A stretch of DNA of 64,000 bases from Candidatus Peregrinibacteria bacterium CG2_30_44_17 (lineage in GTDB: Bacteria > Patescibacteriota > Gracilibacteria > UBA1369 > UBA12470), in contig MNZJ01000012.1 in the NCBI GenBank assembly GCA_001873565.1, forward strand, positions 439-64,438, read 5' to 3'. Both the position numbers and the translations under genes were made by a program. Shown here piece by piece: positions 1-64,000 of this stretch (within the stretch, counting starts at the first letter, position 1; the number at the start of each line of letters is the position of its first letter). The notes under the pieces were generated by a model. It saw only the letters and a list, made by a program, of their open reading frames with translations, was not told the origin of the DNA and ran no database searches.

Positions 1-48
1 TTTGGGGTCTTTTTAGCTACATGCTGTGTTGGCGATACGCGCGTTTTA

Positions 49-57
49 TGGTATAAT
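49..57 (+). promoter_or_regulatory. Extended -10 promoter element TGGTATAAT, placed so that the ATG at 64 is about 7 nt downstream (a leaderless or near-leaderless mRNA)
   Basis: tggtataat lies at 49-57. The same 9-mer recurs at 29939-29947. The gap to the ATG at 64 equals the usual -10 to TSS spacing. Confidence 0.4.
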
Positions 58-63
58 TAAACG

Positions 64-1107
64 ATGACACCTGAATCAAAACAACCAGTAGAACTGAGAC
101 CTCATCACCTTGAGAGAATTTTGCAACATGTTACTTGGAAAGAAATGGGCGAGCGAATGGATGCTCAGGGCGACCTTAGTGCTGATCAACTCAGGAACTT
201 GGAAGAAGAACGAACTATGTACGGAACTTTAACTCGAGCTTTGGATTCCGATCCTGATGCTACAGTTGTATTTGTCAGAGGGTTTGATTCTCTCTGTCGT
301 AGATTTTGCGACACTAGCGCATGTAAACAGTATCAAGCAATAATGGAAACTGATCGGGTAGTGGCTGAAGAATTGGGACTCGAATTTGATAGACCTTATA
401 GGGTTGTTGACGTGCTTAATGCTTTGCAATATGAAAAAGATGAAAATCCTCGCACTTATTTCGCTATTGCCAGAGGTCATGAGCGATTATCAGAATGGAG
501 AAGCTCTGTTAGGAAGTTGTCTTTAAGGGCAATAGGTATAACACCAAATGACACCATCATAGAACAAAGTTTACTTGGCTCAGGTGGAGATATAGCGGAA
601 TCCTTAATGCTAGATCGCACATTAACAAAGAAATTTTTGGAACCAGGATTCCCTTCTGTGCCACCTCCACCAAATCCAGAAGCTTCAGTTGTCCCTTTGT
701 ATTACCCAGACACAGGTATGCTGGCTGGTAGATTAGTTGTAACAACAATGGATGATGGAAGAATAGAGTATAGCATGTTGGGCAGGTTTTCTTCTGAAGA
801 AGATGCAGCAAACGAAGCAGGCGGTGATTTACCAGACACATTAAAAAAAATTGAATTTATCAGAAGAATTGCGGGCAGAAGAGAGGATGGTCCATTGAAA
901 CAAGCTGTTACTCTTTCTGAAAGCGATGTAAAAGAAATGCAACAGCTAGGGTTAAAAGCGACTCCTCATGATCCGCGTAAGCCTCGAAAAAGCAAGGCGG
1001 GTTATGATACTGTAGCATTAACACTCCCTGATGGTAGCCGCTGTAATCTGTTAGTTAGCAAGAAAGATGACAATGAGGCGATGGATTTTTTGTTAGAAAC
1101 AGCATAG
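64..1107 (+). CDS. Hypothetical protein with a DUF1284-like Cys/His-rich N-terminal domain and an unknown C-terminal half
   Basis: 347-aa ORF. The N-terminus reads LRPHHL ... VVFVRGFDSLCRRFCDTSACKQ ... ETDRVVAEELGLEF, which matches my recollection of the DUF1284 pattern (RxHHL, DxxC..C, D..VL..LGL). The C-terminal 200 aa are not recognisable. Confidence 0.55.
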   Translation: MTPESKQPVELRPHHLERILQHVTWKEMGERMDAQGDLSADQLRNLEEERTMYGTLTRALDSDPDATVVFVRGFDSLCRRFCDTSACKQYQAIMETDRVVAEELGLEFDRPYRVVDVLNALQYEKDENPRTYFAIARGHERLSEWRSSVRKLSLRAIGITPNDTIIEQSLLGSGGDIAESLMLDRTLTKKFLEPGFPSVPPPPNPEASVVPLYYPDTGMLAGRLVVTTMDDGRIEYSMLGRFSSEEDAANEAGGDLPDTLKKIEFIRRIAGRREDGPLKQAVTLSESDVKEMQQLGLKATPHDPRKPRKSKAGYDTVALTLPDGSRCNLLVSKKDDNEAMDFLLETA

Positions 1108-1178
1108 AGCTCTAAAAAACCCTATTGTAAAGCTAAAGAGCTAATCGCCCAAACCACAACGAAACTTCCTGGAAAACC

Positions 1179-1255
1179 TCAAACTTACCCCTCAACATCT
1201 CCAGATAGCCCCTATCTGTAAGGAAAGTTCTAACAACTGCGTGTCGGGGACACCA
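1179..1255 (+). repeat. Copy A of an approximately 80-nt intergenic repeat family (caaact.acccctca ... cc.tatctgt ... gtcgggg.cacca)
   Basis: It aligns by eye with 2917-2990 and 3359-3439, all in the same orientation. Copy A is the most diverged. Confidence 0.6.
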
Positions 1256-1276
1256 CTTAGGACGTTAATCGACCTT

Positions 1277-2806
1277 TTAATTGGTTTTACGATAAACACA
1301 AATATTCTTAAGTCCCAATTTGTAGCTATCGACGAAAACTTCTCGGACATCTGATACAGTCGCTGCACGAGGCATATTGACCGTTTTTGAAGCCGATTCA
1401 TCGAACACTCCGGTGTCTGTACCAACCAAATCTCTCATCATTAAAAGATGTCCTCTTGATGGAACTTCGTGTGCAGTTTTAAGTGCTGGCTCTAATGAGG
1501 GGGAAACTCCAAGAAGTAAAGATGATCTTCCTGTCGGGGGCAATGTTGTTGTCAAAATATTGCGTAACTGTCGGCGTTGTCTTATAGATTCAGCTAAAAG
1601 AGTCCAATCATCAGCAGAAATAACTGCCGTGGGGTGCAAACCGAACTTGTCTTCTAGATATCGACCATCGGTGTAAGCATTGTGCCCTTCCATTGCACCA
1701 CAAGAACCTCTAGAACTTGCCAGCTCGAAAGAAGCTTCTTTTGACCCGAAATTAATAGCAGATAATATGTCCCTCGCAACAGAGCGAGACTCGTCAGAAT
1801 CGTAATTCAAGCCCATCAAGATTAATAAATCGGATAATCCGCATATACCAATACCCAACCTCCTTTTAGACTGTGCAACGTCCCGACTTTCTGCATGAGG
1901 GAAATGATTTAAACTTGCTTGAACAGCATTATCAAGGGCTCTCGTCATGAGTTTTACAGCAGATGTAAGTCCTCCATAATTGTATGTCGACCCAGTTAAG
2001 AAATGGGCTACATTGATATATCCTAACTGATTAGTTTCCCCAGGGACCATGCCTGTTTCACAACATGTCGGTACAGAGGTGTAAGGTAAATGAGAGACGG
2101 GATTATCTCGGTTCATCCTGTCTAGAAAAACTATGCCAGGATCACCCGTTTCCCAGGCGGAAGTAGCAATTTCATCAAGGATGTCGGAGGCATTGACTAG
2201 CGTCCCATCACTCAAAGTAATATCTGTGCCACTCAAAGCCGCCTCCATAAAAGCTTCGGTAACATCAACAGATAAATTGAAATAAGTAATCTCAGGATGT
2301 TCTTTTTTTGCGCGAATAAAGCGCAAGACATGAGGATGGAAACAGGAAAGCATCGCCATATTTCCAATATATCTCTGATATTGTCCTGTTTGTGTTTCTT
2401 TATCACAAAATTTATTCAAAGCCAATAAATGTCCCACAGGATCATTATATCCACTTAAATTAAACCCAAGTCCCATATTTTTTTGATAATAGGCTCGAAC
2501 AATATCAAGCGATCCGTCTTGAGTAAGATCAAGAGTAGGAGCAACAGCACATGATGATAATGGTAACTGACGTCCAGCATTGGTCATGCCAGGTGTTCCG
2601 GGGATACAGGCTCCGGACATAATCAGATCTCTAAAATCTGCTTTGAGTCTATGGACTACAGCTGATTGTGTCCCAAATTGTACTTCAGGGGCAAAAAAAG
2701 TATCAACAATCCGATCAAGCAACTCATCAGGTTGTTCTCCTGGCAGGAGAATACGGCCTGTCACCAAAACATCACTCCTATGCATGCCCAAAGCATTGAA
2801 TGCCAT
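1277..2806 (-). CDS. Short class II (B12-dependent type) ribonucleotide reductase-like protein
   Basis: 509 aa. RNR core motifs are present: LPLSSCAV; VPTCCETGMVPGETNQLGYINV (compare NPCGE...CNLGSINL); RRLGIGICGLSDLL; TLPPTGRSSLLLGVSPSLEP; TVNMPRAATVSDV...LGLKNICVYR. There is no ATP-cone. Confidence 0.75.
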   Translation of the reverse strand: MAFNALGMHRSDVLVTGRILLPGEQPDELLDRIVDTFFAPEVQFGTQSAVVHRLKADFRDLIMSGACIPGTPGMTNAGRQLPLSSCAVAPTLDLTQDGSLDIVRAYYQKNMGLGFNLSGYNDPVGHLLALNKFCDKETQTGQYQRYIGNMAMLSCFHPHVLRFIRAKKEHPEITYFNLSVDVTEAFMEAALSGTDITLSDGTLVNASDILDEIATSAWETGDPGIVFLDRMNRDNPVSHLPYTSVPTCCETGMVPGETNQLGYINVAHFLTGSTYNYGGLTSAVKLMTRALDNAVQASLNHFPHAESRDVAQSKRRLGIGICGLSDLLILMGLNYDSDESRSVARDILSAINFGSKEASFELASSRGSCGAMEGHNAYTDGRYLEDKFGLHPTAVISADDWTLLAESIRQRRQLRNILTTTLPPTGRSSLLLGVSPSLEPALKTAHEVPSRGHLLMMRDLVGTDTGVFDESASKTVNMPRAATVSDVREVFVDSYKLGLKNICVYRKTN

Positions 2807-2916
2807 TCGATCAATTTATTTTATAGAGAAGGAATGTACACTTGAATTTTAAAGAACACTAGCTGAAGTATGAAAGACAGAACGGTTGCATAAAACTGAT
2901 GCAACTCCGTAATCCG

Positions 2917-2990
2917 TCCAAACTCCACCCTCAATCCCCCCAGATACCCTTATCCATCAGCAAATTTTTGATAACCGCTTGTCGTGGAAT
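2917..2990 (+). repeat. Copy B of the approximately 80-nt intergenic repeat family
   Basis: tccaaactccaccctcaa ... cccttatccatcagcaaatttttgataaccgcttgtcgtgg is nearly identical to copy C across the 3' 45 nt. Confidence 0.65.
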
Positions 2991-3042
2991 ATTATACGAA
3001 ATAAACCATTCAATAGTTTGATAAAAATCAAAGCTTAAATCA

Positions 3043-3348
3043 TTGACCGATATAATCAGCGAAGAGTATGTTGACATCCCACTCGGTACAAAAAACGCCA
3101 TGAACGAAGAAAAAATAATAGAAATGCTTCTCGATCACGAGGGTCGACTAGAACGAATCGAAAAAAATATGGCAACTAAGCAAGATCTGGCGAAAATATC
3201 TGGAACATTGGATCAAATTTTGGAAATTAGCATGAGTAACTCACAAGAGATCAAAATGACTCATCGGTCTATAGAGAGGTTAGATAATAAAGCCTCCGAA
3301 CACGACAAAGCTATAGGACGAATACAACACAAGCTGGGTTTTGCATAA
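3043..3348 (+). CDS. Hypothetical small coiled-coil protein (TTG start at 3043, or ATG at 3100)
   Basis: 101-aa ORF with heptad-like charged sequence (EGRLERIEKNMATKQDLAKISGTLDQI). I recognise no family. It is flanked by repeat copies B and C. Confidence 0.45.
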   Translation: MTDIISEEYVDIPLGTKNAMNEEKIIEMLLDHEGRLERIEKNMATKQDLAKISGTLDQILEISMSNSQEIKMTHRSIERLDNKASEHDKAIGRIQHKLGFA

Positions 3349-3358
3349 GATCAAACAG

Positions 3359-3439
3359 TGCAAACTCACCCCTCAGCTACAGGGAGAACAGCCCCTTATC
3401 TGTCGGCGAATTTTTGATAACCGCTTGTCGGGGGCACCA
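3359..3439 (+). repeat. Copy C of the approximately 80-nt intergenic repeat family
   Basis: tgcaaactcacccctcag ... ccccttatctgtcggcgaatttttgataaccgcttgtcgggggcacca. Confidence 0.65.
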
Positions 3440-3482
3440 GGCCTTACTTAATAGAACCAGCTATTGGGTCTTTTAAAAAAAC

Positions 3483-3511
3483 TTGACCTCGTACCACAAA
3501 CGGGATACAAT
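3483..3511 (+). promoter_or_regulatory. Sigma70-type promoter for the toxin-antitoxin pair (TTGACC, 17 nt, TACAAT)
   Basis: ttgacc lies at 3483-3488 and tacaat at 3506-3511, with exactly 17 nt between them. Direct repeats cgtaccacaaac / cgtacaaac overlap and follow it. Confidence 0.6.
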
Positions 3512-3540
3512 TTAAGCGTACAAACTAATCTCTATAAATT

Positions 3541-3780
3541 ATGGCAACCAAAACAGCAATGATTCGCGCTCGCATGAAGCCGGAATTAAAAAACAAGGCA
3601 GAAACGATACTCGAAAGCCTGGGTCTCAAGCCTACAGAAGCGATAACGATGTTTTATACTCAAATTGTGCTAAAAAAAGGAGTGCCATTTAGTCTAGATC
3701 TTGAGACAGAAGATACCTCCGGCAACTATACATCTGTGAGTTCCGATGATGATCTTAAATCTTTACTTGGCTTGAACTAA
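3541..3780 (+). CDS. relB: RelB/DinJ-family type II antitoxin
   Basis: MATKTAMIRARMKPELKNKAETILESLGLKPTEAITMFYTQIVLKKGVPF matches the DinJ ribbon-helix-helix N-terminus. Its stop overlaps the toxin start (TAATG). Confidence 0.85.
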   Translation: MATKTAMIRARMKPELKNKAETILESLGLKPTEAITMFYTQIVLKKGVPFSLDLETEDTSGNYTSVSSDDDLKSLLGLN

Positions 3781-4052
3781 TGTACCAACTGCATATCCAT
3801 AAGGATGCTGAAAAAGCTTTTAAAAAAGCTCCAAAGCGCATAAGAGAAAAAGCATTTATTTGCTTAAAACATTTTAGAGATAATGGGGTCAAAGATTGTC
3901 CGTATTCTATCGATACGCTGAAAGGCAAGTTTAAGAAATTCAAATATCTCGAAGCTAAGATCGGCAAAGATTATAGGATTGTTTTTAGAATAAATGAGCA
4001 GGATATTTATATCCGATACGCAGGAACGCATAATGCGTTGGGGACAGGGTAG
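3780..4052 (+). CDS. relE: RelE/YafQ-family type II toxin (mRNA interferase)
   Basis: 90 aa and basic. The KGKFKKFKYLEAKIGKDYRIVFRINEQDIYIRYAGTHNAL C-terminus resembles YafQ/RelE. It is translationally coupled to the antitoxin. Confidence 0.8.
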   Translation: MYQLHIHKDAEKAFKKAPKRIREKAFICLKHFRDNGVKDCPYSIDTLKGKFKKFKYLEAKIGKDYRIVFRINEQDIYIRYAGTHNALGTG

Positions 4053-4070
4053 TAGATTGTTAATCTATCT

Positions 4071-4601
4071 CTACCCCATGATATAAGAATCACGGAAGGA
4101 GCCATTTATAAGAGATTCTCGGGTTATAGTCCCTTCTTTTTTAAAGCCAAATTTTTCATATAGTCTTATGGCTTTCTTGTTCTCGGTATCAACTTTGAGA
4201 TTGATTTTGCGAATAACGTCTGTTGTTTTAGCCCATTCAATCAAAGTCTCAATAATATTTGTGCCAATTTTAAGATTCCAAAACTCTTTCAAGACTGTAA
4301 TGCCAAACTCGCCAGCATGCCTGGTCCTGGGTCTGGAGCCTCCATCAAAATTAGCGATAGAAACAACTCTGTCATCTATGGTGCTGACAAGAGAAAGCTT
4401 GTTATCAGTTTTTCTGTATTGTTTTATGACTTTTTTTTCTTCTTCTAAAGTCGGTCTGAATTCTCCCGGGCCGAAGGTCAAGAAATCAGATTCAGAGGCT
4501 ACTTTCTCGAGATATTCGATACAGGAAGCTGCATCGTCGGATTTTCCTTCGCGAATAATCAAGAGCAGCCCATTCTCTAGTTGGATATATTTTGGTAACA
4601 T
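4071..4601 (-). CDS. GNAT-family N-acetyltransferase
   Basis: 176 aa with an acetyl-CoA binding region, ...NLKVDTENKKAIRLYEKFGFKKEGT... Confidence 0.8.
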   Translation of the reverse strand: MLPKYIQLENGLLLIIREGKSDDAASCIEYLEKVASESDFLTFGPGEFRPTLEEEKKVIKQYRKTDNKLSLVSTIDDRVVSIANFDGGSRPRTRHAGEFGITVLKEFWNLKIGTNIIETLIEWAKTTDVIRKINLKVDTENKKAIRLYEKFGFKKEGTITRESLINGSFRDSYIMG

Positions 4602-4605
4602 TATT

Positions 4606-5676
4606 TCAAATTATACTGTTTTGAGGGGATGGAAGTAAATCCTCAGCCATGTCTTCGATCAGCTTTTCTGTGTCCTCCCAAGAGAGGCACGGATCGGTTA
4701 TGGATAGGCCGCTCATATCGACTTCATGAGGCGCGCAGCCGTCAATTTTCTGGCTACCTTCTTTTATAAAACTCTCAAGCATAAATCCTTTGACCGTCTG
4801 CCGTAGCTCGGGATGGAAATGCAGGTTATTCATGACCTCGCGCACGACATCCATCTGGACGCGCGGATCTTTAACGTCGTTGATTTTGCAATTATCATGA
4901 CTCGCATCAACTATGATTGCAGGGTTAAGTACTCCTGCGTCACGAAGATATTTCTGGGATTTGTACAAACTTGCCAAATGGTAGTTAGGGCCGTGAGCTC
5001 CACCACGAAGGACCAAGTGAGCGTAAGGATTGCCCTTTGTCTCGACTTGGTATCCGTCAAAAACCGCAGTATGTGGACGCTGCGCTGCAATAACTCCATT
5101 AACACCGATTTTGATAGAGCCGCTTGTAGGATTTTTCATGCCAACCGGACATTCGAGTACAGATGCGTGGATCCTATGTTCTTGATCCTCGGAACTTCTG
5201 GCTCCGATTGCAATCCAAGTGAGCAAACCTGCAAAAGCCTTGGAGTTATGGGTGAAAAGCGCTTCGTCGGCTATCGGCAGTCCCATCTCTACAAGCTTAA
5301 CCATGAGGTCGCGAGTGTAAACTACGCCTTTCTCTATATCTGGCTCCGAAAAAGGATCTGGCTGATTGACAGGCCCGGTCCATCCAACGGTAGTACGAGG
5401 TTTTTGAATATAAACGCGTAATACAAGTTTGAGTTTATCCTTAACCTTCTCGTTTAAAGCAAGGAGACGGCGACCGTATTCGATGAGTGCATCGGCGGGC
5501 CATGCCGAGCAAGGTCCTGTGATAACTATCAGTCGGTCATCTTTGCCGGAAAGTATATCCATAACTTCTTTGCGATCTTGAATAACTCTGGCGGTCCCTT
5601 CGGCAGAAAGAGGATTTGCCGCAATGACTTCGTCATCGCTTGGTAATTTTTTGATTGTTTTGATTGTATCCATCAT
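4606..5676 (-). CDS. aroG: 3-deoxy-7-phosphoheptulonate (DAHP) synthase, class I alpha (AroG/F/H type)
   Basis: ITGPCSAWPADALIEYGRRLLAL...RVYIQKPRTTVGWTGP...IGARSSEDQEHR...CPVGMKNPTSG...LRGG...DASHDN is collinear with E. coli AroG. The likely ATG is at 5676; the ORF track begins at a TTG at 5709. Confidence 0.9.
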   Translation of the reverse strand: MMDTIKTIKKLPSDDEVIAANPLSAEGTARVIQDRKEVMDILSGKDDRLIVITGPCSAWPADALIEYGRRLLALNEKVKDKLKLVLRVYIQKPRTTVGWTGPVNQPDPFSEPDIEKGVVYTRDLMVKLVEMGLPIADEALFTHNSKAFAGLLTWIAIGARSSEDQEHRIHASVLECPVGMKNPTSGSIKIGVNGVIAAQRPHTAVFDGYQVETKGNPYAHLVLRGGAHGPNYHLASLYKSQKYLRDAGVLNPAIIVDASHDNCKINDVKDPRVQMDVVREVMNNLHFHPELRQTVKGFMLESFIKEGSQKIDGCAPHEVDMSGLSITDPCLSWEDTEKLIEDMAEDLLPSPQNSII

Positions 5677-5750
5677 ATGTAAGCATTTAAAAAGTAAAAC
5701 CTGCTTCAATCAAAGCAGAAATGATGTGCGGGGGGAAGAGCGAGTGCCTG

Positions 5751-5978
5751 CTACTTCTTACCCCTGTTCTTGAAATAATAAATTAATCCGGCAGCGACAT
5801 CTATAAATACGACAAGACGAATAAGACCCTGGCCAACGAGATATCCTCTTTGTTCGCATTCGTAAGGCGTGACGCAGTCGGGAACTATAAGAGCCATACT
5901 TACCCCTAAAACAGAGGCGATAATAATCACATCGGCGAGAAGCAATTTGAGTATGAATTTTTTTAGACCGGACTTCAT
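5751..5978 (-). CDS. Small hypothetical membrane protein (2 TM)
   Basis: 75-aa ORF with two hydrophobic helices. I recognise no family. Confidence 0.4.
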   Translation of the reverse strand: MKSGLKKFILKLLLADVIIIASVLGVSMALIVPDCVTPYECEQRGYLVGQGLIRLVVFIDVAAGLIYYFKNRGKK

Positions 5979-6043
5979 AAGGTGTGATTATTTACCGAAA
6001 AACATTCTAGCAAAATGTCACTAGCTTTGGTAGTAAAAAAGTA

Positions 6044-6089
6044 TTGACGGTGAGTAAACCCTCACCTACAATGTGAGCGTATCCTCACC
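6044..6089 (+). promoter_or_regulatory. Near-consensus sigma70 promoter (TTGACG, 17 nt, TACAAT) with two GTGAG-N6-CTCAC inverted-repeat operators
   Basis: ttgacg lies at 6044-6049 and tacaat at 6067-6072. GGTGAGtaaaccCTCACC at 6049-6066 fills the spacer. tGTGAGcgtatcCTCACC at 6072-6089 covers the expected TSS. Confidence 0.55.
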
Positions 6090-6099
6090 ACCCAGTCAA

Positions 6100-6261
6100 A
6101 TGCAAACCTTCATACTTCTGTACATCGCAAAGATCGCCCTCGGCTTAATGCTTATCCCTCTATTTAGAGATTATAGGAGGAGGGAGCTTCGCCATGTGCG
6201 CGTACAAGCATGGCGAGACAGACACGGGAGTAGTAGGAGGTCGCACAGCACTTTATTCTAA
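6100..6261 (+). CDS. Possible small single-TM, Arg-rich protein between the operator-bearing promoter and lexA (the track ORF starts at GTG 6073)
   Basis: MQTFILLYIAKIALGLMLIPLFRDYRRRELRH... has one hydrophobic helix and a basic tail. There is no homology call, so it may be non-coding leader. Confidence 0.3.
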   Translation: MQTFILLYIAKIALGLMLIPLFRDYRRRELRHVRVQAWRDRHGSSRRSHSTLF

Positions 6262-6294
6262 CCCCTACCCACTATCTCGCGCGAAGCGCTCCAT

Positions 6295-6380
6295 CCCTAA
6301 ATCCTAAATCCTAAATCCTGCCATAAATAAACATTCCATTCACTAATCCCTAAATCCTAAGTCCTAAATCCTAAAAAAAC
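6295..6380 (+). repeat. Two blocks of tandem CCTAAAT heptamers (G-poor leader) immediately upstream of the lexA ATG
   Basis: ccctaaatcctaaatcctaaatcct at 6295-6319, and tccctaaatcctaagtcctaaatcctaaaaaaac at 6347-6380. Confidence 0.85.
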
Positions 6381-6995
6381 ATGCTCACCGAAAAACAATC
6401 AGCATTGCTCAAATTCATAGGCCGTTATCAAATGGAAAATGGCGCTTCACCAACTATTAAGGAGATGCGCGAACATTTTGGTGTAAGCTCCGACAATAGT
6501 ATCCTGAAACATCTCAATGCTTTGCAAGAGAAGGGTGAAATCGAGAAAGGAGATACGCCACGCAGCATCAAGATGCTAGGTAGCGTCAGGGAGATTATGG
6601 AGACGGCGAAGAATATAGTCAGCCTGCCTATCTTAAGTACGATTCCGGCAGGAGGAGCGACGATAGGAGAGCAGGAAGAGATAGGTCGAATGGAGCTGGG
6701 CAGTGACATGGTCAAGCGGCCGGATAGCTCGTTCATACTTCGCGTTACAGGGGAGAGTATGGAGGGGGCAGGAATATTTGCAGGCGATCACGTCATTGTA
6801 GGACAAGGAATCGAGCCAAAAGTAGGAGACATTGTAGTGGCTCTTGTTGACGGAGGTAGTACGCTAAAAAGTCTAGTAAAGACAGGAGGGAAATATTATC
6901 TACAGGCAGAAAATCCTGCCTATGAAGACATACATCCGCTCGAATCTCTAGAAGTTCAAGGCGTCGTGACGGGACTGATTAGGAGTTACTTATAA
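6381..6995 (+). CDS. lexA: LexA repressor (S24 autopeptidase)
   Basis: N-terminal winged HTH (SPTIKEMREHFGVSSDNSILKHLNALQEKGEI), then PILSTIPAGG, the Ser in VTGESMEGAGI and the Lys in GGSTLKSL. Confidence 0.9.
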   Translation: MLTEKQSALLKFIGRYQMENGASPTIKEMREHFGVSSDNSILKHLNALQEKGEIEKGDTPRSIKMLGSVREIMETAKNIVSLPILSTIPAGGATIGEQEEIGRMELGSDMVKRPDSSFILRVTGESMEGAGIFAGDHVIVGQGIEPKVGDIVVALVDGGSTLKSLVKTGGKYYLQAENPAYEDIHPLESLEVQGVVTGLIRSYL

Positions 6996-7307
6996 GTCCA
7001 GTAGCGGATAGACATCAATAGCAGGCTCCTCATAAGGATGAGCTGCTTTTACTTTCGAGATTATATCTGGCGCTTTGTCGCGAGGGCATATGGTTTCTAT
7101 TCTTTCTTCATCGACCTCGGTAATTTCGTGAATATTGCCAGTATGAGGACTGCTGCCATCAAGTGGGCGGAACCGTCCTACGCCTTTTGACGAGAAAGAG
7201 CACGAGTCGTAATTGCCAATGTTGCCTGCTCCGGCTTCTGCAAGAACGCTGCGTATGGAGTTCGCATAATCCGAAGGAGTGTAGATGACGATTTTTACTA
7301 GATCCAT
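6990..7307 (-). CDS. NIF3/YqfO-insert (PII-like, COG3323-type) small protein
   Basis: MDLVKIVIYTPSDYANSIRSVLAEAGAGNIGNYDSCSFSSKGVGRFRPLDGSSPHTG...HPYEEPAIDVYPL is the typical standalone NIF3-insert domain pattern. Confidence 0.6.
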   Translation of the reverse strand: MDLVKIVIYTPSDYANSIRSVLAEAGAGNIGNYDSCSFSSKGVGRFRPLDGSSPHTGNIHEITEVDEERIETICPRDKAPDIISKVKAAHPYEEPAIDVYPLLDL

Positions 7308-7340
7308 GGCGAACTTTTAGAATAATAGAGATCTCTATAA

Positions 7341-7416
7341 TGGAGCCGAGGATGGGACTTGAACCCACGACCTACGCGTTACGAGTGCGTTGCTCTACCA
7401 ACTGAGCTACCTCGGC
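7341..7416 (-). tRNA. tRNA-Thr (anticodon CGU), CCA encoded
   Basis: The reverse complement is GCCGAGGTAGCTCAGTTGGTAGAGCAACGCACTCGTAACGCGTAGGTCGTGGGTTCAAGTCCCATCCTCGGCTCCA. It folds as a cloverleaf with a 7-bp acceptor stem, GTTCAAG T-loop and CTCGTAA anticodon loop. Confidence 0.9.
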
Positions 7417-7551
7417 GAGACATACGTACTTTAAACAGCTTGAAAAAAATTCGCAATAGGGAGGCTTTCTCGCTATAATTCCACCCCTGGAGAAACGGAA
7501 GACAAATTCGCCTACACCCTACACCCTAAGTCCTAAATCCTAACCATATCC

Positions 7552-10173
7552 ATGTCCAAGAAACTGACGCCAATGATGGAGCAATATAATGAGATCAAAG
7601 CATCTCATAATGATGCCATACTGTTTTTTAGACTTGGGGATTTTTATGAAATGTTTGGAGCTGATGCAAAAGAGGCCTCGGTCATTCTTGGCATAACGCT
7701 GACGGCGAGAAACAAAGGCGAGCACAGAACACCAATGTGCGGGATACCTTATCACGCAGCAGAAAACTACGTCGCCAAACTGACAAAAGCCGGCAAAAAA
7801 GTAGCGATATGCGAACAAGTGAGCGATCCGAGTTTGCCTGGAATCGTGAAGAGGGAAGTCATCAAAATAATAACGCCCGGAACGACATTCAATGATAGTA
7901 TCCTTGATAAAAAAACCAACAATTTCGTTGCCAGTATTTTCCCTAAAGAGAACTATTTCGGTCTTGCGCTAGCTGACCTTACAACAGGAGAGTTCAAAGT
8001 AACGGAGATTAGCGGATACGGCGATCTCAAGGCGGAACTCACAAGAGTGCGGCCGTCAGAATGTGTAATCAGGCAGGATCTACTCGAGAGAGTCGACTTC
8101 AAAGAGTTCTTAGACTCCTTTGAAGATATGTATGTATTCAAGTTCGAAGACTGGAACGACCCGTACAAAACCTTGCTCGAGCATTTCAGCGTACGCAGTA
8201 TGGATGGATATGGAGTCGAAAGATGGCCTTTTGGAATGCGTGCGGCGGGGATACTGCTAAGTTATTTGAAATCGACTCAGAAGACAGACCTTAGGCATAT
8301 AACAAAAATTTCATCATACAGTACGGAGGAGACGATGCTGCTTGACGAAGCGACAATACAGAATCTCGAGATCATAGCCACTCTAAGGGAAGGGAAAAAA
8401 GACGGATCACTACTCGGCGTAATAGACGACACAATAACCTCAATGGGAGGAAGATTGCTTAAGAAATGGCTGCTTCGTCCACTGCTCAGCAAAGACGAAA
8501 TACAGAAACGTCTCGACAGCGTGGAAGAACTGGTCAAAAAACAGACAATCAAGCGCTCGCTGGAGGGTAGCCTTAAGCAAATTCTTGATTTGGAGAGATT
8601 AGTCGCCAGACTTAGTTGCGAAAGTGGGAACGCCAGAGATCTGATCGCTATCAAAACTTCACTTCAGGTCATCCCTGAGATCAAAAGGGCTCTCAAAGAC
8701 GCGAACTCAAAACTGCTCGTAAGCGCGAGGCAGAATTTGAAAGAGATAAAAAAACTTGTAGACTTAATAGAAACGGCGATACTCGATGAACCGAAAGTCA
8801 CACTCAAAGACGGAGGACTTATTAAAACAGGATTTTTCCGCGAACTCGATGAGCTCAGAAGCATAAGCAGCGAAGGAAAAAGCTTCATAACGGATTTGCA
8901 AAACAAAGAAATAAAACGAACGGGGATATCATCGCTCAAAGTGAGATACAATAGAGTGTTCGGATATTACATTGAGATCAGTAAGACGAATCTGAGTCTT
9001 GTGCCAAGCGACTACATCCGCAAGCAGACACTTGTTAACGCGGAGAGATTCATCACTCCGGAACTCAAGGAGTACGAAGAGAAAGTCTTAACCGCAGAAG
9101 ATAGAATTGTAGAACTCGAGCATAAGCTTTTTCTTGAGATAAAAAGTCAGGTCTTGGAGCATTTGGAAGGGATACAGAGCAACTCACTCATTATTGCGGA
9201 GCTCGATGTTTTGCACTCATTTGCGCAAACAGCGCTAAAGAATCGCTATACAAAACCTCTCATCAACAATAAGCAAAGGCTGGTAATCAAAAACGGACGA
9301 CATCCGGTTGTCGAACAGATGACATTCGGCAGAACATTCATACCCAACAGCACAGATTTGGATAACGAAACAAATCAATTCGTACTGCTTACAGGTCCGA
9401 ACATGAGCGGAAAATCGACCTACCTAAGACAGGTTGCGCTGATCACGCTGCTGGCACACATCGGTTCATACGTTCCCGCAGGGGAGGCTGATATATGCCT
9501 GACAGATAGGATCTTCACGAGAGTGGGAGCATCGGACAATCTGACAAAAGGGCAAAGCACTTTTATGGTGGAAATGCAGGAGACCGCAAACATAATCAAT
9601 AACGCGACACACAGAAGTCTTATCATCCTTGACGAGATAGGTCGTGGTACAAGCACATACGATGGCATGAGTCTTGCATGGTCCATTTGTGAATATGTCC
9701 ACGACAAAATCAAAGCAAAGACACTGTTCGCGACTCACTATCATGAGCTGATTGCGGTGGTTGATAGGCTGGAAAAAGGATCAAATTTCCACGTCACAGC
9801 GAAAGAAGACGCTCAAAAAGGGATAATTTTTCTCTACAAAGTTCTCGAAGGCGGAATAAGCAAAAGTTATGGGATAGAAGTTGGCAAACTCGCCGGCTTA
9901 CCTGTAGAAATCACAGAAAAAGCGATTCAGATTCTCGAAGAACTGGAAGAAGGAGTGTTGGAAAAGAGCATCAAAGAGAGACTCAAGACAGGCAAAACCC
10001 GCGTACCGGAATCGCAAATGGCCCTATTCGACAAAGCAACAAGCACTTACGCCGCTTCCCGCGAACCGGGCAAGCTAACGCATCCAGCCCTTGAAGCTTT
10101 GAAGAAGCTTGATATAAATACTATGACGCCGCTCGAAGCATTGAAAAAACTAAACGAGCTGAAAGACTTATAG
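7552..10173 (+). CDS. mutS: DNA mismatch repair protein MutS
   Basis: MMEQY...FFRLGDFYEMF N-terminus, Walker A GPNMSGKST, and ILDEIGRGTSTYDG...ATHYHEL. Confidence 0.95.
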   Translation: MSKKLTPMMEQYNEIKASHNDAILFFRLGDFYEMFGADAKEASVILGITLTARNKGEHRTPMCGIPYHAAENYVAKLTKAGKKVAICEQVSDPSLPGIVKREVIKIITPGTTFNDSILDKKTNNFVASIFPKENYFGLALADLTTGEFKVTEISGYGDLKAELTRVRPSECVIRQDLLERVDFKEFLDSFEDMYVFKFEDWNDPYKTLLEHFSVRSMDGYGVERWPFGMRAAGILLSYLKSTQKTDLRHITKISSYSTEETMLLDEATIQNLEIIATLREGKKDGSLLGVIDDTITSMGGRLLKKWLLRPLLSKDEIQKRLDSVEELVKKQTIKRSLEGSLKQILDLERLVARLSCESGNARDLIAIKTSLQVIPEIKRALKDANSKLLVSARQNLKEIKKLVDLIETAILDEPKVTLKDGGLIKTGFFRELDELRSISSEGKSFITDLQNKEIKRTGISSLKVRYNRVFGYYIEISKTNLSLVPSDYIRKQTLVNAERFITPELKEYEEKVLTAEDRIVELEHKLFLEIKSQVLEHLEGIQSNSLIIAELDVLHSFAQTALKNRYTKPLINNKQRLVIKNGRHPVVEQMTFGRTFIPNSTDLDNETNQFVLLTGPNMSGKSTYLRQVALITLLAHIGSYVPAGEADICLTDRIFTRVGASDNLTKGQSTFMVEMQETANIINNATHRSLIILDEIGRGTSTYDGMSLAWSICEYVHDKIKAKTLFATHYHELIAVVDRLEKGSNFHVTAKEDAQKGIIFLYKVLEGGISKSYGIEVGKLAGLPVEITEKAIQILEELEEGVLEKSIKERLKTGKTRVPESQMALFDKATSTYAASREPGKLTHPALEALKKLDINTMTPLEALKKLNELKDL

Positions 10174-10323
10174 AAACAAACGTTTCGCGCAGCGAAACTC
10201 CATCCCTACACCCTACACCCTATCCAAAATCAAAAACAAAAATTCCTGGAAGCACTCAACAGACGATACGTATCGGTTATTTTTGATATAGATGGAACGA
10301 TAACAGAGATTGGTGAGCAGGAC

Positions 10324-11097
10324 ATGCCTGTCGCTTTGGCCAAAAAGATGGCGGACTTGAGCCTGAAAATGCCGATAGCCTTCGGGACGGGGCGCATCAT
10401 GGAGCACCTCCAAGGTCATATTGAGCAAATCCTAAGATTCTCAAAAGATCCTGAGACAACAAAAAAGAACTGGTACATCATCGGAGAGAACGGCGGAGCA
10501 GGACATTGGTACAACCCTGATTCTAAGTCTTACGAGGAGTTTTATAGAGTCGATTGGGACAGCAGTTTGATCGATAGGCAAAAGCTCAAGGCTCTTATCT
10601 CGAAAGAGGCTAAGCAGCTAATAGAGTCAATCAGTATAAATCAAACGCAGTTTCTAATTAGACCGTACCGAGAGGGTGTGCCAATTGGGCAAGTCGCCAA
10701 AAACACCGCGAAAATCAAAGAGATCGCAGACACAATCATGAGATCTTACAAAGGGCATAATGAGTTTGAAGTCTTGGATTCCAGTATCGCAGTACATATA
10801 AACCCAAAAACCGCCAACAAAGACCTGGGGGTCCGCATGTATGCAAAGCTGCTTTCCGCGAAGCTGGGGATACAGTCAGGAGAATCTGCAAGAGATATCA
10901 TGGTTATTGGAGATCAAGCAGGGCCGGGCAGGAACGACTACGAGTTCTTAAAAGGAGACATCGGAACGCCATTCACAGTCGGAGATTTGGACCACGTGGC
11001 GGAGTGGCCATTACCTGTTTTTGATGGAGACAATGTTATAAAAGGTCCTGAAGGGACGCTATATCTTATAGAGAAGGCAAAATTCGGCTTGCGCTAA
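10324..11097 (+). CDS. HAD-superfamily (IIB-like) phosphatase; the true N-terminus very likely lies upstream of the first ATG
   Basis: Motif IV-like VIGDQAGPGRNDYEFL lies inside the ORF. The catalytic motif I (VIFDIDGT) is encoded in-frame at 10276-10299, upstream of the annotated ATG, with no ATG/GTG/TTG between the upstream stop (10171) and 10324. Confidence 0.7.
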   Translation: MPVALAKKMADLSLKMPIAFGTGRIMEHLQGHIEQILRFSKDPETTKKNWYIIGENGGAGHWYNPDSKSYEEFYRVDWDSSLIDRQKLKALISKEAKQLIESISINQTQFLIRPYREGVPIGQVAKNTAKIKEIADTIMRSYKGHNEFEVLDSSIAVHINPKTANKDLGVRMYAKLLSAKLGIQSGESARDIMVIGDQAGPGRNDYEFLKGDIGTPFTVGDLDHVAEWPLPVFDGDNVIKGPEGTLYLIEKAKFGLR

Positions 11098-11184
11098 GAC
11101 CGCCACTTTGTTATCCTCACCGCGCCTAAAAATATACTTTCTGCTCTTGAAATAGGCATTTGAGAGCTCTAACCGTAGAAAGAC

Positions 11185-11874
11185 ATGACGCAGTCAAATG
11201 AAAATGCTCGATCATACGAGCTTATGCTGGTACTAAAAGCTGACAAAGGCGACGATGCTATCCAGCAGCACGTGGCCGATATCAAGAAACTAATCACCGA
11301 TCTGGATGGTGACGTTTTCTTCGAGGACGTATGGGGTCGTAGAGAGCTTACATACAGAATCAGGAAAGAAGGCGCAGGTTACTACGTTGTACTCGATTTC
11401 AACATTGATGGTAGCAAACTCAAAGAGATCAGTGATCACTTGCGTATAGATCAGATGATCTTGAGGAGCTTGCTTACTAAGACACCTGATGGCTACAAGC
11501 CAACGGCAATTACGGAAGCAGATCTCGAATGGACCAAGAGGATTAAGAAAGATGACGAAACTGAGGAGAAGGAAGAGGAAGCTGAAAAGCCTGTAAAAGA
11601 GAAAGCGGTACGCAAAAAACCAGAAGTAAAAGAAGAAGTAGTAGCATTGGAGCCACGGGCAGAGGAAGAAGAGGTTGTCGAAGAAGCGCCGGAGGCTGAA
11701 GAAGCTGCTCCCGAAGTCAAGGCAGAGGAAGAAGCGCCAGAGGAAGCTCCTGCGAAAGAAAAAAAGAAGGAGAAAAAAGCTCCTAAGGTAGAGGACGAGA
11801 AGAAGACAATGGACGACCTTGATGAGAAGCTCAAGGCGATCATGAATGATACGGATTTGGATATTAGCTTATAG
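11185..11874 (+). CDS. rpsF: 30S ribosomal protein S6 with a roughly 120-aa acidic/lysine-rich C-terminal extension
   Basis: YELMLVLKAD...WGRRELTYRIRKEGAGYYVVLDF forms the core, followed by an EEKEEEAEKP...EEAPAKEKKKEKK tail. Confidence 0.9.
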   Translation: MTQSNENARSYELMLVLKADKGDDAIQQHVADIKKLITDLDGDVFFEDVWGRRELTYRIRKEGAGYYVVLDFNIDGSKLKEISDHLRIDQMILRSLLTKTPDGYKPTAITEADLEWTKRIKKDDETEEKEEEAEKPVKEKAVRKKPEVKEEVVALEPRAEEEEVVEEAPEAEEAAPEVKAEEEAPEEAPAKEKKKEKKAPKVEDEKKTMDDLDEKLKAIMNDTDLDISL

Positions 11875-11909
11875 AGGTTCCTAAATATACAATTTTAACA
11901 TTTTTACAA

Positions 11910-12344
11910 ATGAGGACAGTTAACAAAGTAATTCTAATAGGAAACCTAACACGCGACCCTGAGCTGAAAGAGACTCAGAATGGTCAAAAAGTAGTCACTT
12001 TTGGTGTCGCTACAAACAGAGAATGGACAACCAGCACGGGTGACAAGCAGGAATCTGCAGAGTTCACGGAGTGTGTAGCTTGGTCCAAGCTTGCTGAGAT
12101 ATGCGCGAGTCTGCTGACAAAGGGCAAACTTGTTTACGTAGAGGGATATTTGAAGACAAGATCTTGGGATCAGCCTGATGGGACTAAGAAACACAGGACA
12201 GAGGTTGTAGTCGAGGACATGGTTATTTTGGAAAAAAGGCAAGGCAGAGCCGGAGGCGAAATGATGAATGATAACGACGCATCAATGATGCCTGCGCGCG
12301 ACGAAGAAATGCCGTTGGACGACGACCTCTCTTTCGAAGGATAA
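11910..12344 (+). CDS. ssb: Single-stranded DNA-binding protein
   Basis: NKVILIGNLTRDPELKETQNGQKVVTFGVATNREW OB fold, with an acidic C-terminal tip PLDDDLSFEG. Confidence 0.9.
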   Translation: MRTVNKVILIGNLTRDPELKETQNGQKVVTFGVATNREWTTSTGDKQESAEFTECVAWSKLAEICASLLTKGKLVYVEGYLKTRSWDQPDGTKKHRTEVVVEDMVILEKRQGRAGGEMMNDNDASMMPARDEEMPLDDDLSFEG

Positions 12345-12382
12345 GACCCAAATGTTCGCTATATATTAACTCCAAGCTTAAG

Positions 12383-12580
12383 ATGAAAAAATGCCGATTC
12401 TGTAAAGAAGGTATAAAGCACATCGACTACAAGAGAATTTCTCTCTTGAGGCCACATATTACGAGCTTTAACAAAATACAAGCACGTAGATATAGTAACC
12501 TCTGTTTGAACCACCAGAAACAGATGTCGAACGCAGTAAAAAACGCACGAATTGTTGCACTGCTTCCTTTTGTGCCGTAA
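12383..12580 (+). CDS. rpsR: 30S ribosomal protein S18
   Basis: KKCRFCKEGIKHIDYKRISLLRPHITSFNKIQARRYSNLC...AVKNARIVALLPF, in the canonical rpsF-ssb-rpsR order. Confidence 0.9.
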   Translation: MKKCRFCKEGIKHIDYKRISLLRPHITSFNKIQARRYSNLCLNHQKQMSNAVKNARIVALLPFVP

Positions 12581-12773
12581 GGAGTCCTTGACTTTTATGC
12601 GAACCAAGGCATAAAACATACTCCTGTAAAGACTTCACATGTTCCAAAAAGCTGAAGCAGCAAAATGGGCTTGTGGGCGCAAGAAAGCGCTATAACTAGA
12701 TAACTCCAAAAACGCCTTTGCAATGCCTCAGGTGTTTTTTTGTACGTACAGGATTGTTCCAGAAGAGAAAATG

Positions 12774-12782
12774 TGGTAAAAT
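12774..12782 (+). promoter_or_regulatory. Extended -10 element TGGTAAAAT upstream of the 12.8-21.3 kb operon
   Basis: tgtggtaaaat lies 24 nt upstream of the ATG at 12806, downstream of a T-run at about 12744-12750. Confidence 0.35.
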
Positions 12783-12805
12783 AATAAGATTTAAAACACA
12801 TAAGA

Positions 12806-13294
12806 ATGACTGAAAGGAATTACCCACACGACACAACGCTACTGCAGTGGAAAGCACCGGAGTACGTTAAGTACCAAAAAGGACCTATCTGGACAACGAT
12901 AGCAGGTTCAATGACGGCTGCTTTGATAGCTTATGGAATACTCAGTGGATCGTGGAGTATGGCGGCTGCGTTTTTAGCATTGTCTCTGGCTTATTACGTC
13001 CAGCACAAACAGGAGCCAAGAGAAGTGATCATAGAGATAACAGAGCTGGGAATCAAGGCCGCAGGACAGCTGTATGCATGGAGTCACATGAGGGCGTTTT
13101 GGATAATTTACGAACCACCAATCGTCAAGACTGTGCATCTAAGATTTGCAAAGAAGCACAAACAAGATTTGATATTGCAACTTGGAGATCAGAGCCCGGT
13201 AGAGGTACGAAAAATGCTCTTATCTCAACTCCCGGAATGGGAAGGCAAGGAAGAGGCTCCTCTTGATGCTCTAGTTAGAGCTTTAAAACTTTAA
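12806..13294 (+). CDS. Hypothetical 2-TM membrane protein (first gene of the orphan operon)
   Basis: 162 aa with two adjacent hydrophobic helices (IWTTIAGSMTAALIAYGIL / WSMAAAFLALSLAYYV), then a soluble beta-rich domain. Confidence 0.6.
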   Translation: MTERNYPHDTTLLQWKAPEYVKYQKGPIWTTIAGSMTAALIAYGILSGSWSMAAAFLALSLAYYVQHKQEPREVIIEITELGIKAAGQLYAWSHMRAFWIIYEPPIVKTVHLRFAKKHKQDLILQLGDQSPVEVRKMLLSQLPEWEGKEEAPLDALVRALKL

Positions 13295-13300
13295 AAAAAT

Positions 13301-14818
13301 ATGGCAGACGATCAAGGTAAAAAATTAGACAGAGTTCTCGAGCAGTCGGGCGAAAGCGCGGAAGAAAAGTTTAAAAAAAGAAGCAAAAGCCTGATAGGAA
13401 GGAACATCGTTGCGATGCCAAAAGGGGATTACGTTGCAAACGCTGTCCAAGATGAATTCAAGGACGACGTGGCACGCTTGATGACTGCGAATCAGATCGA
13501 GCTTAATAACAAGCATGAATCCGAGGCATCTTCCGCGACGTCTCAGTACGAAACGGCGCGCAAACAGATTCGCGATAAGTACAAGGAAGAGCTTACCGCA
13601 CTTCACAACAGATACGTGTCTGTGATGAAAGCTTATGGCAACAAACAGGGAGAAAAGCGCACAATTGATACAAAAGAGGAGGTTTATGAATTTACGAGAT
13701 TCGGGTTCGCAATGCTCAAAAACATGAACCTGCCGGAACTCGTCAACGCTGTCGGCGAAGACATGATTTACAGAGAGGCTGACGAAAAAGACAAGAAGAT
13801 GTTCCCGGTTATCGACAAGTTATCGCAAGGACAGAATTTGGAGCCTCAAGACTATTCGGATATTGCGGAAAGAATGACTAATTTGAGCGAAATAGACCTG
13901 AGCAACCTGAAGATAGACCAGAAAAAAATGGACGAAACACTTAGCACGATATCAAAAACAACTGTGCTATCTGCCGCGATGCTGCTTGATGAAGGACAGA
14001 GATTTGAGTTGGCTCAAGCACTTGTAAGAGAACATGGAGAAAAAGGAGCAAAAATAGTCCATGAGCTTACAAAAATGGGGTACTTCACCGCTGTTCAAAC
14101 GGAGGAGATCTTCGATAAATATTACACTACACCCGGAGCAGCTAGAAGCATGCACGAAAAGGCCGCAGCAGACGGCACATACGCGAGAGGTCAGCATGAA
14201 ATGGCGGAGCTTAGGGGAGAAGCCGTAGAGGGTCTGGATAAGTGGTTCCATAAGAACTTCGCGAATCATTCTTTGTCATACAAGAACGTCATCAACTACG
14301 AGATTATAGCGAGAGCTGCATTGGCGGTGGCGGTATTGAATATAGTCGTCAATCTCAAGAATAAAGACCCGGAAGCGGTACTGATGAATGTACCTATGTG
14401 GGGTGGTCTGGCTGCCGGAGCTTATATCTACAACGATGTGACTCAAGGAGGAGTGGAGAGAGCTTTGACAAAAGAAACAGATGTGGAACAGAGAAAGCGA
14501 GAAAAGAAGGAAATGGAGAGAAAGTTCAAAGAGAATTTCACGAGTCATCCGCAGTTGGCTAATTGGTTCGAGAACAATCTCGACGCGGTTAACACTGGAT
14601 TCACGGTGGCAAATCCAAAGAAAGAGAACGGTCCTTACACGATCACGCCGGAAGCTATGGGCGTTTCTAGTCCTGGAGAGAAAGATGGTAGAAGTGAGGA
14701 TCAATGCATACAAATAGTCAGTTCATGGCACAGGCTACTTTATTTCGATTTGGACAAGAAAACGGTGCAAGATCAGAAGACGTACATAGACGATGTCCTA
14801 CATAAACAAATAAATTAA
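13301..14818 (+). CDS. Hypothetical coiled-coil protein with a central TM hairpin (orphan operon gene 2)
   Basis: 505 aa. The start is 6 nt after the previous stop. Hydrophobic pair: IIARAALAVAVLNIVVNL and MWGGLAAGAYIY. Confidence 0.65.
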   Translation: MADDQGKKLDRVLEQSGESAEEKFKKRSKSLIGRNIVAMPKGDYVANAVQDEFKDDVARLMTANQIELNNKHESEASSATSQYETARKQIRDKYKEELTALHNRYVSVMKAYGNKQGEKRTIDTKEEVYEFTRFGFAMLKNMNLPELVNAVGEDMIYREADEKDKKMFPVIDKLSQGQNLEPQDYSDIAERMTNLSEIDLSNLKIDQKKMDETLSTISKTTVLSAAMLLDEGQRFELAQALVREHGEKGAKIVHELTKMGYFTAVQTEEIFDKYYTTPGAARSMHEKAAADGTYARGQHEMAELRGEAVEGLDKWFHKNFANHSLSYKNVINYEIIARAALAVAVLNIVVNLKNKDPEAVLMNVPMWGGLAAGAYIYNDVTQGGVERALTKETDVEQRKREKKEMERKFKENFTSHPQLANWFENNLDAVNTGFTVANPKKENGPYTITPEAMGVSSPGEKDGRSEDQCIQIVSSWHRLLYFDLDKKTVQDQKTYIDDVLHKQIN

Positions 14819-14820
14819 AA

Positions 14821-15786
14821 ATGGCCGAACTTGATCCTACAACAAGGAGAGTTATGGAAGAGAGGCTTATGCCAGCGGCAAAGAATCTACTCGGGAATAG
14901 AGGCAGCTCCGAAGTGCAGCAGCTACTAAAAGCCGGCGAAAACGCAACGGCGGAACAGAAGAAGAAAATCGCCGAAAAATACCTCGCACCTTTCTTCGGA
15001 GAGGGGTCGGAATATGGTGATATTTTGCTCGACGAAATATTAAAAATAGCATCAGACCAAGCAAAGCTTGATGCCGTAGACAAAGCCCTATCCAACTCAC
15101 CTGTTAACGCAAGTATAGATTTTAATCCAAACAAATTTTTGGAAAGAGCCGCAAGGCAGATGACAGGGAACTACGAAGGTACTGAGAATCCGAATTCCGG
15201 CAAAGACATAGACAAGATTCTTGCTCCGATGACTACGCCTACGCAAGATTTAAAAGGCGAGCAGGAGACCGATGGAAGAGCGAGAACACAGTCAAGAGTG
15301 GAGATCCAGGAGCATGAAGCGGGAGTTCCGGTTCCGCCTCCACCACCTCCGCCGGGGTTCAAAATCACAATTACGGAAGAAGAGGAAGGCGGGGAGGACT
15401 ACATAGGAGGCCAGATGGAAGGCTCAAAAGCGCAGGATCAACCCGATTCCGCGATGCCTGGTGCGGACGCAAAAACAGCTCGAGAAGCGAAGAAAGAAGG
15501 CTTAAATAAAGATAAAAAACGCGAAAAAGACGCATCGTACAAGGACGAAATGGCGGAGAACATACAGCAGCAACAGCATATGGCGGCAGCGGAAGTAGCG
15601 AGAGGCGAGGCGGAAGCAGCAGCAGAAGCGGAGCAGGCGGAAATGGACAAGAAAAAAGAAGGCACAACACTTGTTGGAAAACTAAAACACCCGGCCGTAT
15701 TAGCCGGCTTGACCGTAGGAGGCGCGGCAGCAGGAATAGGTAGTTTGTTGGGTCTTGATTACGGCGTAAACACATTATTCTCATGA
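14821..15786 (+). CDS. Hypothetical tail-anchored protein with a poly-Pro tract and charged low-complexity region (orphan operon gene 3)
   Basis: 321 aa. It starts 2 nt after the previous stop. Contains VPVPPPPPPPGF and a C-terminal TM, HPAVLAGLTVGGAAAGIGSLLGL. Confidence 0.6.
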   Translation: MAELDPTTRRVMEERLMPAAKNLLGNRGSSEVQQLLKAGENATAEQKKKIAEKYLAPFFGEGSEYGDILLDEILKIASDQAKLDAVDKALSNSPVNASIDFNPNKFLERAARQMTGNYEGTENPNSGKDIDKILAPMTTPTQDLKGEQETDGRARTQSRVEIQEHEAGVPVPPPPPPPGFKITITEEEEGGEDYIGGQMEGSKAQDQPDSAMPGADAKTAREAKKEGLNKDKKREKDASYKDEMAENIQQQQHMAAAEVARGEAEAAAEAEQAEMDKKKEGTTLVGKLKHPAVLAGLTVGGAAAGIGSLLGLDYGVNTLFS

Positions 15787-18074
15787 TGAAAAAATCAGAA
15801 AAAATCAGCAGATTCGCGCAGAGCTTAGCCGCTAGAGCAGTTCCGATGATGATTATAAGCTTCGTACTTGTCGGGGTTCTCTTCCCGGACACAGCTTTTG
15901 CGGCTAGTGACGAGCTAGACAAAGCCCTCCTTAAATTGCAGCAGACTATCAATGTAGGGTTTGGACTGGTCCATGCTACGTTCTGGCCTATTCTGCTTAT
16001 GATAGGAAGTTTGATGGACAACGATCTGATTTTTGGGCCGGGAATTGGAGAGAGGCTTAGAGAGATATGGGTTATAATGAGGAATATAGTGAACATCGCA
16101 TTCGTATTTTTGCTTTTGGTGGTGGCTTTTTATAATGTTACGGGCTTGGGAGGAGAAGGTAATTTCGCGCTTAAGACAGTTTTGCCGAAATTCGTACTCG
16201 CTTTGGTGGCGGTAAATTTCTCATTCTTGGCATGTAAAATTATTCTCGATGCGGCCAATGTTGTGTCGATGGCGGTATACGACATCACAGGGTCAATCGA
16301 GGACTACGATGCGAGCGAAATCAAATCGCAGATGGAGTACATGCTATGTAACGATCCAACGACGATATCTAATACGGGGGCGGGTACAACTGTCACTACC
16401 GCAAGTTCGGCATCCTCAAGCGGAACGGACAGCGCTGCAGCAGCCGAGTCATCTTCTTCCGAAGGATGGAGCTACAAGAATGCGAATCCAATCTCAAAAG
16501 CTTTCTGCTGTTCGTCTAATACGGAGGGAGATGAAACTTGTACAACGACAGGAGAGACGCCACAAACAATAACTGCATCTAAAGCAGACACGGAAGACGA
16601 GCGCAAAATTTTCGGGGCGTTTAATGACGCGGGGAAGAGTTTTTTTCGGCAAGTTGACCAGAACAATATAGGTATAATCATGGCCATCAACCTTGGAAGT
16701 CTTAATCACTTAACCGAGGTTGCAAGTAGTAAAACAGGGGTGGGCATTAAGGATCTTCCCATCAACACTCTCTTCTCAATATTGATGTACGTCGTGTTCG
16801 GTTTTGCATACGTGGCGCTGTTTATAGTGCTGCTGGCGAGACTGGTAGTCTTATGGTTCGTAATAGCATTGTCTCCGCTGATAGCGCTGACAATGGTAGT
16901 GCCACAGATCAATCAGTACGCATCAGAGCTTAATTTGACGGAAAAATTCATGCAGCATTTAATAGCTCCTATCATCATAGGACTATCGATGTCGATAGGC
17001 TATTTGCTTACCGATAAAATCAAATCGGAAGGGGCTGCAGGAATAGATATAGGTGGTATCGGTAATAGCAGCGTTGAGTCACTTACGGATGCCGGAGGTG
17101 CCGGTACATTTCTGGCTCCAAACGTCAGCGATCTGCAACAGCTAATGATTATATGTATCGCGGTCGCGGTTGTGTGGCTTGGCGTATTTGGCGCAGCGGA
17201 CAAGACGATTGCCAGTTCGGTTACCAGCCCGATCAAAGAGTTCGGTACCAAAGCGGCAAAATTCCTGGCAAAGCTTCCAACTTACGCTCCTATCGTACCG
17301 ATCATGACACGGGAAGGAGAGCAAGCGAAGCCTTACAGTTTTGCCGAAATTACGGGGGTCTTAAAAACGCTTACCGACAAGCCTGAACAATGGGCAAGTG
17401 ATAGAAGGAGAAACCTAGAGATAGAACTTGGTATAACTAATCCGGTTACACCTGAATTCGAAAAATTATTGCAGAAATACAAGGCAAGCACAGGTACTAA
17501 GAATGATAAAGCGGAGGTTGTCAAAACTATGCTTGGAAACATAAGAACAGACGCCGATTACAAGGAGTTTAGAGATAACGTACTTACGCCTGCCGGGATT
17601 AATGCACCTCAAACGCGAGACTCATTTGATAACTGGTATGCGGGTGAAGGATATAAAGAGTTTAATAAACAACTTGATCCGACAAGTCCATTCACAGGCA
17701 CTGAATATACGGACAAGACAGGGGCGAAGAGCGGAGAAATGACTCAACAACAGAGCATAGCTCAATTCAATACGTTGTACTCAGGTAGCGCTACAGGCGA
17801 CACCAAGGAAGCAAAAGTTGGAGCTGCCGCGGACAAGATGATCGCAGATAAAAAAGTCGATGATCCGGCCAAAAAAACTGATCTGACAGAGTTGCTGTCC
17901 AGAGTTACAAATGATGACGGTAGCATCGACGAAGCCAAAATGAAAAGAATGAGATTCGACCCTCAGGGAAGACTAATGATCGCCGCATCATTGAAGGAAA
18001 TACCTGCGCCTGGACAAGGAGGTGGCAGTGACGACGGCGGTAGTGGCAACCCTTCAGACGGCCCTGCCGAGTAA
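15783..18074 (+). CDS. Hypothetical polytopic membrane protein, TrbL/VirB6-like architecture (orphan operon gene 4)
   Basis: 763 aa, with an ATGA overlap to gene 3. It has a signal-like N-terminus ending TAFAASDE, at least 8 hydrophobic helices, a Ser/Thr/Cys-rich loop (TTASSASSSGTDSAAAAESSSSE...CCSSNTEGDETCTTTGE), and a hydrophilic 280-aa C-terminus ending in a Gly-rich tail. Confidence 0.7.
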   Translation: MMKKSEKISRFAQSLAARAVPMMIISFVLVGVLFPDTAFAASDELDKALLKLQQTINVGFGLVHATFWPILLMIGSLMDNDLIFGPGIGERLREIWVIMRNIVNIAFVFLLLVVAFYNVTGLGGEGNFALKTVLPKFVLALVAVNFSFLACKIILDAANVVSMAVYDITGSIEDYDASEIKSQMEYMLCNDPTTISNTGAGTTVTTASSASSSGTDSAAAAESSSSEGWSYKNANPISKAFCCSSNTEGDETCTTTGETPQTITASKADTEDERKIFGAFNDAGKSFFRQVDQNNIGIIMAINLGSLNHLTEVASSKTGVGIKDLPINTLFSILMYVVFGFAYVALFIVLLARLVVLWFVIALSPLIALTMVVPQINQYASELNLTEKFMQHLIAPIIIGLSMSIGYLLTDKIKSEGAAGIDIGGIGNSSVESLTDAGGAGTFLAPNVSDLQQLMIICIAVAVVWLGVFGAADKTIASSVTSPIKEFGTKAAKFLAKLPTYAPIVPIMTREGEQAKPYSFAEITGVLKTLTDKPEQWASDRRRNLEIELGITNPVTPEFEKLLQKYKASTGTKNDKAEVVKTMLGNIRTDADYKEFRDNVLTPAGINAPQTRDSFDNWYAGEGYKEFNKQLDPTSPFTGTEYTDKTGAKSGEMTQQQSIAQFNTLYSGSATGDTKEAKVGAAADKMIADKKVDDPAKKTDLTELLSRVTNDDGSIDEAKMKRMRFDPQGRLMIAASLKEIPAPGQGGGSDDGGSGNPSDGPAE

Positions 18075-18097
18075 TTCTAAGCACTCAATCGAACCGA

Positions 18098-21000
18098 ATG
18101 TTCATAAAAACCATATACAATTTATTCGAAAGTAAAAAATCACTACTACATAGTGATAGATTCTTGTATATGGCTGGAGGAGGAACTGGAACACCGGGAG
18201 GCGGAGGAACTGATGACCAAGGAAGGCCGGTGACGGCGGACGACCAAGGCCAGCCGGATTTGGAAACAGAGGGACTGGCGGGAGCGGAGGCAGCAAAAGC
18301 TGCAGCCATAGACGATTTATCTAGGATCAAAAGCAGTATAGCGGCCATCGATGTGAACAGTAACAACGGCGAAATATTCAGCGAATTCGACGACTCGATT
18401 TTGGAAATCGCAGATCATGATTACAATATCAAGTATTTGCTTTGGTTACAGAAATTGATCGAAACAAAAGGTAGAACCACCAGATGGTTCTTGCCACCGG
18501 AGATTGCAGGAAAAATAGGAGGACACGTCAATGAGATGACAGCATTATATCAACGGCTTAATGCAGGAGCAGGTCAGCCACAGCATAATTTTGATGCATT
18601 AAGACTGGATGATAAGGCGGTAAGAAAAGAAGCAGTAAGCGCCATTAGAGACCTTATAGGGCAGACCAAAGATGCTCGCGAGAAAAGCAGACAAAAACTG
18701 CTCGACAGAATAGACGCGACATTAATGACGACGATAGACGGGATCGAAAGCAGGGATATAGATGACGGGAAGAAAGATGCTCAGAAGAAATTGGTCAAGT
18801 CAGCACGCAAGACATTGGTGGAAGTAAAAGCAAGCAGCAAGCCTTTTGAGACACAGTACAATGACAGGATTAAGATATTGGAATATCTCAAGACGCACGA
18901 TGCGATGCTATGGGAGAGCGAACAAGACAAGGCGACTTTCGAGGCGGACAAGGAGTCCTTGACCCCGGAAGGACTTAGAGCAAAGATCAAAGATTTGCGA
19001 GCAAGGAAAGCGGCAGAAGTAGATCCATATTTGGCTCAGATAAAAACTAAAGCTGACCAGCTGGAAGCAAAAGTGGATGGCAAAGTCAGACGTGCTATTG
19101 AGGAAACGTTTAAAGACAACGATTCTCTGCGTGGAGAGCATTTAAAAAGGCTTGATAAAGTTAAAGAACAACTCGAGGGCTGGAGAAATATCAACTTTTT
19201 TGACATAGCTTTTGGAACAGGATCAGTCGATTTGGCAAGCATGATAGGTTCCGACGGGAAGATGCTTTCTGACGAAGATTTGAAAAGCAAAAACATCTCA
19301 CCGGGAGCGGAAGACTGGATCGCCTTATCGGAGGCACATGGTGTGTCTGAAGATGTACGCAAATCAGCATTATTAACGGCTGCAGACATGCTTATGGTTG
19401 CAGAGAAGACGATGGGCAGACCGAAGGAGGTGCTGGACATGACAATGATGGACTATGACAAAGAGATAGACAGATACATAACCAATATTACCGAAGTAGG
19501 AGAGCCACAAGGAGGATATACGATATATTTCCTTTCGCTCTACGACTTCAAACACATGGGTGAGAAGCTTGTTGAATGGGCAAAGAGGAAATACAACAGG
19601 CGTAGTGATAATCTGCTAGGCCGCTTCGGAGTATCGCTGCTTAGTGACTTGCCGGGCCCGCTCAAAACTGCGGCAAACGAGTTCGACAGATTGAAAGAAC
19701 AGTCCGAGCTTGATGAAGTTAATCAATACAAGGAATCTTATTCGAACAAAGACGCGTGGCAGGTCATTGAAGTAATGCACAATACGAGAAATCAGGACGA
19801 AATGAAAGCATGTATGTACCTATTGGCGGATTTAGGGCGTATCAGATGGGACGACCCTCAGATATGGAGACAACTTATGTATTTTGGTCATGGAGCGATC
19901 CAGTTCGATACGGAGAACCCTGAAAACGAAGTAAGGAATCAGGGTAGGCTCCATGAAAAACTACAGAAGATAGTAGGTGTGATATGGGATTTTGATACAT
20001 TCCAAACTTGGCAGAGTACAAACGAGTCGAACTACTCGTCAAAGATGGAAAGTCACAAAGATTTTTGTGACAAAAATGCTGAGTCAGAAGGTACATTAGA
20101 TCTCGTTTTGAAACAGGATCTTGAAAGTTTCAAACGTGATATTACGGCTGGCAAAGTACCGAAGATTGATCCGCAGAGATTTGAAAAGATGATCCACTAC
20201 AATATCGAGTTTGGAAAAGGTTCGCCGGAAGGCAAGTTGTATTACCTTATACAAGGTATAGCATGCGGACTTCTTTCAAGAGATACTGCGTCACGTATTA
20301 ATAGTAAATGGATTAATGCATATCCTGTTATTGACGTATTTGGATCTGAAACAGAGGCTGGTAGTAAGCCTACGATGGATGATATACGCAGATGGGCAAA
20401 ACTGGATGGTGACAAAAACGAGCCGGATGCGGCTTTCCACCACTGGTTCTATACATACGTTATGCACAGGCCAAGGGTTTATCAACGTGTCGACAAAGCT
20501 CTGACTCAAGGTATGGGACAAGACCACGATGATGCCACATGTTGGTTCGGTGCGATGAGTGCGAACACCGCGAAAACTATTCTTAGTCAAAATGCGCAAG
20601 GTTTCCGTATGCCTATGACAGGTTATCAGAACGCCACGGTTGGTATGCTTCACTACTTGGATACCATTATGGAAGGCTATCCGGAAATGGGTGAAGATCC
20701 AAGAGATGAGACGAGCGGATACAGTCAAATTATTAGGTTTGCAAACATGTTCACAACATTCGATGGTATTACCGCTGGAAGAATGTTTAAGGAAAGAACG
20801 GACTTCTTTAAGTGGAACGGAGAAGAAGAAAGGCATCCCAGATCCGATGGTGTATACAAAACAGCTTACGGGCGGAACAAGATGACTACTCAAAACTATC
20901 TCAACACTATGCGTGGATATCTGTCAGCCCTAGAGCCGGAATTCTTCGATTTTCTATTCCATTCCCAGTCCAAAACCAATGACCAAATACAAAAATTCTG

Positions 21001-21310
21001 TCAAAAGAAGCAAGAAGAGTACGGAGTCACAGATCTATTTGGCCCAGGAGGAGTTCCTCAAAATGCAGACCAACTACATCAGTCAGTATCAACCTTCCTC
21101 AAGTTCGTATTAGCCACTACAGAAGGCAGAGAGAGAATAAGAACCATGAGGGCATCAGTCATACAAGATCATAGGTCATGGGAAGCAGCTCAGAAGCGTG
21201 AATCTTCATCGTTCCTGACCGTTAAAGAAAGGGTCGCAAAAGCTTTGGACAAGCAAGTAGAGCCTACAGCTCATGGTGGAGTGCACGTTCCAACTCAGCG
21301 GCACTCATAG
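18098..21310 (+). CDS. Hypothetical 1070-aa soluble protein with a Gly-rich disordered N-terminus (orphan operon gene 5)
   Basis: Long uninterrupted ORF. An alternative ATG lies at 18170 (MAGGGTGTPGGGG). I saw no TM and no Walker A. Its 3' end overlaps the thrS 3' end by 47 nt. Confidence 0.7.
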   Translation: MFIKTIYNLFESKKSLLHSDRFLYMAGGGTGTPGGGGTDDQGRPVTADDQGQPDLETEGLAGAEAAKAAAIDDLSRIKSSIAAIDVNSNNGEIFSEFDDSILEIADHDYNIKYLLWLQKLIETKGRTTRWFLPPEIAGKIGGHVNEMTALYQRLNAGAGQPQHNFDALRLDDKAVRKEAVSAIRDLIGQTKDAREKSRQKLLDRIDATLMTTIDGIESRDIDDGKKDAQKKLVKSARKTLVEVKASSKPFETQYNDRIKILEYLKTHDAMLWESEQDKATFEADKESLTPEGLRAKIKDLRARKAAEVDPYLAQIKTKADQLEAKVDGKVRRAIEETFKDNDSLRGEHLKRLDKVKEQLEGWRNINFFDIAFGTGSVDLASMIGSDGKMLSDEDLKSKNISPGAEDWIALSEAHGVSEDVRKSALLTAADMLMVAEKTMGRPKEVLDMTMMDYDKEIDRYITNITEVGEPQGGYTIYFLSLYDFKHMGEKLVEWAKRKYNRRSDNLLGRFGVSLLSDLPGPLKTAANEFDRLKEQSELDEVNQYKESYSNKDAWQVIEVMHNTRNQDEMKACMYLLADLGRIRWDDPQIWRQLMYFGHGAIQFDTENPENEVRNQGRLHEKLQKIVGVIWDFDTFQTWQSTNESNYSSKMESHKDFCDKNAESEGTLDLVLKQDLESFKRDITAGKVPKIDPQRFEKMIHYNIEFGKGSPEGKLYYLIQGIACGLLSRDTASRINSKWINAYPVIDVFGSETEAGSKPTMDDIRRWAKLDGDKNEPDAAFHHWFYTYVMHRPRVYQRVDKALTQGMGQDHDDATCWFGAMSANTAKTILSQNAQGFRMPMTGYQNATVGMLHYLDTIMEGYPEMGEDPRDETSGYSQIIRFANMFTTFDGITAGRMFKERTDFFKWNGEEERHPRSDGVYKTAYGRNKMTTQNYLNTMRGYLSALEPEFFDFLFHSQSKTNDQIQKFCQKKQEEYGVTDLFGPGGVPQNADQLHQSVSTFLKFVLATTEGRERIRTMRASVIQDHRSWEAAQKRESSSFLTVKERVAKALDKQVEPTAHGGVHVPTQRHS

Positions 21311-23000
21311 ATGTCTGCTCCTTGGTCTCATAATCCCTGACTGTTACTGTTTTTTCGGCGACTTCTTTCTCGCCGACAACGAGCATATAAGGGATCTTCT
21401 GCATCTCCGCGTTACGGATTTTTTTGCCGAGGCTCTCGTCGCTTCTGTCGATCTCGACCCGAACACCAGCATCATAGAGCTCCTGATACATACTCTCCGC
21501 ATAGCCTAAGAACTTCTCGCTGACAGGTAAGATAACAGCCTGCACAGGTGCGAGCCATGCTGGGAACGCACCGGCATAATGCTCTGTCAGAATACCTGCA
21601 AACCGTTCGAGAGATCCATAGAGTGCGCGATGAATCATGATAGGTCTATGTGATTTGCCATCTTCTCCCGTATATTCAAGGTCGAACCGCTCAGGCATTG
21701 AGAAATCGAGCTGAATAGTGCCGCACTGCCAAGTTCGCCCAAGGCAATCTTTGACGTGATAATCAAGCTTTGGCCCATAGAATGCACCATCGCCTTCGTT
21801 GATAACATAAGGGAGTCCGGACTCATCAATCACTTCTTTGAGAGTCTTTTCTGCAAGTTCCCACACCTCATCTGACCCGATAGATTTCTCGGGACGAGTG
21901 GAAAGCTCAACATGATACTCAAATCCAAATGGCGCATAAAGTTTGCCCATAAGCTCCATCACTCCTTTTAGCTCATCTTTGACCTGATCTTCGCGGCAAT
22001 AAATATGCGCGTCATCTTGGGTGAAAGCTCTGACGCGGAACAGGCCATGCAGTACGCCGGATTTCTCATGTCTGTGCACAAGTCCGAATTCACCACTGCG
22101 AATAGGAAGATCACGATAAGAACGCCTGCGTGTTTTGTAAACGAGCATTCCACCGGGGCAGTTCATAGGCTTGACGGCGAAGTCAGCCTCGTCAATCTCC
22201 GTAAAGTACATATTCTCTTTGTAATTGTCCCAGTGCCCCGACCTGTGCCAAAGCTCCTCGTTAAGAATGATCGGAGTAGCGATAATGTCATATTTGTACT
22301 CGCGATGCAGCTTGTACCAATGCTTCTTAAGTTGCTCGAGTAATACAACGCCCTTCGCATGCCAGAATGGGAACCCCGGCCCTTCGTCATGAAAACTGAA
22401 GAGATCGAGATCCTTACCAAGCCTTCGGTGGTCACGCTTCTTAGCCTCTTCCAGCATGGTCAAATGAGCTTCGAGCTCTTCACGAGTCGAAAAACAGACT
22501 CCATAGATCCTCTGCAGCATCTTGTTCTTCTCATCGCCACGCCAGTACGCTCCGGCTATGGAAGTCAGATGGAAAGCACCAATCTGTCCCGTATGATCCA
22601 CGTGAGGTCCGCGACACATATCGACAAAAGTCATATCGCCATCCCGCATATGATTCTCAAAAAAACTAATCTCGGTTTCACCTTGCGCCGCAAGATCGGA
22701 CGCCATCTCGACTTTGTAATTCTGGTCAGCTTTGGCAAGAACCACTTTTGCATCCTCGACAGACACTACCTTCTTCTCAAAAACCTGACTCTGTTTCATG
22801 ATTTGCTTCATTTTTTTCTCAAGAATAGGCAAATCTTCGGGTATCAAAGTCCGCGGAAGGTCGAAGTCATAATAAAAACCATTGTCGATGTCAGGACCAA
22901 TGCCAAGCTTGGCATCAGGGAACATTTCGAGGACGGCTTGCGCCATCACATGCGCGCATGAATGACGCATTGTTTCTACCGGAAAAGTTGATTTACTCAT
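21264..23000 (-). CDS. thrS: Threonine--tRNA ligase (short form without the N-terminal TGS domain)
   Basis: Editing-domain HSCAHVMAQAV near the N-terminus, a class II core (FRVRAFTQDDAHIY, HRALYGSLERF), and an anticodon-binding C-terminus. Confidence 0.95.
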   Translation of the reverse strand: MSKSTFPVETMRHSCAHVMAQAVLEMFPDAKLGIGPDIDNGFYYDFDLPRTLIPEDLPILEKKMKQIMKQSQVFEKKVVSVEDAKVVLAKADQNYKVEMASDLAAQGETEISFFENHMRDGDMTFVDMCRGPHVDHTGQIGAFHLTSIAGAYWRGDEKNKMLQRIYGVCFSTREELEAHLTMLEEAKKRDHRRLGKDLDLFSFHDEGPGFPFWHAKGVVLLEQLKKHWYKLHREYKYDIIATPIILNEELWHRSGHWDNYKENMYFTEIDEADFAVKPMNCPGGMLVYKTRRRSYRDLPIRSGEFGLVHRHEKSGVLHGLFRVRAFTQDDAHIYCREDQVKDELKGVMELMGKLYAPFGFEYHVELSTRPEKSIGSDEVWELAEKTLKEVIDESGLPYVINEGDGAFYGPKLDYHVKDCLGRTWQCGTIQLDFSMPERFDLEYTGEDGKSHRPIMIHRALYGSLERFAGILTEHYAGAFPAWLAPVQAVILPVSEKFLGYAESMYQELYDAGVRVEIDRSDESLGKKIRNAEMQKIPYMLVVGEKEVAEKTVTVRDYETKEQTSMSAAELERALHHEL

Positions 23001-23277
23001 GGAATTTAGGGTTTAGATTGATGGATAACTACTACTAACTACAAACTACTAACTAACGTAGCGCTAGGGTCCCTAAAAGGGACGGTTCCACCTGGCTTCC
23101 TCCCGGAGGTCTGTTACGGGGAGGCACTTTTGTCTGTAATGATTCTGATTGCGGATGGTACTTACTCAGATTCTTGCTTGGAAGGCTTTCAGCCAAGGCC
23201 TTCTTTCTCTTTTAAGCAGATGTGCAAAGCAGCATGTTCCGCACAAAGATCGTAGTCATAAGGGGAAGCATTGTCAA

Positions 23278-26200
23278 CTACATCTCTTGCAGTTTCATCA
23301 CAAGAGTGATGATTTTTGCCATCTCGCCCAGAGCTATAGTACGTTCGGGACGCATATAGCCATCTCCATAACCAGATACGATGCCTTGCGCATAAGCATG
23401 AATCACGTAAGGCGCATACCAAGCATCGATGTCTACGTCGGGGAATGGGTTTGCTGGCAAATAGTAGTAATCCAAAAGAGCATCTCCATAGAGTGTCTCA
23501 ACATCATCATGCGTAATCAAAAAAACTATCTTAAGAGCTTCGGCTCTGTTGATAGTCCAGTTAGGATGGAAAGTGCCATCGGGATACCCCTGGATGATGC
23601 CGTTTTCATAAGCGGTGATTATGTACTCGGCGCCTTCGTCATATATCGTCATATCCAAAAAAGGCATGTAAGTCGCTTCGGAAACGACGTTTACGTCGAG
23701 CAGATCCATCGCCGCCTCGAGGAACTCAATGCGACTCATCTGCTCCTCCGGATCGAAGAGGTAGCTGATAACTTGAGACTCGATACTGTCGCCGGAAGCA
23801 GACTCGTTTATTTGATTAATAAGTGTGTTCTCATAAAAATCTTTCAAGTAAGGCTCGGCCCAGTGGCCGTTAAGCTGTGACACGACTTCCGTGTTCCATG
23901 TGGATTCAAAATCGTTAACAACTTCAGCGACATCGTCTGTCGGCGGCACTTCAATCTCGACCTCGACTTCAACCTCGGCGACTTGATCATTATTGGAAGA
24001 CGAACCGCCTCCGGTATATGTGTAGGTATTCCCGAAGCCGGCTCCTCCGCCGGTTGGACTGCTGCCGGAAGATGAGCTGGAGCTTATAATGAAGCTGCGA
24101 CCACCGGAATTAACGGAGTTGCCGTACGAGTCTAGCGCCATAACATAAACGGCATACATGGCGCCGGAAGTCAGCCCTGTCATCGGTGCCGTACTTGTAG
24201 CCATGCCGGAGACATCTCCATAAAGAGTGTAGCTGCCGGCCGTTGAGAGCTTGTAATAAATCTGATATTTGTCGAAATTGCTTTCGGTAGTCACAGGGAT
24301 CCAGACCAAATTGAGAGAAGTCGATCCGACGGAACTCGCGTATATGGTACTGGTAAATCCACCGGAAGGCGCGACTTGGTCCAGTACGAAAGCGTCGGAT
24401 GTAAGTATGCTGCCGACTTCGGTGCCATCATAAGGGGTAACACGGATTTGCGCATTTGATATATCGGCAGTGCCAAGATCGGAAGCAGCGTCCCATACGG
24501 CGGTGATTGTGTTGTTGCCGGAAGAGGTTGTAACGTACCCGGTGGCATTACCGATTTGGTAAGTATTGTCGTTTTCAACATCGGGAGTGCCATGAGTGGC
24601 GGCTATGTCGGAAACAGTCTCGGAAATTGTAGCCTTCACCCAAGAGCTGCCAACATTGTAATAAACGCTGAATTGTAAAGTGTCATCGTTGTCCGAGTCG
24701 CCGGCGATGAACGATAGATTAACCTTGCCGTTGCCATTGGTTGTCTGTGCCGCAGTGAGTGACGAAGCGGTGGGAAGGCCGTTATTATTAACGGAAACAG
24801 TAGTTGATTGAGCGGTATTGCCATAGCCGTCGATAGCCCAAATCCTCAGATAGTAAGTGGATCCTCCCATAAGTCCGGTAATTGTCGTAGTGGTAGTGCC
24901 GGCGGTACTCAAATTGCCATCATTGCTGTTGTCCCACTCGGATGCGGTTCCCGTGCGATTCTCAACATCGCTTTGATTGGTGCCGTACCAGATCTCATAA
25001 TGGTTGAAATTTGTGTCGCTTGCGGCATCCCAACTCAGAGCTATCGTAGTGGATGTGTTTGCTGTCGATTGGAAGCTGCCAAGACCCGTAGGCGCGCTAT
25101 TGTCTATGATGAATGTGGAAGAGGTTTGGGTTGTTCCCGTGCCAGTACCGTCATAAGGTGTGATGCGTATTTGGGCGCCGGAAGTGTCGGCGGTAGGTTC
25201 ATCGGTTTGAGAAGTCCATCCCGCACTAATCGTATTAGCGCCGGAAGAGGTTGTGATATATCCTGCCACATTACCTATTTGGTGCACATTGTCGTTCTCA
25301 ACATCGGGTGTACCGTAAGTGGCGGTCGTATCAGCGAGACTCTCGGAGATGGTTGCCTTGTTCCATCCGGCTCCGATATTGTATTCGACCAAGGCTTGCA
25401 ACGTGTCATCATCGTCATCGTCATCGATGGTAAATTGAACAGTCACTTCGCCGGTGCCATCGGTTGCGGAAGAACCGCTCACGGAGCTTGCGACAGGCTC
25501 GGTATTGAACGACCAATTCAAATTGTTCCCAGCGTCAACGGATCTTGCGGAATCGACGGCGTGAACGATCGCGCTTCCGCTACTTGCGTCGGAGTCTTTT
25601 ACGTTTACATAATCTACGGAAGACGAGCCGGAGACGTTCAAGGACCACTGATTGCCATCGGAATCACTGCGGAGAGTAATAAGATCTCCGGTGCCACCGG
25701 TTAGGGTTAAAGCTCCGGCAACGGTTTGAGTCCCGGTGTTGGAGAACACCAGTGGTTTACCCGCCTGCGTACAAGACAGATTATAAAAAGTCGTAGATCC
25801 TGCAATATTGCCCGTGGCGGTGGTTGTAAAGTTGACGCTGCCACTGTTGTGAGAAAAAGTACCGCCTGTGCTGTCGAAGCTGCCACCCAGATTGATAGTA
25901 GGTGGAGCTGTCATAGTACCGCCGGATACTGTGAGGCTACCATTTACGGCAAGTGTTGTAATGTCAACAACGACCTCATCCGTCGTATCTCCCCCTGCGA
26001 GTATGGCAATTTGATCAGAGGTCAAAGGGGCGTCATACACCCTGACGTCATCGATGAGACCGTCAAAAGCCTCTGCGTATCCAGGACTCTTGCCGATAGC
26101 GACGTTATTGGCGGAAGTATCGTAAGCTATCGTAGCGGTTGTGGCGGCAGAACCGTTGAGATAAAATGTAGTACCTACTCCGGGCTCGTAAACCACGGCT

Positions 26201-28656
26201 ACATGCTGCCAAGTCCCGGCAGTAACGGTCTTCCCTGTAGTCCAAAATCCTGCACCCGTAGGTATTATCCAATTGGAACCACTACGATAAATACCCCAGT
26301 CGAAGCCGCCGTTGTCAGTACCGATGACAGCATGATTCCCACCCGACGTTGTCTCCGGCTTAACCCAGGCGGAAAACGTAACGCCTGTTGTTCCGGAAGA
26401 TTGGTCGATGTTCAAACTCGTATTGATGATGTCGGTTCCGCCATCAAAATCCCAGCTTTGAGTGTCGGCGAAATTCAACGTTGGGACGTCAGCATTCGGA
26501 CCTTCCGGGGCGATAATATTGGAAGGGGTCCCGGTGTAAGCACCTGCGCTGTCGGCAATAGAGCCGGCGCCACCGATCGAGGATTCATCGAGTTTCCAAT
26601 ACGCAATCAGGTTGTCGTTTAGTGTTCCGGGAATGGTTCCGGAATACGTCACTATATCATTAGCATCGACAGGGTCGATAACCAGATTGTAATAAGACAT
26701 GTCTTTGAGAATCCATGTGTCGGCAAGTCCGTCACTGTCGCCAACATAAGTGAAAGTGCCGGAATTACTGTCGAATCCCCCCGTACCGCTGAAATTCAAG
26801 GTTTCATCGCCTTGGATTTGGAAGTTGCCGTCATTGCTAAATACACCATTAACCGTAAAGTTGTAGCTGTTGGTGAAAAATGTGCCGGCGGTAATAGTCA
26901 CATTGCCTGAGATGCTTTTGGTAGTACCAATCTGGAATATTCCACCAGGACCATTGATTGTAAGGTTGTCGTAATTCCAATTCTCTATAGTGGTCGTCCC
27001 TGATGTCTTGGTGTAAACGACAGTGCTGCCGGCAGCTAGCTGAGGGTAGCCGCCATTGGTCGTGATGGTCTGACCTCCTTGTAATTGCAAAGTCGTTCCA
27101 CTGTTTATAACAAAAGTTCCACCGGATCCGTTCACAGTCAGATCGTATCCTGCCAAATCCAAAGTGCCTGAGGTAAGAGTCAAATCTTGGCTGGCAGCAT
27201 CCATAACCAAAGCACTGCCAAGGGTGAAAGTGCCGGAAGTTTTATTTATCGTGATGTCGGTATTAATAATCCCCGTATTGCCGAATGTGGCGACCTGATC
27301 GTTTGTGCCGGTGAAATTGTAGGTGACAAGTGAGTCGTCGAATCCGGCAAGCATGGTGAAGTCCCCTTGAACAGTAACGTTGTTGCTATTGTTTATTTTG
27401 CCGTTGTTCAGAGAAAGCGTACCTTGCACGGTAATAGGCTCACTATTTAGATATAGCCAATTAGTATCAAGACCAAGTTCAACCGTAAGATTGTTAAAGA
27501 CGGTACTGTTGGGATTGATCGTGACATCTCCAGTGCGATCAACCTTTACGGTTCCGCTGCTGTGGTTAAAAGTACCGCTGGTGTGATTGAAGTTTTGTGC
27601 TAACTCCAGAGTGCCGCTTGTAGAATTGAAGACGGCGGAAGCGCCGTTGATGGTCAGGATGGCATCGAAATTGAGAGTACTGTCACCGCCGTTGAAAGTC
27701 CCGCCGGTCTGGTTGAACGTGCCGGATGTAAAAGCGAAAGTCGTCGCAGGGCTTACAGTATAAGTCCCGGAAGTTAATGTAAAATTGGCATTTTGAGTGA
27801 GGTTGCCGTTTTGAGTGACGGTACCGGAAGCTTTGTTAATGGTGATCGGGTGGTCGAAATTGCCTGTAAAACTGTTATTAAAAGCCTGATCGGCTGTGCC
27901 GGAGAATAAGATGGTGGTGGTGCCGATGTCGTAATCCGCGCTCACATTAACGGCAGGACCTGTCATTGTTAATGTATTACTCATCATATTGCCGTTATTC
28001 AAGTTCAGAACATTGGTAACGGTCAAAGCGTTGCTATTGTTTATAAAGAAGTTATTGGCGCCGTTAACAAGTTCCACAGTCAAGTTGTACAGGGTGGTCC
28101 CGCTTGCATTCGGATTAATCACAACGTCTCCACTTGTGCGATCAATTTTGACGGTTCCGCTGCTGTGGTTGAAAGTGCCACTGGTGTGATTAAAGCTGCC
28201 GCCACCAAGCTGCAGAGTACCGCTGGTGGAATTGAAGACGGCTGAAGCGCCGTTAAGAGTCAAATTGCCATTGATATCTATGGTGCCGCTACCTCCGGAA
28301 AATGTGCCGACATCTTGCAGGAATCCATTACCGCCAACAGTGATGGTGTAAGTGGAAGTTTGAGTTATCGTACTCGTGTATCCGGTATTGATGTCAAAAC
28401 CGGCGACATTGACATCGGCATCTATGTTGCAAGGAGTGTCACTGGTGGCGTCGAATGTTGCGATATCGTCTGAATCGGGTACTACACCAAGGCTCCAGTT
28501 ATTGGGGTTGTTCCAGCTATTGTCGGCATCGCTGTTGTCCCATGTGTTGATGGCTACTGCGGAGACGGACCGGATGCACAGAAAAACGCCGATAACGACA
28601 ATCGGAAGCAGTTTTATAAGTATACGAATTCTTGGGAGTATGAATAATGAGTGCAT
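23278..28656 (-). CDS. Giant cell-surface protein: signal anchor, beta-helix-like repeats, LamG/ConA-like domain, two (novel module + FN3) units, Ser-rich and EV-repeat linker, C-terminal SLH domains
   Basis: About 1790 aa from ATG 28656 (MHSLFILPRIRILIKLLPIVVIGVFLCIRSVSA). Repeated GTFNHSSGTVK[IV]DRT units. LamG-like ...FDGLIDDVRVYDAPLTSDQI. FN3-like ...IALSWDAASDTNFNHYEIWYG...STYYLRIWAIDGYGN. SLH-like YPDGTFHPNWTINRAEALKIV and FPDVDIDAWYAPYVIHAYAQGIVSGYGDGYMRPERTIALGEMAKII. Confidence 0.85.
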   Translation of the reverse strand: MHSLFILPRIRILIKLLPIVVIGVFLCIRSVSAVAINTWDNSDADNSWNNPNNWSLGVVPDSDDIATFDATSDTPCNIDADVNVAGFDINTGYTSTITQTSTYTITVGGNGFLQDVGTFSGGSGTIDINGNLTLNGASAVFNSTSGTLQLGGGSFNHTSGTFNHSSGTVKIDRTSGDVVINPNASGTTLYNLTVELVNGANNFFINNSNALTVTNVLNLNNGNMMSNTLTMTGPAVNVSADYDIGTTTILFSGTADQAFNNSFTGNFDHPITINKASGTVTQNGNLTQNANFTLTSGTYTVSPATTFAFTSGTFNQTGGTFNGGDSTLNFDAILTINGASAVFNSTSGTLELAQNFNHTSGTFNHSSGTVKVDRTGDVTINPNSTVFNNLTVELGLDTNWLYLNSEPITVQGTLSLNNGKINNSNNVTVQGDFTMLAGFDDSLVTYNFTGTNDQVATFGNTGIINTDITINKTSGTFTLGSALVMDAASQDLTLTSGTLDLAGYDLTVNGSGGTFVINSGTTLQLQGGQTITTNGGYPQLAAGSTVVYTKTSGTTTIENWNYDNLTINGPGGIFQIGTTKSISGNVTITAGTFFTNSYNFTVNGVFSNDGNFQIQGDETLNFSGTGGFDSNSGTFTYVGDSDGLADTWILKDMSYYNLVIDPVDANDIVTYSGTIPGTLNDNLIAYWKLDESSIGGAGSIADSAGAYTGTPSNIIAPEGPNADVPTLNFADTQSWDFDGGTDIINTSLNIDQSSGTTGVTFSAWVKPETTSGGNHAVIGTDNGGFDWGIYRSGSNWIIPTGAGFWTTGKTVTAGTWQHVAVVYEPGVGTTFYLNGSAATTATIAYDTSANNVAIGKSPGYAEAFDGLIDDVRVYDAPLTSDQIAILAGGDTTDEVVVDITTLAVNGSLTVSGGTMTAPPTINLGGSFDSTGGTFSHNSGSVNFTTTATGNIAGSTTFYNLSCTQAGKPLVFSNTGTQTVAGALTLTGGTGDLITLRSDSDGNQWSLNVSGSSSVDYVNVKDSDASSGSAIVHAVDSARSVDAGNNLNWSFNTEPVASSVSGSSATDGTGEVTVQFTIDDDDDDDTLQALVEYNIGAGWNKATISESLADTTATYGTPDVENDNVHQIGNVAGYITTSSGANTISAGWTSQTDEPTADTSGAQIRITPYDGTGTGTTQTSSTFIIDNSAPTGLGSFQSTANTSTTIALSWDAASDTNFNHYEIWYGTNQSDVENRTGTASEWDNSNDGNLSTAGTTTTTITGLMGGSTYYLRIWAIDGYGNTAQSTTVSVNNNGLPTASSLTAAQTTNGNGKVNLSFIAGDSDNDDTLQFSVYYNVGSSWVKATISETVSDIAATHGTPDVENDNTYQIGNATGYVTTSSGNNTITAVWDAASDLGTADISNAQIRVTPYDGTEVGSILTSDAFVLDQVAPSGGFTSTIYASSVGSTSLNLVWIPVTTESNFDKYQIYYKLSTAGSYTLYGDVSGMATSTAPMTGLTSGAMYAVYVMALDSYGNSVNSGGRSFIISSSSSSGSSPTGGGAGFGNTYTYTGGGSSSNNDQVAEVEVEVEIEVPPTDDVAEVVNDFESTWNTEVVSQLNGHWAEPYLKDFYENTLINQINESASGDSIESQVISYLFDPEEQMSRIEFLEAAMDLLDVNVVSEATYMPFLDMTIYDEGAEYIITAYENGIIQGYPDGTFHPNWTINRAEALKIVFLITHDDVETLYGDALLDYYYLPANPFPDVDIDAWYAPYVIHAYAQGIVSGYGDGYMRPERTIALGEMAKIITLVMKLQEM

Positions 28657-28819
28657 ATTTAGGGTACAATTTAGTAAAAAACACTCGCTAACAATATCAT
28701 TTATGCGGTATCGAAGCAAAAAAATATATGTATGGAAACGAGATCGACGGTAGTATGAACAGGCCATAGCGTGAACACGCCATAATTGACTTTCGCGGAG
28801 GTCTCGTTAATCTAATGAC

Positions 28820-29893
28820 ATGATGCTAAGAAAACTGGAACTTACGAACTTCCGAAACATTGAGAAACTCTCAATGTCTTTTGAGAAGGATAAAAAAGTC
28901 ACCGTCCTGATAGGAGAAAACGCACAGGGGAAGACAAACTTCCTTGAGAGTATATATTTCTTAGCAATAACAAGATCGTTTCGAACAAAACAGTTTACGG
29001 ACACAATAATGTGGGGTCGCGAGCACGGTCGTATAAAAGGGAGAATAGAAACTCAGGATGAGGAGTGCGAGCTGGAGGTAGCATTTACATCGCAGAAGAG
29101 GAGAAAATTAAAGAAGAAGAATGTCGAGGTGGAAAGCCGCAAGTATATACAGAGTCTCAATGTAGTTCTTTTTGTACCGGAAGATGTCCACATAGCGACT
29201 GGAGATCCTGAGACGCGACGCAGATACCTCAACTTAACATCAATCCAATCATTCCCTGGTTTTTTGGAGACATTGGTAACTTATACAAGGGCACTTAGAA
29301 GTCGCAATGAGCTCCTCAAAAAGCGAGCACCGATCTCGCATATAGAGATATGGGATGAGAAACTTGCAGAGCTGGGAGTTGATATATGGGACAAGCGCAC
29401 GCAGCTGCTCGAATTCTTTTCGCGTGGGATCAGCGATAAATACCGAGAGCTTTCCGGGTCAAATCAAGACCTGACTATAAAGTACAAAGCATCGCCAAAG
29501 ACAAAAGATGATTATTTGAAAGCACTGAAAGAGTCTTATGAGCAGGATGTCGCGAGACACACAACTCATTTTGGGCCACACAGAGACGATTTCAAGATAT
29601 ATATTGACGATGAGCCGATCAAAAAATACGGATCACGAGGAGAATGCAGAACTGCAGTACTTGCATTAAAACTTGTAGAGCTGGAATTCCTTACGAGTTT
29701 GACAGGTCAGAAGCCTTTGCTGCTACTTGACGACGTGCTTTCAGAACTGGATCACGGTAGGCAGAAACACTTGGTTGAGATAATTCTGGATCACCAAACA
29801 GTCCTGACGACAACATGCCGAGAACATCTCGGAGGGTTTACAGACGAAATCAAGGTTTTTCAGATGAAAGACGGAGAGATAGTTGGCGCATAA
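28820..29893 (+). CDS. recF: DNA replication and repair protein RecF
   Basis: LELTNFRNIEKLSMSF...VLIGENAQGKTNFLESIYFLA Walker A, then LLLDDVLSELD. Confidence 0.9.
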   Translation: MMLRKLELTNFRNIEKLSMSFEKDKKVTVLIGENAQGKTNFLESIYFLAITRSFRTKQFTDTIMWGREHGRIKGRIETQDEECELEVAFTSQKRRKLKKKNVEVESRKYIQSLNVVLFVPEDVHIATGDPETRRRYLNLTSIQSFPGFLETLVTYTRALRSRNELLKKRAPISHIEIWDEKLAELGVDIWDKRTQLLEFFSRGISDKYRELSGSNQDLTIKYKASPKTKDDYLKALKESYEQDVARHTTHFGPHRDDFKIYIDDEPIKKYGSRGECRTAVLALKLVELEFLTSLTGQKPLLLLDDVLSELDHGRQKHLVEIILDHQTVLTTTCREHLGGFTDEIKVFQMKDGEIVGA

Positions 29894-29938
29894 TATGAGG
29901 TCTCAATAGGTTCTGTTATTGCCAATACCACCGAAAAG

Positions 29939-29947
29939 TGGTATAAT
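29939..29947 (+). promoter_or_regulatory. Extended -10 element TGGTATAAT upstream of prsW
   Basis: The 9-mer is identical to that at 49-57. It is preceded by the small hairpin ccaccgaaaagtgg. Confidence 0.4.
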
Positions 29948-30089
29948 TCACAGATGTAGCTGACCCTGTAAACTGTCTTGCGCGAAGCGCTCCATCCATA
30001 CACCCTCATCCCTAAATACTCTGTTCGACACCCATCTCTCAAAAATCATAGTCAGTATTGTACTAGCCGCAGTACCTGCGATAGCATGG

Positions 30090-30902
30090 TTGTACATTTT
30101 CCTAAAAAAGAGAAAAGAGCTGCTTACTACGGTTATGTTGACGTTTGTAGCGGGGATGGTGTCGGTAGCTCCTATAATAATATACAAACTAAGTTGGAAA
30201 TATTTTCCGGAGTTTAATCTCTTCAATTACCTAGAGAGGTTCGACAGTAATCTGCTAGGATTTACAGATATCATGATTCTACCTGTCAGTGTAATATTGA
30301 GCTTCTTGCTTGTAGGTATGATAGAAGAGTACATGAAGCATTTGGCGGTGAAGACAGTCGATGACAATAGGTTCAAAGATATTGATGATGCGATTGAATA
30401 CAGTATCGTCGCGGCGCTAGGGTTCGCATTCATAGAGAATATTATGTATTTTTTCTACATCTGGCAGTATCAGGGGATAGACACGCTCTATATGTCCTTC
30501 ATATTCAGATCGATTTTTTCTACATTTGCGCACGTTCTGTTCTCGGGAATTTACGGCTATTATTATGGCATTGCCCATTTCGCGGAGCCTATTTTCCAAG
30601 AGGAAATACAAGAGAACAGGCATCCTTTTATCAAACTTGTGCACAGAATATTGAATCTAAGATCAGAATCACTCTTTAAGGATGAAAAAACAACGCAAGG
30701 TCTTATGTATGCGATTGTACTGCATGCTATTTTCAACGTGGTACTGGAGATGAACCTAACATTCCTAATAGTTCCATACTTAATTATCGGTTACGTAGCT
30801 CTGACATATCTGTTCTCAAGGAAGAAAAACCACATAAGATACGGAAAAGTTATAGGCAGAGCACAAAACACATTGGATTATGAGGAAAATAGACAAGCCT
30901 AG
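30090..30902 (+). CDS. prsW: PrsW-family intramembrane metalloprotease; the N-terminal TM helix is encoded upstream of the first canonical start
   Basis: EEYMKHLAV, ALGFAFIENIMY, HVLFSGIYGYYYG and HAIFN motifs. The track start at 30090 is a TTG inside the first TM helix, and the in-frame upstream sequence encodes KIIVSIVLAAVPAIAW. Confidence 0.8.
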   Translation: MYIFLKKRKELLTTVMLTFVAGMVSVAPIIIYKLSWKYFPEFNLFNYLERFDSNLLGFTDIMILPVSVILSFLLVGMIEEYMKHLAVKTVDDNRFKDIDDAIEYSIVAALGFAFIENIMYFFYIWQYQGIDTLYMSFIFRSIFSTFAHVLFSGIYGYYYGIAHFAEPIFQEEIQENRHPFIKLVHRILNLRSESLFKDEKTTQGLMYAIVLHAIFNVVLEMNLTFLIVPYLIIGYVALTYLFSRKKNHIRYGKVIGRAQNTLDYEENRQA

Positions 30903-31080
30903 CAGCAGAAATTTGAACCCTGCGAAGGATGACAACGATTACGCTACGGTCCTCACTCAAGGTTCACCGACCGTTAAGCTGACGAAAACAGCGATCTTGG
31001 CTGGACAGAGATCAAATGTGCCGGTTGGAGACACAATGCAAGGTGCCTTAAGTGGAGTAATAGCTGTTGGGCGACCTATA

Positions 31081-31230
31081 GAGCCAAATTGAAATAAAAT
31101 GACATAAAGAGCAATGGCGATTTTGTCATAGGGCGAGGCGTCAAAAACGAGGAATAGCAGCGCTATTTAAGGCTTTTGACAACAAAGCCATATGGCAAAA
31201 GTACCATCTTCTGCTTATGTCATTTTATTT
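31081..31230. mobile_element. About 150-bp palindromic MITE-like element (family A) with roughly 30-bp terminal inverted repeats
   Basis: The left arm is gagccaaattgaaataaaatgacataaagagc. The reverse complement of the right arm is agccaagtcaaaataaaatgacataagcag. A half copy lies at 51421-51490. Confidence 0.55.
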
Positions 31231-32047
31231 TGACTTGGCTTTATCATTTAGTGATAGTACAAGGTCCACAAGTGATATAATACAAGTTAAGGTAACAAGA
31301 TCAGGCATTGTAAGACTGCAGACAAGTACATCGGTCTACGAGCTGAGAATAGAAGATAAACGCGCTGGCAGAGTGAGATCTCTGCAGTATTTAAGGAGGG
31401 GATATCTGGATTATGACGAAACAATGCCGGACGGATTTTATGACGGAGGGCACGGAATGGAATTCGAAATAGACGAAAATGATGCACTAAAGGTACGGTC
31501 GCCACGCGAGGTTATTCTTGTTGACGGCACCAAGGATCAAGGATTGGCGTTCAAACTAGATGCTGCCAGGAAATTCATAGAAAACACGACTGCAGTTGAA
31601 GACAAAATCAAAATGCTGGCGATGTTTGTCAGTAATTCACTTGGCGGTTCTCAAATGGTGCAAGGAAGTGGGCTCAGTATTACGGACATGACGGATCGTG
31701 AAATAGAGTTGCGAAAACAGAACGTGCCGACAGCAGGAGAAGTAGTGATGTTGGGGTATTTAAACTACGGAGTGTGTCGACACAGAGCATTGGCTTTTAA
31801 ATATTTCGCAGATCGACTCGGAATAAGATCCAGGCTCGTACGAGGCAAGCAAGGAGGAGCAGATGGTGGATGGCATATCTGGAATGTCGTAGAGCTCGGA
31901 GGTAAACACTATGTAGTAGATGTTATGCAGCAGCCTTGGAGGTTGATGGAACAAGACAGCAAGGAAGTAGGAGCATATCAAAGAGCATTTAACGAGAGAG
32001 GCGCCAGAGTCCTAGCCGGCATTGGCGGCAGAAGCATTACCAGATAG
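31217..32047 (+). CDS. EDR1/CTR1-N-terminal-like (transglutaminase/papain-fold) domain protein
   Basis: YLDYDETMPDGFYDGG ... GVCRHRALAFKYFADRLGIRSRLVRGKQGG...HIWNVVELGGKHYVVDVMQQP matches my recollection of the plant EDR1/CTR1 N-terminal domain motif (DGFYD ... CRHRALLFKVLAD..G.PCRLVKG ... YLVDLM). The ATG lies inside the family A repeat arm. Confidence 0.6.
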   Translation: MSFYFDLALSFSDSTRSTSDIIQVKVTRSGIVRLQTSTSVYELRIEDKRAGRVRSLQYLRRGYLDYDETMPDGFYDGGHGMEFEIDENDALKVRSPREVILVDGTKDQGLAFKLDAARKFIENTTAVEDKIKMLAMFVSNSLGGSQMVQGSGLSITDMTDREIELRKQNVPTAGEVVMLGYLNYGVCRHRALAFKYFADRLGIRSRLVRGKQGGADGGWHIWNVVELGGKHYVVDVMQQPWRLMEQDSKEVGAYQRAFNERGARVLAGIGGRSITR

Positions 32048-32182
32048 TCCTAAATTGAGATTGCCAAACCAATTTGCCCATGTTAGCATCCATAAGCTAA
32101 CTCCAGATTTTTTGTCGTATACAAAAATCAACTACCAACAACTACTTACTACAAGCTACTGACTACTCACTAATCAATCCCG

Positions 32183-35077
32183 ATGTCCAAGAAAGATTAC
32201 ATAAGAATCAAAAAAGCGCGAATACATAACCTTAAGAGTATAGATGTCGACATCCCAAGGGATAAAATGACCGTTATCACGGGGCTCTCAGGCTCAGGGA
32301 AGTCGTCTTTGGCATTCGACACGATCTATGCGGAAGGGCAGAGACGTTATGTGGAAAGCTTGTCAACTTACGCCCGTCAATTTTTGCAACTGATGGAGAA
32401 GCCGGAAGTCGAGTCGATAGAAGGCCTCTCTCCGGCTATATCGATAGATCAGAAGACGGCAACAAGGAACCCAAGGTCAACGGTTGGTACAGTGACGGAA
32501 ATATACGATTTCTTGAGACTTTTATACGCGAAAATAGGTCGTCCTCATTGTCCGGAGTGCGGCAAAGTTATAACCAAGCAAACGGCAAGCCAGATAGTTG
32601 AGCACGTTGCGGCAATGGAGGAGGGTAGGCGCATATTGCTTTTGGCACCGGTAGTGGCGGATAGGAAAGGACGCCACGAAAAGGTTTTTGAAAACATCAA
32701 AAAAGAAGGATTTGTACGCATCGTTCTTGATGGTGAGATGTACAGTATTTTGGAAGTGCCGGAAATCAACGAGAAGAAGAAGCACTCAGTCGACATAGTA
32801 GTTGATAGGTTTGTTGTAAAAGATTTGAAGAAAAAAGTGCAAAAACTTTCATCAGGGCAAGAGCTGGACCTGCCGAATCCAAACAGGACTCGCTTGGCAG
32901 ACTCTATAGAGATAGCCCTTAAGCACGGGGATAGTGCGATGATAATTCAAGATCACGAAACGGGGGAGAGGCAGATGTTTTCCGAGAGATTTGCATGTGC
33001 TGACTGCAATGTTAATTTGCCGGAAATCGAGCCGCGCAATTTCTCTTTTAACAGTCCTCATGGAGCATGCGAAGCATGTCATGGTCTTGGCACCAAGCTG
33101 GAAGTGGATCCTGACTTGGTTATTCCAAACAGGAAGCTGTCGATAAGTGAAGGGGCGATCATGCCATGGTCGGCAACAACGTCTCATTTGACTTGGTACA
33201 ACAGGATACTGGAAGCTGTAGCGCGAAAACACAGGTTCTCAATAGACATTCCGGTGGAAGAGATGGATGAAGGGGATTTAAACAAGGTGCTCTATGGTAC
33301 CGGTGATGAGAAATACGCGGTACAGATGGGGGCTGACAACGGATCGGGAACGTTCAAAGGCGAGTATCAGACCAAATTTGAGGGAGTGCTGCCGAATTTG
33401 GAAAGAAGATACATGGATACGGATTCGGATTATGTCCGCAAAAAAATCGAAGACTACATGAGGATACTCAAATGTCCGGAGTGTAATGGGAAGAGGCTGA
33501 AGCCGGAAATGTTGGCGGTTACAGTAGCGGATAAATCGATAATAGACGTGACAGAGCTGTCTATAGCTGCGGCAAGGGAATTTTTTGCGAATCTGGCACT
33601 TACATCCGGAGAGCGGATCATAGCGGAGCCGATAGCAAAAGAGGTGGAAAGCAGACTCAAGTTCCTCAACAATGTAGGGATTTCATATCTCACCCTTAAC
33701 AGAGCGGCAAATACTCTTTCCGGAGGCGAAGCTCAGCGAATCAGGTTGGCTACTCAGATTGGATCTCATCTTGTTGGAGTTTTGTACGTGCTGGATGAGC
33801 CATCGATAGGGCTTCATCAGAACGACAACGAGAAACTCATCAAAACGCTTCATTCTCTTAGGGATCTTGGAAATACCGTAATTGTAGTTGAGCATGATAT
33901 CGATACTATGTTGGCCGCAGACTATATACTCGACATAGGTCCGGGGGCCGGCAAACATGGAGGCGAAGTGGTTTTCGCAGGAACTCCTGCCGAGATTTTA
34001 AAAGATAAGAATTCGATTACCGGAGGATATCTGTCCGGCAAGAAGGAAATATCAATCCCGAAAAAACGACGTAAAGGAAACGGGAAAAAACTCGAAGTGA
34101 TCGGGGCATGCGAACACAATCTTAAAGATATAGACATCTCTCTACCTCTTGGAACATTCATAGGCATATCCGGGGTCTCAGGGTCGGGGAAATCCACATT
34201 GATTAACGACATCTTGGTCAAAAAAGTTTCCGCAGTAGTAAACAGGTCAAAGGCATTTGCAGGTGCTCACAGAGAACTCCGAGGTATAGAGCATTTGGAC
34301 AAGCTTATTAATATAGATCAGTCGCCAATCGGGCGAACTCCTCGTTCAAACCCTGCAACATATACCGGCGTATTTACGGATGTGAGAGAGCTATTCGCAT
34401 CAACTCCGGATGCGAAATTGCGTGGCTACAAGCCGGGAAGATTTAGTTTCAACGTGAAGGGTGGACGTTGCGAAGCGTGTCAGGGCGATGGTATTAAGAA
34501 GATCGAAATGCATTTCCTGCCTGATGTGTACGTACCTTGCGAGGTTTGCAAGGGGCGTAGGTATAACGCGGAAGCACTTGAGATAACTTATAGAGGTAAA
34601 AACATCGCGGACGTACTGGACATGACTGTTGACGAAGCATCGGATTTTTTCAAGTCCATACCTGCAGTAAAGAATAAGCTCAAAACGCTGTCCGAAGTGG
34701 GACTTGGTTACATACATCTCGGGCAGTCGGCGACAACTCTATCGGGAGGTGAAGCGCAAAGGATCAAGCTTGCTACGGAGCTGTGTAAGCGTTCAACAGG
34801 AAAAACTCTATATGTTCTAGACGAACCTACGACAGGTTTGCATTTTGATGACGTGAAGAAGCTCTTGGAAGTTTTGCAGAAACTCGTAGACAAAGGGAAT
34901 ACCGTACTCACAATCGAGCATAATCTGGACGTAATCAAATCTGTCGACTATATAATCGACTTAGGCCCGGAAGGCGGAGACAAAGGAGGCTTAATCATCG
35001 CACAAGGCACCCCGGAAGAAGTATCCAAGATAAAAGAGTCATATACCGGCATATGGCTTAAGAAGATAGGTCTATAG
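32183..35077 (+). CDS. uvrA: Excinuclease ABC subunit A (UvrA)
   Basis: Two ABC modules ([27 protein letters not shown]), zinc modules (CPECG, CADCN...[18 protein letters not shown]...CEVCKG), and two copies of LSGGEAQRI. Confidence 0.97.
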
Positions 35078-35113
35078 AGCTGCCTACTTTAGGACTCACT
35101 CAGGCATCTATTC

Positions 35114-35132
35114 TAGGGCCTGTTCACACTAA
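35114..35132. repeat. 19-nt exact repeat tagggcctgttcacactaa overlapping the stop codon of a minus-strand gene (copy 1 of 2)
   Basis: It is identical to 48060-48078. In both copies the cta (TAG stop on the minus strand) sits at the same repeat position. Confidence 0.8.
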
Positions 35133-36241
35133 AACAATGATCCGCCCCACTCAATCACTGTAAATCCTTCGCGGACTCCAGGCTCAAGCTCTTGCTCCTG
35201 AATCTTAATAGGCTCAGATAGCAGCTCATAATCGAAGAAGACTCTTATAACGGTGTCAGGACTTGGTTCAATAGTAAGCGGTGCGAGATTATCAAGCTCT
35301 TCTTGGTCTATGAATGTAATCAAATAGTAAGGAGAATTTTCAAGCCGAGGCCCCCAGAAATCCAAGAAATCCGAAATCTCATTTTGATTAAGCCCCAAAA
35401 TTGCAAGCTTCTCCTTAAAGAAGTTCTTCAGTGAACCTTCTTCGACAACAAATCCCTCCTCGTACTCCGCGAATTTAGTCGAATATCCTTCCCAGTACAA
35501 ATAAGGATAAAAAGATTTGCTGCCTATGTCATAAAGAAGTCCGTTAGGACGTGCGACAACCTCCCATCCGTCTCCGATTTCGGGATCCGAATAAATAAAG
35601 CCCATATTAGGCTCAACATTCACGCGTATTGAAGTAGTCTCCTCCGGGTAAAGATAAATCACAGGCTTACCCAAGCCATCAACTTCGTTAGTGATAGTAA
35701 GACTGTCAGAAAGTTGCGACCCATCTTCGAAATAACCCGTGAAAACATATGTATTCTCTCCGTGACCTAGATTGTCCCATGACATACTGGCACGATAAAC
35801 AAATTCAGTATCTCCGTCTTCAAAACCTTGGAGAGTATAAACATCCACCATGTCTTGTTCGAAAAGACCTTGCTCCTCTGAAAATGACATCTCCTTATAG
35901 TAAGCTGTCACAACAATCTTCGTCGCATCTTCAGAAATAGTTCCATAAAACTCGATCGGATCAGTCATAAAGAATGATTCGCCATCGTACGGGCTATTCA
36001 CGGCAATGAACGAGTAAATTGTCGGCTCTTCTGAAATTACTTCTTTCTCTTCTGCCTTCTCTTGTTCTTCGATTTCCGATTCAAGCTCTTGGATCTTTTG
36101 TTCGAGTGCCTCGATCTCTTCATCGGTAGCTTGATCAATTTCTTCACCCCCTGCTTCGTCTTCCAACTCGCTAAGCGAGCAGCCAGAAACCATTAGGGAC
36201 GAGAGAAGAGAAACAAGAACAAGCATGGTGATTTTTTTCAT
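35129..36241 (-). CDS. Hypothetical lipoprotein with an acidic coiled-coil linker
   Basis: Lipobox LSSLMVSGCS after a signal peptide, then an EEIEALEQKIQELESEIEEQEKAEEKE linker. The rest is unrecognised. Confidence 0.7.
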   Translation of the reverse strand: MKKITMLVLVSLLSSLMVSGCSLSELEDEAGGEEIDQATDEEIEALEQKIQELESEIEEQEKAEEKEVISEEPTIYSFIAVNSPYDGESFFMTDPIEFYGTISEDATKIVVTAYYKEMSFSEEQGLFEQDMVDVYTLQGFEDGDTEFVYRASMSWDNLGHGENTYVFTGYFEDGSQLSDSLTITNEVDGLGKPVIYLYPEETTSIRVNVEPNMGFIYSDPEIGDGWEVVARPNGLLYDIGSKSFYPYLYWEGYSTKFAEYEEGFVVEEGSLKNFFKEKLAILGLNQNEISDFLDFWGPRLENSPYYLITFIDQEELDNLAPLTIEPSPDTVIRVFFDYELLSEPIKIQEQELEPGVREGFTVIEWGGSLF

Positions 36242-36592
36242 TTTGATTTTTATTAAGGCTCAAATTAAATTAAGCAAAAATATTACACCATAGGACTTCC
36301 TGAAATCATTTCTGGCTCTTTAATATCTTTACTCTTTGATTTAATAGAATTTAATAAAGCTTAATAGCATTTAATAGAATCAAACTTCTTCGCCTTAAAT
36401 AAAGCAAACGCAAGAAGAGATACTTAAAACAAAATAAAACAGGCTAAATGCAAGTAAAAATATACAAAAGACTATACACTTCGATAAAACATGATAAAAT
36501 CAAGCATAGAAACAAAAACAAAAACAAAAACTTGTAAAATTAGATAGAACGAGGTAAAATATAACCAAGTATAATAAAACTAAATCAATCAG

Positions 36593-36763
36593 ATGGGGAA
36601 CCGCCTACTGACAGCTGAGCAAGTGGCCAAGGAACTGCAAGTCCACCATCTAACGGTACTAAAGTTTATTAAGCAAAAGAAACTAAAAGCGATCAGGCTT
36701 GGGCGAGTATATCGCATCAGAGAAACGGATTTGGAAAACTTCCTGAATAAGTACTATCTCTAA
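36593..36763 (+). CDS. Excisionase/MerR-type helix-turn-helix DNA-binding protein (56 aa; below the ORF-track cutoff)
   Basis: Translation by eye gives MGNRLLTAEQVAKELQVHHLTVLKFIKQKKLKAIRLGRVYRIRETDLENFLNKYYL, the classic Xis-family pattern (LT..EVA..L.V...T+..+I..G.L.A.++G+.+RI...DL..FL). Confidence 0.6.
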   Translation: MGNRLLTAEQVAKELQVHHLTVLKFIKQKKLKAIRLGRVYRIRETDLENFLNKYYL

Positions 36764-36792
36764 AATAAAAATATAAGCCTCCTCACCTCACC

Positions 36793-36993
36793 ATGCTACT
36801 AAACTGCCTGCACTGCGGAAAATCCATATCGAACAGAAAAGACTTCTGTCCTTACTGCAACTACGAAATTCCTGTCCACTTACAAGAGATGAAACGCCAG
36901 CCTGGCGGCATCAAAAAAGGAGTACTAAAAGATCATTACAAAGGAACGATCTTCTCGTTCGTATATAAGGACTCTCTGAAAAAAGAGCTATAG
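36793..36993 (+). CDS. Small zinc-ribbon protein; the last 9 codons and the stop are supplied by the IS5 left end
   Basis: CLHCGKSISNRKDFCPYCNY carries two CxxC pairs. The ORF runs into the IS terminal inverted repeat at 36966. Confidence 0.5.
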   Translation: MLLNCLHCGKSISNRKDFCPYCNYEIPVHLQEMKRQPGGIKKGVLKDHYKGTIFSFVYKDSLKKEL

Positions 36994-38126
36994 ATTCAAC
37001 CTGTTGGAACCTGTAGAATGGGGTTAGTCATTAACCCCAAAAACTATGTCCACACAAAACAGTTTTCTTGCCATCGCTCACAAGAAGAAGCTTCGATGTG
37101 AGAAATTTCTTGATGATATGAGTAGCGTTATTCCTTGGGATAGTTTTCTAGCTCAGATCGAACCTCATTATGAAGAGAAAGAACGTGGAAGAAGCAAGAT
37201 GGACATGAAGATGATGCTACAAATTTACTTCTTGCAACAATGGTTCAACCTGAGTGATCCTGGGGTGGAAGATATGATTTACGACAGAGCATCATTCCAG
37301 AAATTTCTAGGTATTGATTTGTTAGCAGATAGAGTCCCTGACGAAACCACAATCCTCAATTTTCGACATTTACTTGAAGAACATCAGCTACAAGTTAGAT
37401 TCTTTGATATTGTGAATGAGTTACTTGAAGAAAGAGGTCTTATCAAGAAAGATGGAACCATTGTAGATGCAACTATTATTAATGCCCCTTCAAGTACCAA
37501 GAATCAAAAGAAAGAGCGAGACCCAGAAATGAGCAGTACAAAGAAGGGAGGTAATTATTATTTTGGCATGAAGGGGCATATTGGAGTAGATGCGCAAGGA
37601 GGCCTTGTCCATAGTCTTGAAACAAGTACCGCTTCCGTACATGACAAGGACAAAATGGGAGATTTATTACATGGGGAAGAAAACGCTTTATTTGGAGACA
37701 AAGGCTATATTGGTAGAGAGGAAAAAATAGCGGCAAGAGTAGCAGAAGTTTACTGGGGCGTGCTGGACAAGGCTGCAAGGAATAGACCTCTTTCTTCCAG
37801 CCAGAAGAAACGAAACAACAAGATGTCGAAAATAAGGTCTAAAGTGGAGCATCCATTTCAGGTAATCAAATGCCAGTGGAAATACACAAAGGTTAGATAC
37901 AAAGGATTATTCAAAAACAGCATGCAACTTCACACCTTGTTTGCTTTGTGTAATTTGTTCAAGGCTAGGAAGAAACTCATGGCTCTGTCATAGGGATAAC
38001 TGTACCCAAACGGCAAGAAAACGAAGAAAAAGCACCAAAAAATAGGTGCTTACAACAGAGAAAATTATAAAATTGCCCAAATTTACTTACGCTACCGCAT
38101 GAGGTGCTTTTTTCAGAGAGTCCTTA
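36966..38126 (+). mobile_element. IS5-family insertion sequence (about 1161 bp) with 20-bp perfect terminal inverted repeats
   Basis: IRL is taaggactctctgaaaaaag at 36966-36985. The reverse complement of 38107-38126 is identical. It encloses a single InsH-like transposase gene. Confidence 0.85.
37046..37993 (+). CDS. IS5-family DDE transposase (InsH-like)
   Basis: Collinear with E. coli IS5 InsH: IPWDSFLAQIEPHY..., QQWFNLSDPGVEDMIYD, VPDETTILNFRHLLEEHQL, GTIVDATIINAPSSTKNQKKERDPEM, FGMKGHIGVDA, GDKGY, VEHPFQVIKCQWKYTKVRYKGL. Confidence 0.92.
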   Translation: MSTQNSFLAIAHKKKLRCEKFLDDMSSVIPWDSFLAQIEPHYEEKERGRSKMDMKMMLQIYFLQQWFNLSDPGVEDMIYDRASFQKFLGIDLLADRVPDETTILNFRHLLEEHQLQVRFFDIVNELLEERGLIKKDGTIVDATIINAPSSTKNQKKERDPEMSSTKKGGNYYFGMKGHIGVDAQGGLVHSLETSTASVHDKDKMGDLLHGEENALFGDKGYIGREEKIAARVAEVYWGVLDKAARNRPLSSSQKKRNNKMSKIRSKVEHPFQVIKCQWKYTKVRYKGLFKNSMQLHTLFALCNLFKARKKLMALS

Positions 38127-38175
38127 AGTACGACAGCTCATACATAAGCTGGTCTCCCGGAGAACTCCATACACC

Positions 38176-38856
38176 ATGATTGAAGTAACCTCAAAACTTA
38201 CCACTCCTGATGACACGAAGCTTGATATTCTTTCTCGTGTCCTTGATGATGACGAGGTACTAAGCAGGATTGGCGAGCTGACCGGCATCTGGACAATCAG
38301 GAGCGCTGAGCTAAAACTTTTGAATCCCGGTAGACGTTTTAAGGTTATTTATTTATTAGAAATTTCTGACGGATATAAAAACGGCAAGGTTGTAATCAAA
38401 TTTCATAGGCGCAATTTGCCTCGACGATTCGAAAGAGAAGTTTCTCCGAGGACGTTGCCGTCTATTGAGCCTTTTGCGCCCGGATTTATTGCCAGTCGTG
38501 AATCAGTAAGCCATACCGACAAAAATCATCCTTTCCAGCGTGATGATTATCGTTTGTTTATTGAGGAGTATATTGTCGGCAGAGATTTAGAAGCTATTTA
38601 TGAAGATGAAAGTCCTCTTAAATATATTTCTGCAGGCATAGCCGAAGCCAGATATGAGCGTCTTGGAGCTATAACCAGTACAATGGGATGGGTGCTTTCC
38701 AATGTACATCCCGGCAATATTCGTTTTAGAGCTTACGACAATAGAGATGCCACCATAGTCGATTTGGGCGAGCAGGATCATAATGCATGGCTTGACCAAT
38801 ATACCGAAGTTGTCCGTCGGAATATTTTCGGACCTTTGCTTAGAAACCAATCTTGA
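38176..38856 (+). CDS. Hypothetical protein with a minimal protein-kinase-like fold signature
   Basis: VVIKFHRRN (a Lys candidate), EEYIVGRDL hinge, and NVHPGNIRF...IVDLGE resembling the HxDxxxxN...DxG catalytic and activation motifs (the catalytic Asp position reads V-H-P-G-N). Weak. Confidence 0.4.
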   Translation: MIEVTSKLTTPDDTKLDILSRVLDDDEVLSRIGELTGIWTIRSAELKLLNPGRRFKVIYLLEISDGYKNGKVVIKFHRRNLPRRFEREVSPRTLPSIEPFAPGFIASRESVSHTDKNHPFQRDDYRLFIEEYIVGRDLEAIYEDESPLKYISAGIAEARYERLGAITSTMGWVLSNVHPGNIRFRAYDNRDATIVDLGEQDHNAWLDQYTEVVRRNIFGPLLRNQS

Positions 38857-39159
38857 GTCGGCACCTCGATTTTGATAATCGCCAAAGTAGTGGTGCAAAT
38901 TACGTTTACGGCCTGGAATTTTGAAAAAACTTATCTTCTGTTATGCTCGTCCCAATAATTTTCGTCTACACGTCCTGCCATCAGATCTTGCCAAAACCGC
39001 TTATCCCAAGCACCGTCAGACACGTGATGAAGCCACCGTTTCACAATTTTCAGTTGTCTTGCCGACCCGAGCCGCGTCAGAAGCGGCTTGTATTTGTAGC
39101 GATTTTTATTGGCGCATGTGTTATACTGAGTGCCTTTATCATTTTGACCATTTGATACC

Positions 39160-40833
39160 ATGAATGCATCACTTGATGGATGGAATGGCGCTAATCGTCG
39201 TTCCCGCGGCAATGATCGTAATGCTGCCGATCCTGCGCAACAACCCGAGATTCGAGCCGGAGTGAAAAAACGCGTTAGTGCTTTGACGCGTGGAGACGAT
39301 CCTTTGGTTGTAAGCCGAGACGCAGCTCTGATGCCGGGACTTCTTACTGCCGGATTTGCTCAAAGAGTAAGAGGAATACGAAGTGCAGAACTTCCCGCCG
39401 GTGCTTTGTTAACATTTCACAGGAGGGGCCTTGATGCTGGCTCCAAAATAGAAACAGACCTACCAGATGAAGCCGGCTCAGCTTATCCGAGTCCGAAAGG
39501 TCCTTTTTCCCGAGTCAAACGACCATTGCCCGCAGATCAAATCGCTTATGCCGAAGTCAGGCCTCTTGCGCATCCGCTTGGCGAGGCACTTGCGGCAAAT
39601 GAGGATATTTTTGAGGACTTGAATGAACGAGGCAAACTAGGCTTTGGTCATCCTGAAAAAGGTCTGATACAAACCGACGTGATGATTTCGGCGACATGCC
39701 TCGACGGCCAATGGACCGATATTGACGTTGTTCCGTATTCCGAGTTGTCCGTTCCTCCTAACATGCAGGCACTGCATTACGGAGGAGCTTTTTTCGAAGG
39801 TATGACGGCGGAATGGGGAGAAGATGGTAAATGTTATGTTTTTGGACTTGAGCAGCACTGGAATCGCATGATGAAGAGTGCACGTACTCTTGGAACTAAA
39901 TTTGTTCCATTTGAGGTATTCGAAGAAGCTATCTTAAAAGTATGCCAGCAGAATGCTCGTTTTATACCGCAAAATGGTCGCCTATATTTAAGACCTCACG
40001 GGGCTGATGTTGGTAAACAGATGAGAGTTGGTAATTCCAGAATCGCAGGATTCTTTGTCGAAGTTACTCCAATAGGATCTGCTGAAAGTTATTTTGGCGA
40101 TATTGAGCGAGACCCTGATGGGAATGTTAAGGGCAAGGGTCTTGGCGTCCCAACTACTCAAGTACGTTCGGGAAAGGGGTTACCTGGAAACAGTAAAGGC
40201 GTACAAAACTATGGACCAACACCTGTTGTCATTCGTACGGTCTGTAGTCTTAATGTCGGGACCGACGAAGCACCTCACCGCCCAGTAGGCGTACTTTATG
40301 TCGACCGCGTTACAGATGGGCTCGGTGATGACGCCATGCTTGATGCCGAGGTCCGCGAGACCAACGCATCCAATACTATTTTCTTTGAAGATCTTGGCGA
40401 TGGACGCTACCTAGTTATCACTCCATCCCTGGAAGATGGTGATATCTTACCCGGCAATACGCGCGCATTGATTCTGGAGAAAGCTCGCGATCGAGGTTGG
40501 GAAGTCGAAGAAAGGCGCGTAACCTTGAGAGAGATCGCGAGTGGCAAATTCGTTGCCGCTGGCAATTGCGGAACCGCCGCGGTGTTCTCGCCTTTCGACT
40601 GGATACATTTCGCAAAAATTCAACCCGGCAGCAAACCGGAAGACAAATGGACGGGCGAATTGGTTGGAAAGAAAATCGACATCAGGTCTCAGGATGCTAT
40701 TAATCAAGAGCCGATACCGACGCCCGTACGTCTGCTTATGGAGGATGTCCTTGCGGTCAAATCAGCCAAGAACCCTTCGGACACCACCAGATATTTGACC
40801 GAAATTCCCGGCATTAAATTGAAAGCTGCTTAA
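39160..40833 (+). CDS. Branched-chain-amino-acid aminotransferase (PLP fold type IV) with an unusual N-terminal extension of about 150 aa
   Basis: The core starts near KLGFGHPEKGLIQTDVM...LHYGGAFFEGMTAEWGEDGKCYVFGLEQHWNRMMKSARTL...GRLYLRP...NSKGVQNYGP. Composition is visibly GC-richer than the surrounding genes. The start codon is uncertain. Confidence 0.75.
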   Translation: MNASLDGWNGANRRSRGNDRNAADPAQQPEIRAGVKKRVSALTRGDDPLVVSRDAALMPGLLTAGFAQRVRGIRSAELPAGALLTFHRRGLDAGSKIETDLPDEAGSAYPSPKGPFSRVKRPLPADQIAYAEVRPLAHPLGEALAANEDIFEDLNERGKLGFGHPEKGLIQTDVMISATCLDGQWTDIDVVPYSELSVPPNMQALHYGGAFFEGMTAEWGEDGKCYVFGLEQHWNRMMKSARTLGTKFVPFEVFEEAILKVCQQNARFIPQNGRLYLRPHGADVGKQMRVGNSRIAGFFVEVTPIGSAESYFGDIERDPDGNVKGKGLGVPTTQVRSGKGLPGNSKGVQNYGPTPVVIRTVCSLNVGTDEAPHRPVGVLYVDRVTDGLGDDAMLDAEVRETNASNTIFFEDLGDGRYLVITPSLEDGDILPGNTRALILEKARDRGWEVEERRVTLREIASGKFVAAGNCGTAAVFSPFDWIHFAKIQPGSKPEDKWTGELVGKKIDIRSQDAINQEPIPTPVRLLMEDVLAVKSAKNPSDTTRYLTEIPGIKLKAA

Positions 40834-40839
40834 TAGAGT

Positions 40840-40936
40840 CCTCTGCGAGAGATCACTAACTACTGCAAAATGGGAAATCGGCTGCAAATCGCTCGATTTT
40901 TTCATCTTTCGAGAGCGTTACTGACTTTCGCAGAGG
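40840..40936. repeat. About 97-bp long imperfect palindrome (family B), followed by a U-tract, between the transaminase and the ABC-F gene
   Basis: The arms are cctctgcgagagatcactaac and gttactgactttcgcagagg. The core aactactgcaaaatg..aatc.gctgcaaat is shared with 51518-51681. It is followed by ccccagtttttt. Confidence 0.6.
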
Positions 40937-41014
40937 CCCCAGTTTTTTCTTACTTGAGAACATCGAGGTTTAGAGCTATCCTTCACGAGATTATTTTTTT
41001 GAAGCAGTTTATCC

Positions 41015-42781
41015 ATGGCAACGTTGTTGCAAATTCATAAATTGTCCAAATCTTACGGTCCGCAGATGATTCTGGAAAACGCTGACCTTACTGTCGGCGA
41101 CAGGCAGAAAATCGGTATCATCGGTAGGAATGGTGCTGGCAAATCCACTCTTTTTAAAATCATTATTGGCAGCGAAGATTACGATGATGGCAACGTGAAC
41201 GTTCATGACGGGACCAGAATCGGATATTTGACTCAGCACAGCGAATACGGAGATGACGAGACTGTCGTCGATTTTCTTATGAGATCCAGCGGCAAACAGG
41301 ATTGGGAATGCGGCATGGTTGCAGGCAGATTCCAGATCAAAAACGAGATGTTAACAGCCGTAGTGACTTCCTTAGCCGGTGGTTTTCAAACAAGAGTTAA
41401 GCTTGTCGCCATGCTTCTTAAGGACCCTAATCTGCTACTTTTGGATGAACCGACCAACTACTTGGATTTGTCGACTCAGATCTTGCTTGAGAAATTTTTG
41501 GAAAATTATAATGGCAGTTTCTTGCTGATATCTCATGATCGCGAGTTCCTTAAGCGAACTTGCGATGAGACTTTGGAAATAGAACATGGCCGCATGACAT
41601 TATTCCCGCGTTCCGTCGAGGAATATCTGGAATACAAGGAACAGCAGTTAACGATGGTAGGCAAGCATAACGTCAAGGTGGAGCGAGAGAAGAAACATCT
41701 GCAGAAGTTCGTGGACAGATTTGGCGCAAAAGCCAGCAAGGCGTCGCAAGCGAAATCAAAACTCAAACAGATTGCAAGACTTAAGACTATTGAAGTTTTG
41801 CATCCACTCAAGACCACGCGTATCAAGATTCCTAAGGTGGAAGACAAAAAAGGTATCGCCCTTGATATTGACGATTTAGAAATTGGATACAGCGGCAAAT
41901 CCATCGCCAAAGGCATCAATCTGGAAATCGAACGTGGTCAACGAATTGCCGTGCTTGGTGATAATGGTCAAGGTAAAACCACTTTGCTCAAAACTATTGC
42001 AGGTGAATTGGATGCACTCTCAGGTAATTACAAGTGGGGTCATAATATCAATATCGGCTATTATGCGCAGCATATACCGGCTACTTTGAATCTTGATACA
42101 ACCGTAAAAGAGTACTTAAAAATGGTAGCGCCGCAAGACGTGTCCGAGCAAGATATCTTTGAAATGGCTGGGGATTTTCTGTTCCGTGATGAAGGGCTTA
42201 AGAAAAGGATTCCGGTACTAAGCGGTGGCGAAAAAGCGCGGCTGTGTCTGGCCAAGATTTTGTTGCAAAAAAATCATGTTATCCTGCTTGATGAGCCGAC
42301 AAATCACTTGGATTTTGAAACCGTCGAATCGCTAGCTATGGCGCTTAGGAACTCTAACGTAACAGTGATACTTGTAAGTCATAATCGCACATTTGTAGAA
42401 ATAGTCGCGAGTGGGATCGTAGAGGTGAAGAACGGATCGGTAAAACGTTACCATCATAATTACGAGGAGTATGTCCACCATGTTGAGAGAGATATCGAAG
42501 AAGATCTCGGTCTCACCGAATATCCGACTCTGAACCTTGATAAACAAGAGAAAAAAGAGCTCAGGATGAAAATCAAAGAGGCGGAGAAGCAACTTAAGCT
42601 GACTGAACGCAGCATCGCCAAATTAGAAGAGGAAAAAAGAATGTTGCTGGAGTGGTTTGAACAGCATTACAATGAATTCTCCGAAGAAAAGACCAAACGC
42701 ATATCAGAAATAGAGCAAGAACTCGTGAAGAAAGAAGCGCAGTGGATGGAGCTGGAAACGGAGATAGAGATCTTAAAATAG
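41015..42781 (+). CDS. ABC-F family ATPase (translation factor / ribosome-protection type)
   Basis: Two ABC cassettes (GRNGAGKSTL, GDNGQGKTTL; LAGGFQTRV, LSGGEKARL; LLLDEPTN, ILLDEPTN), no TM domain, and a C-terminal coiled coil. Confidence 0.92.
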   Translation: MATLLQIHKLSKSYGPQMILENADLTVGDRQKIGIIGRNGAGKSTLFKIIIGSEDYDDGNVNVHDGTRIGYLTQHSEYGDDETVVDFLMRSSGKQDWECGMVAGRFQIKNEMLTAVVTSLAGGFQTRVKLVAMLLKDPNLLLLDEPTNYLDLSTQILLEKFLENYNGSFLLISHDREFLKRTCDETLEIEHGRMTLFPRSVEEYLEYKEQQLTMVGKHNVKVEREKKHLQKFVDRFGAKASKASQAKSKLKQIARLKTIEVLHPLKTTRIKIPKVEDKKGIALDIDDLEIGYSGKSIAKGINLEIERGQRIAVLGDNGQGKTTLLKTIAGELDALSGNYKWGHNINIGYYAQHIPATLNLDTTVKEYLKMVAPQDVSEQDIFEMAGDFLFRDEGLKKRIPVLSGGEKARLCLAKILLQKNHVILLDEPTNHLDFETVESLAMALRNSNVTVILVSHNRTFVEIVASGIVEVKNGSVKRYHHNYEEYVHHVERDIEEDLGLTEYPTLNLDKQEKKELRMKIKEAEKQLKLTERSIAKLEEEKRMLLEWFEQHYNEFSEEKTKRISEIEQELVKKEAQWMELETEIEILK

Positions 42782-42806
42782 TAGCCCCGCAAGGAGCCTC
42801 TAACCC

Positions 42807-43214
42807 ATGCGATTTATGAACAAGCACGACCTGGAACATTCTCATTATTGGCAGAGGATTCCATTCATAGCTGAGCTTTTGTTTGTCCTCGGACTGATCG
42901 GGGGCGTCTCTTTCCGTCTTACTATTTTTCTTAAACCCCTCGGAGATCAAGCCGTGAATACTGCGTGGTACAGCGGAATTATTGCTTATATTATCTTCTT
43001 CTATGTACGTATTTCTATCGAAAATCATCGTAGGGAGATTTGTACTGACCGCTTCCTTTTTGAAAGACTTGCAGGCAATGATCTGACTGAGATGGACGTC
43101 AAAAACATCTCCTCTATCCTTAAATCGCAGTGCAAATCGAACATCAAATACAATTATATCGTTTGGTTCGGACTGTCTGTTGTATCTCTTATCGCCGCTA
43201 TATTGTTTGTTTGA
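42807..43214 (+). CDS. Hypothetical membrane protein (3-4 TM)
   Basis: 135-aa ORF with hydrophobic helices. I recognise no family. Confidence 0.45.
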   Translation: MRFMNKHDLEHSHYWQRIPFIAELLFVLGLIGGVSFRLTIFLKPLGDQAVNTAWYSGIIAYIIFFYVRISIENHRREICTDRFLFERLAGNDLTEMDVKNISSILKSQCKSNIKYNYIVWFGLSVVSLIAAILFV

Positions 43215-43253
43215 TGCCCGCCAATTAAAGATGTGGCTTTTTACTGCGTTTAT

Positions 43254-43643
43254 TTACATAAAAAATCCCACATATCCCAGATAGAGTCCGAGTCCTACGT
43301 AAATAATACCGATTACAACGTAGGCATCTGTCATCTTTTTCATCTTCTTTGTCAGCTGTATCATGTGCTGCGGGCATATCATTAGTAGCGCACCTTTTAG
43401 CACAGACATCCATCCCAATACGGTAAGAATGACTGCTGGAACGCTATTCCAAAGCGTATGACTCGTTACCATTAGCATTCCTATCACTGCCGCAAACATG
43501 CCCGCGAGAAACATGAGACCTGTGCTTTTTATAAAATCTTCCAGAAGTTCCTTTATTAACTTCTTATTGATCGCGATCCCAAGACCAGCAAAAACCATGA
43601 TAGGCCCTACCAACTTCGCCAGTACAATTGTGTTTGGTGACAT
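43254..43643 (-). CDS. Hypothetical membrane protein (4 TM)
   Basis: 129-aa hydrophobic ORF, 11 nt downstream of the antiporter gene on the same strand. Confidence 0.5.
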   Translation of the reverse strand: MSPNTIVLAKLVGPIMVFAGLGIAINKKLIKELLEDFIKSTGLMFLAGMFAAVIGMLMVTSHTLWNSVPAVILTVLGWMSVLKGALLMICPQHMIQLTKKMKKMTDAYVVIGIIYVGLGLYLGYVGFFM

Positions 43644-43654
43644 TTTTGTTTTGG

Positions 43655-44836
43655 TTAAATTTCGTGCTTTGGGACTGAGTCCGCCGTACCTACAGGCAAA
43701 TATTTAACAAGTGGCTTGAGTCCTATAATGGATATTATAGTCGTTGCGAACGCCATGACAACCAAAACCGAGAATACCTCAGTACCGATAACTCCGTATT
43801 CCAACCCGATTGACGCTATAATCAGCTCTACCGCGCCGCGACTGTTCATCGCAAGTCCGATGCCGAGAGACTCTTTTGGTCCTAATTTGGTCATTCTTGC
43901 AGCCAGTCCGCAACCAACTATTTTTCCCAAAGTCGCAACTAATATTACGACAACTGTGAATAGCGCCGCTGTTTTGAAAGCCGAAAAATCCAAATGGAAA
44001 GCCAGTGACGCGAAGAAGATTGGCCCAAATAGACTATATGAGAGCCCGTAAACTCTATCTTCTATTTTGTTAAACAGTCCGACCTCTATGATCTCTTCCC
44101 TGAGAAAAAGACCTGCCAAAAATGCTCCTATAATTATGTGCAGACCTATTGCCTCCGCTACAAGTCCGAAGCCTAATGCTACGATGATCGTAAAAGTAAA
44201 AGCTTTGTTCCCAGCATACAACACCTTGTTAAGTTGCCTGAAAAACCTCTTGCCCAGAAACAACACTATCCCAAAGAATGCCACTATCTTACCTATCAAA
44301 ATACTGAGTTCCACTGCGTCTATATGCCCTTTTTCTGCAATACTTAACACGACCGAGAAGAGTATGAGTCCCAATATGTCATCTATAATCGCCGCGCCCA
44401 TAGTGATATGAGCCACTCTGGAATTCATGATTGCGTAGTCTTTGAAAAGCTTCGCACTTACTGCAATCGCCGTTATCGACAACCCCATTGCTATGAAGAG
44501 AGACTCCGTGAATGAGTATCCAAAAAGATGAGACACGCCAAGTCCCAATGCAAAAGGCAGAACCACGCCCGCTACGCCAACCAGTACCGCTCTCTTTGAG
44601 GCTTTGAAAAGATCTTTTGGACTTGTTTCCAGTCCTGCGTGCAGCATAAGAAAGAATATTCCGAGCTCTGCCATAACTTTGATAGCCTCGCTCTCCTCAA
44701 CGACACCAAGAACAACTGGTCCTACTATGATACCTGCAAGGATTTCGCCAAATAATGGCGGCCAATTGAACTGCCGGAATACCCGGCCTATGGCCCATAC
44801 GCTTGCTATCAGTAGAAATATTTGAAAATATGGCAT
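43655..44836 (-). CDS. Cation:proton antiporter (CPA2 family, Kef/NapA-like membrane domain)
   Basis: 393 aa and polytopic. PPLFGEILAGIIVGPVVLG, AELGIFFLMLHAGLE and GAFLAGLFL are typical of Na_H_Exchanger domains. Confidence 0.85.
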   Translation of the reverse strand: MPYFQIFLLIASVWAIGRVFRQFNWPPLFGEILAGIIVGPVVLGVVEESEAIKVMAELGIFFLMLHAGLETSPKDLFKASKRAVLVGVAGVVLPFALGLGVSHLFGYSFTESLFIAMGLSITAIAVSAKLFKDYAIMNSRVAHITMGAAIIDDILGLILFSVVLSIAEKGHIDAVELSILIGKIVAFFGIVLFLGKRFFRQLNKVLYAGNKAFTFTIIVALGFGLVAEAIGLHIIIGAFLAGLFLREEIIEVGLFNKIEDRVYGLSYSLFGPIFFASLAFHLDFSAFKTAALFTVVVILVATLGKIVGCGLAARMTKLGPKESLGIGLAMNSRGAVELIIASIGLEYGVIGTEVFSVLVVMAFATTIISIIGLKPLVKYLPVGTADSVPKHEI

Positions 44837-44981
44837 GAATATTTAGTTAGTAGTTAGTGGGTAGTAACTGCATGTGGCTAGTAAAATTTTCGGCCCGACT
44901 TGGTCCGTTTGTTTTGATTTCAGAACAAAACTATTATTGCGGAATTTGTTAGCCGTTGCAAGTGGTGCTTTTTTTTAAAAA

Positions 44982-46025
44982 TCAGCTATTCTCAGGCCTC
45001 AGCTTCCTAGTCGTCTCTCCAGCTCGCCACATCTCTGAGTCGTGCATTTCTTTTAGTTCCGCTTCGAGCTTTTCGCGATAGTCCGGAGTGCTGTTCGCCT
45101 CAAGTACTATCCGTGTTTCCGTACCGTCTTTCACACTATCATAAAGCTTCTCGAACACCGGAGCTGTCGCCGCCCTAAATTCATGACGCCAGTCGAGAGC
45201 CCCACGCTGCGCCGTTGTTGAGCAGTTGGCAAGCATCCAGTCCATTCCTTGCTCATTTATCAGCGGAATAAGGCTACGTGTAGCCTCCTCTACAGTCTCG
45301 TTAAAAGCTTCGCTCGGGCTGTGTCCGCGTTTTCGAAGCTCGCTATACTGAGCTTCCATGATTCCACAAACTGCGCCCACAAGCACTCCGCGTTCTCCTG
45401 TAAGATCACTATATACCTCTTTTTCAAAAGTTGTTTCAAAAAGGAACCCCGACCCTATTCCCATCCCTATTGCCAAAGCTTTTTCACGCGCGCTGCCAGA
45501 ACTATCTTGGTGTATCGCATAGCTCGAATTCACACCTTTCCCTTCCGCAAAAAGCTTGCGCAAAGATACTCCAGGACCTTTTGGCGCAACAAGAATTACG
45601 TCTATATCCTGAGGTGGATCCACGTTGGTTTGATCTTTGTATACGAGCGAAAATCCATGCGCGAAACATAAGGTTTTGCCTCCTACCAAGTATGGTTTTA
45701 TCGTTGGCCATGCCACCTTTTGTCCTGCGTCAGACAATAGATAGAAAAGTATCGTTCCTCTTTTACACCCTTCCTCTATTGAGAATAGTGTCTCTCCCGA
45801 CGCCCATCCGTCTGCCACCGCTTTGTCCCATGATTTACCCCCTTTGCGCTGACCTATAATGACATTAAATCCGTTGTCACGCAGATTAAGAGCCTGAGCC
45901 TGCCCCTGCACTCCATATCCAATAATTGCCAACGTCTCGTCTTTTAGCGTTTCGAGAGCTTTTTCCATTGGGAATTCTTGTTTTGTCACGACATCTTCTA
46001 TGGTGCCGCCGAAGTCCATTTTCAT
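44982..46025 (-). CDS. ilvC: Ketol-acid reductoisomerase (class I)
   Basis: LAIIGYGVQGQAQALNLRDNGFNVIIGQR Rossmann motif, then LFAEGKGVNSSYAIHQD and CSTTAQRGALDW. Confidence 0.93.
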   Translation of the reverse strand: MKMDFGGTIEDVVTKQEFPMEKALETLKDETLAIIGYGVQGQAQALNLRDNGFNVIIGQRKGGKSWDKAVADGWASGETLFSIEEGCKRGTILFYLLSDAGQKVAWPTIKPYLVGGKTLCFAHGFSLVYKDQTNVDPPQDIDVILVAPKGPGVSLRKLFAEGKGVNSSYAIHQDSSGSAREKALAIGMGIGSGFLFETTFEKEVYSDLTGERGVLVGAVCGIMEAQYSELRKRGHSPSEAFNETVEEATRSLIPLINEQGMDWMLANCSTTAQRGALDWRHEFRAATAPVFEKLYDSVKDGTETRIVLEANSTPDYREKLEAELKEMHDSEMWRAGETTRKLRPENS

Positions 46026-46043
46026 GAGTGTAGGGTGTAGGAT

Positions 46044-46421
46044 TTAGTCGACGGATGCGACTGCGTCTATTTCGACTTTTACATCCAATGGGAGTCTGGC
46101 TACCTGCACTGTAGCACGCGCCGGGTAATCTGCCTCAAAAAACGATGCGTAAACTTCGTTGACCGTTTTGAAATCACCCATGTCCTTAAGAAATATCGTT
46201 GTCTTAACTATCTGCCCAAGCCCTGAGCCTGCTGCTTCCAATACAGCTTTGACGTTGTTCATGCACTGGCGAGCCTGCTCGGAGACGTCTTCGCTAACCA
46301 GTTCGCCTGCCGGTGTGTATGGGATTTGTCCCGAACAAAATACGAATCCATTTGCTTTCACCGCTTGCGAATAAGGTCCCACCGCTTGTGGTGCTGCGTC
46401 AGTTTTGACTATTTCTTTCAT
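46044..46421 (-). CDS. ridA: RidA/YjgF-family reactive enamine/imine deaminase
   Basis: APQAVGPYSQAVKANGFVFCSGQIP...TTIFLKDMGDFKTVNEVYASFF...PARATVQVARLPLDVKVEID. Confidence 0.9.
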   Translation of the reverse strand: MKEIVKTDAAPQAVGPYSQAVKANGFVFCSGQIPYTPAGELVSEDVSEQARQCMNNVKAVLEAAGSGLGQIVKTTIFLKDMGDFKTVNEVYASFFEADYPARATVQVARLPLDVKVEIDAVASVD

Positions 46422-46570
46422 CTTTTTATTTGGTTAATGATATTCCGTCTTGAATTCATTCATATCTTGAAGCATCTGAGGCGTTTTTTCAAATGTGGAT
46501 AAGATTTTTTCCCGAAAGATCTCGCCAACTCAAGGCGAATATAATATAGCCGAACTAAGGATGAGCTTTT

Positions 46571-47953
46571 TTAGATTTCAAAAGTTTCACCCGGCTGAGG
46601 GATCTGAATATCAGTGAACCCATTTTGCTGGAGCGCTTTTTTGTACTCCATTTGAGCTTTCTCTTCGCCGTGTACGATGAAAATTTTCTTAAGTCCTTTC
46701 AAATGAGTCGCGAACGAGAGCAAGTCTGAACGGTCTGCATGACCTGAATATGAGTCTATTACTTCGACTTCCGCATTTAAGCGGTAAGGCTTTCCGAATA
46801 TCTTGACCTCGCCTTCCTTGTTAAGAATTTTTCTGCCTAATGTGTTCTCCGCCATATAGCCTACTATAAGCACTGTGTTGCGGTGGTCTTCGATGTTGTT
46901 TTTGAGGTGGTGATTGATGCGTCCGAATTCGCACATGCCAGATGCCGATATGATAATGCATGGTCCTACATGATGATTTAGAGCCTTGGATTCTTCTACC
47001 TTGGTAATGTATCTCAGCATGGAAAACCCGAATGGATCTTCTTCATTATCTGCGAAGATTTTGTTTGTTTCGATGTCATAAGCTTCTTTGTGTTTTCGAA
47101 ATACTTCAGTGACGTTTACTGCCAATGGGCTGTCTACATATACTGGCAAGTCTTCACTTACTCGTCCGCTTTTTACTAATTTATGAATTGCGTATACGAT
47201 TTCCTGCGTCCTTTCCAATGCGAATGCAGGGATTATCACTTTGCCTCCTTTTTTAATTGTACGATTTATGATGTCTCCGAGTTTATCCTCCGCCTCTACA
47301 ACAGATTCATGCAGCCTATTACCGTAAGTTGATTCCGTAATAAGTATGTCTGCGTTTTCTGGTTTGTATGGGTCTCTAAGAACTGGCAAATCTTTGCGAC
47401 CAAGATCTCCTGTAAATATGATCTTCTTGCCTTCCGCCTCTATCTCCAACATAGCTGCACCCAATATGTGTCCCGCTTCTCGAAAAGTGATTTTCATCCC
47501 CGGTACAGGCTCAAAAGGCTCATTGTATTTTTGTTCTTTGAAATATTCCAGCGCAAGAGTTGCGTCTTCCTGAGTATATATAGGTTCGATCAATTCATCT
47601 CCCTGCTTTCTATTTTTTTCATTCAGATATTCCGATTCACGCTCTTGTATATATGCGCTGTCCATGAGCATGTGATTACAGAGATCGTGAGTTGCTGGCG
47701 TACAGTGAATTGCTCCCTTGTATCCTTGTTTAACAAGATTAGGCAAGCTTCCGCTGTGGTCTATGTGCGCATGAGAAAGCACGACAGCGTCTATCTCCGA
47801 TGGAATAAATTGAAAATTGCGGTTTTTCTCCTCAGCTTCTTTGCGGCGACCCTGAAACATGCCACAGTCAAATAGAACCTTCTTACCTCCAATTTCTATC
47901 ATATGCTTTGACCCTGTGACTTCCCTTGCGGCCCCGTAAGACGTGAATTTCAT
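46571..47953 (-). CDS. MBL-fold beta-CASP family hydrolase (RNA-metabolising, CPSF/RNase J-like)
   Basis: VLSHAHIDHSGSLP (the HxHxDH motif), followed by beta-CASP and a C-terminal ...SGHADRSDL motif. Confidence 0.88.
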   Translation of the reverse strand: MKFTSYGAAREVTGSKHMIEIGGKKVLFDCGMFQGRRKEAEEKNRNFQFIPSEIDAVVLSHAHIDHSGSLPNLVKQGYKGAIHCTPATHDLCNHMLMDSAYIQERESEYLNEKNRKQGDELIEPIYTQEDATLALEYFKEQKYNEPFEPVPGMKITFREAGHILGAAMLEIEAEGKKIIFTGDLGRKDLPVLRDPYKPENADILITESTYGNRLHESVVEAEDKLGDIINRTIKKGGKVIIPAFALERTQEIVYAIHKLVKSGRVSEDLPVYVDSPLAVNVTEVFRKHKEAYDIETNKIFADNEEDPFGFSMLRYITKVEESKALNHHVGPCIIISASGMCEFGRINHHLKNNIEDHRNTVLIVGYMAENTLGRKILNKEGEVKIFGKPYRLNAEVEVIDSYSGHADRSDLLSFATHLKGLKKIFIVHGEEKAQMEYKKALQQNGFTDIQIPQPGETFEI

Positions 47954-48059
47954 ATTTTAAGGAGTTTTTGTGTTTATTGACTCCTGTTATTATACCATCT
48001 TTTTGTCGTCAGCGCCAGAGCCGTCCTGTAGTGTAGTGCTCCTACCGCCATGCCTCCAT

Positions 48060-48078
48060 TAGGGCCTGTTCACACTAA
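48060..48078. repeat. 19-nt exact repeat tagggcctgttcacactaa overlapping the stop codon of a minus-strand gene (copy 2 of 2)
   Basis: Identical to 35114-35132. Confidence 0.8.
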
Positions 48079-48410
48079 GAAGACATGCCAAGTACCATCA
48101 AACCTCCAAGAGCAATCAATATAACCGAGTTGAAAATGAGACCCAAGATGCAGAAAACTTTTTTTCTATCTTTCTGAAAAAGTACAGCAATGCCAAGACC
48201 GACTCCGACAAGCGCTCCGAAGATGCCAGCTATCATCATAAGTCCTATGATGCCAGCTATCGGATCGTCAGCGTTGATTCCACCCGGGGTAGACATCTCT
48301 ATATACCCGGCCACCATTGTTAAGAGAAATTCCGCTACTCCCGCGACCAATGAGATTACAAATGATGCTATCCCCAGTCCCGAGTGTTTTAATGCCATTT
48401 CTTTTGTCAT
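48075..48410 (-). CDS. Hypothetical small membrane protein (3 TM)
   Basis: 111-aa hydrophobic, Gly-rich ORF. Confidence 0.5.
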   Translation of the reverse strand: MTKEMALKHSGLGIASFVISLVAGVAEFLLTMVAGYIEMSTPGGINADDPIAGIIGLMMIAGIFGALVGVGLGIAVLFQKDRKKVFCILGLIFNSVILIALGGLMVLGMSS

Positions 48411-48455
48411 TTTTTTAATATTTAAAGGATTTGTTGACGAAAGTATATCAATTCT

Positions 48456-49463
48456 TTACCAAGGCTTCAATACTCCACTTGAGAAGTCCATATTGCTGTC
48501 CGTGATAACACCGATGTTCTCTGAATATTTCTTAAGTCGCGACAACATATCCGCCGCGCCTTCTTCGTCCATCAAGTATGGATCTCCCCTGTAAGGTTCG
48601 GCTAATTTAATCGGAATAAGCTGATATGTCGGGTTAGACGGATCCGTGAAGCTCAGATATATTCCAAGGCCTTCTTGCGTTCCGGCCGACCAGTATTGAT
48701 CGAATACAAAATTGCCGAGCGAATAGAAAATCATTCCGTCGCCGTAGTTTTCGATGGACTGTATAACATGGGGATGAGTTCCCCAAACCATATCGGCTCC
48801 TGCGTCTACGAAATCATGCGCATGCTGCTGAATAGAACTTGATGGCGTGTTTACATATTCCGTACCCCAATGAATCGCTACTATCGTAAAATCGGTTTGT
48901 TCCGCTATTTCTTTGGTCAGATTTACCGCCGCTTCATAATCCAATGCGGCTTCAACCTCATTGAATCCAAGCCATCCTACTACCTGCCCGTTTATTTCCT
49001 GAATGTATGATGAGAACTCGTTCACCTCGCGCGGGTTGCCAACGTAGCTTAATCCTGCAGCCGCCGTATACGTTCGCGTCTGCTCGTATCCTGTCTCGCC
49101 CTGGTTAAGCATATGATTGTTTGCAAGGCTAACGAATGAGACTCCCTGCGCAGCGAGCAATTCCGCCGTCTCGGGCATAAACCTGAAACACAGTTCGCAA
49201 TAAGACACTTGGTAATCTGTTACAGGACCTTCCAAGTTTACCGCCACAATGTCCGGTTCGCTTGAGTATGTGCTTATTATTTCCGGCAAATTCGTAAATG
49301 GGAAAGTCGGTTCGGTTTCTGCATATCTTGAACGCAAAGTTGCAATGTATCGTCCCAACATTACGTCTCCAAAAAACAGCATTTCTACAGGTTCTTGCGG
49401 TTTAAGTGGCTCTATTGTCCGTATATATGCGATCCTGCCGGCGTGATAGAGTTTGTTCTGCAT
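48456..49463 (-). CDS. capA: CapA/PgsA-family metallophosphoesterase-like protein; a signal-anchor helix is encoded upstream of the first canonical start
   Basis: FFGDVMLGRY, NLEGPVT, SLANNHMLNQG, HWGTEY, GADMVWGTHPHVIQ, YSLGNFVFDQ. In-frame codons 49553-49470 encode KQTAILTKIITTILLIVSNVTGYLIEDN with no ATG/GTG/TTG. Confidence 0.8.
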   Translation of the reverse strand: MQNKLYHAGRIAYIRTIEPLKPQEPVEMLFFGDVMLGRYIATLRSRYAETEPTFPFTNLPEIISTYSSEPDIVAVNLEGPVTDYQVSYCELCFRFMPETAELLAAQGVSFVSLANNHMLNQGETGYEQTRTYTAAAGLSYVGNPREVNEFSSYIQEINGQVVGWLGFNEVEAALDYEAAVNLTKEIAEQTDFTIVAIHWGTEYVNTPSSSIQQHAHDFVDAGADMVWGTHPHVIQSIENYGDGMIFYSLGNFVFDQYWSAGTQEGLGIYLSFTDPSNPTYQLIPIKLAEPYRGDPYLMDEEGAADMLSRLKKYSENIGVITDSNMDFSSGVLKPW

Positions 49464-49564
49464 GAACAAGTTGTCCTCGATTAAGTATCCGGTGACATTA
49501 CTGACTATGAGCAGAATTGTTGTGATGATTTTGGTTAAGATCGCTGTTTGTTTTTAGAGAGTCC

Positions 49565-49987
49565 TTAGTAATGGTATTTTTTGCCGCTCAAGATGGTGCC
49601 GCTTCTATAAAGCTGTTCAAGCAAAAGTATGTAGGCAAGCTGATGGGTAAAAGTTAATTTTGAAAAAGAGAGTCGTAAGTGTGCTTTTGATATTACGTCC
49701 TCTGGAAACCCATGTGGGCCGCCTATAAGGAAAGTTATCGCCCCTTTGCCGAAATCTCTCTGGTCTCTGACTATCTCAGCAAGCTCTTCCGATGAGTACT
49801 GTTTACCCTGAATATCCAGTGCGATTATGTAAGTTTGCGGATCGAGTGACCTTGCCACAGCGTCATCATCTTTCTTCGTTTCGACAGAGATATCCGCAAA
49901 AGCCTGAAGGCGTTTTAAGAATTCTTTCTCGCTTTCCTCATACTCTTTTTTGAGTTTCCCTGTTTTTAGGATTGTTATTTTGAGCAT
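49565..49987 (-). CDS. rlmH: 23S rRNA (pseudouridine1915-N3)-methyltransferase RlmH (SPOUT)
   Basis: ITFLIGGPHGFPEDV...LSFSKLTFTHQLAYILLLEQLYR. Confidence 0.9.
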   Translation of the reverse strand: MLKITILKTGKLKKEYEESEKEFLKRLQAFADISVETKKDDDAVARSLDPQTYIIALDIQGKQYSSEELAEIVRDQRDFGKGAITFLIGGPHGFPEDVISKAHLRLSFSKLTFTHQLAYILLLEQLYRSGTILSGKKYHY

Positions 49988-50041
49988 TTGTTCCTAATAT
50001 GCGTGCGCTTTCTTAGAAGACTCCTTACAGGAATATTACCC

Positions 50042-51421
50042 ATGCAACTTCAAAAAGGTCAAACAATAACTACAGAAATTACGAAACTTGCTTTTGGTGG
50101 ACGAGGTATCGGGCAACTTGACGATGGCAGAAAAGTCTTTGTTGAAGGGGCAATACCCGGAGATAAAATCGAATGTACTCTTACAAAAATCAAGAAGAAC
50201 TATGCCGAGGCTGACCTTGTACGGATTGTTGCGCCTGCGAAAAATCGAATCGATGCCAAATGTAAGCATTTTGACCGCTGCGGAGGATGTAAATGGCAGA
50301 TGCTAGAGTATAAAGATCAGCTTAAATACAAAGAAGATCAAGTCCGCGAAGCTCTGGCGCATACCGGAGGCCTTGCCGACAGTGCCGATCTTGTTAAGCC
50401 GATCATCGGCTGTGACTACCCTTGGCTTTATCGTAATAAAATGGAGTTTTCTTTCGGTAATGAGTCGAAAGACGACGCTGAAGTAAGAGTCGGACTGCAC
50501 CCTGCCGGTCGCAGAGTCGATGTCTTTGATGTCGAGGAGTGCTTTATCGGATCTGAGATTGCCGCAGAGATTTTGTTAAGAGTCCGTACTTTTGTTCGCG
50601 ATCACAAATTGTCTTTTTATAATCACAAGACAGATACTGGACTTCTTTCTTCTCTTTTTATCCGTGAAGGTAAGAATACCGGTGAAATTATGATAAATCT
50701 TGTCACTTGCAGCTCGGAGTTCAAACACAAAAAAGAGTTCGTTGAACTTTTTCAAGACCTTCCGGAAGTCACCTCTATTTATTGGACGGCAATCAAGAGA
50801 AAACGCGGCGTACCGACTCAACATTACGAGAATTTGCTTTATGGAAAACCTACTATGGAGGAAGAGCTCAAACGTCCTGATGGCACAAGTCTGAAATTCA
50901 AGATTTCACCTCAATCTTTTTTTCAGCCAAATACAAAACAAGCCGAAGTCTTGTATGCGGAAGTTCTAAAAGCCGCCGAACTCACCGGAGAGCAGAATGT
51001 CTTTGACCTATATTGCGGAACAGGCACAATCGGACTCTTTTGTTCAAATAATGCGAAGATGGTTTATGGTATCGAGCTGAATGAATCCGCTGTCAAAAAT
51101 GCCAAGCAGAACATGATACTCAATGGCATCGAGAATGCATGGTTTAAGGCAGGCAACGTTGATGCCAAGCTATATGACATCCCCGCAGTGCCAGATGTTG
51201 TAATTGTCGATCCTCCAAGATCCGGATTAGGAGAAAAAGTCGTAGAAAAAGTTTGCGGATTTGATCCTAAAAAAATCGTATACGTCTCATGCGACCCTGT
51301 TAATCTCGCGCGCGATATTAAGTTCTTTGCGGAGAGAGGTTACAAATTATCTTATGTGCAGCCGGTGGATATGTTTCCGCATACTTATCACATTGAGAAC
51401 GTTGCGCTTTTGGTCAGGTAG
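50042..51421 (+). CDS. rlmD: 23S rRNA (uracil-5)-methyltransferase RlmD/RumA family (TRAM + Fe-S Cys cluster + SAM MTase)
   Basis: TRAM-like GGRGIGQLDDGRKVFVEGAIPGD, then CKHFDRCGGCKWQ, DLYCGTGTIGL, VDPPRSG. The ATG at 50042 is preferred over the track's TTG at 49988. Confidence 0.88.
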   Translation: MQLQKGQTITTEITKLAFGGRGIGQLDDGRKVFVEGAIPGDKIECTLTKIKKNYAEADLVRIVAPAKNRIDAKCKHFDRCGGCKWQMLEYKDQLKYKEDQVREALAHTGGLADSADLVKPIIGCDYPWLYRNKMEFSFGNESKDDAEVRVGLHPAGRRVDVFDVEECFIGSEIAAEILLRVRTFVRDHKLSFYNHKTDTGLLSSLFIREGKNTGEIMINLVTCSSEFKHKKEFVELFQDLPEVTSIYWTAIKRKRGVPTQHYENLLYGKPTMEEELKRPDGTSLKFKISPQSFFQPNTKQAEVLYAEVLKAAELTGEQNVFDLYCGTGTIGLFCSNNAKMVYGIELNESAVKNAKQNMILNGIENAWFKAGNVDAKLYDIPAVPDVVIVDPPRSGLGEKVVEKVCGFDPKKIVYVSCDPVNLARDIKFFAERGYKLSYVQPVDMFPHTYHIENVALLVR

Positions 51422-51490
51422 AGCCAAGTCAAAATAAAATGACATAAAGAGCGATGGTGATTTTGACATATGGCTTGTCTTGTCAAATCC
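51421..51490. repeat. Half copy of the family A MITE-like element
   Basis: gagccaagtcaaaataaaatgacataaagagcgatggtgattttgacatatggc closely matches the arms at 31081-31230. Confidence 0.55.
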
Positions 51491-51517
51491 TTGCATAATT
51501 AGGTATCATAGCTTTTG

Positions 51518-51681
51518 GAGACCTCTGCGAAAGCCAATTAACTACTGCAAAATGACCAATCTGGCTGCAAATTGCGAAAAGCTCATCACCGTATCTAATC
51601 TGATACGCCATCTTCGCTTTTTGCAATTTTCGCACAAATTTGTCATTTTTCGTTAACGTTACTGACTTTTGCAGAGGTCTC
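51518..51681. repeat. About 164-bp long imperfect palindrome (family B, longer variant)
   Basis: The arms are gagacctctgcgaaag and cttttgcagaggtctc. The core aactactgcaaaatgaccaatctggctgcaaattgc is shared with 40840-40936. Confidence 0.6.
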
Positions 51682-51711
51682 TTTGCACTTTTCTTAAAAC
51701 AAAAAACCAAA

Positions 51712-52893
51712 ATGAAAAAAACTATCGCAGCTATTGCCCTTGCGGCTATTGTCCTCAGTGCTATCGGACTCAGTTTTCTTGCTCGCGCCGCTACTTTTGA
51801 AGCTGCTGAGACTTCGATACTAGACGCTTCCTACGATGATGATTTGTATGTTTTTGGTGGCACTGTCGTTGTAAACAAAGATATTAACGGAGATTTGTTG
51901 ATTTTTGGAGGGAATGTAGAGGTCGCAGGCAATGTGGCAGGCGATGTACTTATCGCCGGAGGGCAAGTCGTCTTATCCGGAGATGTTTCCGATGATGTCC
52001 GCGTGGCCGGAGGCTGGGTTAATATCAATGCTAGTGTCGGAGATGACGTCATCGTCGTTGGGGGGACCGTCTCTATGTCCACTCTCAGCACTGTTGGTGG
52101 TGATGTTTATGGCAGTTCCGGTAATGCTAATTTGAACGGGAATTATTCCGGTGATGTGACTTTTGTTGCTTCTACTCTTGTGTTCGGAGGCACAATCCTT
52201 GGTAATGCCAGTTTTACTTCCGAATCAGGGATACATATTGCTGACAATGCCCGCATTGAAGGGAATTTGAGCTATAGATCTTCGAGCCAACTGGCTGTTG
52301 ATAGTAGCATCGTAGGAGGAAGAGTAGCATATCAGAAGTCTGCTTTCAGCTTGTCTGGCGCGAAGGAGCAGATTGCTGACGAGACCTCAAAAGTTACCAG
52401 CGCAGGGTTCATCTTCATGAAAATCTGGTCTTACCTGAGTTTTCTTGTTATTGGATTCGTGCTGATGCTACTTGTACCTTATTCGTTCCGCAGCACTACC
52501 GGTGTTGTCACTACAGAATACTGGAAGAGTCTACTGTATGGCCTGGCTTTTATTATCGGGCTGCCGATCGTCTCTATAATGCTCATCTTTACATTGGTTG
52601 GGTTTAAGCTTGCTCTGATGCTACTGCTCCTTCTTGCCGTCTATTGGGTTTTGGCAAAAATCTATGCGGGTTATATCATTGGCAGCCTTATTTTTATGCC
52701 GAAAAACAAAACCAGTAAGTTCTGGCGTGATTTTGGAAGGATGGCACTTGGGCTGTTTCTGCTTCTCATGCTTTCCGCGATACCTTATATCGGACTTCTA
52801 TTCAATTGGGTTGTGGTATTTATCTCTCTCGGAGGATTTGTGATTTATAACTGGAATGTTGTAACTGAGCTGAGGAAGAAGAAGATGGTGTAA
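51712..52893 (+). CDS. Membrane protein with a signal peptide, a bactofilin/DUF583-like beta-helix repeat ectodomain and a C-terminal multi-TM region
   Basis: MKKTIAAIALAAIVLSAIGLSFLARA, then repeats GDLLIFGGNVEVAGNVAGDVLIAGGQVVLSGDVSDDVRVAGGWVNINASVGDDVIVVGG, then 5-6 hydrophobic helices. The track start at 51640 lies inside the family B repeat. Confidence 0.7.
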   Translation: MKKTIAAIALAAIVLSAIGLSFLARAATFEAAETSILDASYDDDLYVFGGTVVVNKDINGDLLIFGGNVEVAGNVAGDVLIAGGQVVLSGDVSDDVRVAGGWVNINASVGDDVIVVGGTVSMSTLSTVGGDVYGSSGNANLNGNYSGDVTFVASTLVFGGTILGNASFTSESGIHIADNARIEGNLSYRSSSQLAVDSSIVGGRVAYQKSAFSLSGAKEQIADETSKVTSAGFIFMKIWSYLSFLVIGFVLMLLVPYSFRSTTGVVTTEYWKSLLYGLAFIIGLPIVSIMLIFTLVGFKLALMLLLLLAVYWVLAKIYAGYIIGSLIFMPKNKTSKFWRDFGRMALGLFLLLMLSAIPYIGLLFNWVVVFISLGGFVIYNWNVVTELRKKKMV

Positions 52894-52894
52894 G

Positions 52895-53158
52895 TTATAG
52901 TTTTATTATCTCTTGTGCGAGCTTCTCCGTTTGGGCGTGGCTACCGCCAAATGCGTAATTTTGTGAAACCTCGCCACGTGCGTTCACCACCCTATGACAT
53001 GGGATGTTTTGTGGATCAGGGTTCCTATGTAAAATATTTCCTACGGCTCTCGCAGCACGCGGACTTCCTGCCAGACGTGCTACTTGCCCGTATGTCATTG
53101 TTTGTCCGTATGGTACGCCGCGGACTACTTCATAGACTCTTTGAGAGAATTTATCCAT
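52895..53158 (-). CDS. ogt: Methylated-DNA--protein-cysteine methyltransferase, C-terminal (DNA-binding/active-site) domain only
   Basis: 87 aa: VPYGQTMTYGQVARLAGSPRAARAVGNILHRNP...IPCHRVV carries the PCHR active site. Confidence 0.8.
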   Translation of the reverse strand: MDKFSQRVYEVVRGVPYGQTMTYGQVARLAGSPRAARAVGNILHRNPDPQNIPCHRVVNARGEVSQNYAFGGSHAQTEKLAQEIIKL

Positions 53159-54441
53159 TTTATAGCTGTGCGTTTGTTTGTGATTTCACCGCCGAGTTGT
53201 TTCTCATGGAGCTCTTCCATAATCTCGCCAAGCTTGGGGCCAGGCTTTATATTGAGGAGCTTCATTACTTCGTCTCCGTCGATGAGTTTTTTTGGCTCTT
53301 TGGCGATCTTCTTCTCGGCCTTCTTGTATAGAGCTTCGAGCTGATCATACATCGAGTAATCGCTTGGATCCGTCCCTGTGATATCCGCTTTGAATACCGT
53401 CATCAAGACGGGAAATGCGGGTTTTTTGAACCATTTCATGCGGGTTCCTGCGTTCATCTCTATAATCTGCTTCATATTGAAATGATGCTCGATGGCAAAA
53501 CATACACGTTTTATGAAATATTTTGGGAATTTGAGACGACGAAGGATTGCCTCGGCCATCTCGGCTGACCTCTCGGGATGGCCATCGTAACGTATGCGTT
53601 CTTTCTGCGCGAATGTTTGGGGCTTGGCGACGTCGTGGAGCATCACCGCCCATTTCTCTTCGAGAGTTGCGGTCTTCGGCACAGACCTGAGCGCCTGCAT
53701 CGTGTGATCCCACACGTCGCCTTCGTGATGGAACTCCACCGGTTGCGCAACACCTTTCAACTCCAAAAGCTCAGGCATCACATATCCAAGCACACCCGTG
53801 TCTTCCATATCCTCCCATCCTTCCACCGGATTGTCATCTAGCATTATTTTGTCGAATTCATCTCTGAGCCTTTCGCTGGAAACTTTGGCCGCTAGCGCTG
53901 CATGTTTTTTGATCGCCCTATACGTCTCAGGATGGTACTGGAAATCGAGGGTTGTCTTGAATCTTATCGCACGAACTATACGCAAATGATCTTCCAGTAT
54001 GCGCTCGTGCGGGTCCCCGATAAATCTTATAAGTCTGTCTTTGATATCTCTTTTGCCGTCTACAAAATCGAGAATTTGCTTCTTGATAGGATCATAAAAA
54101 AGCCCGTTGATGGTGAAATCTCTCCTTTTGGCATCTTCCTCGGGATGACTAAACGTAACCGCATCAGGTCTGCGTCCGTCCGAGTAGCCGCTATCAGACC
54201 GAAAAGTCGCTATTTCAAAATGGTGCCCGTTCACAATCGCCAAAATCACTCCGAACTCTTTGCCTATCGGGATCGTATGCTCGAGTAAATCCTCTATTAC
54301 GTCCGGCTTCGCGTTTGTAACGATGTCGTAATCTTTCGGCTCACGCATGAGTAAAATATCGCGTACGCAACCTCCAGCCCAAAATGCATCGTATCCGGCT
54401 TTGCGCAGAGTCTTTACTATTTTTATTGAGGTTTTCTCCAT
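53125..54441 (-). CDS. cca: CCA-adding tRNA nucleotidyltransferase with an HD domain
   Basis: AGYDAFWAGGCVRDILL...DYDIVTNA...FEIATFRSD...RRDFTINGLFYD head, then HD (MLHDVAKP). The ATG at 54441 is preferred. Confidence 0.88.
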   Translation of the reverse strand: MEKTSIKIVKTLRKAGYDAFWAGGCVRDILLMREPKDYDIVTNAKPDVIEDLLEHTIPIGKEFGVILAIVNGHHFEIATFRSDSGYSDGRRPDAVTFSHPEEDAKRRDFTINGLFYDPIKKQILDFVDGKRDIKDRLIRFIGDPHERILEDHLRIVRAIRFKTTLDFQYHPETYRAIKKHAALAAKVSSERLRDEFDKIMLDDNPVEGWEDMEDTGVLGYVMPELLELKGVAQPVEFHHEGDVWDHTMQALRSVPKTATLEEKWAVMLHDVAKPQTFAQKERIRYDGHPERSAEMAEAILRRLKFPKYFIKRVCFAIEHHFNMKQIIEMNAGTRMKWFKKPAFPVLMTVFKADITGTDPSDYSMYDQLEALYKKAEKKIAKEPKKLIDGDEVMKLLNIKPGPKLGEIMEELHEKQLGGEITNKRTAIKWINSLKESMK

Positions 54442-54509
54442 TTGGTTTGTGAGTTTTGTCTTTTTAGATTTTAATATACTGGCCTTGTTAAAGCAAAATA
54501 CTTCCACAC

Positions 54510-55475
54510 ATGAAAATTCTAGGAATCGAAACATCTTGTGATGAAACCGCTGTAGCTCTCGTTGAAAACGGGAGTCATGTCTCTAAAAATGTGATTTATT
54601 CGCAAATAGATATACATTCTCAAACAGGTGGTGTTGTGCCGGAAGTTGCCGCACGCGAGCATATACTAAAAATGGTTCCAGCCCTGAGCGAAGTGGATTT
54701 TGATGACGTAGATGCTATCGCTGTTACTGAGGGTCCCGGACTTATCAGCTCGCTACTTACCGGAACCGTGACAGCTTCGACTATTGCTTTGGTACTTGGG
54801 AAACCACTTATTCCGGTCAATCATATCCATGGGCATATTTATGCGAATTGGCTTTCGAGAGATATTGATGATTTCGAGTTTCCGATTGTGATTTTGACGG
54901 TTTCCGGAGGGCATAATGAGCTCGTTTTGATGCGAGGACACTTAGATTTCGAAATCATAGGCGAAACTCTTGATGATGCCGCCGGAGAGGCTTTTGACAA
55001 AGTTGCCAGACTAATCGGGCTCGGTTATCCCGGAGGGCCTGCAATTTCAAAAGCCGCCGAGAATGGCGATCCAAACAAGTATGACTTGCCGCGCGCATGG
55101 CTTTCCAAAGAGAGTTTGGATTTCAGTTTTTCCGGCCTCAAAACGGCTGTTTCGCGCTTGCCGATTTCCGATACTGCAAATGTTGCGGCGAGTTTTCAGG
55201 AAGCTGTTTGCGACGTCCTGTCCGAGAAGCTCAAACGTGCTGCCGAAAAATACGGAGCAGAAGAAGTTCATCTAGCCGGCGGAGTCAGTGCGAATAAAAG
55301 ACTTCGCGAGATGGTGAAGCAGCGGATTTCGCTCCCTGTAAAATGGCCTGAAAAAATCGAATACTGCACCGATAATGCCGCTATGATTGCGGCTGCCGGA
55401 TATTTCCGGTTCAAAAAAGATCCTTCCGCATATGCCGCGTGGAATAATATACAGGCTAAAAACAGGTTTACTTAA
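54510..55475 (+). CDS. tsaD: tRNA N6-adenosine threonylcarbamoyltransferase TsaD
   Basis: MKILGIETSCDETAVALV...HIHGHIYANW...SGGHNELV...LAGGVSANKRLRE. Confidence 0.93.
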   Translation: MKILGIETSCDETAVALVENGSHVSKNVIYSQIDIHSQTGGVVPEVAAREHILKMVPALSEVDFDDVDAIAVTEGPGLISSLLTGTVTASTIALVLGKPLIPVNHIHGHIYANWLSRDIDDFEFPIVILTVSGGHNELVLMRGHLDFEIIGETLDDAAGEAFDKVARLIGLGYPGGPAISKAAENGDPNKYDLPRAWLSKESLDFSFSGLKTAVSRLPISDTANVAASFQEAVCDVLSEKLKRAAEKYGAEEVHLAGGVSANKRLREMVKQRISLPVKWPEKIEYCTDNAAMIAAAGYFRFKKDPSAYAAWNNIQAKNRFT

Positions 55476-55531
55476 ATGCCTTATCTGGTACAATTAACTT
55501 TGCACTTTATTTTTGTAAACCTGATAAAGAT

Positions 55532-56875
55532 ATGTCTGATGACACGAATGATGGCGGCGTGAAGCAACAAAAACTCCAGACCCCGGTTGGGATTCATGAT
55601 TTACTCCCCGATGATCACGAGTATTTCACTTTTATAAAGAAGGTTGTACGTCATCGTGCCAGACAAGCAGGTTTTAAGCGTATTACTACTCCTATCCTTG
55701 AAAATACAGAAGTGTTTGCAAGGGGGGTTGGTGATGCGACAGATATTGTGAGCAAGGAAATGTATACTTTTGAAGACAAAGGTGAACGAAGCTTGACTCT
55801 CAAACCGGAAGGTACCGCGGGTGTTGTACGTTCTTATATTCAACATGGTATGAAAGAGTGGCCGCAGCCTGTGCAACTCTATTATATCGAGCCTCATTTT
55901 CGCTATGACAAACCGCAAAAAGGACGTTATAGGCAGTTTTGGCAGATAGGTTTTGAAATTATTGGCGAAAGCGATCCTGCTCTTGATGCGCAAATTATTG
56001 ATCTTGCGAATAGAATTAACGAAGATCTTGGAGTTGCTCATCTTTTCTCGATTCAGCTCAATAATATCGGCTGCCCTAAGTGCCGAGGCAAGTACAAAGA
56101 AGATCTTGTGAATTTTTATATCGGCAAAGAAAGATCGCTATGCGGCAACTGCCAAGAAAGGCTACACAACAACCCTTTGAGGCTTCTCGATTGCAAGTCC
56201 GAAGATTGTCAGATATTAGCTGAGTTGGCACCAAAATTTGATCAGTACAGATGTCCTGAGTGCGTGGATTTTTATACCAAGTTAAAAGGTTTCCTAGACG
56301 AACTTGCGATTGAATATGTTGAGAATCCTAAGCTCGTGCGTGGTCTCGATTACTATACAGGCACCGTTTTTGAATTCTGGGACAAGCATCAGGGTGCACA
56401 GAACGCTATTGGAGGCGGAGGTAGGTATGACGGACTCATAGAACTGATGGGCGGTCCTCCTACACCGGGAGTTGGTTATGCCTCAGGTATTGAGCGGATC
56501 ATACTTAATATGAAAAGGGAGAACGTAACCGTTCCATCCAAAGACGCTATACATATCTTTGTCGCTCAGCTTGGTGACGATGCCAAAAGGAAGTGTTTAC
56601 CACTTATGAATAAACTTCGTGACCGCGGTATCAAGACTGTTGGCGCGCTTGGGAAAGCTAGTATGAAAGCTCAGCTCAGGTTGGCTGACAAGTTCAACGT
56701 TCCTTACACTCTTATTATGGGCATCACCGAAGTTCGCGAAGGTGTTATTATAATTCGCGACATGGCAAAAGGGCAGCAACATACAGTATCCATGGACGAA
56801 GTTGTTGAGAAGGTAGCCGCCTTGATAGGCGAAGAGAATCTTGATAATTACTCACCCGGAGAGGCGATATATTAG
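55532..56875 (+). CDS. hisS: Histidine--tRNA ligase
   Basis: PVGIHDLLP, EMYTFEDKGERSLTLKPEGTAGVVR, YYIEPHFRYDKPQKGRYRQFWQ, GGGGRYDGL. The insertion carries Cys pairs (CPKC...CGNC...CPEC). Confidence 0.93.
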   Translation: MSDDTNDGGVKQQKLQTPVGIHDLLPDDHEYFTFIKKVVRHRARQAGFKRITTPILENTEVFARGVGDATDIVSKEMYTFEDKGERSLTLKPEGTAGVVRSYIQHGMKEWPQPVQLYYIEPHFRYDKPQKGRYRQFWQIGFEIIGESDPALDAQIIDLANRINEDLGVAHLFSIQLNNIGCPKCRGKYKEDLVNFYIGKERSLCGNCQERLHNNPLRLLDCKSEDCQILAELAPKFDQYRCPECVDFYTKLKGFLDELAIEYVENPKLVRGLDYYTGTVFEFWDKHQGAQNAIGGGGRYDGLIELMGGPPTPGVGYASGIERIILNMKRENVTVPSKDAIHIFVAQLGDDAKRKCLPLMNKLRDRGIKTVGALGKASMKAQLRLADKFNVPYTLIMGITEVREGVIIIRDMAKGQQHTVSMDEVVEKVAALIGEENLDNYSPGEAIY

Positions 56876-56941
56876 ACTGAAAGACACAGATAGTAAGACA
56901 CAGATAGCAGAAATATTTTTTCACTTTAAATTCACTTCAAA

Positions 56942-57289
56942 ATGAAAAACAAAATAATTATAGGATCTACGCTTTTGTTACTCTTAAGTGGTTGTGGCGG
57001 TGGTCCATACAAGGAGTTTGCTCAGTGTCTCACCGATGCCAATGTTGTCATGTATGGAACAGACTGGTGCAGCCATTGTGCGGATCAAAAAGCTATGTTC
57101 GGAGAAGATTTCGATTATATCAATTACGTAAACTGCGATTTTAATGCCGATGAATGCTCTGCTGCCGGCGTTTATGGATATCCTACATGGACAATCGACG
57201 GTGAACTTCTGGGCGCCGGAGTACAAACATTCCAAACTCTTGGTAAAGCTGCATCATGTACGGTACCCACTGTGGTTTTCGGTCAGTAA
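56942..57289 (+). CDS. Thioredoxin-fold lipoprotein (WCSHC active site)
   Basis: Lipobox LLLSGCGG, then MYGTDWCSHCADQKAMFG...GVYGYPTW, resembling the Trx-like domain partnered with VKOR/DsbB systems. Confidence 0.7.
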   Translation: MKNKIIIGSTLLLLLSGCGGGPYKEFAQCLTDANVVMYGTDWCSHCADQKAMFGEDFDYINYVNCDFNADECSAAGVYGYPTWTIDGELLGAGVQTFQTLGKAASCTVPTVVFGQ

Positions 57290-57307
57290 AAATTAAAAAT
57301 AAAATCT

Positions 57308-58639
57308 ATGAAGAAGATACTTGTATCCTTCATTTTGGCCCTCTTTTCATCTTCCATGGCTTTGGCGAGTTTTTCCGATGTCGAGAGCGGATATAGATAT
57401 TATGCCGCTATAAGCTACCTGGAAGCTAGCAGTGTTGTCGGTGGTTATAACGATGGCACATTCATGCCGGATCAGAGTGTGAATAGAGCAGAAGCGCTTA
57501 AAATGATCTTGTCAGGCACAAAAGTCGATTCGGACGAGCTTGAAACTTACGAGCTGCCTTTTTCCGACCTTGCCTCAAATGCATGGTATCTGCCTTATAT
57601 AAATACGGCTTATGATATGGGGATTGTATCCGGCTATAGCGACTCGACTTTTGCACCTGAGCAAACCGTAAATCTCGCTGAAGCTCTCAAGATGATTGCT
57701 TTGGCTTCCGATGCCGATTTGGATTATGAACTCTCGACAGACCCTTATGAAGATGTGTCTTCCGATGTATGGTTTGCCCCATACACTCAGTATGCGAAGA
57801 GCCTAAATTTGATTGAGCCGGAAGATGATGGTCTTCTGTATCCGTCTCAAACATTAAGTCGAGCTGAACTTTCCGAAATTATATATAGATTCATGTATGT
57901 TGATGAAAACAATCTCGGTCAATTTGATATCAGTCTGAATTGGCAGTCTTACCAGAACGAGCAAGGATACGAAGTTAAGTACCCTTATGGTTGGCAGGTG
58001 ATTACAGGTTCCGATGGTGGCATCGTTCTATGGAATCAAGATCAAGGCAACAATCAAGCCGGCTTCGTCAGACAGTATCCCAATTCGGCCAGCGTCAGTA
58101 TCTTTGTAAACGACAATAATGATGGCATGTCCGCCGAAAGTTTCTTTGAGGAAATCTCTTCTCTCGCGGAGTACGATGGAGATGTTTCGTTAAATGAATT
58201 AACTATTGATGGATTGTCCGCATTGCAGGTGTATTATCCCGGCGACGCGGAACCTATCATGGATATGTATGTGTACTTGCCTAACGAGACCGTACTTACC
58301 ATGCATGGCAGTTATGGCGATGGCGCTCTTTCGGAGTATTCTCATCAACAAATTTACGCGATGGAAGTTAGTGCTCGTTATGTTGAAGACGCCGTTACGA
58401 CAACAACCGATTGGGGAAATATTCTGGAAGAAGCCAGGTCTCTCATTATGACCGAGGATATGGGGAATTATGCTTTGTCTCTATTTGACGATCGTTACTT
58501 AATAGAGACCGATACTATCGGGGTTGGTACCGGGCCTGTTGATTATTATTATAGTGCCGGCGCTGATGTCACTCTCAAATACGAAAGGTCTTTTGATATG
58601 ATTCTCGATATCCAGAGCGGACAGACTACTGGGTTTTAG
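57308..58639 (+). CDS. S-layer homology (SLH) domain protein: three N-terminal SLH repeats and an unknown C-terminal domain
   Basis: FSDVESGYRYYAAISYLEASSVVGGYNDGTFMPDQSVNRAEALKMI, FSDLASNAWYLPYINTAYDMGIVSGYSDSTFAPEQTVNLAEALKMI, and YEDVSSDVWFAPY. Confidence 0.8.
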   Translation: MKKILVSFILALFSSSMALASFSDVESGYRYYAAISYLEASSVVGGYNDGTFMPDQSVNRAEALKMILSGTKVDSDELETYELPFSDLASNAWYLPYINTAYDMGIVSGYSDSTFAPEQTVNLAEALKMIALASDADLDYELSTDPYEDVSSDVWFAPYTQYAKSLNLIEPEDDGLLYPSQTLSRAELSEIIYRFMYVDENNLGQFDISLNWQSYQNEQGYEVKYPYGWQVITGSDGGIVLWNQDQGNNQAGFVRQYPNSASVSIFVNDNNDGMSAESFFEEISSLAEYDGDVSLNELTIDGLSALQVYYPGDAEPIMDMYVYLPNETVLTMHGSYGDGALSEYSHQQIYAMEVSARYVEDAVTTTTDWGNILEEARSLIMTEDMGNYALSLFDDRYLIETDTIGVGTGPVDYYYSAGADVTLKYERSFDMILDIQSGQTTGF

Positions 58640-59468
58640 AGCCTGTTTTGATCGGCCTTAAGAATACATATCCTGCAGCTATCAGGTACATTAGATAGCT
58701 CGTGAACTCAATTAGAGATGGGTTGCCGTTATATCCAAGTAGCGCTTTCAGGAAGCTTCCTATGGTACCGTTTTCATGCATCATAGGGTACACGCCTTCG
58801 GTAATTACCGCAGGGTTGATATTCCATAGTTCTTCAATGATAAAAGGTATTAATGCCGCCTCCTGCAGCTCGTGAACACCGTGTGCTATCAAACCTGCTG
58901 CGAAGAATATTAGAAGCATACTTGTTGCATTGAAGAAGTGCTTTAACGGTATTTTCTTCGTAGTTGTAAAAATTATGTATCCCAGAATAATCGCTACTAC
59001 AACTCCGAGTATACCGCTCCAGAATGGACTGCTCCCACCTGCGAACTCCGCTGCATTTAGGAAAAGGACTGTTTCGATGCCTTCCCTACCTACACTTAGC
59101 CACGTTAGCATGAAGAGTCCCCATGGATGGTTTTTCTCTACATGTACGTCTACTTGCTGCTTGATTTTTGAAGCTAGCTCTTTCTGCTGTTTCATCCAAA
59201 AGATCATGAAGCTTACCAGTAATGCCGCCGTTAACATGATAAATCCTTCGAATAGTTCTTCCGTCCTGCCTGTAAATCCTCCGAGATAGTTCTCAAATAC
59301 GTATGCCAAAATAACAGCTACTGTTATACCTGCCCCCATACCTAAGTACACTATATTGTTGTACTTGGTTGCTTTGGTATGCTTGAGGTAAGCTAGGATA
59401 ATTCCGACAATTAACGCCGCCTCCAGTGATTCTCGGAAAGTTATGATGAAAGATGTGAATGAGAACAT
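58626..59468 (-). CDS. efeU: FTR1/EfeU-family high-affinity iron permease
   Basis: Two REXXE-type motifs (FRESLEAALIVG and GREGIETVLF) in a 7-TM protein. Confidence 0.88.
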   Translation of the reverse strand: MFSFTSFIITFRESLEAALIVGIILAYLKHTKATKYNNIVYLGMGAGITVAVILAYVFENYLGGFTGRTEELFEGFIMLTAALLVSFMIFWMKQQKELASKIKQQVDVHVEKNHPWGLFMLTWLSVGREGIETVLFLNAAEFAGGSSPFWSGILGVVVAIILGYIIFTTTKKIPLKHFFNATSMLLIFFAAGLIAHGVHELQEAALIPFIIEELWNINPAVITEGVYPMMHENGTIGSFLKALLGYNGNPSLIEFTSYLMYLIAAGYVFLRPIKTGSKTQ

Positions 59469-59599
59469 ATGCTTATTGAGATTAATTATTATTAAGTAGC
59501 CTGTATCTTATATCGTTTCCTCCAAGATATTGCAAGGATGTACTAAGGCGTGTGCAAACGTTTGCATAATGGCATAGGAAAAGCGTATTATGTTGCTCC

Positions 59600-59791
59600 A
59601 TGTTTAAGAAAATCCTGATTTTGGCATCAATTGGCTTTCTGTGTGGCTGTACCGGCGACTATACTGTCTACGAACCTGTCTCCCCTCCCCTAGAGGGCCT
59701 GCAAGATACAAGTACTTTTTTTGATAGCGGATGGGAGCTTAATGATGCTATAACTGCAAATGCTGTTAACAATTTAATGAGTGAGCTATGA
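59600..59791 (+). CDS. Small hypothetical lipoprotein
   Basis: MFKKILILASIGFLCGCTG lipobox. Its stop overlaps the malic enzyme start (ATGA). Confidence 0.45.
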   Translation: MFKKILILASIGFLCGCTGDYTVYEPVSPPLEGLQDTSTFFDSGWELNDAITANAVNNLMSEL

Positions 59792-60909
59792 CATACGAAG
59801 AAGAATCCTTGAAGCAACATCGTGAGCACAAAGGGAAGCTTGAGATCTCTTCCAAGGTCTCTTTGGAAAACATGGCTGATTTGAGTACGCACTATACCCC
59901 AGGTGTAGCTGAGCCATGCCGAGTGATAGCCAAGGATCCCGAGGAGGCTTATAACCTTACTCCAAAAGGCAATATGGTTGCCGTAATTACAGATGGATCC
60001 GCCGTACTTGGTTTGGGGAATATAGGCGGTCTTGCAGGATTCCCTGTTATGGAAGGGAAATCCCTGCTTTTTAAGAAATTTGCTGGCATTGATGCTATTC
60101 CAATCTGTCTAGGCACTCAAGATACTGAGGAGATTATACGCACTGTTCTTAATATATCACCTCAATTCGGAGGTATAAATCTGGAGGATATATCCGCGCC
60201 AAGGTGTTTTGAAATTGAGAAGAGGCTTGATTCCGAGCTATCTATCCCCGTTTTTCATGATGACCAACATGGCACTGCGATTGTTGTGCTTGCAGGTCTT
60301 ATTAATGCGTTCAAGGTACTACCAAGGTCGAACCCCAAAATCGTCATTAGCGGAGCAGGTGCTGCTGGTGTTGCGATTACTAAGCTTCTCTATAAATACG
60401 GCTTTCATCATATAGTTGTTTGCGACAGTAGCGGCGCTTTACGCGGAGGTCGAGAGAGAATGAATGAGTCCAAAGACGACTTGGTTAAACTGGTTGGAGG
60501 CCATGATGGATCTCTGGCTGATGTACTGGTTTCCGCAGATGTATTTATAGGGATTTCTGCTCCCGGTATCGTGAGCAAAGATATGGTTTCTACCATGGCA
60601 AAAGACCCTATTGTTTTTGCAATGTCTAATCCTGACCCTGAAATTACATACGAAGATGCAAAGGCTGCAGGTGCTAAGATTATTGCTACAGGCCGCAGCG
60701 ATTATCCCAATCAAGTCAATAATGCTTTAGCTTTCCCAGGAGTTTTTCGTGGAGCACTCGACAATAGGGTGTCTTCTATTACCGATGACATGAAGATTGC
60801 TGCCGCGGAAGCGCTGGCCAACTTGATAACAGAGCCTACGGCTGATAAAATCATTCCGTCAATCTTTGACGAAGGAGTGATGGAGGCTGTTGCCGGGGCT
60901 ATTAAATAG
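59788..60909 (+). CDS. maeB: NAD(P)-dependent malic enzyme (short, MaeB N-terminal type)
   Basis: LSTHYTPGVAEPC, VAVITDGSAVLGLGNIG, MEGKSLLFKKFAGIDA, FHDDQHGTAIV, ISGAGAAGVA, ALAFPGVFRGALD. Confidence 0.9.
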   Translation: MTYEEESLKQHREHKGKLEISSKVSLENMADLSTHYTPGVAEPCRVIAKDPEEAYNLTPKGNMVAVITDGSAVLGLGNIGGLAGFPVMEGKSLLFKKFAGIDAIPICLGTQDTEEIIRTVLNISPQFGGINLEDISAPRCFEIEKRLDSELSIPVFHDDQHGTAIVVLAGLINAFKVLPRSNPKIVISGAGAAGVAITKLLYKYGFHHIVVCDSSGALRGGRERMNESKDDLVKLVGGHDGSLADVLVSADVFIGISAPGIVSKDMVSTMAKDPIVFAMSNPDPEITYEDAKAAGAKIIATGRSDYPNQVNNALAFPGVFRGALDNRVSSITDDMKIAAAEALANLITEPTADKIIPSIFDEGVMEAVAGAIK

Positions 60910-60957
60910 CCTTGCATACTCTGTTACCTGCTCTCTGTTATCTGTTAACTACTCATC

Positions 60958-61698
60958 ATGTCCGGACACAGCAAATGGAATTCCATTAAACACAAGAAAG
61001 GCGCCGCCGATGCAAAAAGAGGCAAGATTTTTACAAAACACGCCAAACTGATACAAATTGCCGCCCGAGGAGGAGGAGATCCCGAGATGAACCCGTCTTT
61101 ACGTCTGGCTATCGACAATGCCAAGGCGGACAACACACCCAACAACAACATTGAGCGAGCAATCAAAAAAGGTACTGGCGAGGATAAAGATGCAGCTCAG
61201 CTTCTGGAAGTTATTTATGAAGGTTATGGGCCCGCCGGAGTAGCACTATATATACAATGCGTTACCGACAACAAGAATCGTACTGTTTCCAATGTCCGTA
61301 CCATCTTGACGAAGAATGGTGGCAGTATGGGTGAAGCAGGGTGTGTCGCCTGGATGTTCAAACCGCAAGGTCTCATAGTGCTTAAGGTCGGCGACACAAA
61401 TAAAGACGAAGTAGAGCTTGCCGCTATCGATGCCGGTGCCGCTGACATAGAGTCCGATGACGATACTATGACCGTTTATACCGACCCCAGTGATCTCGGG
61501 AAAGTAGCCGCTTCCTTGCGTGATGCCGGCTTCAGCGTCGAGTCGCAAGAATTTACTTTTGTACCAAACGATACCGTCAAAATTGATGACAGTGAAAAGG
61601 CAAAAAAGATTCTCAAGCTTATGGATGCACTTGACGAAGACGATGACGTAACAAACGTATCGTCGAATTTTGATATTGAAGAGTCTCTACTGGATTAA
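60958..61698 (+). CDS. yebC: YebC/PmpR-family DNA-binding transcriptional regulator
   Basis: MSGHSKWNSIKHKKGAADAKRGKIFTK...NMPNDNIERAIKKG-like, then YEGYGPAGVALYIQCVTDNKNRT. Confidence 0.93.
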   Translation: MSGHSKWNSIKHKKGAADAKRGKIFTKHAKLIQIAARGGGDPEMNPSLRLAIDNAKADNTPNNNIERAIKKGTGEDKDAAQLLEVIYEGYGPAGVALYIQCVTDNKNRTVSNVRTILTKNGGSMGEAGCVAWMFKPQGLIVLKVGDTNKDEVELAAIDAGAADIESDDDTMTVYTDPSDLGKVAASLRDAGFSVESQEFTFVPNDTVKIDDSEKAKKILKLMDALDEDDDVTNVSSNFDIEESLLD

Positions 61699-61777
61699 GG
61701 TGTTTTTTGTGTATTGTATCTCGCTAGGGCATCGACACTTTGCCGTATGAACATCGTAATTGGTCTCTAGTGAGACG

Positions 61778-63310
61778 TTAATTCCCTTCTTCAATCTGCT
61801 TCAGCATATCTTCGACAGTCACTTCTTCTTCATCCGGATTCTCAAAGAATTTCTTTGTCATGTCTTTGATCCTGTCCTCTCTAGTTATATCTTCTTTCTC
61901 TCCTGCTTTGCGTTTGCGGAAATCCTGCAAGAGCAGGTCTTCTCCCCCAGGTCTGGCTTTTGGCACTACTTCCGGCGTCTGTAATTGCACATTTGAGAGT
62001 GGATCTTCTCTTAAATCGGCTACTGTTTGGACGTGATGCTTCTCGTTCTCTTGTGGCTGCTGATTGATCTCGTAGACAGGTGCTGAGTTTGTAACTTCCG
62101 GTACCTCCGGCGGCTTAACCTCCGCTGGCTGCATATGTGGCTGCTGCGCAACATCTCCGGCGTATCCTGATTGGAATTCTCGAATTCTATTGATTACAAA
62201 TGCTTCGGCCTGCGCAAACTCCATATCTTTCACCCTGAAACCTGCTGCTTTTGGATGGCCTCCACCGCCGAACATCTGAGCAATATCGTTTGCATTGGCG
62301 CCTTTATTAGGCGTCCTAACACTGACAGATACTAATCCCGGCTGTTTCTCTTTGATAAGCAAAACCACCTGTGCTCCCGGTGCATTTGATAGGAGTTCGT
62401 CTATGATTCCGGCTGACTCGTCAGCTGTACCACCTGTTTTTTGCAAATCCTCCTGCGTTATCGTCGACCATACCAAGCGATTTTCTTCGTCGTATTTTAT
62501 CTTTGAAAGCACTCTTCCCCAGAGCTTAAGCATTGATAAGCTCTTTGTTCTATAGATATATTTGATGATCTCCTGCTGTCTTGCTCCAAAATCGAGCAAA
62601 TGAGCAGCTACGGCAAATGCTCTTGGTGTTGTATTTGAATGCTGAAAACTCCCTGTGTCCGTTATAATTCCAGCCAAAAGGAGTGTTGCTACATCAGCAT
62701 CTATTAATTTCCTACCTACTGTTTCTTCGAGTCGCTCCAGTATAGGTACTAAAATCTCTGTAGTTGATGAAGCCGTAATATCTACCAAATTGATACGCCC
62801 AAATTCACTATTGGAAGAGTGGTGATCTATATTTATAACAGGTATTGAATAAAACATCTCCGGATTATCTTCATACACATGGCCAAGTTGCTGCAAGTCT
62901 CCCGTATCAACGGTGATAATCAGATCATATTTTGCCTCTCCATGGTGCAATGTCACATCTTGCGCTGAAAAACGTCCTTTGCGTGGAGTTATTATTATGT
63001 TCACTTTGTCCTGTTCTACCTCGTATTTGATAGTATCGACTTCTGACTTCTTGCAATCCAATGTGACTACAAAATCTTCCGCCCCACCGAAATTCCTTGA
63101 TATGACGTCTATCATAGGCAGGAATTTGAGTGCATCCGGCACAGGATCAGCACAAATGACAGTTGCCTTCTTACCACGTTTTTTGAGAACAAGATAAAGT
63201 GCTAACGCAGCGCCAAGCGAGTCTCCATCTGGTGGACTTGATGGAAGAAGCAATATCTTGTCGCTTTTTTCTATTAGATGGATGATTTGTTCTTCTGTCG
63301 TTCTTGGCAT
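61778..63310 (-). CDS. nrnA: DHH/DHHA1 phosphoesterase (NrnA-like nanoRNase/pAp phosphatase) with a roughly 180-aa low-complexity C-terminal extension
   Basis: PDGDSLGAALAL, NIDHHSSN, GIITDTGSFQHSNTT, GGGHPKAAG. The tail is rich in P/E/Q/K. Confidence 0.85.
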   Translation of the reverse strand: MPRTTEEQIIHLIEKSDKILLLPSSPPDGDSLGAALALYLVLKKRGKKATVICADPVPDALKFLPMIDVISRNFGGAEDFVVTLDCKKSEVDTIKYEVEQDKVNIIITPRKGRFSAQDVTLHHGEAKYDLIITVDTGDLQQLGHVYEDNPEMFYSIPVINIDHHSSNSEFGRINLVDITASSTTEILVPILERLEETVGRKLIDADVATLLLAGIITDTGSFQHSNTTPRAFAVAAHLLDFGARQQEIIKYIYRTKSLSMLKLWGRVLSKIKYDEENRLVWSTITQEDLQKTGGTADESAGIIDELLSNAPGAQVVLLIKEKQPGLVSVSVRTPNKGANANDIAQMFGGGGHPKAAGFRVKDMEFAQAEAFVINRIREFQSGYAGDVAQQPHMQPAEVKPPEVPEVTNSAPVYEINQQPQENEKHHVQTVADLREDPLSNVQLQTPEVVPKARPGGEDLLLQDFRKRKAGEKEDITREDRIKDMTKKFFENPDEEEVTVEDMLKQIEEGN

Positions 63311-63471
63311 GGTTTTTAACTTCTTATTCTTGGCGGCATTGCATTCCTTGAATTATACATCTTTTTACTGGCTCGGTCAAGACTTGCCGCATCGTCCTTT
63401 AGCTGGATAGCTTATCATAAGAGGCGCCTATTGCAAGAGTATTTTAGCCTGGATTTCCTTATGAAAAAACT

Positions 63472-63499
63472 TTGACATTGAGCACGCATGTAGTATATC
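63472..63499 (+). promoter_or_regulatory. Candidate sigma70 promoter (TTGACA, 16 nt, TATATC) for the last, partial gene
   Basis: ttgaca lies at 63472-63477 and tatatc at 63494-63499. Confidence 0.4.
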
Positions 63500-63736
63500 A
63501 TTTTATATCGTCGTAGGGCGCTCTATTCTAATCTGTAAAATCAATTTTTCGTGTCATATTCATCCGAAGGAGCTAATAGGATAACTGACTGGACCACGCT
63601 TGTAGACTCCCCTATACCTCAAGCATTACTGGATCGATGCAATGCATTAAGCATACCAACGCCACCAGGCAATACCATTGGCACTTACAACCCTGGTCTA
63701 TCAACTGATAATCCATCTTGCATCGCCATAACAACA

Positions 63737-64000
63737 ATGTCCAAGCGAGAACGCTCATCAGATTCAGACGACGGGAATAAGGCAGCCGAAGAAGCATCCG
63801 CATTAAATGATCGAATCACCGCAATCACTGGAGCAATATCGAAAGCTATATCCTTTGGCGACATCACTCTGGATTTTGATCCCGCCTCTCAAGCTGGAGA
63901 GGTCACCGTTAACACTTCTTACATGAATGGCTCTCTCACTTCCGCGAGATTTCGCGAAAGTGATTTGAATCCAGATGGGACAATTATCCGCAGCGCGCCC
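63737..64000 (+). CDS. Partial hypothetical CDS running off the window end (first ATG at 63737; the frame is open from 63539)
   Basis: MSKRERSSDSDDGNKAAEEASALNDRITAITGAISKAISFGDITLDFDPASQAGEVTVNTSYMNGS... has no stop before the window end. I recognise no family. Confidence 0.35.
   Translation, partial: MSKRERSSDSDDGNKAAEEASALNDRITAITGAISKAISFGDITLDFDPASQAGEVTVNTSYMNGSLTSARFRESDLNPDGTIIRSAP

Follow-up and report, generated by a model that had tools for sequence, protein, structure and literature searches.

The window analysed here, which denotes the whole 64-kb stretch of DNA, holds five genes, g1 to g5, downstream of rpsF-ssb-rpsR (Table 1). A preliminary description of this DNA had listed five same-strand open reading frames of 162, 505, 321, 763 and 1070 aa in this place, and we found all of them at their positions on the plus strand, with the neighbours as described. 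The tight junctions reported there also match the sequence, namely 6 nt (g1/g2), 2 nt (g2/g3), an ATGA overlap (g3/g4) and 23 nt (g4/g5). The spacer between rpsR and g1 is 225 nt long and holds TGGTAAAAT, previously read as an extended -10. The motif is indeed present, but it is missing from the sites listed by a consensus promoter scan because a -35 hexamer is absent. No plus-strand terminator was found between rpsR and g1 by a scan. TGGTAAAAT may be a promoter element; just as possibly, transcription reads through from rpsF-ssb-rpsR. Genes for SLH surface proteins lie near the operon.

Table 1. Positions of the operon genes, of the promoter-like site and of the upstream genes in the window.
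Feature	Positions	Strand	Length or remark
rpsF	11185-11874		upstream of g1
ssb	11910-12344		upstream of g1
rpsR	12383-12580		upstream of g1
possible extended -10, TGGTAAAAT	12774-12782	+	read from sequence; in rpsR-g1 spacer
g1	12806-13294	+	162 aa
g2	13301-14818	+	505 aa
g3	14821-15786	+	321 aa
g4	15783-18074	+	763 aa
g5	18098-21310	+	1070 aa

Conservation was assessed on 83 Peregrinibacteria loci from different GTDB species, with denominators that vary by item. Gene g1 lies upstream of g4 in 59/59 loci and g5 directly after g4 in 64/66, so that the synteny check proposed in the preliminary description confirmed a conserved order. The usual location of the operon is between rpsF-ssb-rpsR and a convergent thrS (rpsR upstream in 50/53 loci, thrS downstream in 45/56), and both the gene order and the rpsF-ssb-rpsR/thrS/recF neighbourhood are kept in relatives of 30-45% identity. 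Junctions in these loci overlap or measure 0-25 nt. Homologues of g1, g4 and g5 were recognised by sequence, in the same order, in more than 80 species, which shows that the operon consists of real genes and not of chance open reading frames. The operon is a core, vertically inherited, single-copy feature of Peregrinibacteria/Peribacteria; the Peregrinibacteria are ultrasmall CPR bacteria. An order kept at about 30% identity, the tight junctions and the existence of g3-g4 fusion proteins (P0135, 1328 aa; P0146, 1257 aa) make the five genes a conserved unit, as had been claimed from their coupling in the window. The g1-(g2)-(g3)-g4 part is an ancient co-inherited module of at least three lineages.

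The protein g4 has eight hydrophobic segments by hydropathy, a Ser/Thr/Cys-rich central hydrophilic loop of about 150 aa with two invariant Cys (C189, C253), and a helical, Cys-free C-terminal domain of about 250 aa; its AF2 model has a pLDDT of 76. The helices carry the invariant polar residues R100, N104, N145, D156 and R353. Hydropathy parity places the Cys-bearing loop inside, which is at odds with the conserved Cys pair. A word index gave 108 homologues, and in an exhaustive HMMER search the family profile reached 898, 2,582 and 12,165 representatives at E <= 1e-30, 1e-10 and 1e-3, respectively, the last being a superfamily-sized tail that we counted for a VirB6-type reading. No Pfam or NCBIfam model matches the window g4 at threshold; its family members have recurrent sub-threshold TrbL matches and faint precomputed TrbL_3 matches. 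We then compared the family profile (alignment A1) with two proteins from outside the family, and hhalign gave 98.3% (E 2.3e-14) for P0108 and 97.5% (E 7e-12) for P0107. Both matches are collinear over 129-196 columns and involve conserved polar and aromatic residues, not hydrophobic ones alone; the shared polar motifs are W..R..NI.F, K..LP, VN.S, D..N and ARLV.L....SP. Plain HMMER on 5.8 billion database sequences also found P0107 and P0108 (E ~1e-5). P0108 has a strong, unmarked match to TrbL_3 (PF19590), which is a precomputed annotation that our own Pfam search did not return, and a sub-threshold TrbL match (E 0.0096). P0107 belongs to a packed Paceibacteria cluster adjoining ksgA, the last gene of which is PrgI/VirB3 (PF12666, 40.9 bits against a cut-off of 27), on contigs that stop short of where VirB4 could show. 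Because the profile matches both P0108 (TrbL_3) and P0107 (a cluster with PrgI/VirB3), homology of g4 to the VirB6-type proteins that CPR T4SS clusters encode is shown at the profile level, and g4 is predicted to be of the "extended VirB6" type, though highly diverged. The TrbL/VirB6-like layout suspected earlier by eye is thus borne out. No significant similarity was seen between g4 and solved proteobacterial VirB6 (Foldseek E 3.7; hhalign against TrwI 0.2%). A 2025 survey reported VirB6 "absent" in class Gracilibacteria, "suggesting extreme sequence divergence" (PMC12102498), and g4 would be a component of the very type so reported.

The best-conserved small partner of g4 is g1 (alignment A4). 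Its N-terminus carries a conserved W-x-A-P-E-Y motif; two TM helices then form a hairpin, and a beta-rich, PH-like domain and a final helix make up the C-terminal part. DUF6232 is matched by 17/41 family members (best E 9e-5), with scattered matches to DUF3093, DUF5673 and bPH_7, and the window g1 itself is below every family threshold. It had been called an orphan, and given these PH-like/DUF6232-like features it is not a complete one. A PrgI-like identity of g1 was rejected (hhalign 3.7%). The fast-evolving g2 is helical/coiled-coil, and its hydrophobic central hairpin bears a nearly invariant Asn (N347; hydropathy segment 334-352). No Pfam family recurs among 28 members. Homologues of g2 were recognised by sequence at 47 loci, and nearly all loci have a protein of 450-690 aa in its position. 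In g3 a small N-terminal domain is followed by a PPPPPPP tract, an acidic/Lys-rich low-complexity region and a Gly/Ala-rich hydrophobic C-terminal tail (292-310). The stretch between g1 and g4 holds two open reading frames in 48/71 loci and a single one in 22/71; g3 is a variable partner of g4, missing in about 30% of loci and, in some lineages, fused to g4. The largest protein, g5 (1000-1450 aa in Peregrinibacteria), has a Gly-rich, disordered N-terminus (pLDDT <50 for residues 1-63), a variable coiled-coil middle and a conserved all-alpha core at about 475-895 with the motifs DExKAC, RWDD, GK and DHDD (809-812). Its AF2 model (pLDDT 64) is all helices, with no TM segment and no P-loop. It has no PDB or Pfam sequence matches, and Foldseek against PDB returned generic alpha-solenoids alone, with TM ~0.1. 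It is confined to the main Peregrinibacteria lineage. Searches of Pfam, NCBIfam and PDB sequences found no relatives of g2 and g3, so that the orphan status proposed for g2, g3 and g5 holds by these searches, and by Foldseek for g5. The topologies drawn by eye agree roughly with hydropathy, by which g5 has no hydrophobic segment.

None of the five proteins contains a Walker A GxxxxGK[ST], as the preliminary description had stated, and they have no conserved P-loop. A formal [AG]xxxxGK[ST] match in g4 (AFNDAGKS, 279-286) was rejected as a P-loop, since only 16/41 homologues have the K and only 9/41 the S; it is therefore a chance match. No VirB4, T4CP, PrgI or other recognisable T4SS gene was found in the 64-kb window or within ±10 kb at the 83 Peregrinibacteria loci. 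The absence of an ATPase stands for the operon, the window and these surroundings, but an "ATPase-less" machine is not established, because in a sister lineage the g1-g4 module adjoins a T4CP ATPase. That module lies among different flanks (prfA, gyrB) and has homologues of g1 (E 5.6e-50) and g4 (E 4e-79), a mini-g3 of 68-95 aa and, in the g2 position, a protein of 743-776 aa that is equivalent by position and hairpin only (hhalign 5.6%); g5 is absent. After it, in 5/6 loci, comes a convergent gene for an ATPase of 841-870 aa with an N-terminal TM segment, the Walker A GKSGTGKST and matches to TrwB_AAD_bind (34.7 bits, cut-off 20.5), DUF87 (34.5 bits, cut-off 23.2) and TraG-D_C (E 0.001). These features mark the adjoining protein as a type IV coupling-protein (T4CP) ATPase. 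A third arrangement (L075 and L083) has the g1-g4 module adjoining a nucleotidyltransferase, with neither g5 nor an ATPase alongside. Of 3,035 Patescibacteria genomes in a published survey, 2,918 have T4CP homologues, in most cases at a distance from virB4 and the other T4SS genes (PMC12102498). Being near-universal and mostly dispersed, such an ATPase is likely to be encoded elsewhere in the genome for the Peregrinibacteria operon. It could equally have been replaced, g5 standing in its place.

The reading that we favour, to which we give about an even chance, is that the operon encodes a membrane complex around g4 which serves the CPR chromosomal type IV secretion-like machinery as its cytoplasmic-membrane translocon or platform. 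In this complex g1 (with its hairpin and PH-like domain), g2 (as a TM-hairpin coiled coil) and g3 (Pro-rich, with a hydrophobic tail) would assemble with oligomers of g4. The cytoplasmic g5 may act as a scaffold or a substrate-recruiting adaptor, docked on the large cytoplasmic face that g2, g3 and the C-terminal domain of g4 form. Energy is assumed to come from an ATPase, T4CP and/or VirB4, whose gene lies elsewhere in the genome. The machine might move macromolecules or build a surface structure for contact with a host cell, a role proposed by analogy with Saccharibacteria, where the T4SS genes of Ca. Southlakia epibionticum are essential for epibiotic growth (PMC12102498). Against a T4SS-like reading we counted that described T4SSs contain no protein equivalent to g1, g2, g3 or g5. 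The operon nevertheless falls within the type IV secretion-like systems of CPR bacteria, and the claim of an undescribed apparatus apart from known kinds is not upheld.

A rather doubtful alternative, though one to be taken seriously, is that a VirB6-derived protein was recruited into an ATPase-independent, core housekeeping envelope complex of Peregrinibacteria in which g5 replaced the coupling ATPase, possibly as an assembly platform for a surface layer, a pilus or an attachment organelle, or for uptake of host material. The place after g4 that g5 fills is held, convergently, by the T4CP ATPase in the sister lineage, where g5 is absent, and neither g5 nor an ATPase stands beside the module in L075 and L083. 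The lack of an ATPase within ±10 kb at 83 loci, the constant location of the single-copy, vertically inherited operon among rpsF-ssb-rpsR, thrS, recF and mutS, and the SLH surface proteins encoded close by are in line with such a complex, as is the predicted mass, most of which (soluble parts of g2 and g3, the g4 C-terminal domain, g5) is Cys-free, without a signal peptide and cytoplasmic-scaffold-like. However, no VirB6-type protein is known to work without a VirB4-family ATPase (established T4SS knowledge; PMC12857230, PMC12102498), T4CP and VirB4 homologues are near-universal in Patescibacteria and often away from their partners (PMC12102498), and g5 has no enzymatic or energy-coupling signature.

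It is clearly less probable that the operon encodes a categorically new, unrelated apparatus for secretion or cell contact, in which case g4 would resemble VirB6-type proteins through convergence or as an artefact of hydrophobic helices. None of the five window proteins reaches a curated model, g4 and g5 have no significant structural match in PDB, hhalign of g4 against R388 TrwI gives 0.2%, and four of five proteins lack a T4SS counterpart. Against this, the matches to P0107 and P0108 are collinear over 129-196 columns, with conserved polar and aromatic residues and not hydrophobic ones alone, at the E-values given above, and plain HMMER found them too; moreover, P0107 adjoins PrgI and the sister-lineage module adjoins a T4CP ATPase in 5/6 loci. 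That the five genes are mere neighbours in a stable chromosome region, with no functional unit, we regard as very improbable. As the whole neighbourhood is syntenic (mutS, rpsF, ssb, rpsR, thrS and recF likewise), order conservation alone is weak evidence, and g3 is absent in about 30% of loci and g5 in two lineages. But g1-g2-g3-g4 persists in order despite wholly different flanks (prfA/gyrB in the sister lineage, the nucleotidyltransferase in L075/L083), with junctions of 0-25 nt or overlaps and with g3-g4 fusions.

Among known proteins, membrane-anchored PH-like families (DUF6232, DUF3093, DUF5673, bPH) resemble g1 in layout, with the TM hairpin ahead of a PH-like beta domain; they are without known function or known link to secretion, and the window g1 is below their thresholds. 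The highest-probability, lowest-rmsd Foldseek match to the g4 model is VirB6/TrwI of R388, the pentameric stalk base (PDB 8rtd, inner-membrane-complex chains H/I), and it is non-significant (E 3.7, TM 0.12/0.31). The best, insignificant hhalign stretch with TrwI is the conserved helix at g4 330-372, which sub-threshold Pfam TrbL matches also cover in members of the g4 family; unlike g4, TrwI has 342 aa and neither the central Cys loop nor the C-terminal domain. Closer by description are the "extended VirB6" proteins of monoderm MPF-FA conjugation systems, which are VirB6 homologues of 700-900 aa with >=5 hydrophobic helices and central or C-terminal hydrophilic domains (PMC12857230), and g4 (763 aa) is like them in size, helices, central loop and large C-terminal hydrophilic domain. 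They differ in that their genes are part of conjugative elements and have VirB4, VirD4 and a relaxase as neighbours. A tblastn search of 72,556 plasmids with the bridging protein P0108 gave no matches. Unlike mobile T4SSs, the operon has a conserved location among housekeeping genes, which we also counted against a T4SS-like reading. The closest system is the chromosomal type IV secretion-like system of Patescibacteria/CPR, which is MPF-FATA-related, described in Saccharimonadia and surveyed phylum-wide, with VirB4, VirB3/PrgI, VirB6, TrsD, T4CP and VirB2-like pilin arrays as components (PMC12102498; PMC12857230). The operon differs from it in that VirB4, PrgI, TrsD, a pilin array and a hydrolase are absent from the operon and its surroundings, the described components do not include g1, g2, g3 or g5, and g4 is so diverged that the survey HMMs reported VirB6 absent from the class. 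Like the operon, however, the CPR system is chromosomal, non-mobile, vertically inherited and near housekeeping genes, and its components are dispersed in class Gracilibacteria (PMC12102498). It also has a polytopic protein of the VirB6 type, a homologue of g4 by profile comparison, and a T4CP ATPase, such as stands beside the homologous module in the sister lineage.

The five + strand ORFs claimed in the preliminary description are present exactly as described, in position as well as in length (see the table for coordinates), and its junctions were also correct: reading from the sequence, with the genes denoted g1 to g5 in order, g1 and g2 are 6 nt apart and g2 and g3 2 nt, g3 and g4 overlap at ATGA, and 23 nt separate g4 from g5. 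Hydropathy was in broad agreement with the topology that had been sketched for the proteins. Walker A motifs had been said to be missing, and GxxxxGK[ST] is indeed absent from all five proteins; the single formal match to [AG]xxxxGK[ST], at residues 279-286 of g4 (AFNDAGKS), was rejected as a Walker A, being unconserved among homologues. The promoter and terminator scan did not list TGGTAAAAT, which is without a -35 hexamer, nor did it find any + strand terminator between rpsR and g1. Since the scan lists neither, transcription from an own promoter and read-through from rpsF-ssb-rpsR are both possible. At the other end, the 3' ends of thrS and g5 overlap by 47 nt, and in many relatives too (e.g. 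the compared loci L005, L008 and L010) thrS either runs right up to the g5 end or overlaps it; therefore, there is no space for an intrinsic terminator between the two genes.

Coordinates of the operon genes and of other features in the window. Cells are empty where no strand was recorded.
Feature	Coordinates	Strand	Description
257-aa gene	10324-11097		hydrolase-like, 257 aa
rpsF	11185-11874		S6 protein, 229 aa
TGGTAAAAT	12774-12782		inside the 225-nt spacer 3' of rpsR
g1	12806-13294	+	162 aa, ORF read from sequence
g2	13301-14818	+	505 aa, ORF read from sequence
g3	14821-15786	+	321 aa, ORF read from sequence
g4	15783-18074	+	763 aa, ORF read from sequence
g5	18098-21310	+	1070 aa, ORF read from sequence
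thrS/g5 overlap	21264-21310		3' ends, 47 nt
SLH surface protein	23278-28767	-	1829 aa, LamG + fn3 + C-terminal SLH domains
Transposase gene	37046-37993		IS5-type DDE (DDE_Tnp_1 + DUF772)
Second SLH protein	57308-58639		443 aa

Upstream of the operon lie the housekeeping genes lexA and mutS, a hydrolase-like gene, rpsF, ssb and rpsR, and downstream of g5 are convergent thrS, the large LamG/fn3/SLH surface protein, recF, a PrsW protease and uvrA. The hydrolase-like gene is kept between mutS and rpsF in about 10 related loci; its product has no Pfam match in the window copy and a faint Hydrolase_3 match in relatives. The rpsF product is about twice the usual S6 length, having a long Glu/Lys/Ala-rich C-terminal extension, and the S6 proteins of relatives are likewise long (170-261 aa). 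Two long internal repeats ("...TISE.. ATYGTPDVENDN.. QIGN..GY.TTSSG.NTI.A...") were seen in the 1829-aa surface protein, and large SLH proteins flank the operon in another locus (L003) as well. The IS5-type transposase gene is the sole mobile-element gene seen in the window.

The operon is real and strongly conserved. With one genome taken per GTDB species, a scan turned up 106 relatives, from which 80 loci were kept, and synteny was counted by iterated HMM searches on 83 non-duplicate loci. In these, g5 lies immediately 3' of g4 in 64/66 loci with room and g1 upstream of g4 in 59/59; between g1 and g4 there are two ORFs, g2 and g3, in 48/71 loci and a single ORF in 22/71. The flanks are kept as well, with rpsR upstream in 50/53 loci and thrS downstream in 45/56. 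Relatives with g4 proteins only 33-44% identical keep this order at the corresponding site, flanked by rpsF-ssb-rpsR and convergent thrS-recF, and position-by-position homology was confirmed by BLAST for g1, g4 and g5, g2 and g3 being fast-diverging. A mobile-element or phage origin was rejected given this fixed chromosomal place, the even composition across the operon region and vertical inheritance. Almost all homologues of g4 belong to MAGs of Candidatus Peregrinibacteria/Peribacteria or "Patescibacteria group", which places the window in a CPR bacterium of this group, and several of the loci compared are titled Candidatus Gracilibacteria by their submitters. Two contigs of one MAG (JACRIB01; L046 and L062) each carry a full g1...g4-g5 set; either a genuine duplication or the binning of two strains together could explain this.

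An exhaustive HMMER search with the g4 profile gave 898 representatives at E <= 1e-30 and 2,582 at E <= 1e-10, with a distant tail that brings the number to 12,165 at E <= 1e-3; the 150 matches listed are all close family. Among these, P0135 (1328 aa) and P0146 (1257 aa) are g3-g4 fusions, in which an N-terminal domain is followed by a low-complexity linker and then by a hydrophobic, Gly/Ala-rich tail that continues without a break into the N-terminal helix of g4. N-terminal extensions that bring g4 ORFs to 945-1328 aa were observed in these two and in L075 (9221-12058) and L054 (8453-12262), where the long ORFs are likely g3-g4 fusions too. The preliminary description had proposed a single complex, and the conservation of gene order across very different flanks, the tight junctions and the fusions together argue for one physical complex of the operon proteins. 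As the fusions exist, the hydrophobic tail of g3 is probably not a simple in-to-out span; if it were a true transmembrane span, fusion would invert the topology of g4. That topology can be read in two ways, since the helix count puts the loop that bears the two invariant Cys on the cytoplasmic side, whereas the distribution of Cys, with none in the C-terminal domain, points the other way. In the VirB6 of R388, most hydrophobic helices are not membrane spans (PMC12857230).

In order to place g4, the architecture of extended VirB6 proteins of type IV secretion systems (T4SS) is a useful guide: at least 5 hydrophobic helices, 700-900 aa, and central and/or C-terminal hydrophilic domains (PMC12857230). 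All of these features are found in g4, where 8 hydrophobic segments were counted, the loop in the centre is about 150 aa long and the C-terminal domain, which is helical, takes up about 250 aa. Curated models gave little: the window protein matched 0 Pfam and 0 NCBIfam families, and sub-threshold TrbL (PF04610) matches were seen in 2/41 members of the family, with a best E of 0.007; P0089, a member of the family, had such a match at E 0.038. Faint TrbL_3 (PF19590) matches in the family are precomputed annotation, PF19590 not being returned by any Pfam run here. The decisive evidence is transitive, through two proteins outside the family, P0108 and P0107, which were the most distant matches of the first g4 search (E about 1e-5 in 5.8 billion sequences). 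When the g4 family profile was aligned by hhalign, P0108 scored 98.3% (E 2.3e-14, g4 columns 39-171) and P0107 scored 97.5% (E 7e-12, g4 89-401), and polar motifs within helices are common to the g4 family and both proteins. P0108 carries a strong, unmarked precomputed TrbL_3 match. P0107 is encoded in a tightly packed Paceibacteria cluster with the order ksgA, a TSP3 secreted protein, a 533-aa protein, P0107, a Pro-rich 394-aa protein, a 188-aa TM protein and PrgI (PF12666, 40.9 bits against a cut-off of 27). According to PMC12102498, PrgI/VirB3 and ksgA are typical of the T4SS locus of CPR (Patescibacteria) of Quinonero-Coronel et al. The 394-aa protein directly after P0107 (L087 9224-10408) consists of a small domain at the N-terminus and a very long tail rich in Pro; its composition is like that of the Pro-rich g3 preceding g4, with no sequence similarity detected.

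At the level of profile comparison, then, g4 is a very diverged VirB6-type protein. The suggestion of a TrbL/VirB6-like layout made in the preliminary description is borne out by homology to P0108 and P0107, although curated thresholds and the solved VirB6 of R388 (TrwI, 8rtd) were not reached. The latter comparison gave an hhalign value of only 0.2%, so that a direct link to proteobacterial VirB6 is not detectable. Because TrwI is negative while P0108 and P0107 match, g4 belongs with the CPR/monoderm branch, very diverged. A tblastn search of P0108 against plasmids gave no match, and PDB sequence-profile searches with the g4, g5 and g1 families gave only coiled-coil or chance matches. Foldseek gave no significant match for either g4 or g5. 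The AF2 model of g4 (pLDDT 76) had no PDB match with E < 1; its best-probability match was a chain of the R388 T4SS inner-membrane complex (8rtd_H/I; E 3.7, probability 0.15, TM 0.12/0.31). In PMC12102498, VirB6 homologues are described as "absent" in class Gracilibacteria, "suggesting extreme sequence divergence", and a very diverged g4 fits this remark of the survey.

The other four proteins are less easily named, Pfam and NCBIfam giving nothing above threshold for any of the five window proteins. In the family alignment of g1, a W-x-A-P-E-Y motif precedes a TM hairpin, and a candidate PH-like domain follows; DUF6232 is matched by 17/41 members (best E 9e-5), with scattered DUF3093, DUF5673 and bPH_7 matches, and the window protein itself has no DUF6232 match at E <= 1. 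We rejected g1 as VirB3/PrgI, as hhalign against a bona fide PrgI gave 3.7%; Pfam VirB3 matches occur in only 3/41 members (E 0.019), and g1 is longer than PrgI/VirB3 by a C-terminal domain of about 90 aa. No recurrent family was found among 28 members of g2. Across loci, the hydrophobic segment in the middle of g2 is recurrent, and so is the hydrophobic tail at the C-terminus of g3. The conserved part of g5 is a 420-aa core at about 475-895 with the motifs DExKAC, RWDD, GK and DHDD, its N-terminal 470 aa being variable and disordered or coiled. Its alignment is shallow (two word-index searches, at least 6 proteins), low-complexity words saturating the candidate list, and the AF2 model made from only 6 sequences is all-alpha (pLDDT 64), with only generic alpha-solenoids (TM about 0.1) found by Foldseek in the PDB. 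No Pfam or PDB sequence match was found in the window g5 and seven other members. Having neither TM nor signal sequences, and given its position, g5 may be a cytoplasmic scaffold or adaptor. A degenerate P-loop T4SS ATPase was rejected for g5, given the missing Walker A, the all-alpha model and an E of 0.3 between its profile and the ATPase of the sister lineage described below; a relationship to the 776-aa protein of that lineage was also rejected.

The g1-g4 module is ancient and co-inherited. The sister lineage, defined by three intermediate matches of the first g4 search, P0104-P0106 (E 1e-28 to 1e-32), and nine further metagenome loci, has homologues of g1 (E about 1e-50) and g4 (E 4e-79). 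Its g2-position protein (743-776 aa) has only the Asn-bearing hairpin in common with g2, and homology of the two is not demonstrable (hhalign 5.6%); its g3-position protein is 68-95 aa, Pro/Gln-rich, with a hydrophobic C-terminal tail. At these loci g5 is absent, and in 5/6 loci with room the next gene after g4 is a convergent 841-870-aa ATPase having an N-terminal TM helix, the Walker A GKSGTGKST, matches to TrwB_AAD_bind (34.7 bits, cut-off 20.5), DUF87 (34.5 bits, cut-off 23.2) and TraG-D_C (E 0.001), and sub-threshold NCBIfam matches to TraD, VirD4-like and CedD models. The TM helix, the Walker A and the domain matches identify it as a type IV coupling protein (T4CP). A third arrangement (L075 and L083) has g1-g4 adjoined by neither g5 nor ATPase. 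From these arrangements we infer that g1-g2-(g3)-g4 is the conserved core, g5 and the adjacent ATPase being lineage-specific neighbours. Two low-GC metagenome loci (L099 9776-12244 and L101; GC 0.36-0.38) have a g4-like gene with in-frame UGA under code 11 that is a single 822-aa ORF under code 25; as it is intact only with UGA as a sense codon, the g4 family extends to relatives of the Gracilibacteria/Absconditabacteria type that have recoded UGA. In L099, there is no g1 homologue upstream of this gene.

A VirB4-family ATPase is the one universal hallmark of T4SS and is usually encoded near other components. None was seen among Pfam-annotated neighbours within ±10 kb in 83 related loci, and the 64-kb window has no VirB4, VirD4, PrgI or other secretion ATPase. 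A profile of 5 sister ATPases found nothing better than E 0.1 in the window and E 0.5 in 83 Peregrinibacteria loci. PMC12102498 reports VirB4 in 2,417/3,035 Patescibacteria genomes and T4CP homologues in 2,918/3,035, mostly far from virB4. To the reading of the operon as a T4SS module, with a very diverged extended VirB6, its partners and an ATPase elsewhere, we give an even chance of being right. Under it, g4 would oligomerise in the membrane as do VirB6 proteins, which form a pentamer at the base of the translocation channel or stalk; it would be decorated by g1-g3, and g5 would bind the large face that it turns to the cytoplasm. Macromolecule transfer, or assembly of a surface structure for use on a host cell, would be powered by a T4CP and/or VirB4 whose genes lie elsewhere.

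The operon could also encode an exapted, ATPase-independent machine in which g5 has replaced the ATPase; we regard this alternative as rather unlikely. Somewhat more doubtful still is its boldest form, namely that in Peregrinibacteria an essential envelope machine working without an ATPase has been built around a VirB6-type protein. With g1, g2, g3 and g5 (1000-1450 aa, in the genomic place of the coupling ATPase) found nowhere else, this would be a new cell-contact or uptake apparatus, and in its g1-g4 core the "orphan" coupling ATPases, which nearly all CPR genomes encode, would have their long-sought partner in the membrane. That the apparatus is new and unrelated to T4SS is improbable in view of the profile homology of g4, even with so many partners outside curated families. 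The notion that the five genes are not a unit deserves very little credence, given that g3 can be fused to g4.

The operon matters in several ways. A saccharibacterium cannot grow as an epibiont without its T4SS genes (PMC12102498, PMC12857230); among the machineries of CPR bacteria, the one encoded by T4SS-like genes was the first found to be essential to epibiotic life, and its composition outside Saccharibacteria is still patchy. For the entire class to which these organisms belong, a 2025 phylum-wide survey reports no VirB6, and g4 is a strong candidate for the missing component, one that travels with three to four conserved partner proteins. Through the sister lineage, the module is linked to a coupling-protein ATPase of a type almost universal yet unexplained in CPR genomes, and g5 represents a large orphan family. 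All of this bears on how ultrasmall bacteria exchange material with their hosts. The apparatus is thus not of a wholly new kind, as the preliminary description had proposed, but it is no ordinary annotated system either; the operon is best described as a variant of CPR type IV secretion-like machinery, with a very diverged extended VirB6 and three to four undescribed partners.

Follow-up and report, generated by a model that had tools for sequence, protein, structure and literature searches.

The stretch analysed here, referred to as the window, comprises 64,000 nucleotides of one contig (MNZJ01000012.1) of Candidatus Peregrinibacteria bacterium CG2_30_44_17. It contains a gene for a PrsW-type protein with its promoter and leader, a gene for a HAD-type phosphatase and a gene for a CapA-like protein (Table 1). 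The prsW frame, whose codons begin at positions divisible by 3, was read directly. An in-frame stop (TGA 29961-29963) precedes the gene, after which the frame stays open for 312 codons. Between 29964 and 30089 it holds no ATG, GTG or TTG. The near-cognate codons of this segment are CTG (29973 and 30021), ATC (29994 and 30045), ATA (30048 and 30081) and ATT (30057), exactly the set that the original prediction had listed for 29970-30089. According to the list of open reading frames (ORFs), the first canonical start of the frame is TTG 30090 and the second is ATG 30135. The codons preceding 30090 encode ...LFDTHLSKIIVSIVLAAVPAIAW and run on into LYIFLKKRKE, so that TTG 30090 lies within a hydrophobic helix. 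Direct reading thus bore out the earlier claim that the first canonical start falls inside this helix, and the frame reading together with the alignment of orthologues supported the claim that the N-terminal helix of PrsW is encoded upstream of any ATG, GTG or TTG.

Table 1. Coordinates of the features discussed, in order of position in the window.
Feature	Position	Strand	Basis
HAD-IIB-like phosphatase gene, likely start ATC 10222-10224	10222..11097	+	orthologue L010, sister-lineage contig L096, motif
Predicted sigma-70-type promoter of prsW	29919..29947	+	consensus scan
Predicted prsW 5' leader, about 67 nt	29954..30020	+	fold, repeat family D6
CTG, most likely prsW initiation codon	30021..30023	+	orthologous ATG, CTG in L095, leader score
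prsW codons 2-23, FDTHLSKIIVSIVLAAVPAIAW (short N-terminus and most of transmembrane helix 1)	30024..30089	+	5' of all canonical starts
ATC 30045 and ATA 30048, alternative near-cognate starts, less likely	30045..30050	+	leader scores, orthologues
prsW remainder, TTG 30090 to TAG 30900-30902	30090..30902	+	ORF list, Pfam PF13367
CapA / PGA_cap-family gene, likely start ATC 49541-49539	48456..49541	-	PF09587, orthologues

The prsW product matched the Pfam family PF13367 (PrsW-protease) with 87.4 bits (cut-off 23.5, E 1.2e-24). It carries the protease motifs IEEYMKH (EExxK), STFAH (FxxxH-type) and LHAIFN (HxxxN); the EExxK/R motif, the histidine of the FxxxH-type motif and the HxxxN/D motif have an established catalytic role in CPBP/PrsW-type proteases. 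Residues E102, E103, K106, H171 and H235 were invariant in 60 homologues, and N239 was conserved in at least 90% of them. The PrsW of B. subtilis is the site-1 protease of the anti-sigma factor RsiW and belongs to MEROPS family M82. Like this protein, the window PrsW belongs to PF13367 and has the conserved motifs; it is a multi-pass helical protein with an N-terminal helix ahead of the Pfam domain. However, it is about 75 aa longer than the NCBIfam equivalog model for B. subtilis PrsW (NF033739, 210 positions), and it missed the threshold of this model (58 bits vs 225), only residues 87-189 giving a match. On these profile scores the predicted product is a member of the PrsW family that lies below the bar for the B. 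subtilis equivalog. A Foldseek search of the structural model of PrsW against the PDB gave no significant match (best E 0.47), the weak hits being Rce1 and APH-1.

The residues encoded upstream of TTG 30090 are homologous to the N-termini of other PrsW proteins. Helix 1 is present in every one of the homologues, whose lengths range from 276 to 305 aa; in the 60-homologue alignment A16, P19 and W23 (numbered from CTG 30021) were invariant, and all three precede TTG 30090. In the AlphaFold2 model built from the same alignment (mean pLDDT 85.9, pTM 0.84), residues 4-30 form a predicted helix with block pLDDT values of 84, 96 and 87, and are modelled as confidently as the catalytic core. In the public PrsW records helix 1 is missing because they were annotated from ATG 30135 or later: gene callers chose either ATG 30135 or ATG 30156 (P0001 and P0289-P0292; 255 or 248 aa), the 255-aa proteins P0001/P0289 beginning at ATG 30135. 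Identical proteins were found on 41-49 contigs from metagenome-assembled genomes labelled Candidatus Peregrinibacteria bacterium.

Comparison with orthologues points to the position of the start codon. In a DNA alignment, the ATG of three orthologous loci (L003, L008 and L005) fell on CTG 30021 of the window. The closest orthologues begin with MFDTHFSK (P0002/L003, 82% identical) and MFDTHLAK (P0003/L008), the corresponding window sequence being LFDTHLSK; MFDTH or MFTTH stands opposite the window LFDTH in P0002, P0003 and P0005, and the N-terminus of P0004/L005, read from the DNA, is MDSHLVK. P0004 (268 aa, annotated start MVPAIAW) was considered as a second case lacking a canonical start and was rejected, since an ATG lies 15 codons upstream (L005:2956) and the annotated start is a choice of the gene caller.

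Relatives were surveyed with each species represented by a single genome, and 79 were recovered, the nearest species-level ones carrying the label Candidatus Peribacteria. In all 79 a canonical start (72 ATG, 5 TTG and 2 GTG) was found 1-22 codons ahead of helix 1. Orthologues starting at the equivalent of position 30090, which the original prediction had named as a possible objection, were therefore not seen. The window lineage and its sister were the sole ones of 80 to have no canonical prsW start, indicating that the loss is recent relative to the age of the family, and the exception in the window consists of one A-to-C substitution in the start codon. Two further objections that had been raised, a sequencing error masking an ATG and loss of the upstream frame in close relatives, did not hold either. 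CTG 30021 is also present in assemblies L001 and L002 (same population; 99.93% identical over 3 kb), and the sister lineage (L095, from sample SRR22387796; 95.4% DNA identity in prsW) likewise has CTG at this position, with neither a stop nor a frameshift in the stretch that follows it. In total, four independent assemblies, obtained from three samples, have the same codon as the window. Metagenome scans for ATG or CTG variants of the start region returned none except a 21-nt chance match on an unrelated contig (L015).

The comparison with L095 also located the boundary of conservation. No differences were found over the 66 nt 3' of CTG 30021, where about 9 would be expected under neutrality at the synonymous rate of the gene, and just 5' of the codon only 17 of 33 nt matched. 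From codon 24 to the end of the gene, dS was 0.155 and dN 0.011. These results indicate that the constraint starts at the CTG and predates the split of the two lineages. When codons 2-23 were compared with more distant orthologues, dN was 0.14-0.16, which is not above that of the rest of prsW. The segment 30024-30044 taken alone (21 nt, 0 differences) gave P ~0.05 under neutrality, and its conservation would thus separate a start at CTG 30021 from one at ATC 30045 only weakly.

Transcription of prsW is probably driven by a promoter with the -35 element TTGCCA (29919-29924), a 17-nt spacer and the extended -10 element TGgTATAAT (29939-29947), which together match 11 of 12 consensus positions plus the TG. 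The promoter that had been predicted at 29939-29947 was thus recovered as a consensus match, and it is conserved in relatives: TTGCCA...TGGTATAAT is found in L003/L004, and TGGTATAAT / ATGGTATAAT in L005 and L008. From this promoter, which would belong to prsW itself, transcription should begin near 29952-29954. No other strong promoter was predicted, and the distance from its end (29947) to CTG 30021 is about 74 nt, so the prsW mRNA does not appear to be leaderless.

The predicted leader contains a small hairpin (GCGC-GAA-GCGC, 29980-29990), followed by CTCCATCC and then a G-free tract, the 25 nt ahead of CTG 30021 containing no G. In the predicted fold only this hairpin was stable, and the start region was unpaired. 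Positions 29972-30020 represent a copy of a 49-nt leader module that also occurs at 6271-6319 (repeat family D6, 82% identity), and about 40 nt of the leader are missing from the relative L003. No Rfam match was obtained at 29880-30140 even at E values up to 1, so the leader corresponds to no known RNA family; over the whole window, tRNA-Thr was the only Rfam entry above threshold.

The context of CTG 30021 was compared with the sequences upstream of 39 ORFs of the window that have unambiguous ATG starts. In these, G made up 10.7% of positions -25 to -1, against a background of 22%, and several leaders were composed of CCTAAAT / CCCTACA-like units. A Shine-Dalgarno motif was absent from all 39 leaders, and nothing purine-rich and GGAGG-like was present 5-10 nt ahead of CTG 30021. 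A leader score was calculated with a position weight matrix of positions -20 to -1; true starts had a mean of 2.3 (sd 3.4, leave-one-out), and all window positions a mean of -4.1 (sd 3.7). In prsW, CTG 30021 scored 5.5 (99.6th percentile of all window positions), ATA 30048 2.7 (96.8th percentile), ATC 30045 -2.4, TTG 30090 -10.6 and ATG 30135 -6.0. The score separates starts from other positions only weakly, since 12 of the 39 true starts fall below 0 (leave-one-out).

Taken on the orthologue alignment, the conservation boundary and, as a weaker indication, the leader score, translation of prsW most likely begins at CTG 30021 rather than at ATC 30045 or ATA 30048. The start had originally been placed near 30045-30048, which disagrees with the position of the ATG in the closest orthologues. 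The accompanying proposal of AUC or AUA initiation accordingly fared differently from gene to gene: it is not favoured at prsW, and AUH codons are the better candidates at ATC 10222 and ATC 49541, in the two other regions (10174-10323 and 49470-49553) for which the same pattern had been announced. In both of these regions the pattern was found.

The gene for the HAD-type phosphatase follows mutS. Its first ATG is at 10324, and upstream of this codon the frame encodes ...IQNQKQKFLEALNRRYVSVIFDIDGTITEIGEQD and contains no canonical start as far as the stop codon of mutS (10171-10173). The DIDGT motif is encoded at 10285-10299, so a protein begun at 10324 would be without the catalytic motif. FDIDGT is HAD motif I, and the family profile aligns FDVDGTLT, residues 11-18 of human phosphomannomutase 2, at this place; the profile TIGR01484 matched the product from profile position 2 onwards. 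The orthologue L010 reads ATG CAA AAT AGA AAA CAA AAA TTC where the window, from 10222, reads ATC CAA AAT CAA AAA CAA AAA TTC. Other orthologues start with TTG (L009) or ATG (L011). In the sister lineage (L096) the ATC is retained, an in-frame insertion of 3 nt follows it directly, and ATA replaces ATG 10324. The best leader score of the gene, 7.6, was obtained for CTG 10246, which is the alternative start. Because ATC 10222 falls on the ATG of L010 in a codon-by-codon alignment, and because the insertion or deletion between the two candidates is in frame, ATC 10222 was preferred and is most likely the start of this gene.

The CapA-like gene is encoded on the minus strand and follows rlmH. Its product matched PF09587 (6.3e-52), and a membrane-anchor helix, KIITTILLIVSNVTGYLI, is encoded upstream of TTG 49469. 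Orthologues begin with MLLKILITIL, and the window sequence read from ATC 49541 is ILTKIITTILL. The codon at this position is ATC in the window, ATT in the sister lineage (L012) and ATG in L013. Over the 23 codons between ATC/ATT and TTG 49469, the window and L012 differed by three synonymous changes and one conservative non-synonymous change (dN/dS 0.09). This segment has about 52 non-synonymous sites, at which neutrality would predict about 20 non-synonymous changes, given a dS of 0.59 for the whole gene; upstream of the start, 40 nt could not be aligned. This result is the strongest single evidence in the clade for translation of a segment that no canonical start precedes, and ATC 49541 is most likely the start codon of capA.

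The near-cognate starts of prsW, the HAD gene and capA are all common to the window lineage and its sister. In the next relative (GCA_964344725.1) the three codons are ATG, TTG and ATG, respectively. The same leader type, G-poor and without a Shine-Dalgarno motif, adjoins each near-cognate start as it does the ATG genes, and purifying selection was evident behind all three codons (prsW, 0 of 66 nt changed; capA, dN/dS 0.09; HAD gene, in-frame indel).

The reading that we favour, with a probability of about 0.7, is that prsW is a live gene translated from CUG 30021, a near-cognate codon that would have replaced an ancestral AUG. The mRNA would be made from the TTGCCA / TGgTATAAT promoter, and the ribosome would load onto the unstructured, G-free tract of the leader with no help from a Shine-Dalgarno sequence. 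The initiator tRNA would then pair with CUG (or, in other genes, AUC) at one mismatch, presumably at low efficiency, and the first residue would be fMet. A PrsW-family protease of full length (about 293 aa), with transmembrane helix 1 in place, would result. An AUC start would be the same solution in the two other genes. At these, re-initiation by terminating ribosomes may contribute, since ATC 10222 lies 48 nt past the mutS stop and ATC 49541 lies 23 nt past the rlmH stop. A low yield would fit the kinds of protein concerned (membrane protease, phosphatase and membrane-anchored CapA-like protein), whether it was selected for or merely tolerated.

The explanation closest to this one places the start of prsW at AUC 30045 or AUA 30048, which would yield a product about 8 residues shorter that keeps most of helix 1. 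Both codons are in-frame near-cognates, the leader score of ATA 30048 is fair, the HAD and capA genes probably start at AUH codons, and some distant orthologues (P0074, P0095 and P0099) start one residue ahead of the K-L-L of helix 1. We nevertheless consider such a start unlikely, because the closest orthologues begin 8 codons before ATC 30045, exactly on CTG 30021, and because L095 shares the FDTHLSK codons that lie between CTG and ATC without change, and the boundary of conservation is at the CTG and not at the ATC. The leader score of ATC 30045 is also negative, and helix 1 would become shorter than in any aligned orthologue. It could also be argued that the change from ATG to CTG destroyed the start of prsW, leaving an incipient pseudogene or a truncated protein made from TTG 30090 or ATG 30135. 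The choice of ATG 30135 or ATG 30156 by gene callers would agree with this, as would the inefficiency of near-cognate codons in E. coli, by whose standards very little protein would be made, and the retention of a canonical start by all 79 other species means that its loss could be a defect. Against this stand the presence of CTG in two lineages separated by a dS of 0.155, with the 66 nt behind it unchanged and free of stops and frameshifts, and the strong constraint on the rest of the gene (dN 0.011). No sign of a pseudogene was detected in prsW, be it a frameshift, an internal stop or relaxed constraint. A truncated PrsW would miss the invariant A16, P19 and W23, and the sequences around TTG 30090 and ATG 30135 are rich in G, which sets them apart from every real start in the window. 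Moreover, two more genes show the pattern, of which the HAD gene would lose its catalytic aspartates if begun at its first ATG. Loss of the prsW start is for these reasons regarded as improbable.

A sequencing or assembly artefact hiding an ATG was also considered, as was recoding, in which TGA 29961 is read through from TTG 29919 or a frameshift occurs out of an upstream ORF. CTG differs from ATG by one base, and an in-frame TTG (29919) does lie upstream of TGA 29961. However, all four independent assemblies have CTG, and TTG 29919 belongs to the conserved promoter as part of its -35 element, which places it 5' of the expected transcription start. In addition, the residues encoded by 29964-30020 have no counterpart in any orthologue, and the long ORFs across the window fit the standard code 11. 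We therefore regard these possibilities as very improbable. An alternative code with UGA as a sense codon was rejected on the same fit of the long ORFs, together with the lack of homology of the residues upstream of 30021.

Near-cognate initiation is a known phenomenon, to which the window genes would add new members rather than a new kind. The infC (IF3) and pcnB genes of E. coli start at AUU, the AUU of infC having an autoregulatory role through IF3, and translation table 11 includes these near-cognate codons as starts. The codons of the window resemble the near-cognate starts of E. coli in being one mismatch away from AUG, and weak initiation is expected. Unlike the leaders in the window, mRNAs of the infC/pcnB type in E. 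coli carry Shine-Dalgarno sequences, and the three window genes (for a membrane protease, a phosphatase and a CapA-like protein) show no evident regulatory logic like that of infC. Initiation from CUG, AUC, AUA and AUU in E. coli was measured at 0.02-3% of AUG, and a reporter started at AUC had an N-terminal Met as determined by mass spectrometry (Hecht et al., bioRxiv 10.1101/063800). The same study gave the share of ATG, GTG and TTG as 99.95% of the starts in annotated model genomes.

The tally of starts in the window was roughly 44 ATG, 1 CTG and 2 ATC, and no gene needed GTG or TTG. Near-cognate initiation would thus be used in about 3 of ~47 genes, a figure that applies to a single window and to the gene set of the analyst; in annotated model bacteria the corresponding share is about 0.05%. 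Three ORFs called from TTG (5709, 49988 and 51640) were considered as further cases and rejected, as each has an ATG a few codons downstream with a comparable or better leader (scores of 1.4, -0.7 and 4.0, respectively). In the case of ORF 49988, a start at ATG 50042 agrees with the length of the orthologue (459 aa).

What is unusual here is the density of such starts in one stretch of a genome, together with their occurrence in an uncultivated lineage that has a reduced ribosome and does without Shine-Dalgarno sequences. A genome of the Peregrinibacteria (Ca. Peribacter riflensis) has been listed among the organisms in which Shine-Dalgarno sequences are scarce (PMC10783764), and ribosomal protein bS21 is often missing in Peregrinibacteria (PMC9297842). 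As in other such organisms (Bacteroidota and others), the leaders of the window are G-poor, unstructured up to the start and without GGAGG. Near-cognate starts are not mentioned for these organisms in either of the two papers, whereas the window has CTG and ATC, and none of the papers covered by a literature search ties Patescibacteria to near-cognate starts.

A tentative extension of the preferred reading is that discrimination of start codons is relaxed throughout this one lineage of the Peribacteria; CUG, AUC and AUU might then serve regularly in several percent of the genes, with GUG and UUG hardly used. We consider this possible, with the balance of likelihood against it. Relaxed discrimination, through the initiator tRNA, IF3 or 16S rRNA, would explain why a lineage has several near-cognate starts. 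[quoted passage not shown] Genes for the initiator tRNA, IF3 (infC) and 16S rRNA were found neither in the window nor in the 60 further loci that were scanned. If discrimination is indeed relaxed, the three genes would be what can be seen here of a trait that extends through the genome and is systematically missed by gene callers. If the rate found here holds genome-wide, the lineage would lend itself naturally to studies of what sets the stringency of start-codon choice, be it IF3, the initiator tRNA stem or the 16S P-site.

For the public databases, the consequence is that a number of protein records appear to be N-terminally truncated, since gene callers take only ATG, GTG and TTG as starts. 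For PrsW these are OIP81458.1, PIS03748.1 and PJB88486.1; OIP81447.1 and others are affected in the case of the phosphatase, and OIP81476.1 and others in that of CapA. Missing from them are the PrsW helix with its invariant residues, the DxDGT motif of the phosphatase and the membrane anchor of CapA, and predictions of function, topology or structure made from these records carry the error along.

Start codons throughout the window appeared to be almost purely ATG, and no gene required GTG or TTG. No Shine-Dalgarno motif was present in any leader of the window genes, and the G content at positions -25 to -1 of these leaders was 10.7%. An ATG-TAG start-stop pair was detected at 29954-29959, right at the transcription start predicted for the promoter of the membrane-protease gene prsW. 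This pair is in a different frame from prsW and is missing from the prsW loci of two relatives (L003 and L008), suggesting from the sequence comparison that it is probably due to chance.

A leader module is common to lexA, prsW and the phosphatase gene HAD, and consists of a short GC hairpin followed by CTCCATCC and then by repeats of the CCTAAAT/CCCTACA type. The lexA and prsW copies (49 nt each) are 82% identical. Between the window and the sister-lineage HAD locus (L096), the stem of the HAD leader hairpin is retained while its loop is changed from GCA to ATA; the HAD orthologue locus L009 has a stem of another sequence, followed by CCATCC. When the whole window was searched against Rfam, tRNA alone passed the gathering threshold and the module was unmatched, the prsW copy remaining so even at E values up to 1. 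This module may serve to stabilise the 5' end, form a hairpin that marks the end of an operon, or act as a landing pad for ribosomes.

The gene directly 3' of prsW is interrupted by a MITE-like element, which is bordered by TA at either end and whose terminal inverted repeats have arms that are 87% complementary. The site is empty in the sister lineage, as seen when window positions 30880-32047 were compared with L095:893-1897. There, the gene is a single intact ORF of 334 aa (family PF14381, EDR1/CTR1/ARMC3 peptidase-like) that starts within the 3' end of prsW. Its counterpart in the window is broken into a 70-aa ORF (30880-31092) and a 276-aa ORF. The start codon of the latter, ATG 31217, falls in the 3' inverted repeat, and the element therefore appears to have supplied the new start of the 276-aa ORF.

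The 5' end of this element occurs once more at 51419-51474, in a copy that is 88% identical. This copy adjoins a different inverted-repeat element, which in turn has a related copy at 40836-40936. Both groups resemble dispersed families of small intergenic elements. The coordinates of these and other features are collected in the following table.

Features of the window and their coordinates
Feature	Position	Strand	Size	Remarks
Leader module, lexA	6271-6319			upstream region
Leader module, HAD	10182-10220			upstream region
Leader module, prsW	29972-30020			upstream region
MITE-like element	31078-31244		~160 nt	inside gene directly 3' of prsW; 30-nt terminal inverted repeats
Different inverted-repeat element	51518-51681			arms 19 nt, 89%
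DDE transposase gene	37046-37993			PF01609, 1.9e-28
Surface protein gene (ORF)	23278-28767	minus	1829 aa	SLH, Laminin_G_3, fn3 domains per relatives' annotation
Ribonucleotide reductase gene	1277-2806	minus		

The length of the surface protein gene differs among assemblies of one population. In L001, from another assembly of the window's population, about 526 nt (window 27590-28115) are missing from the internal-repeat region of this gene.

Three copies of a 41-nt repeat (CCCTTATC...GATAACCGCTTGTCG.GG), with identities of 71-100%, were found around the ribonucleotide reductase gene (1209-1249, 2947-2987 and 3393-3433). Two small ORFs, 3541-3780 and 3780-4052, are adjacent and overlap, and judged by eye look like a putative toxin-antitoxin pair.
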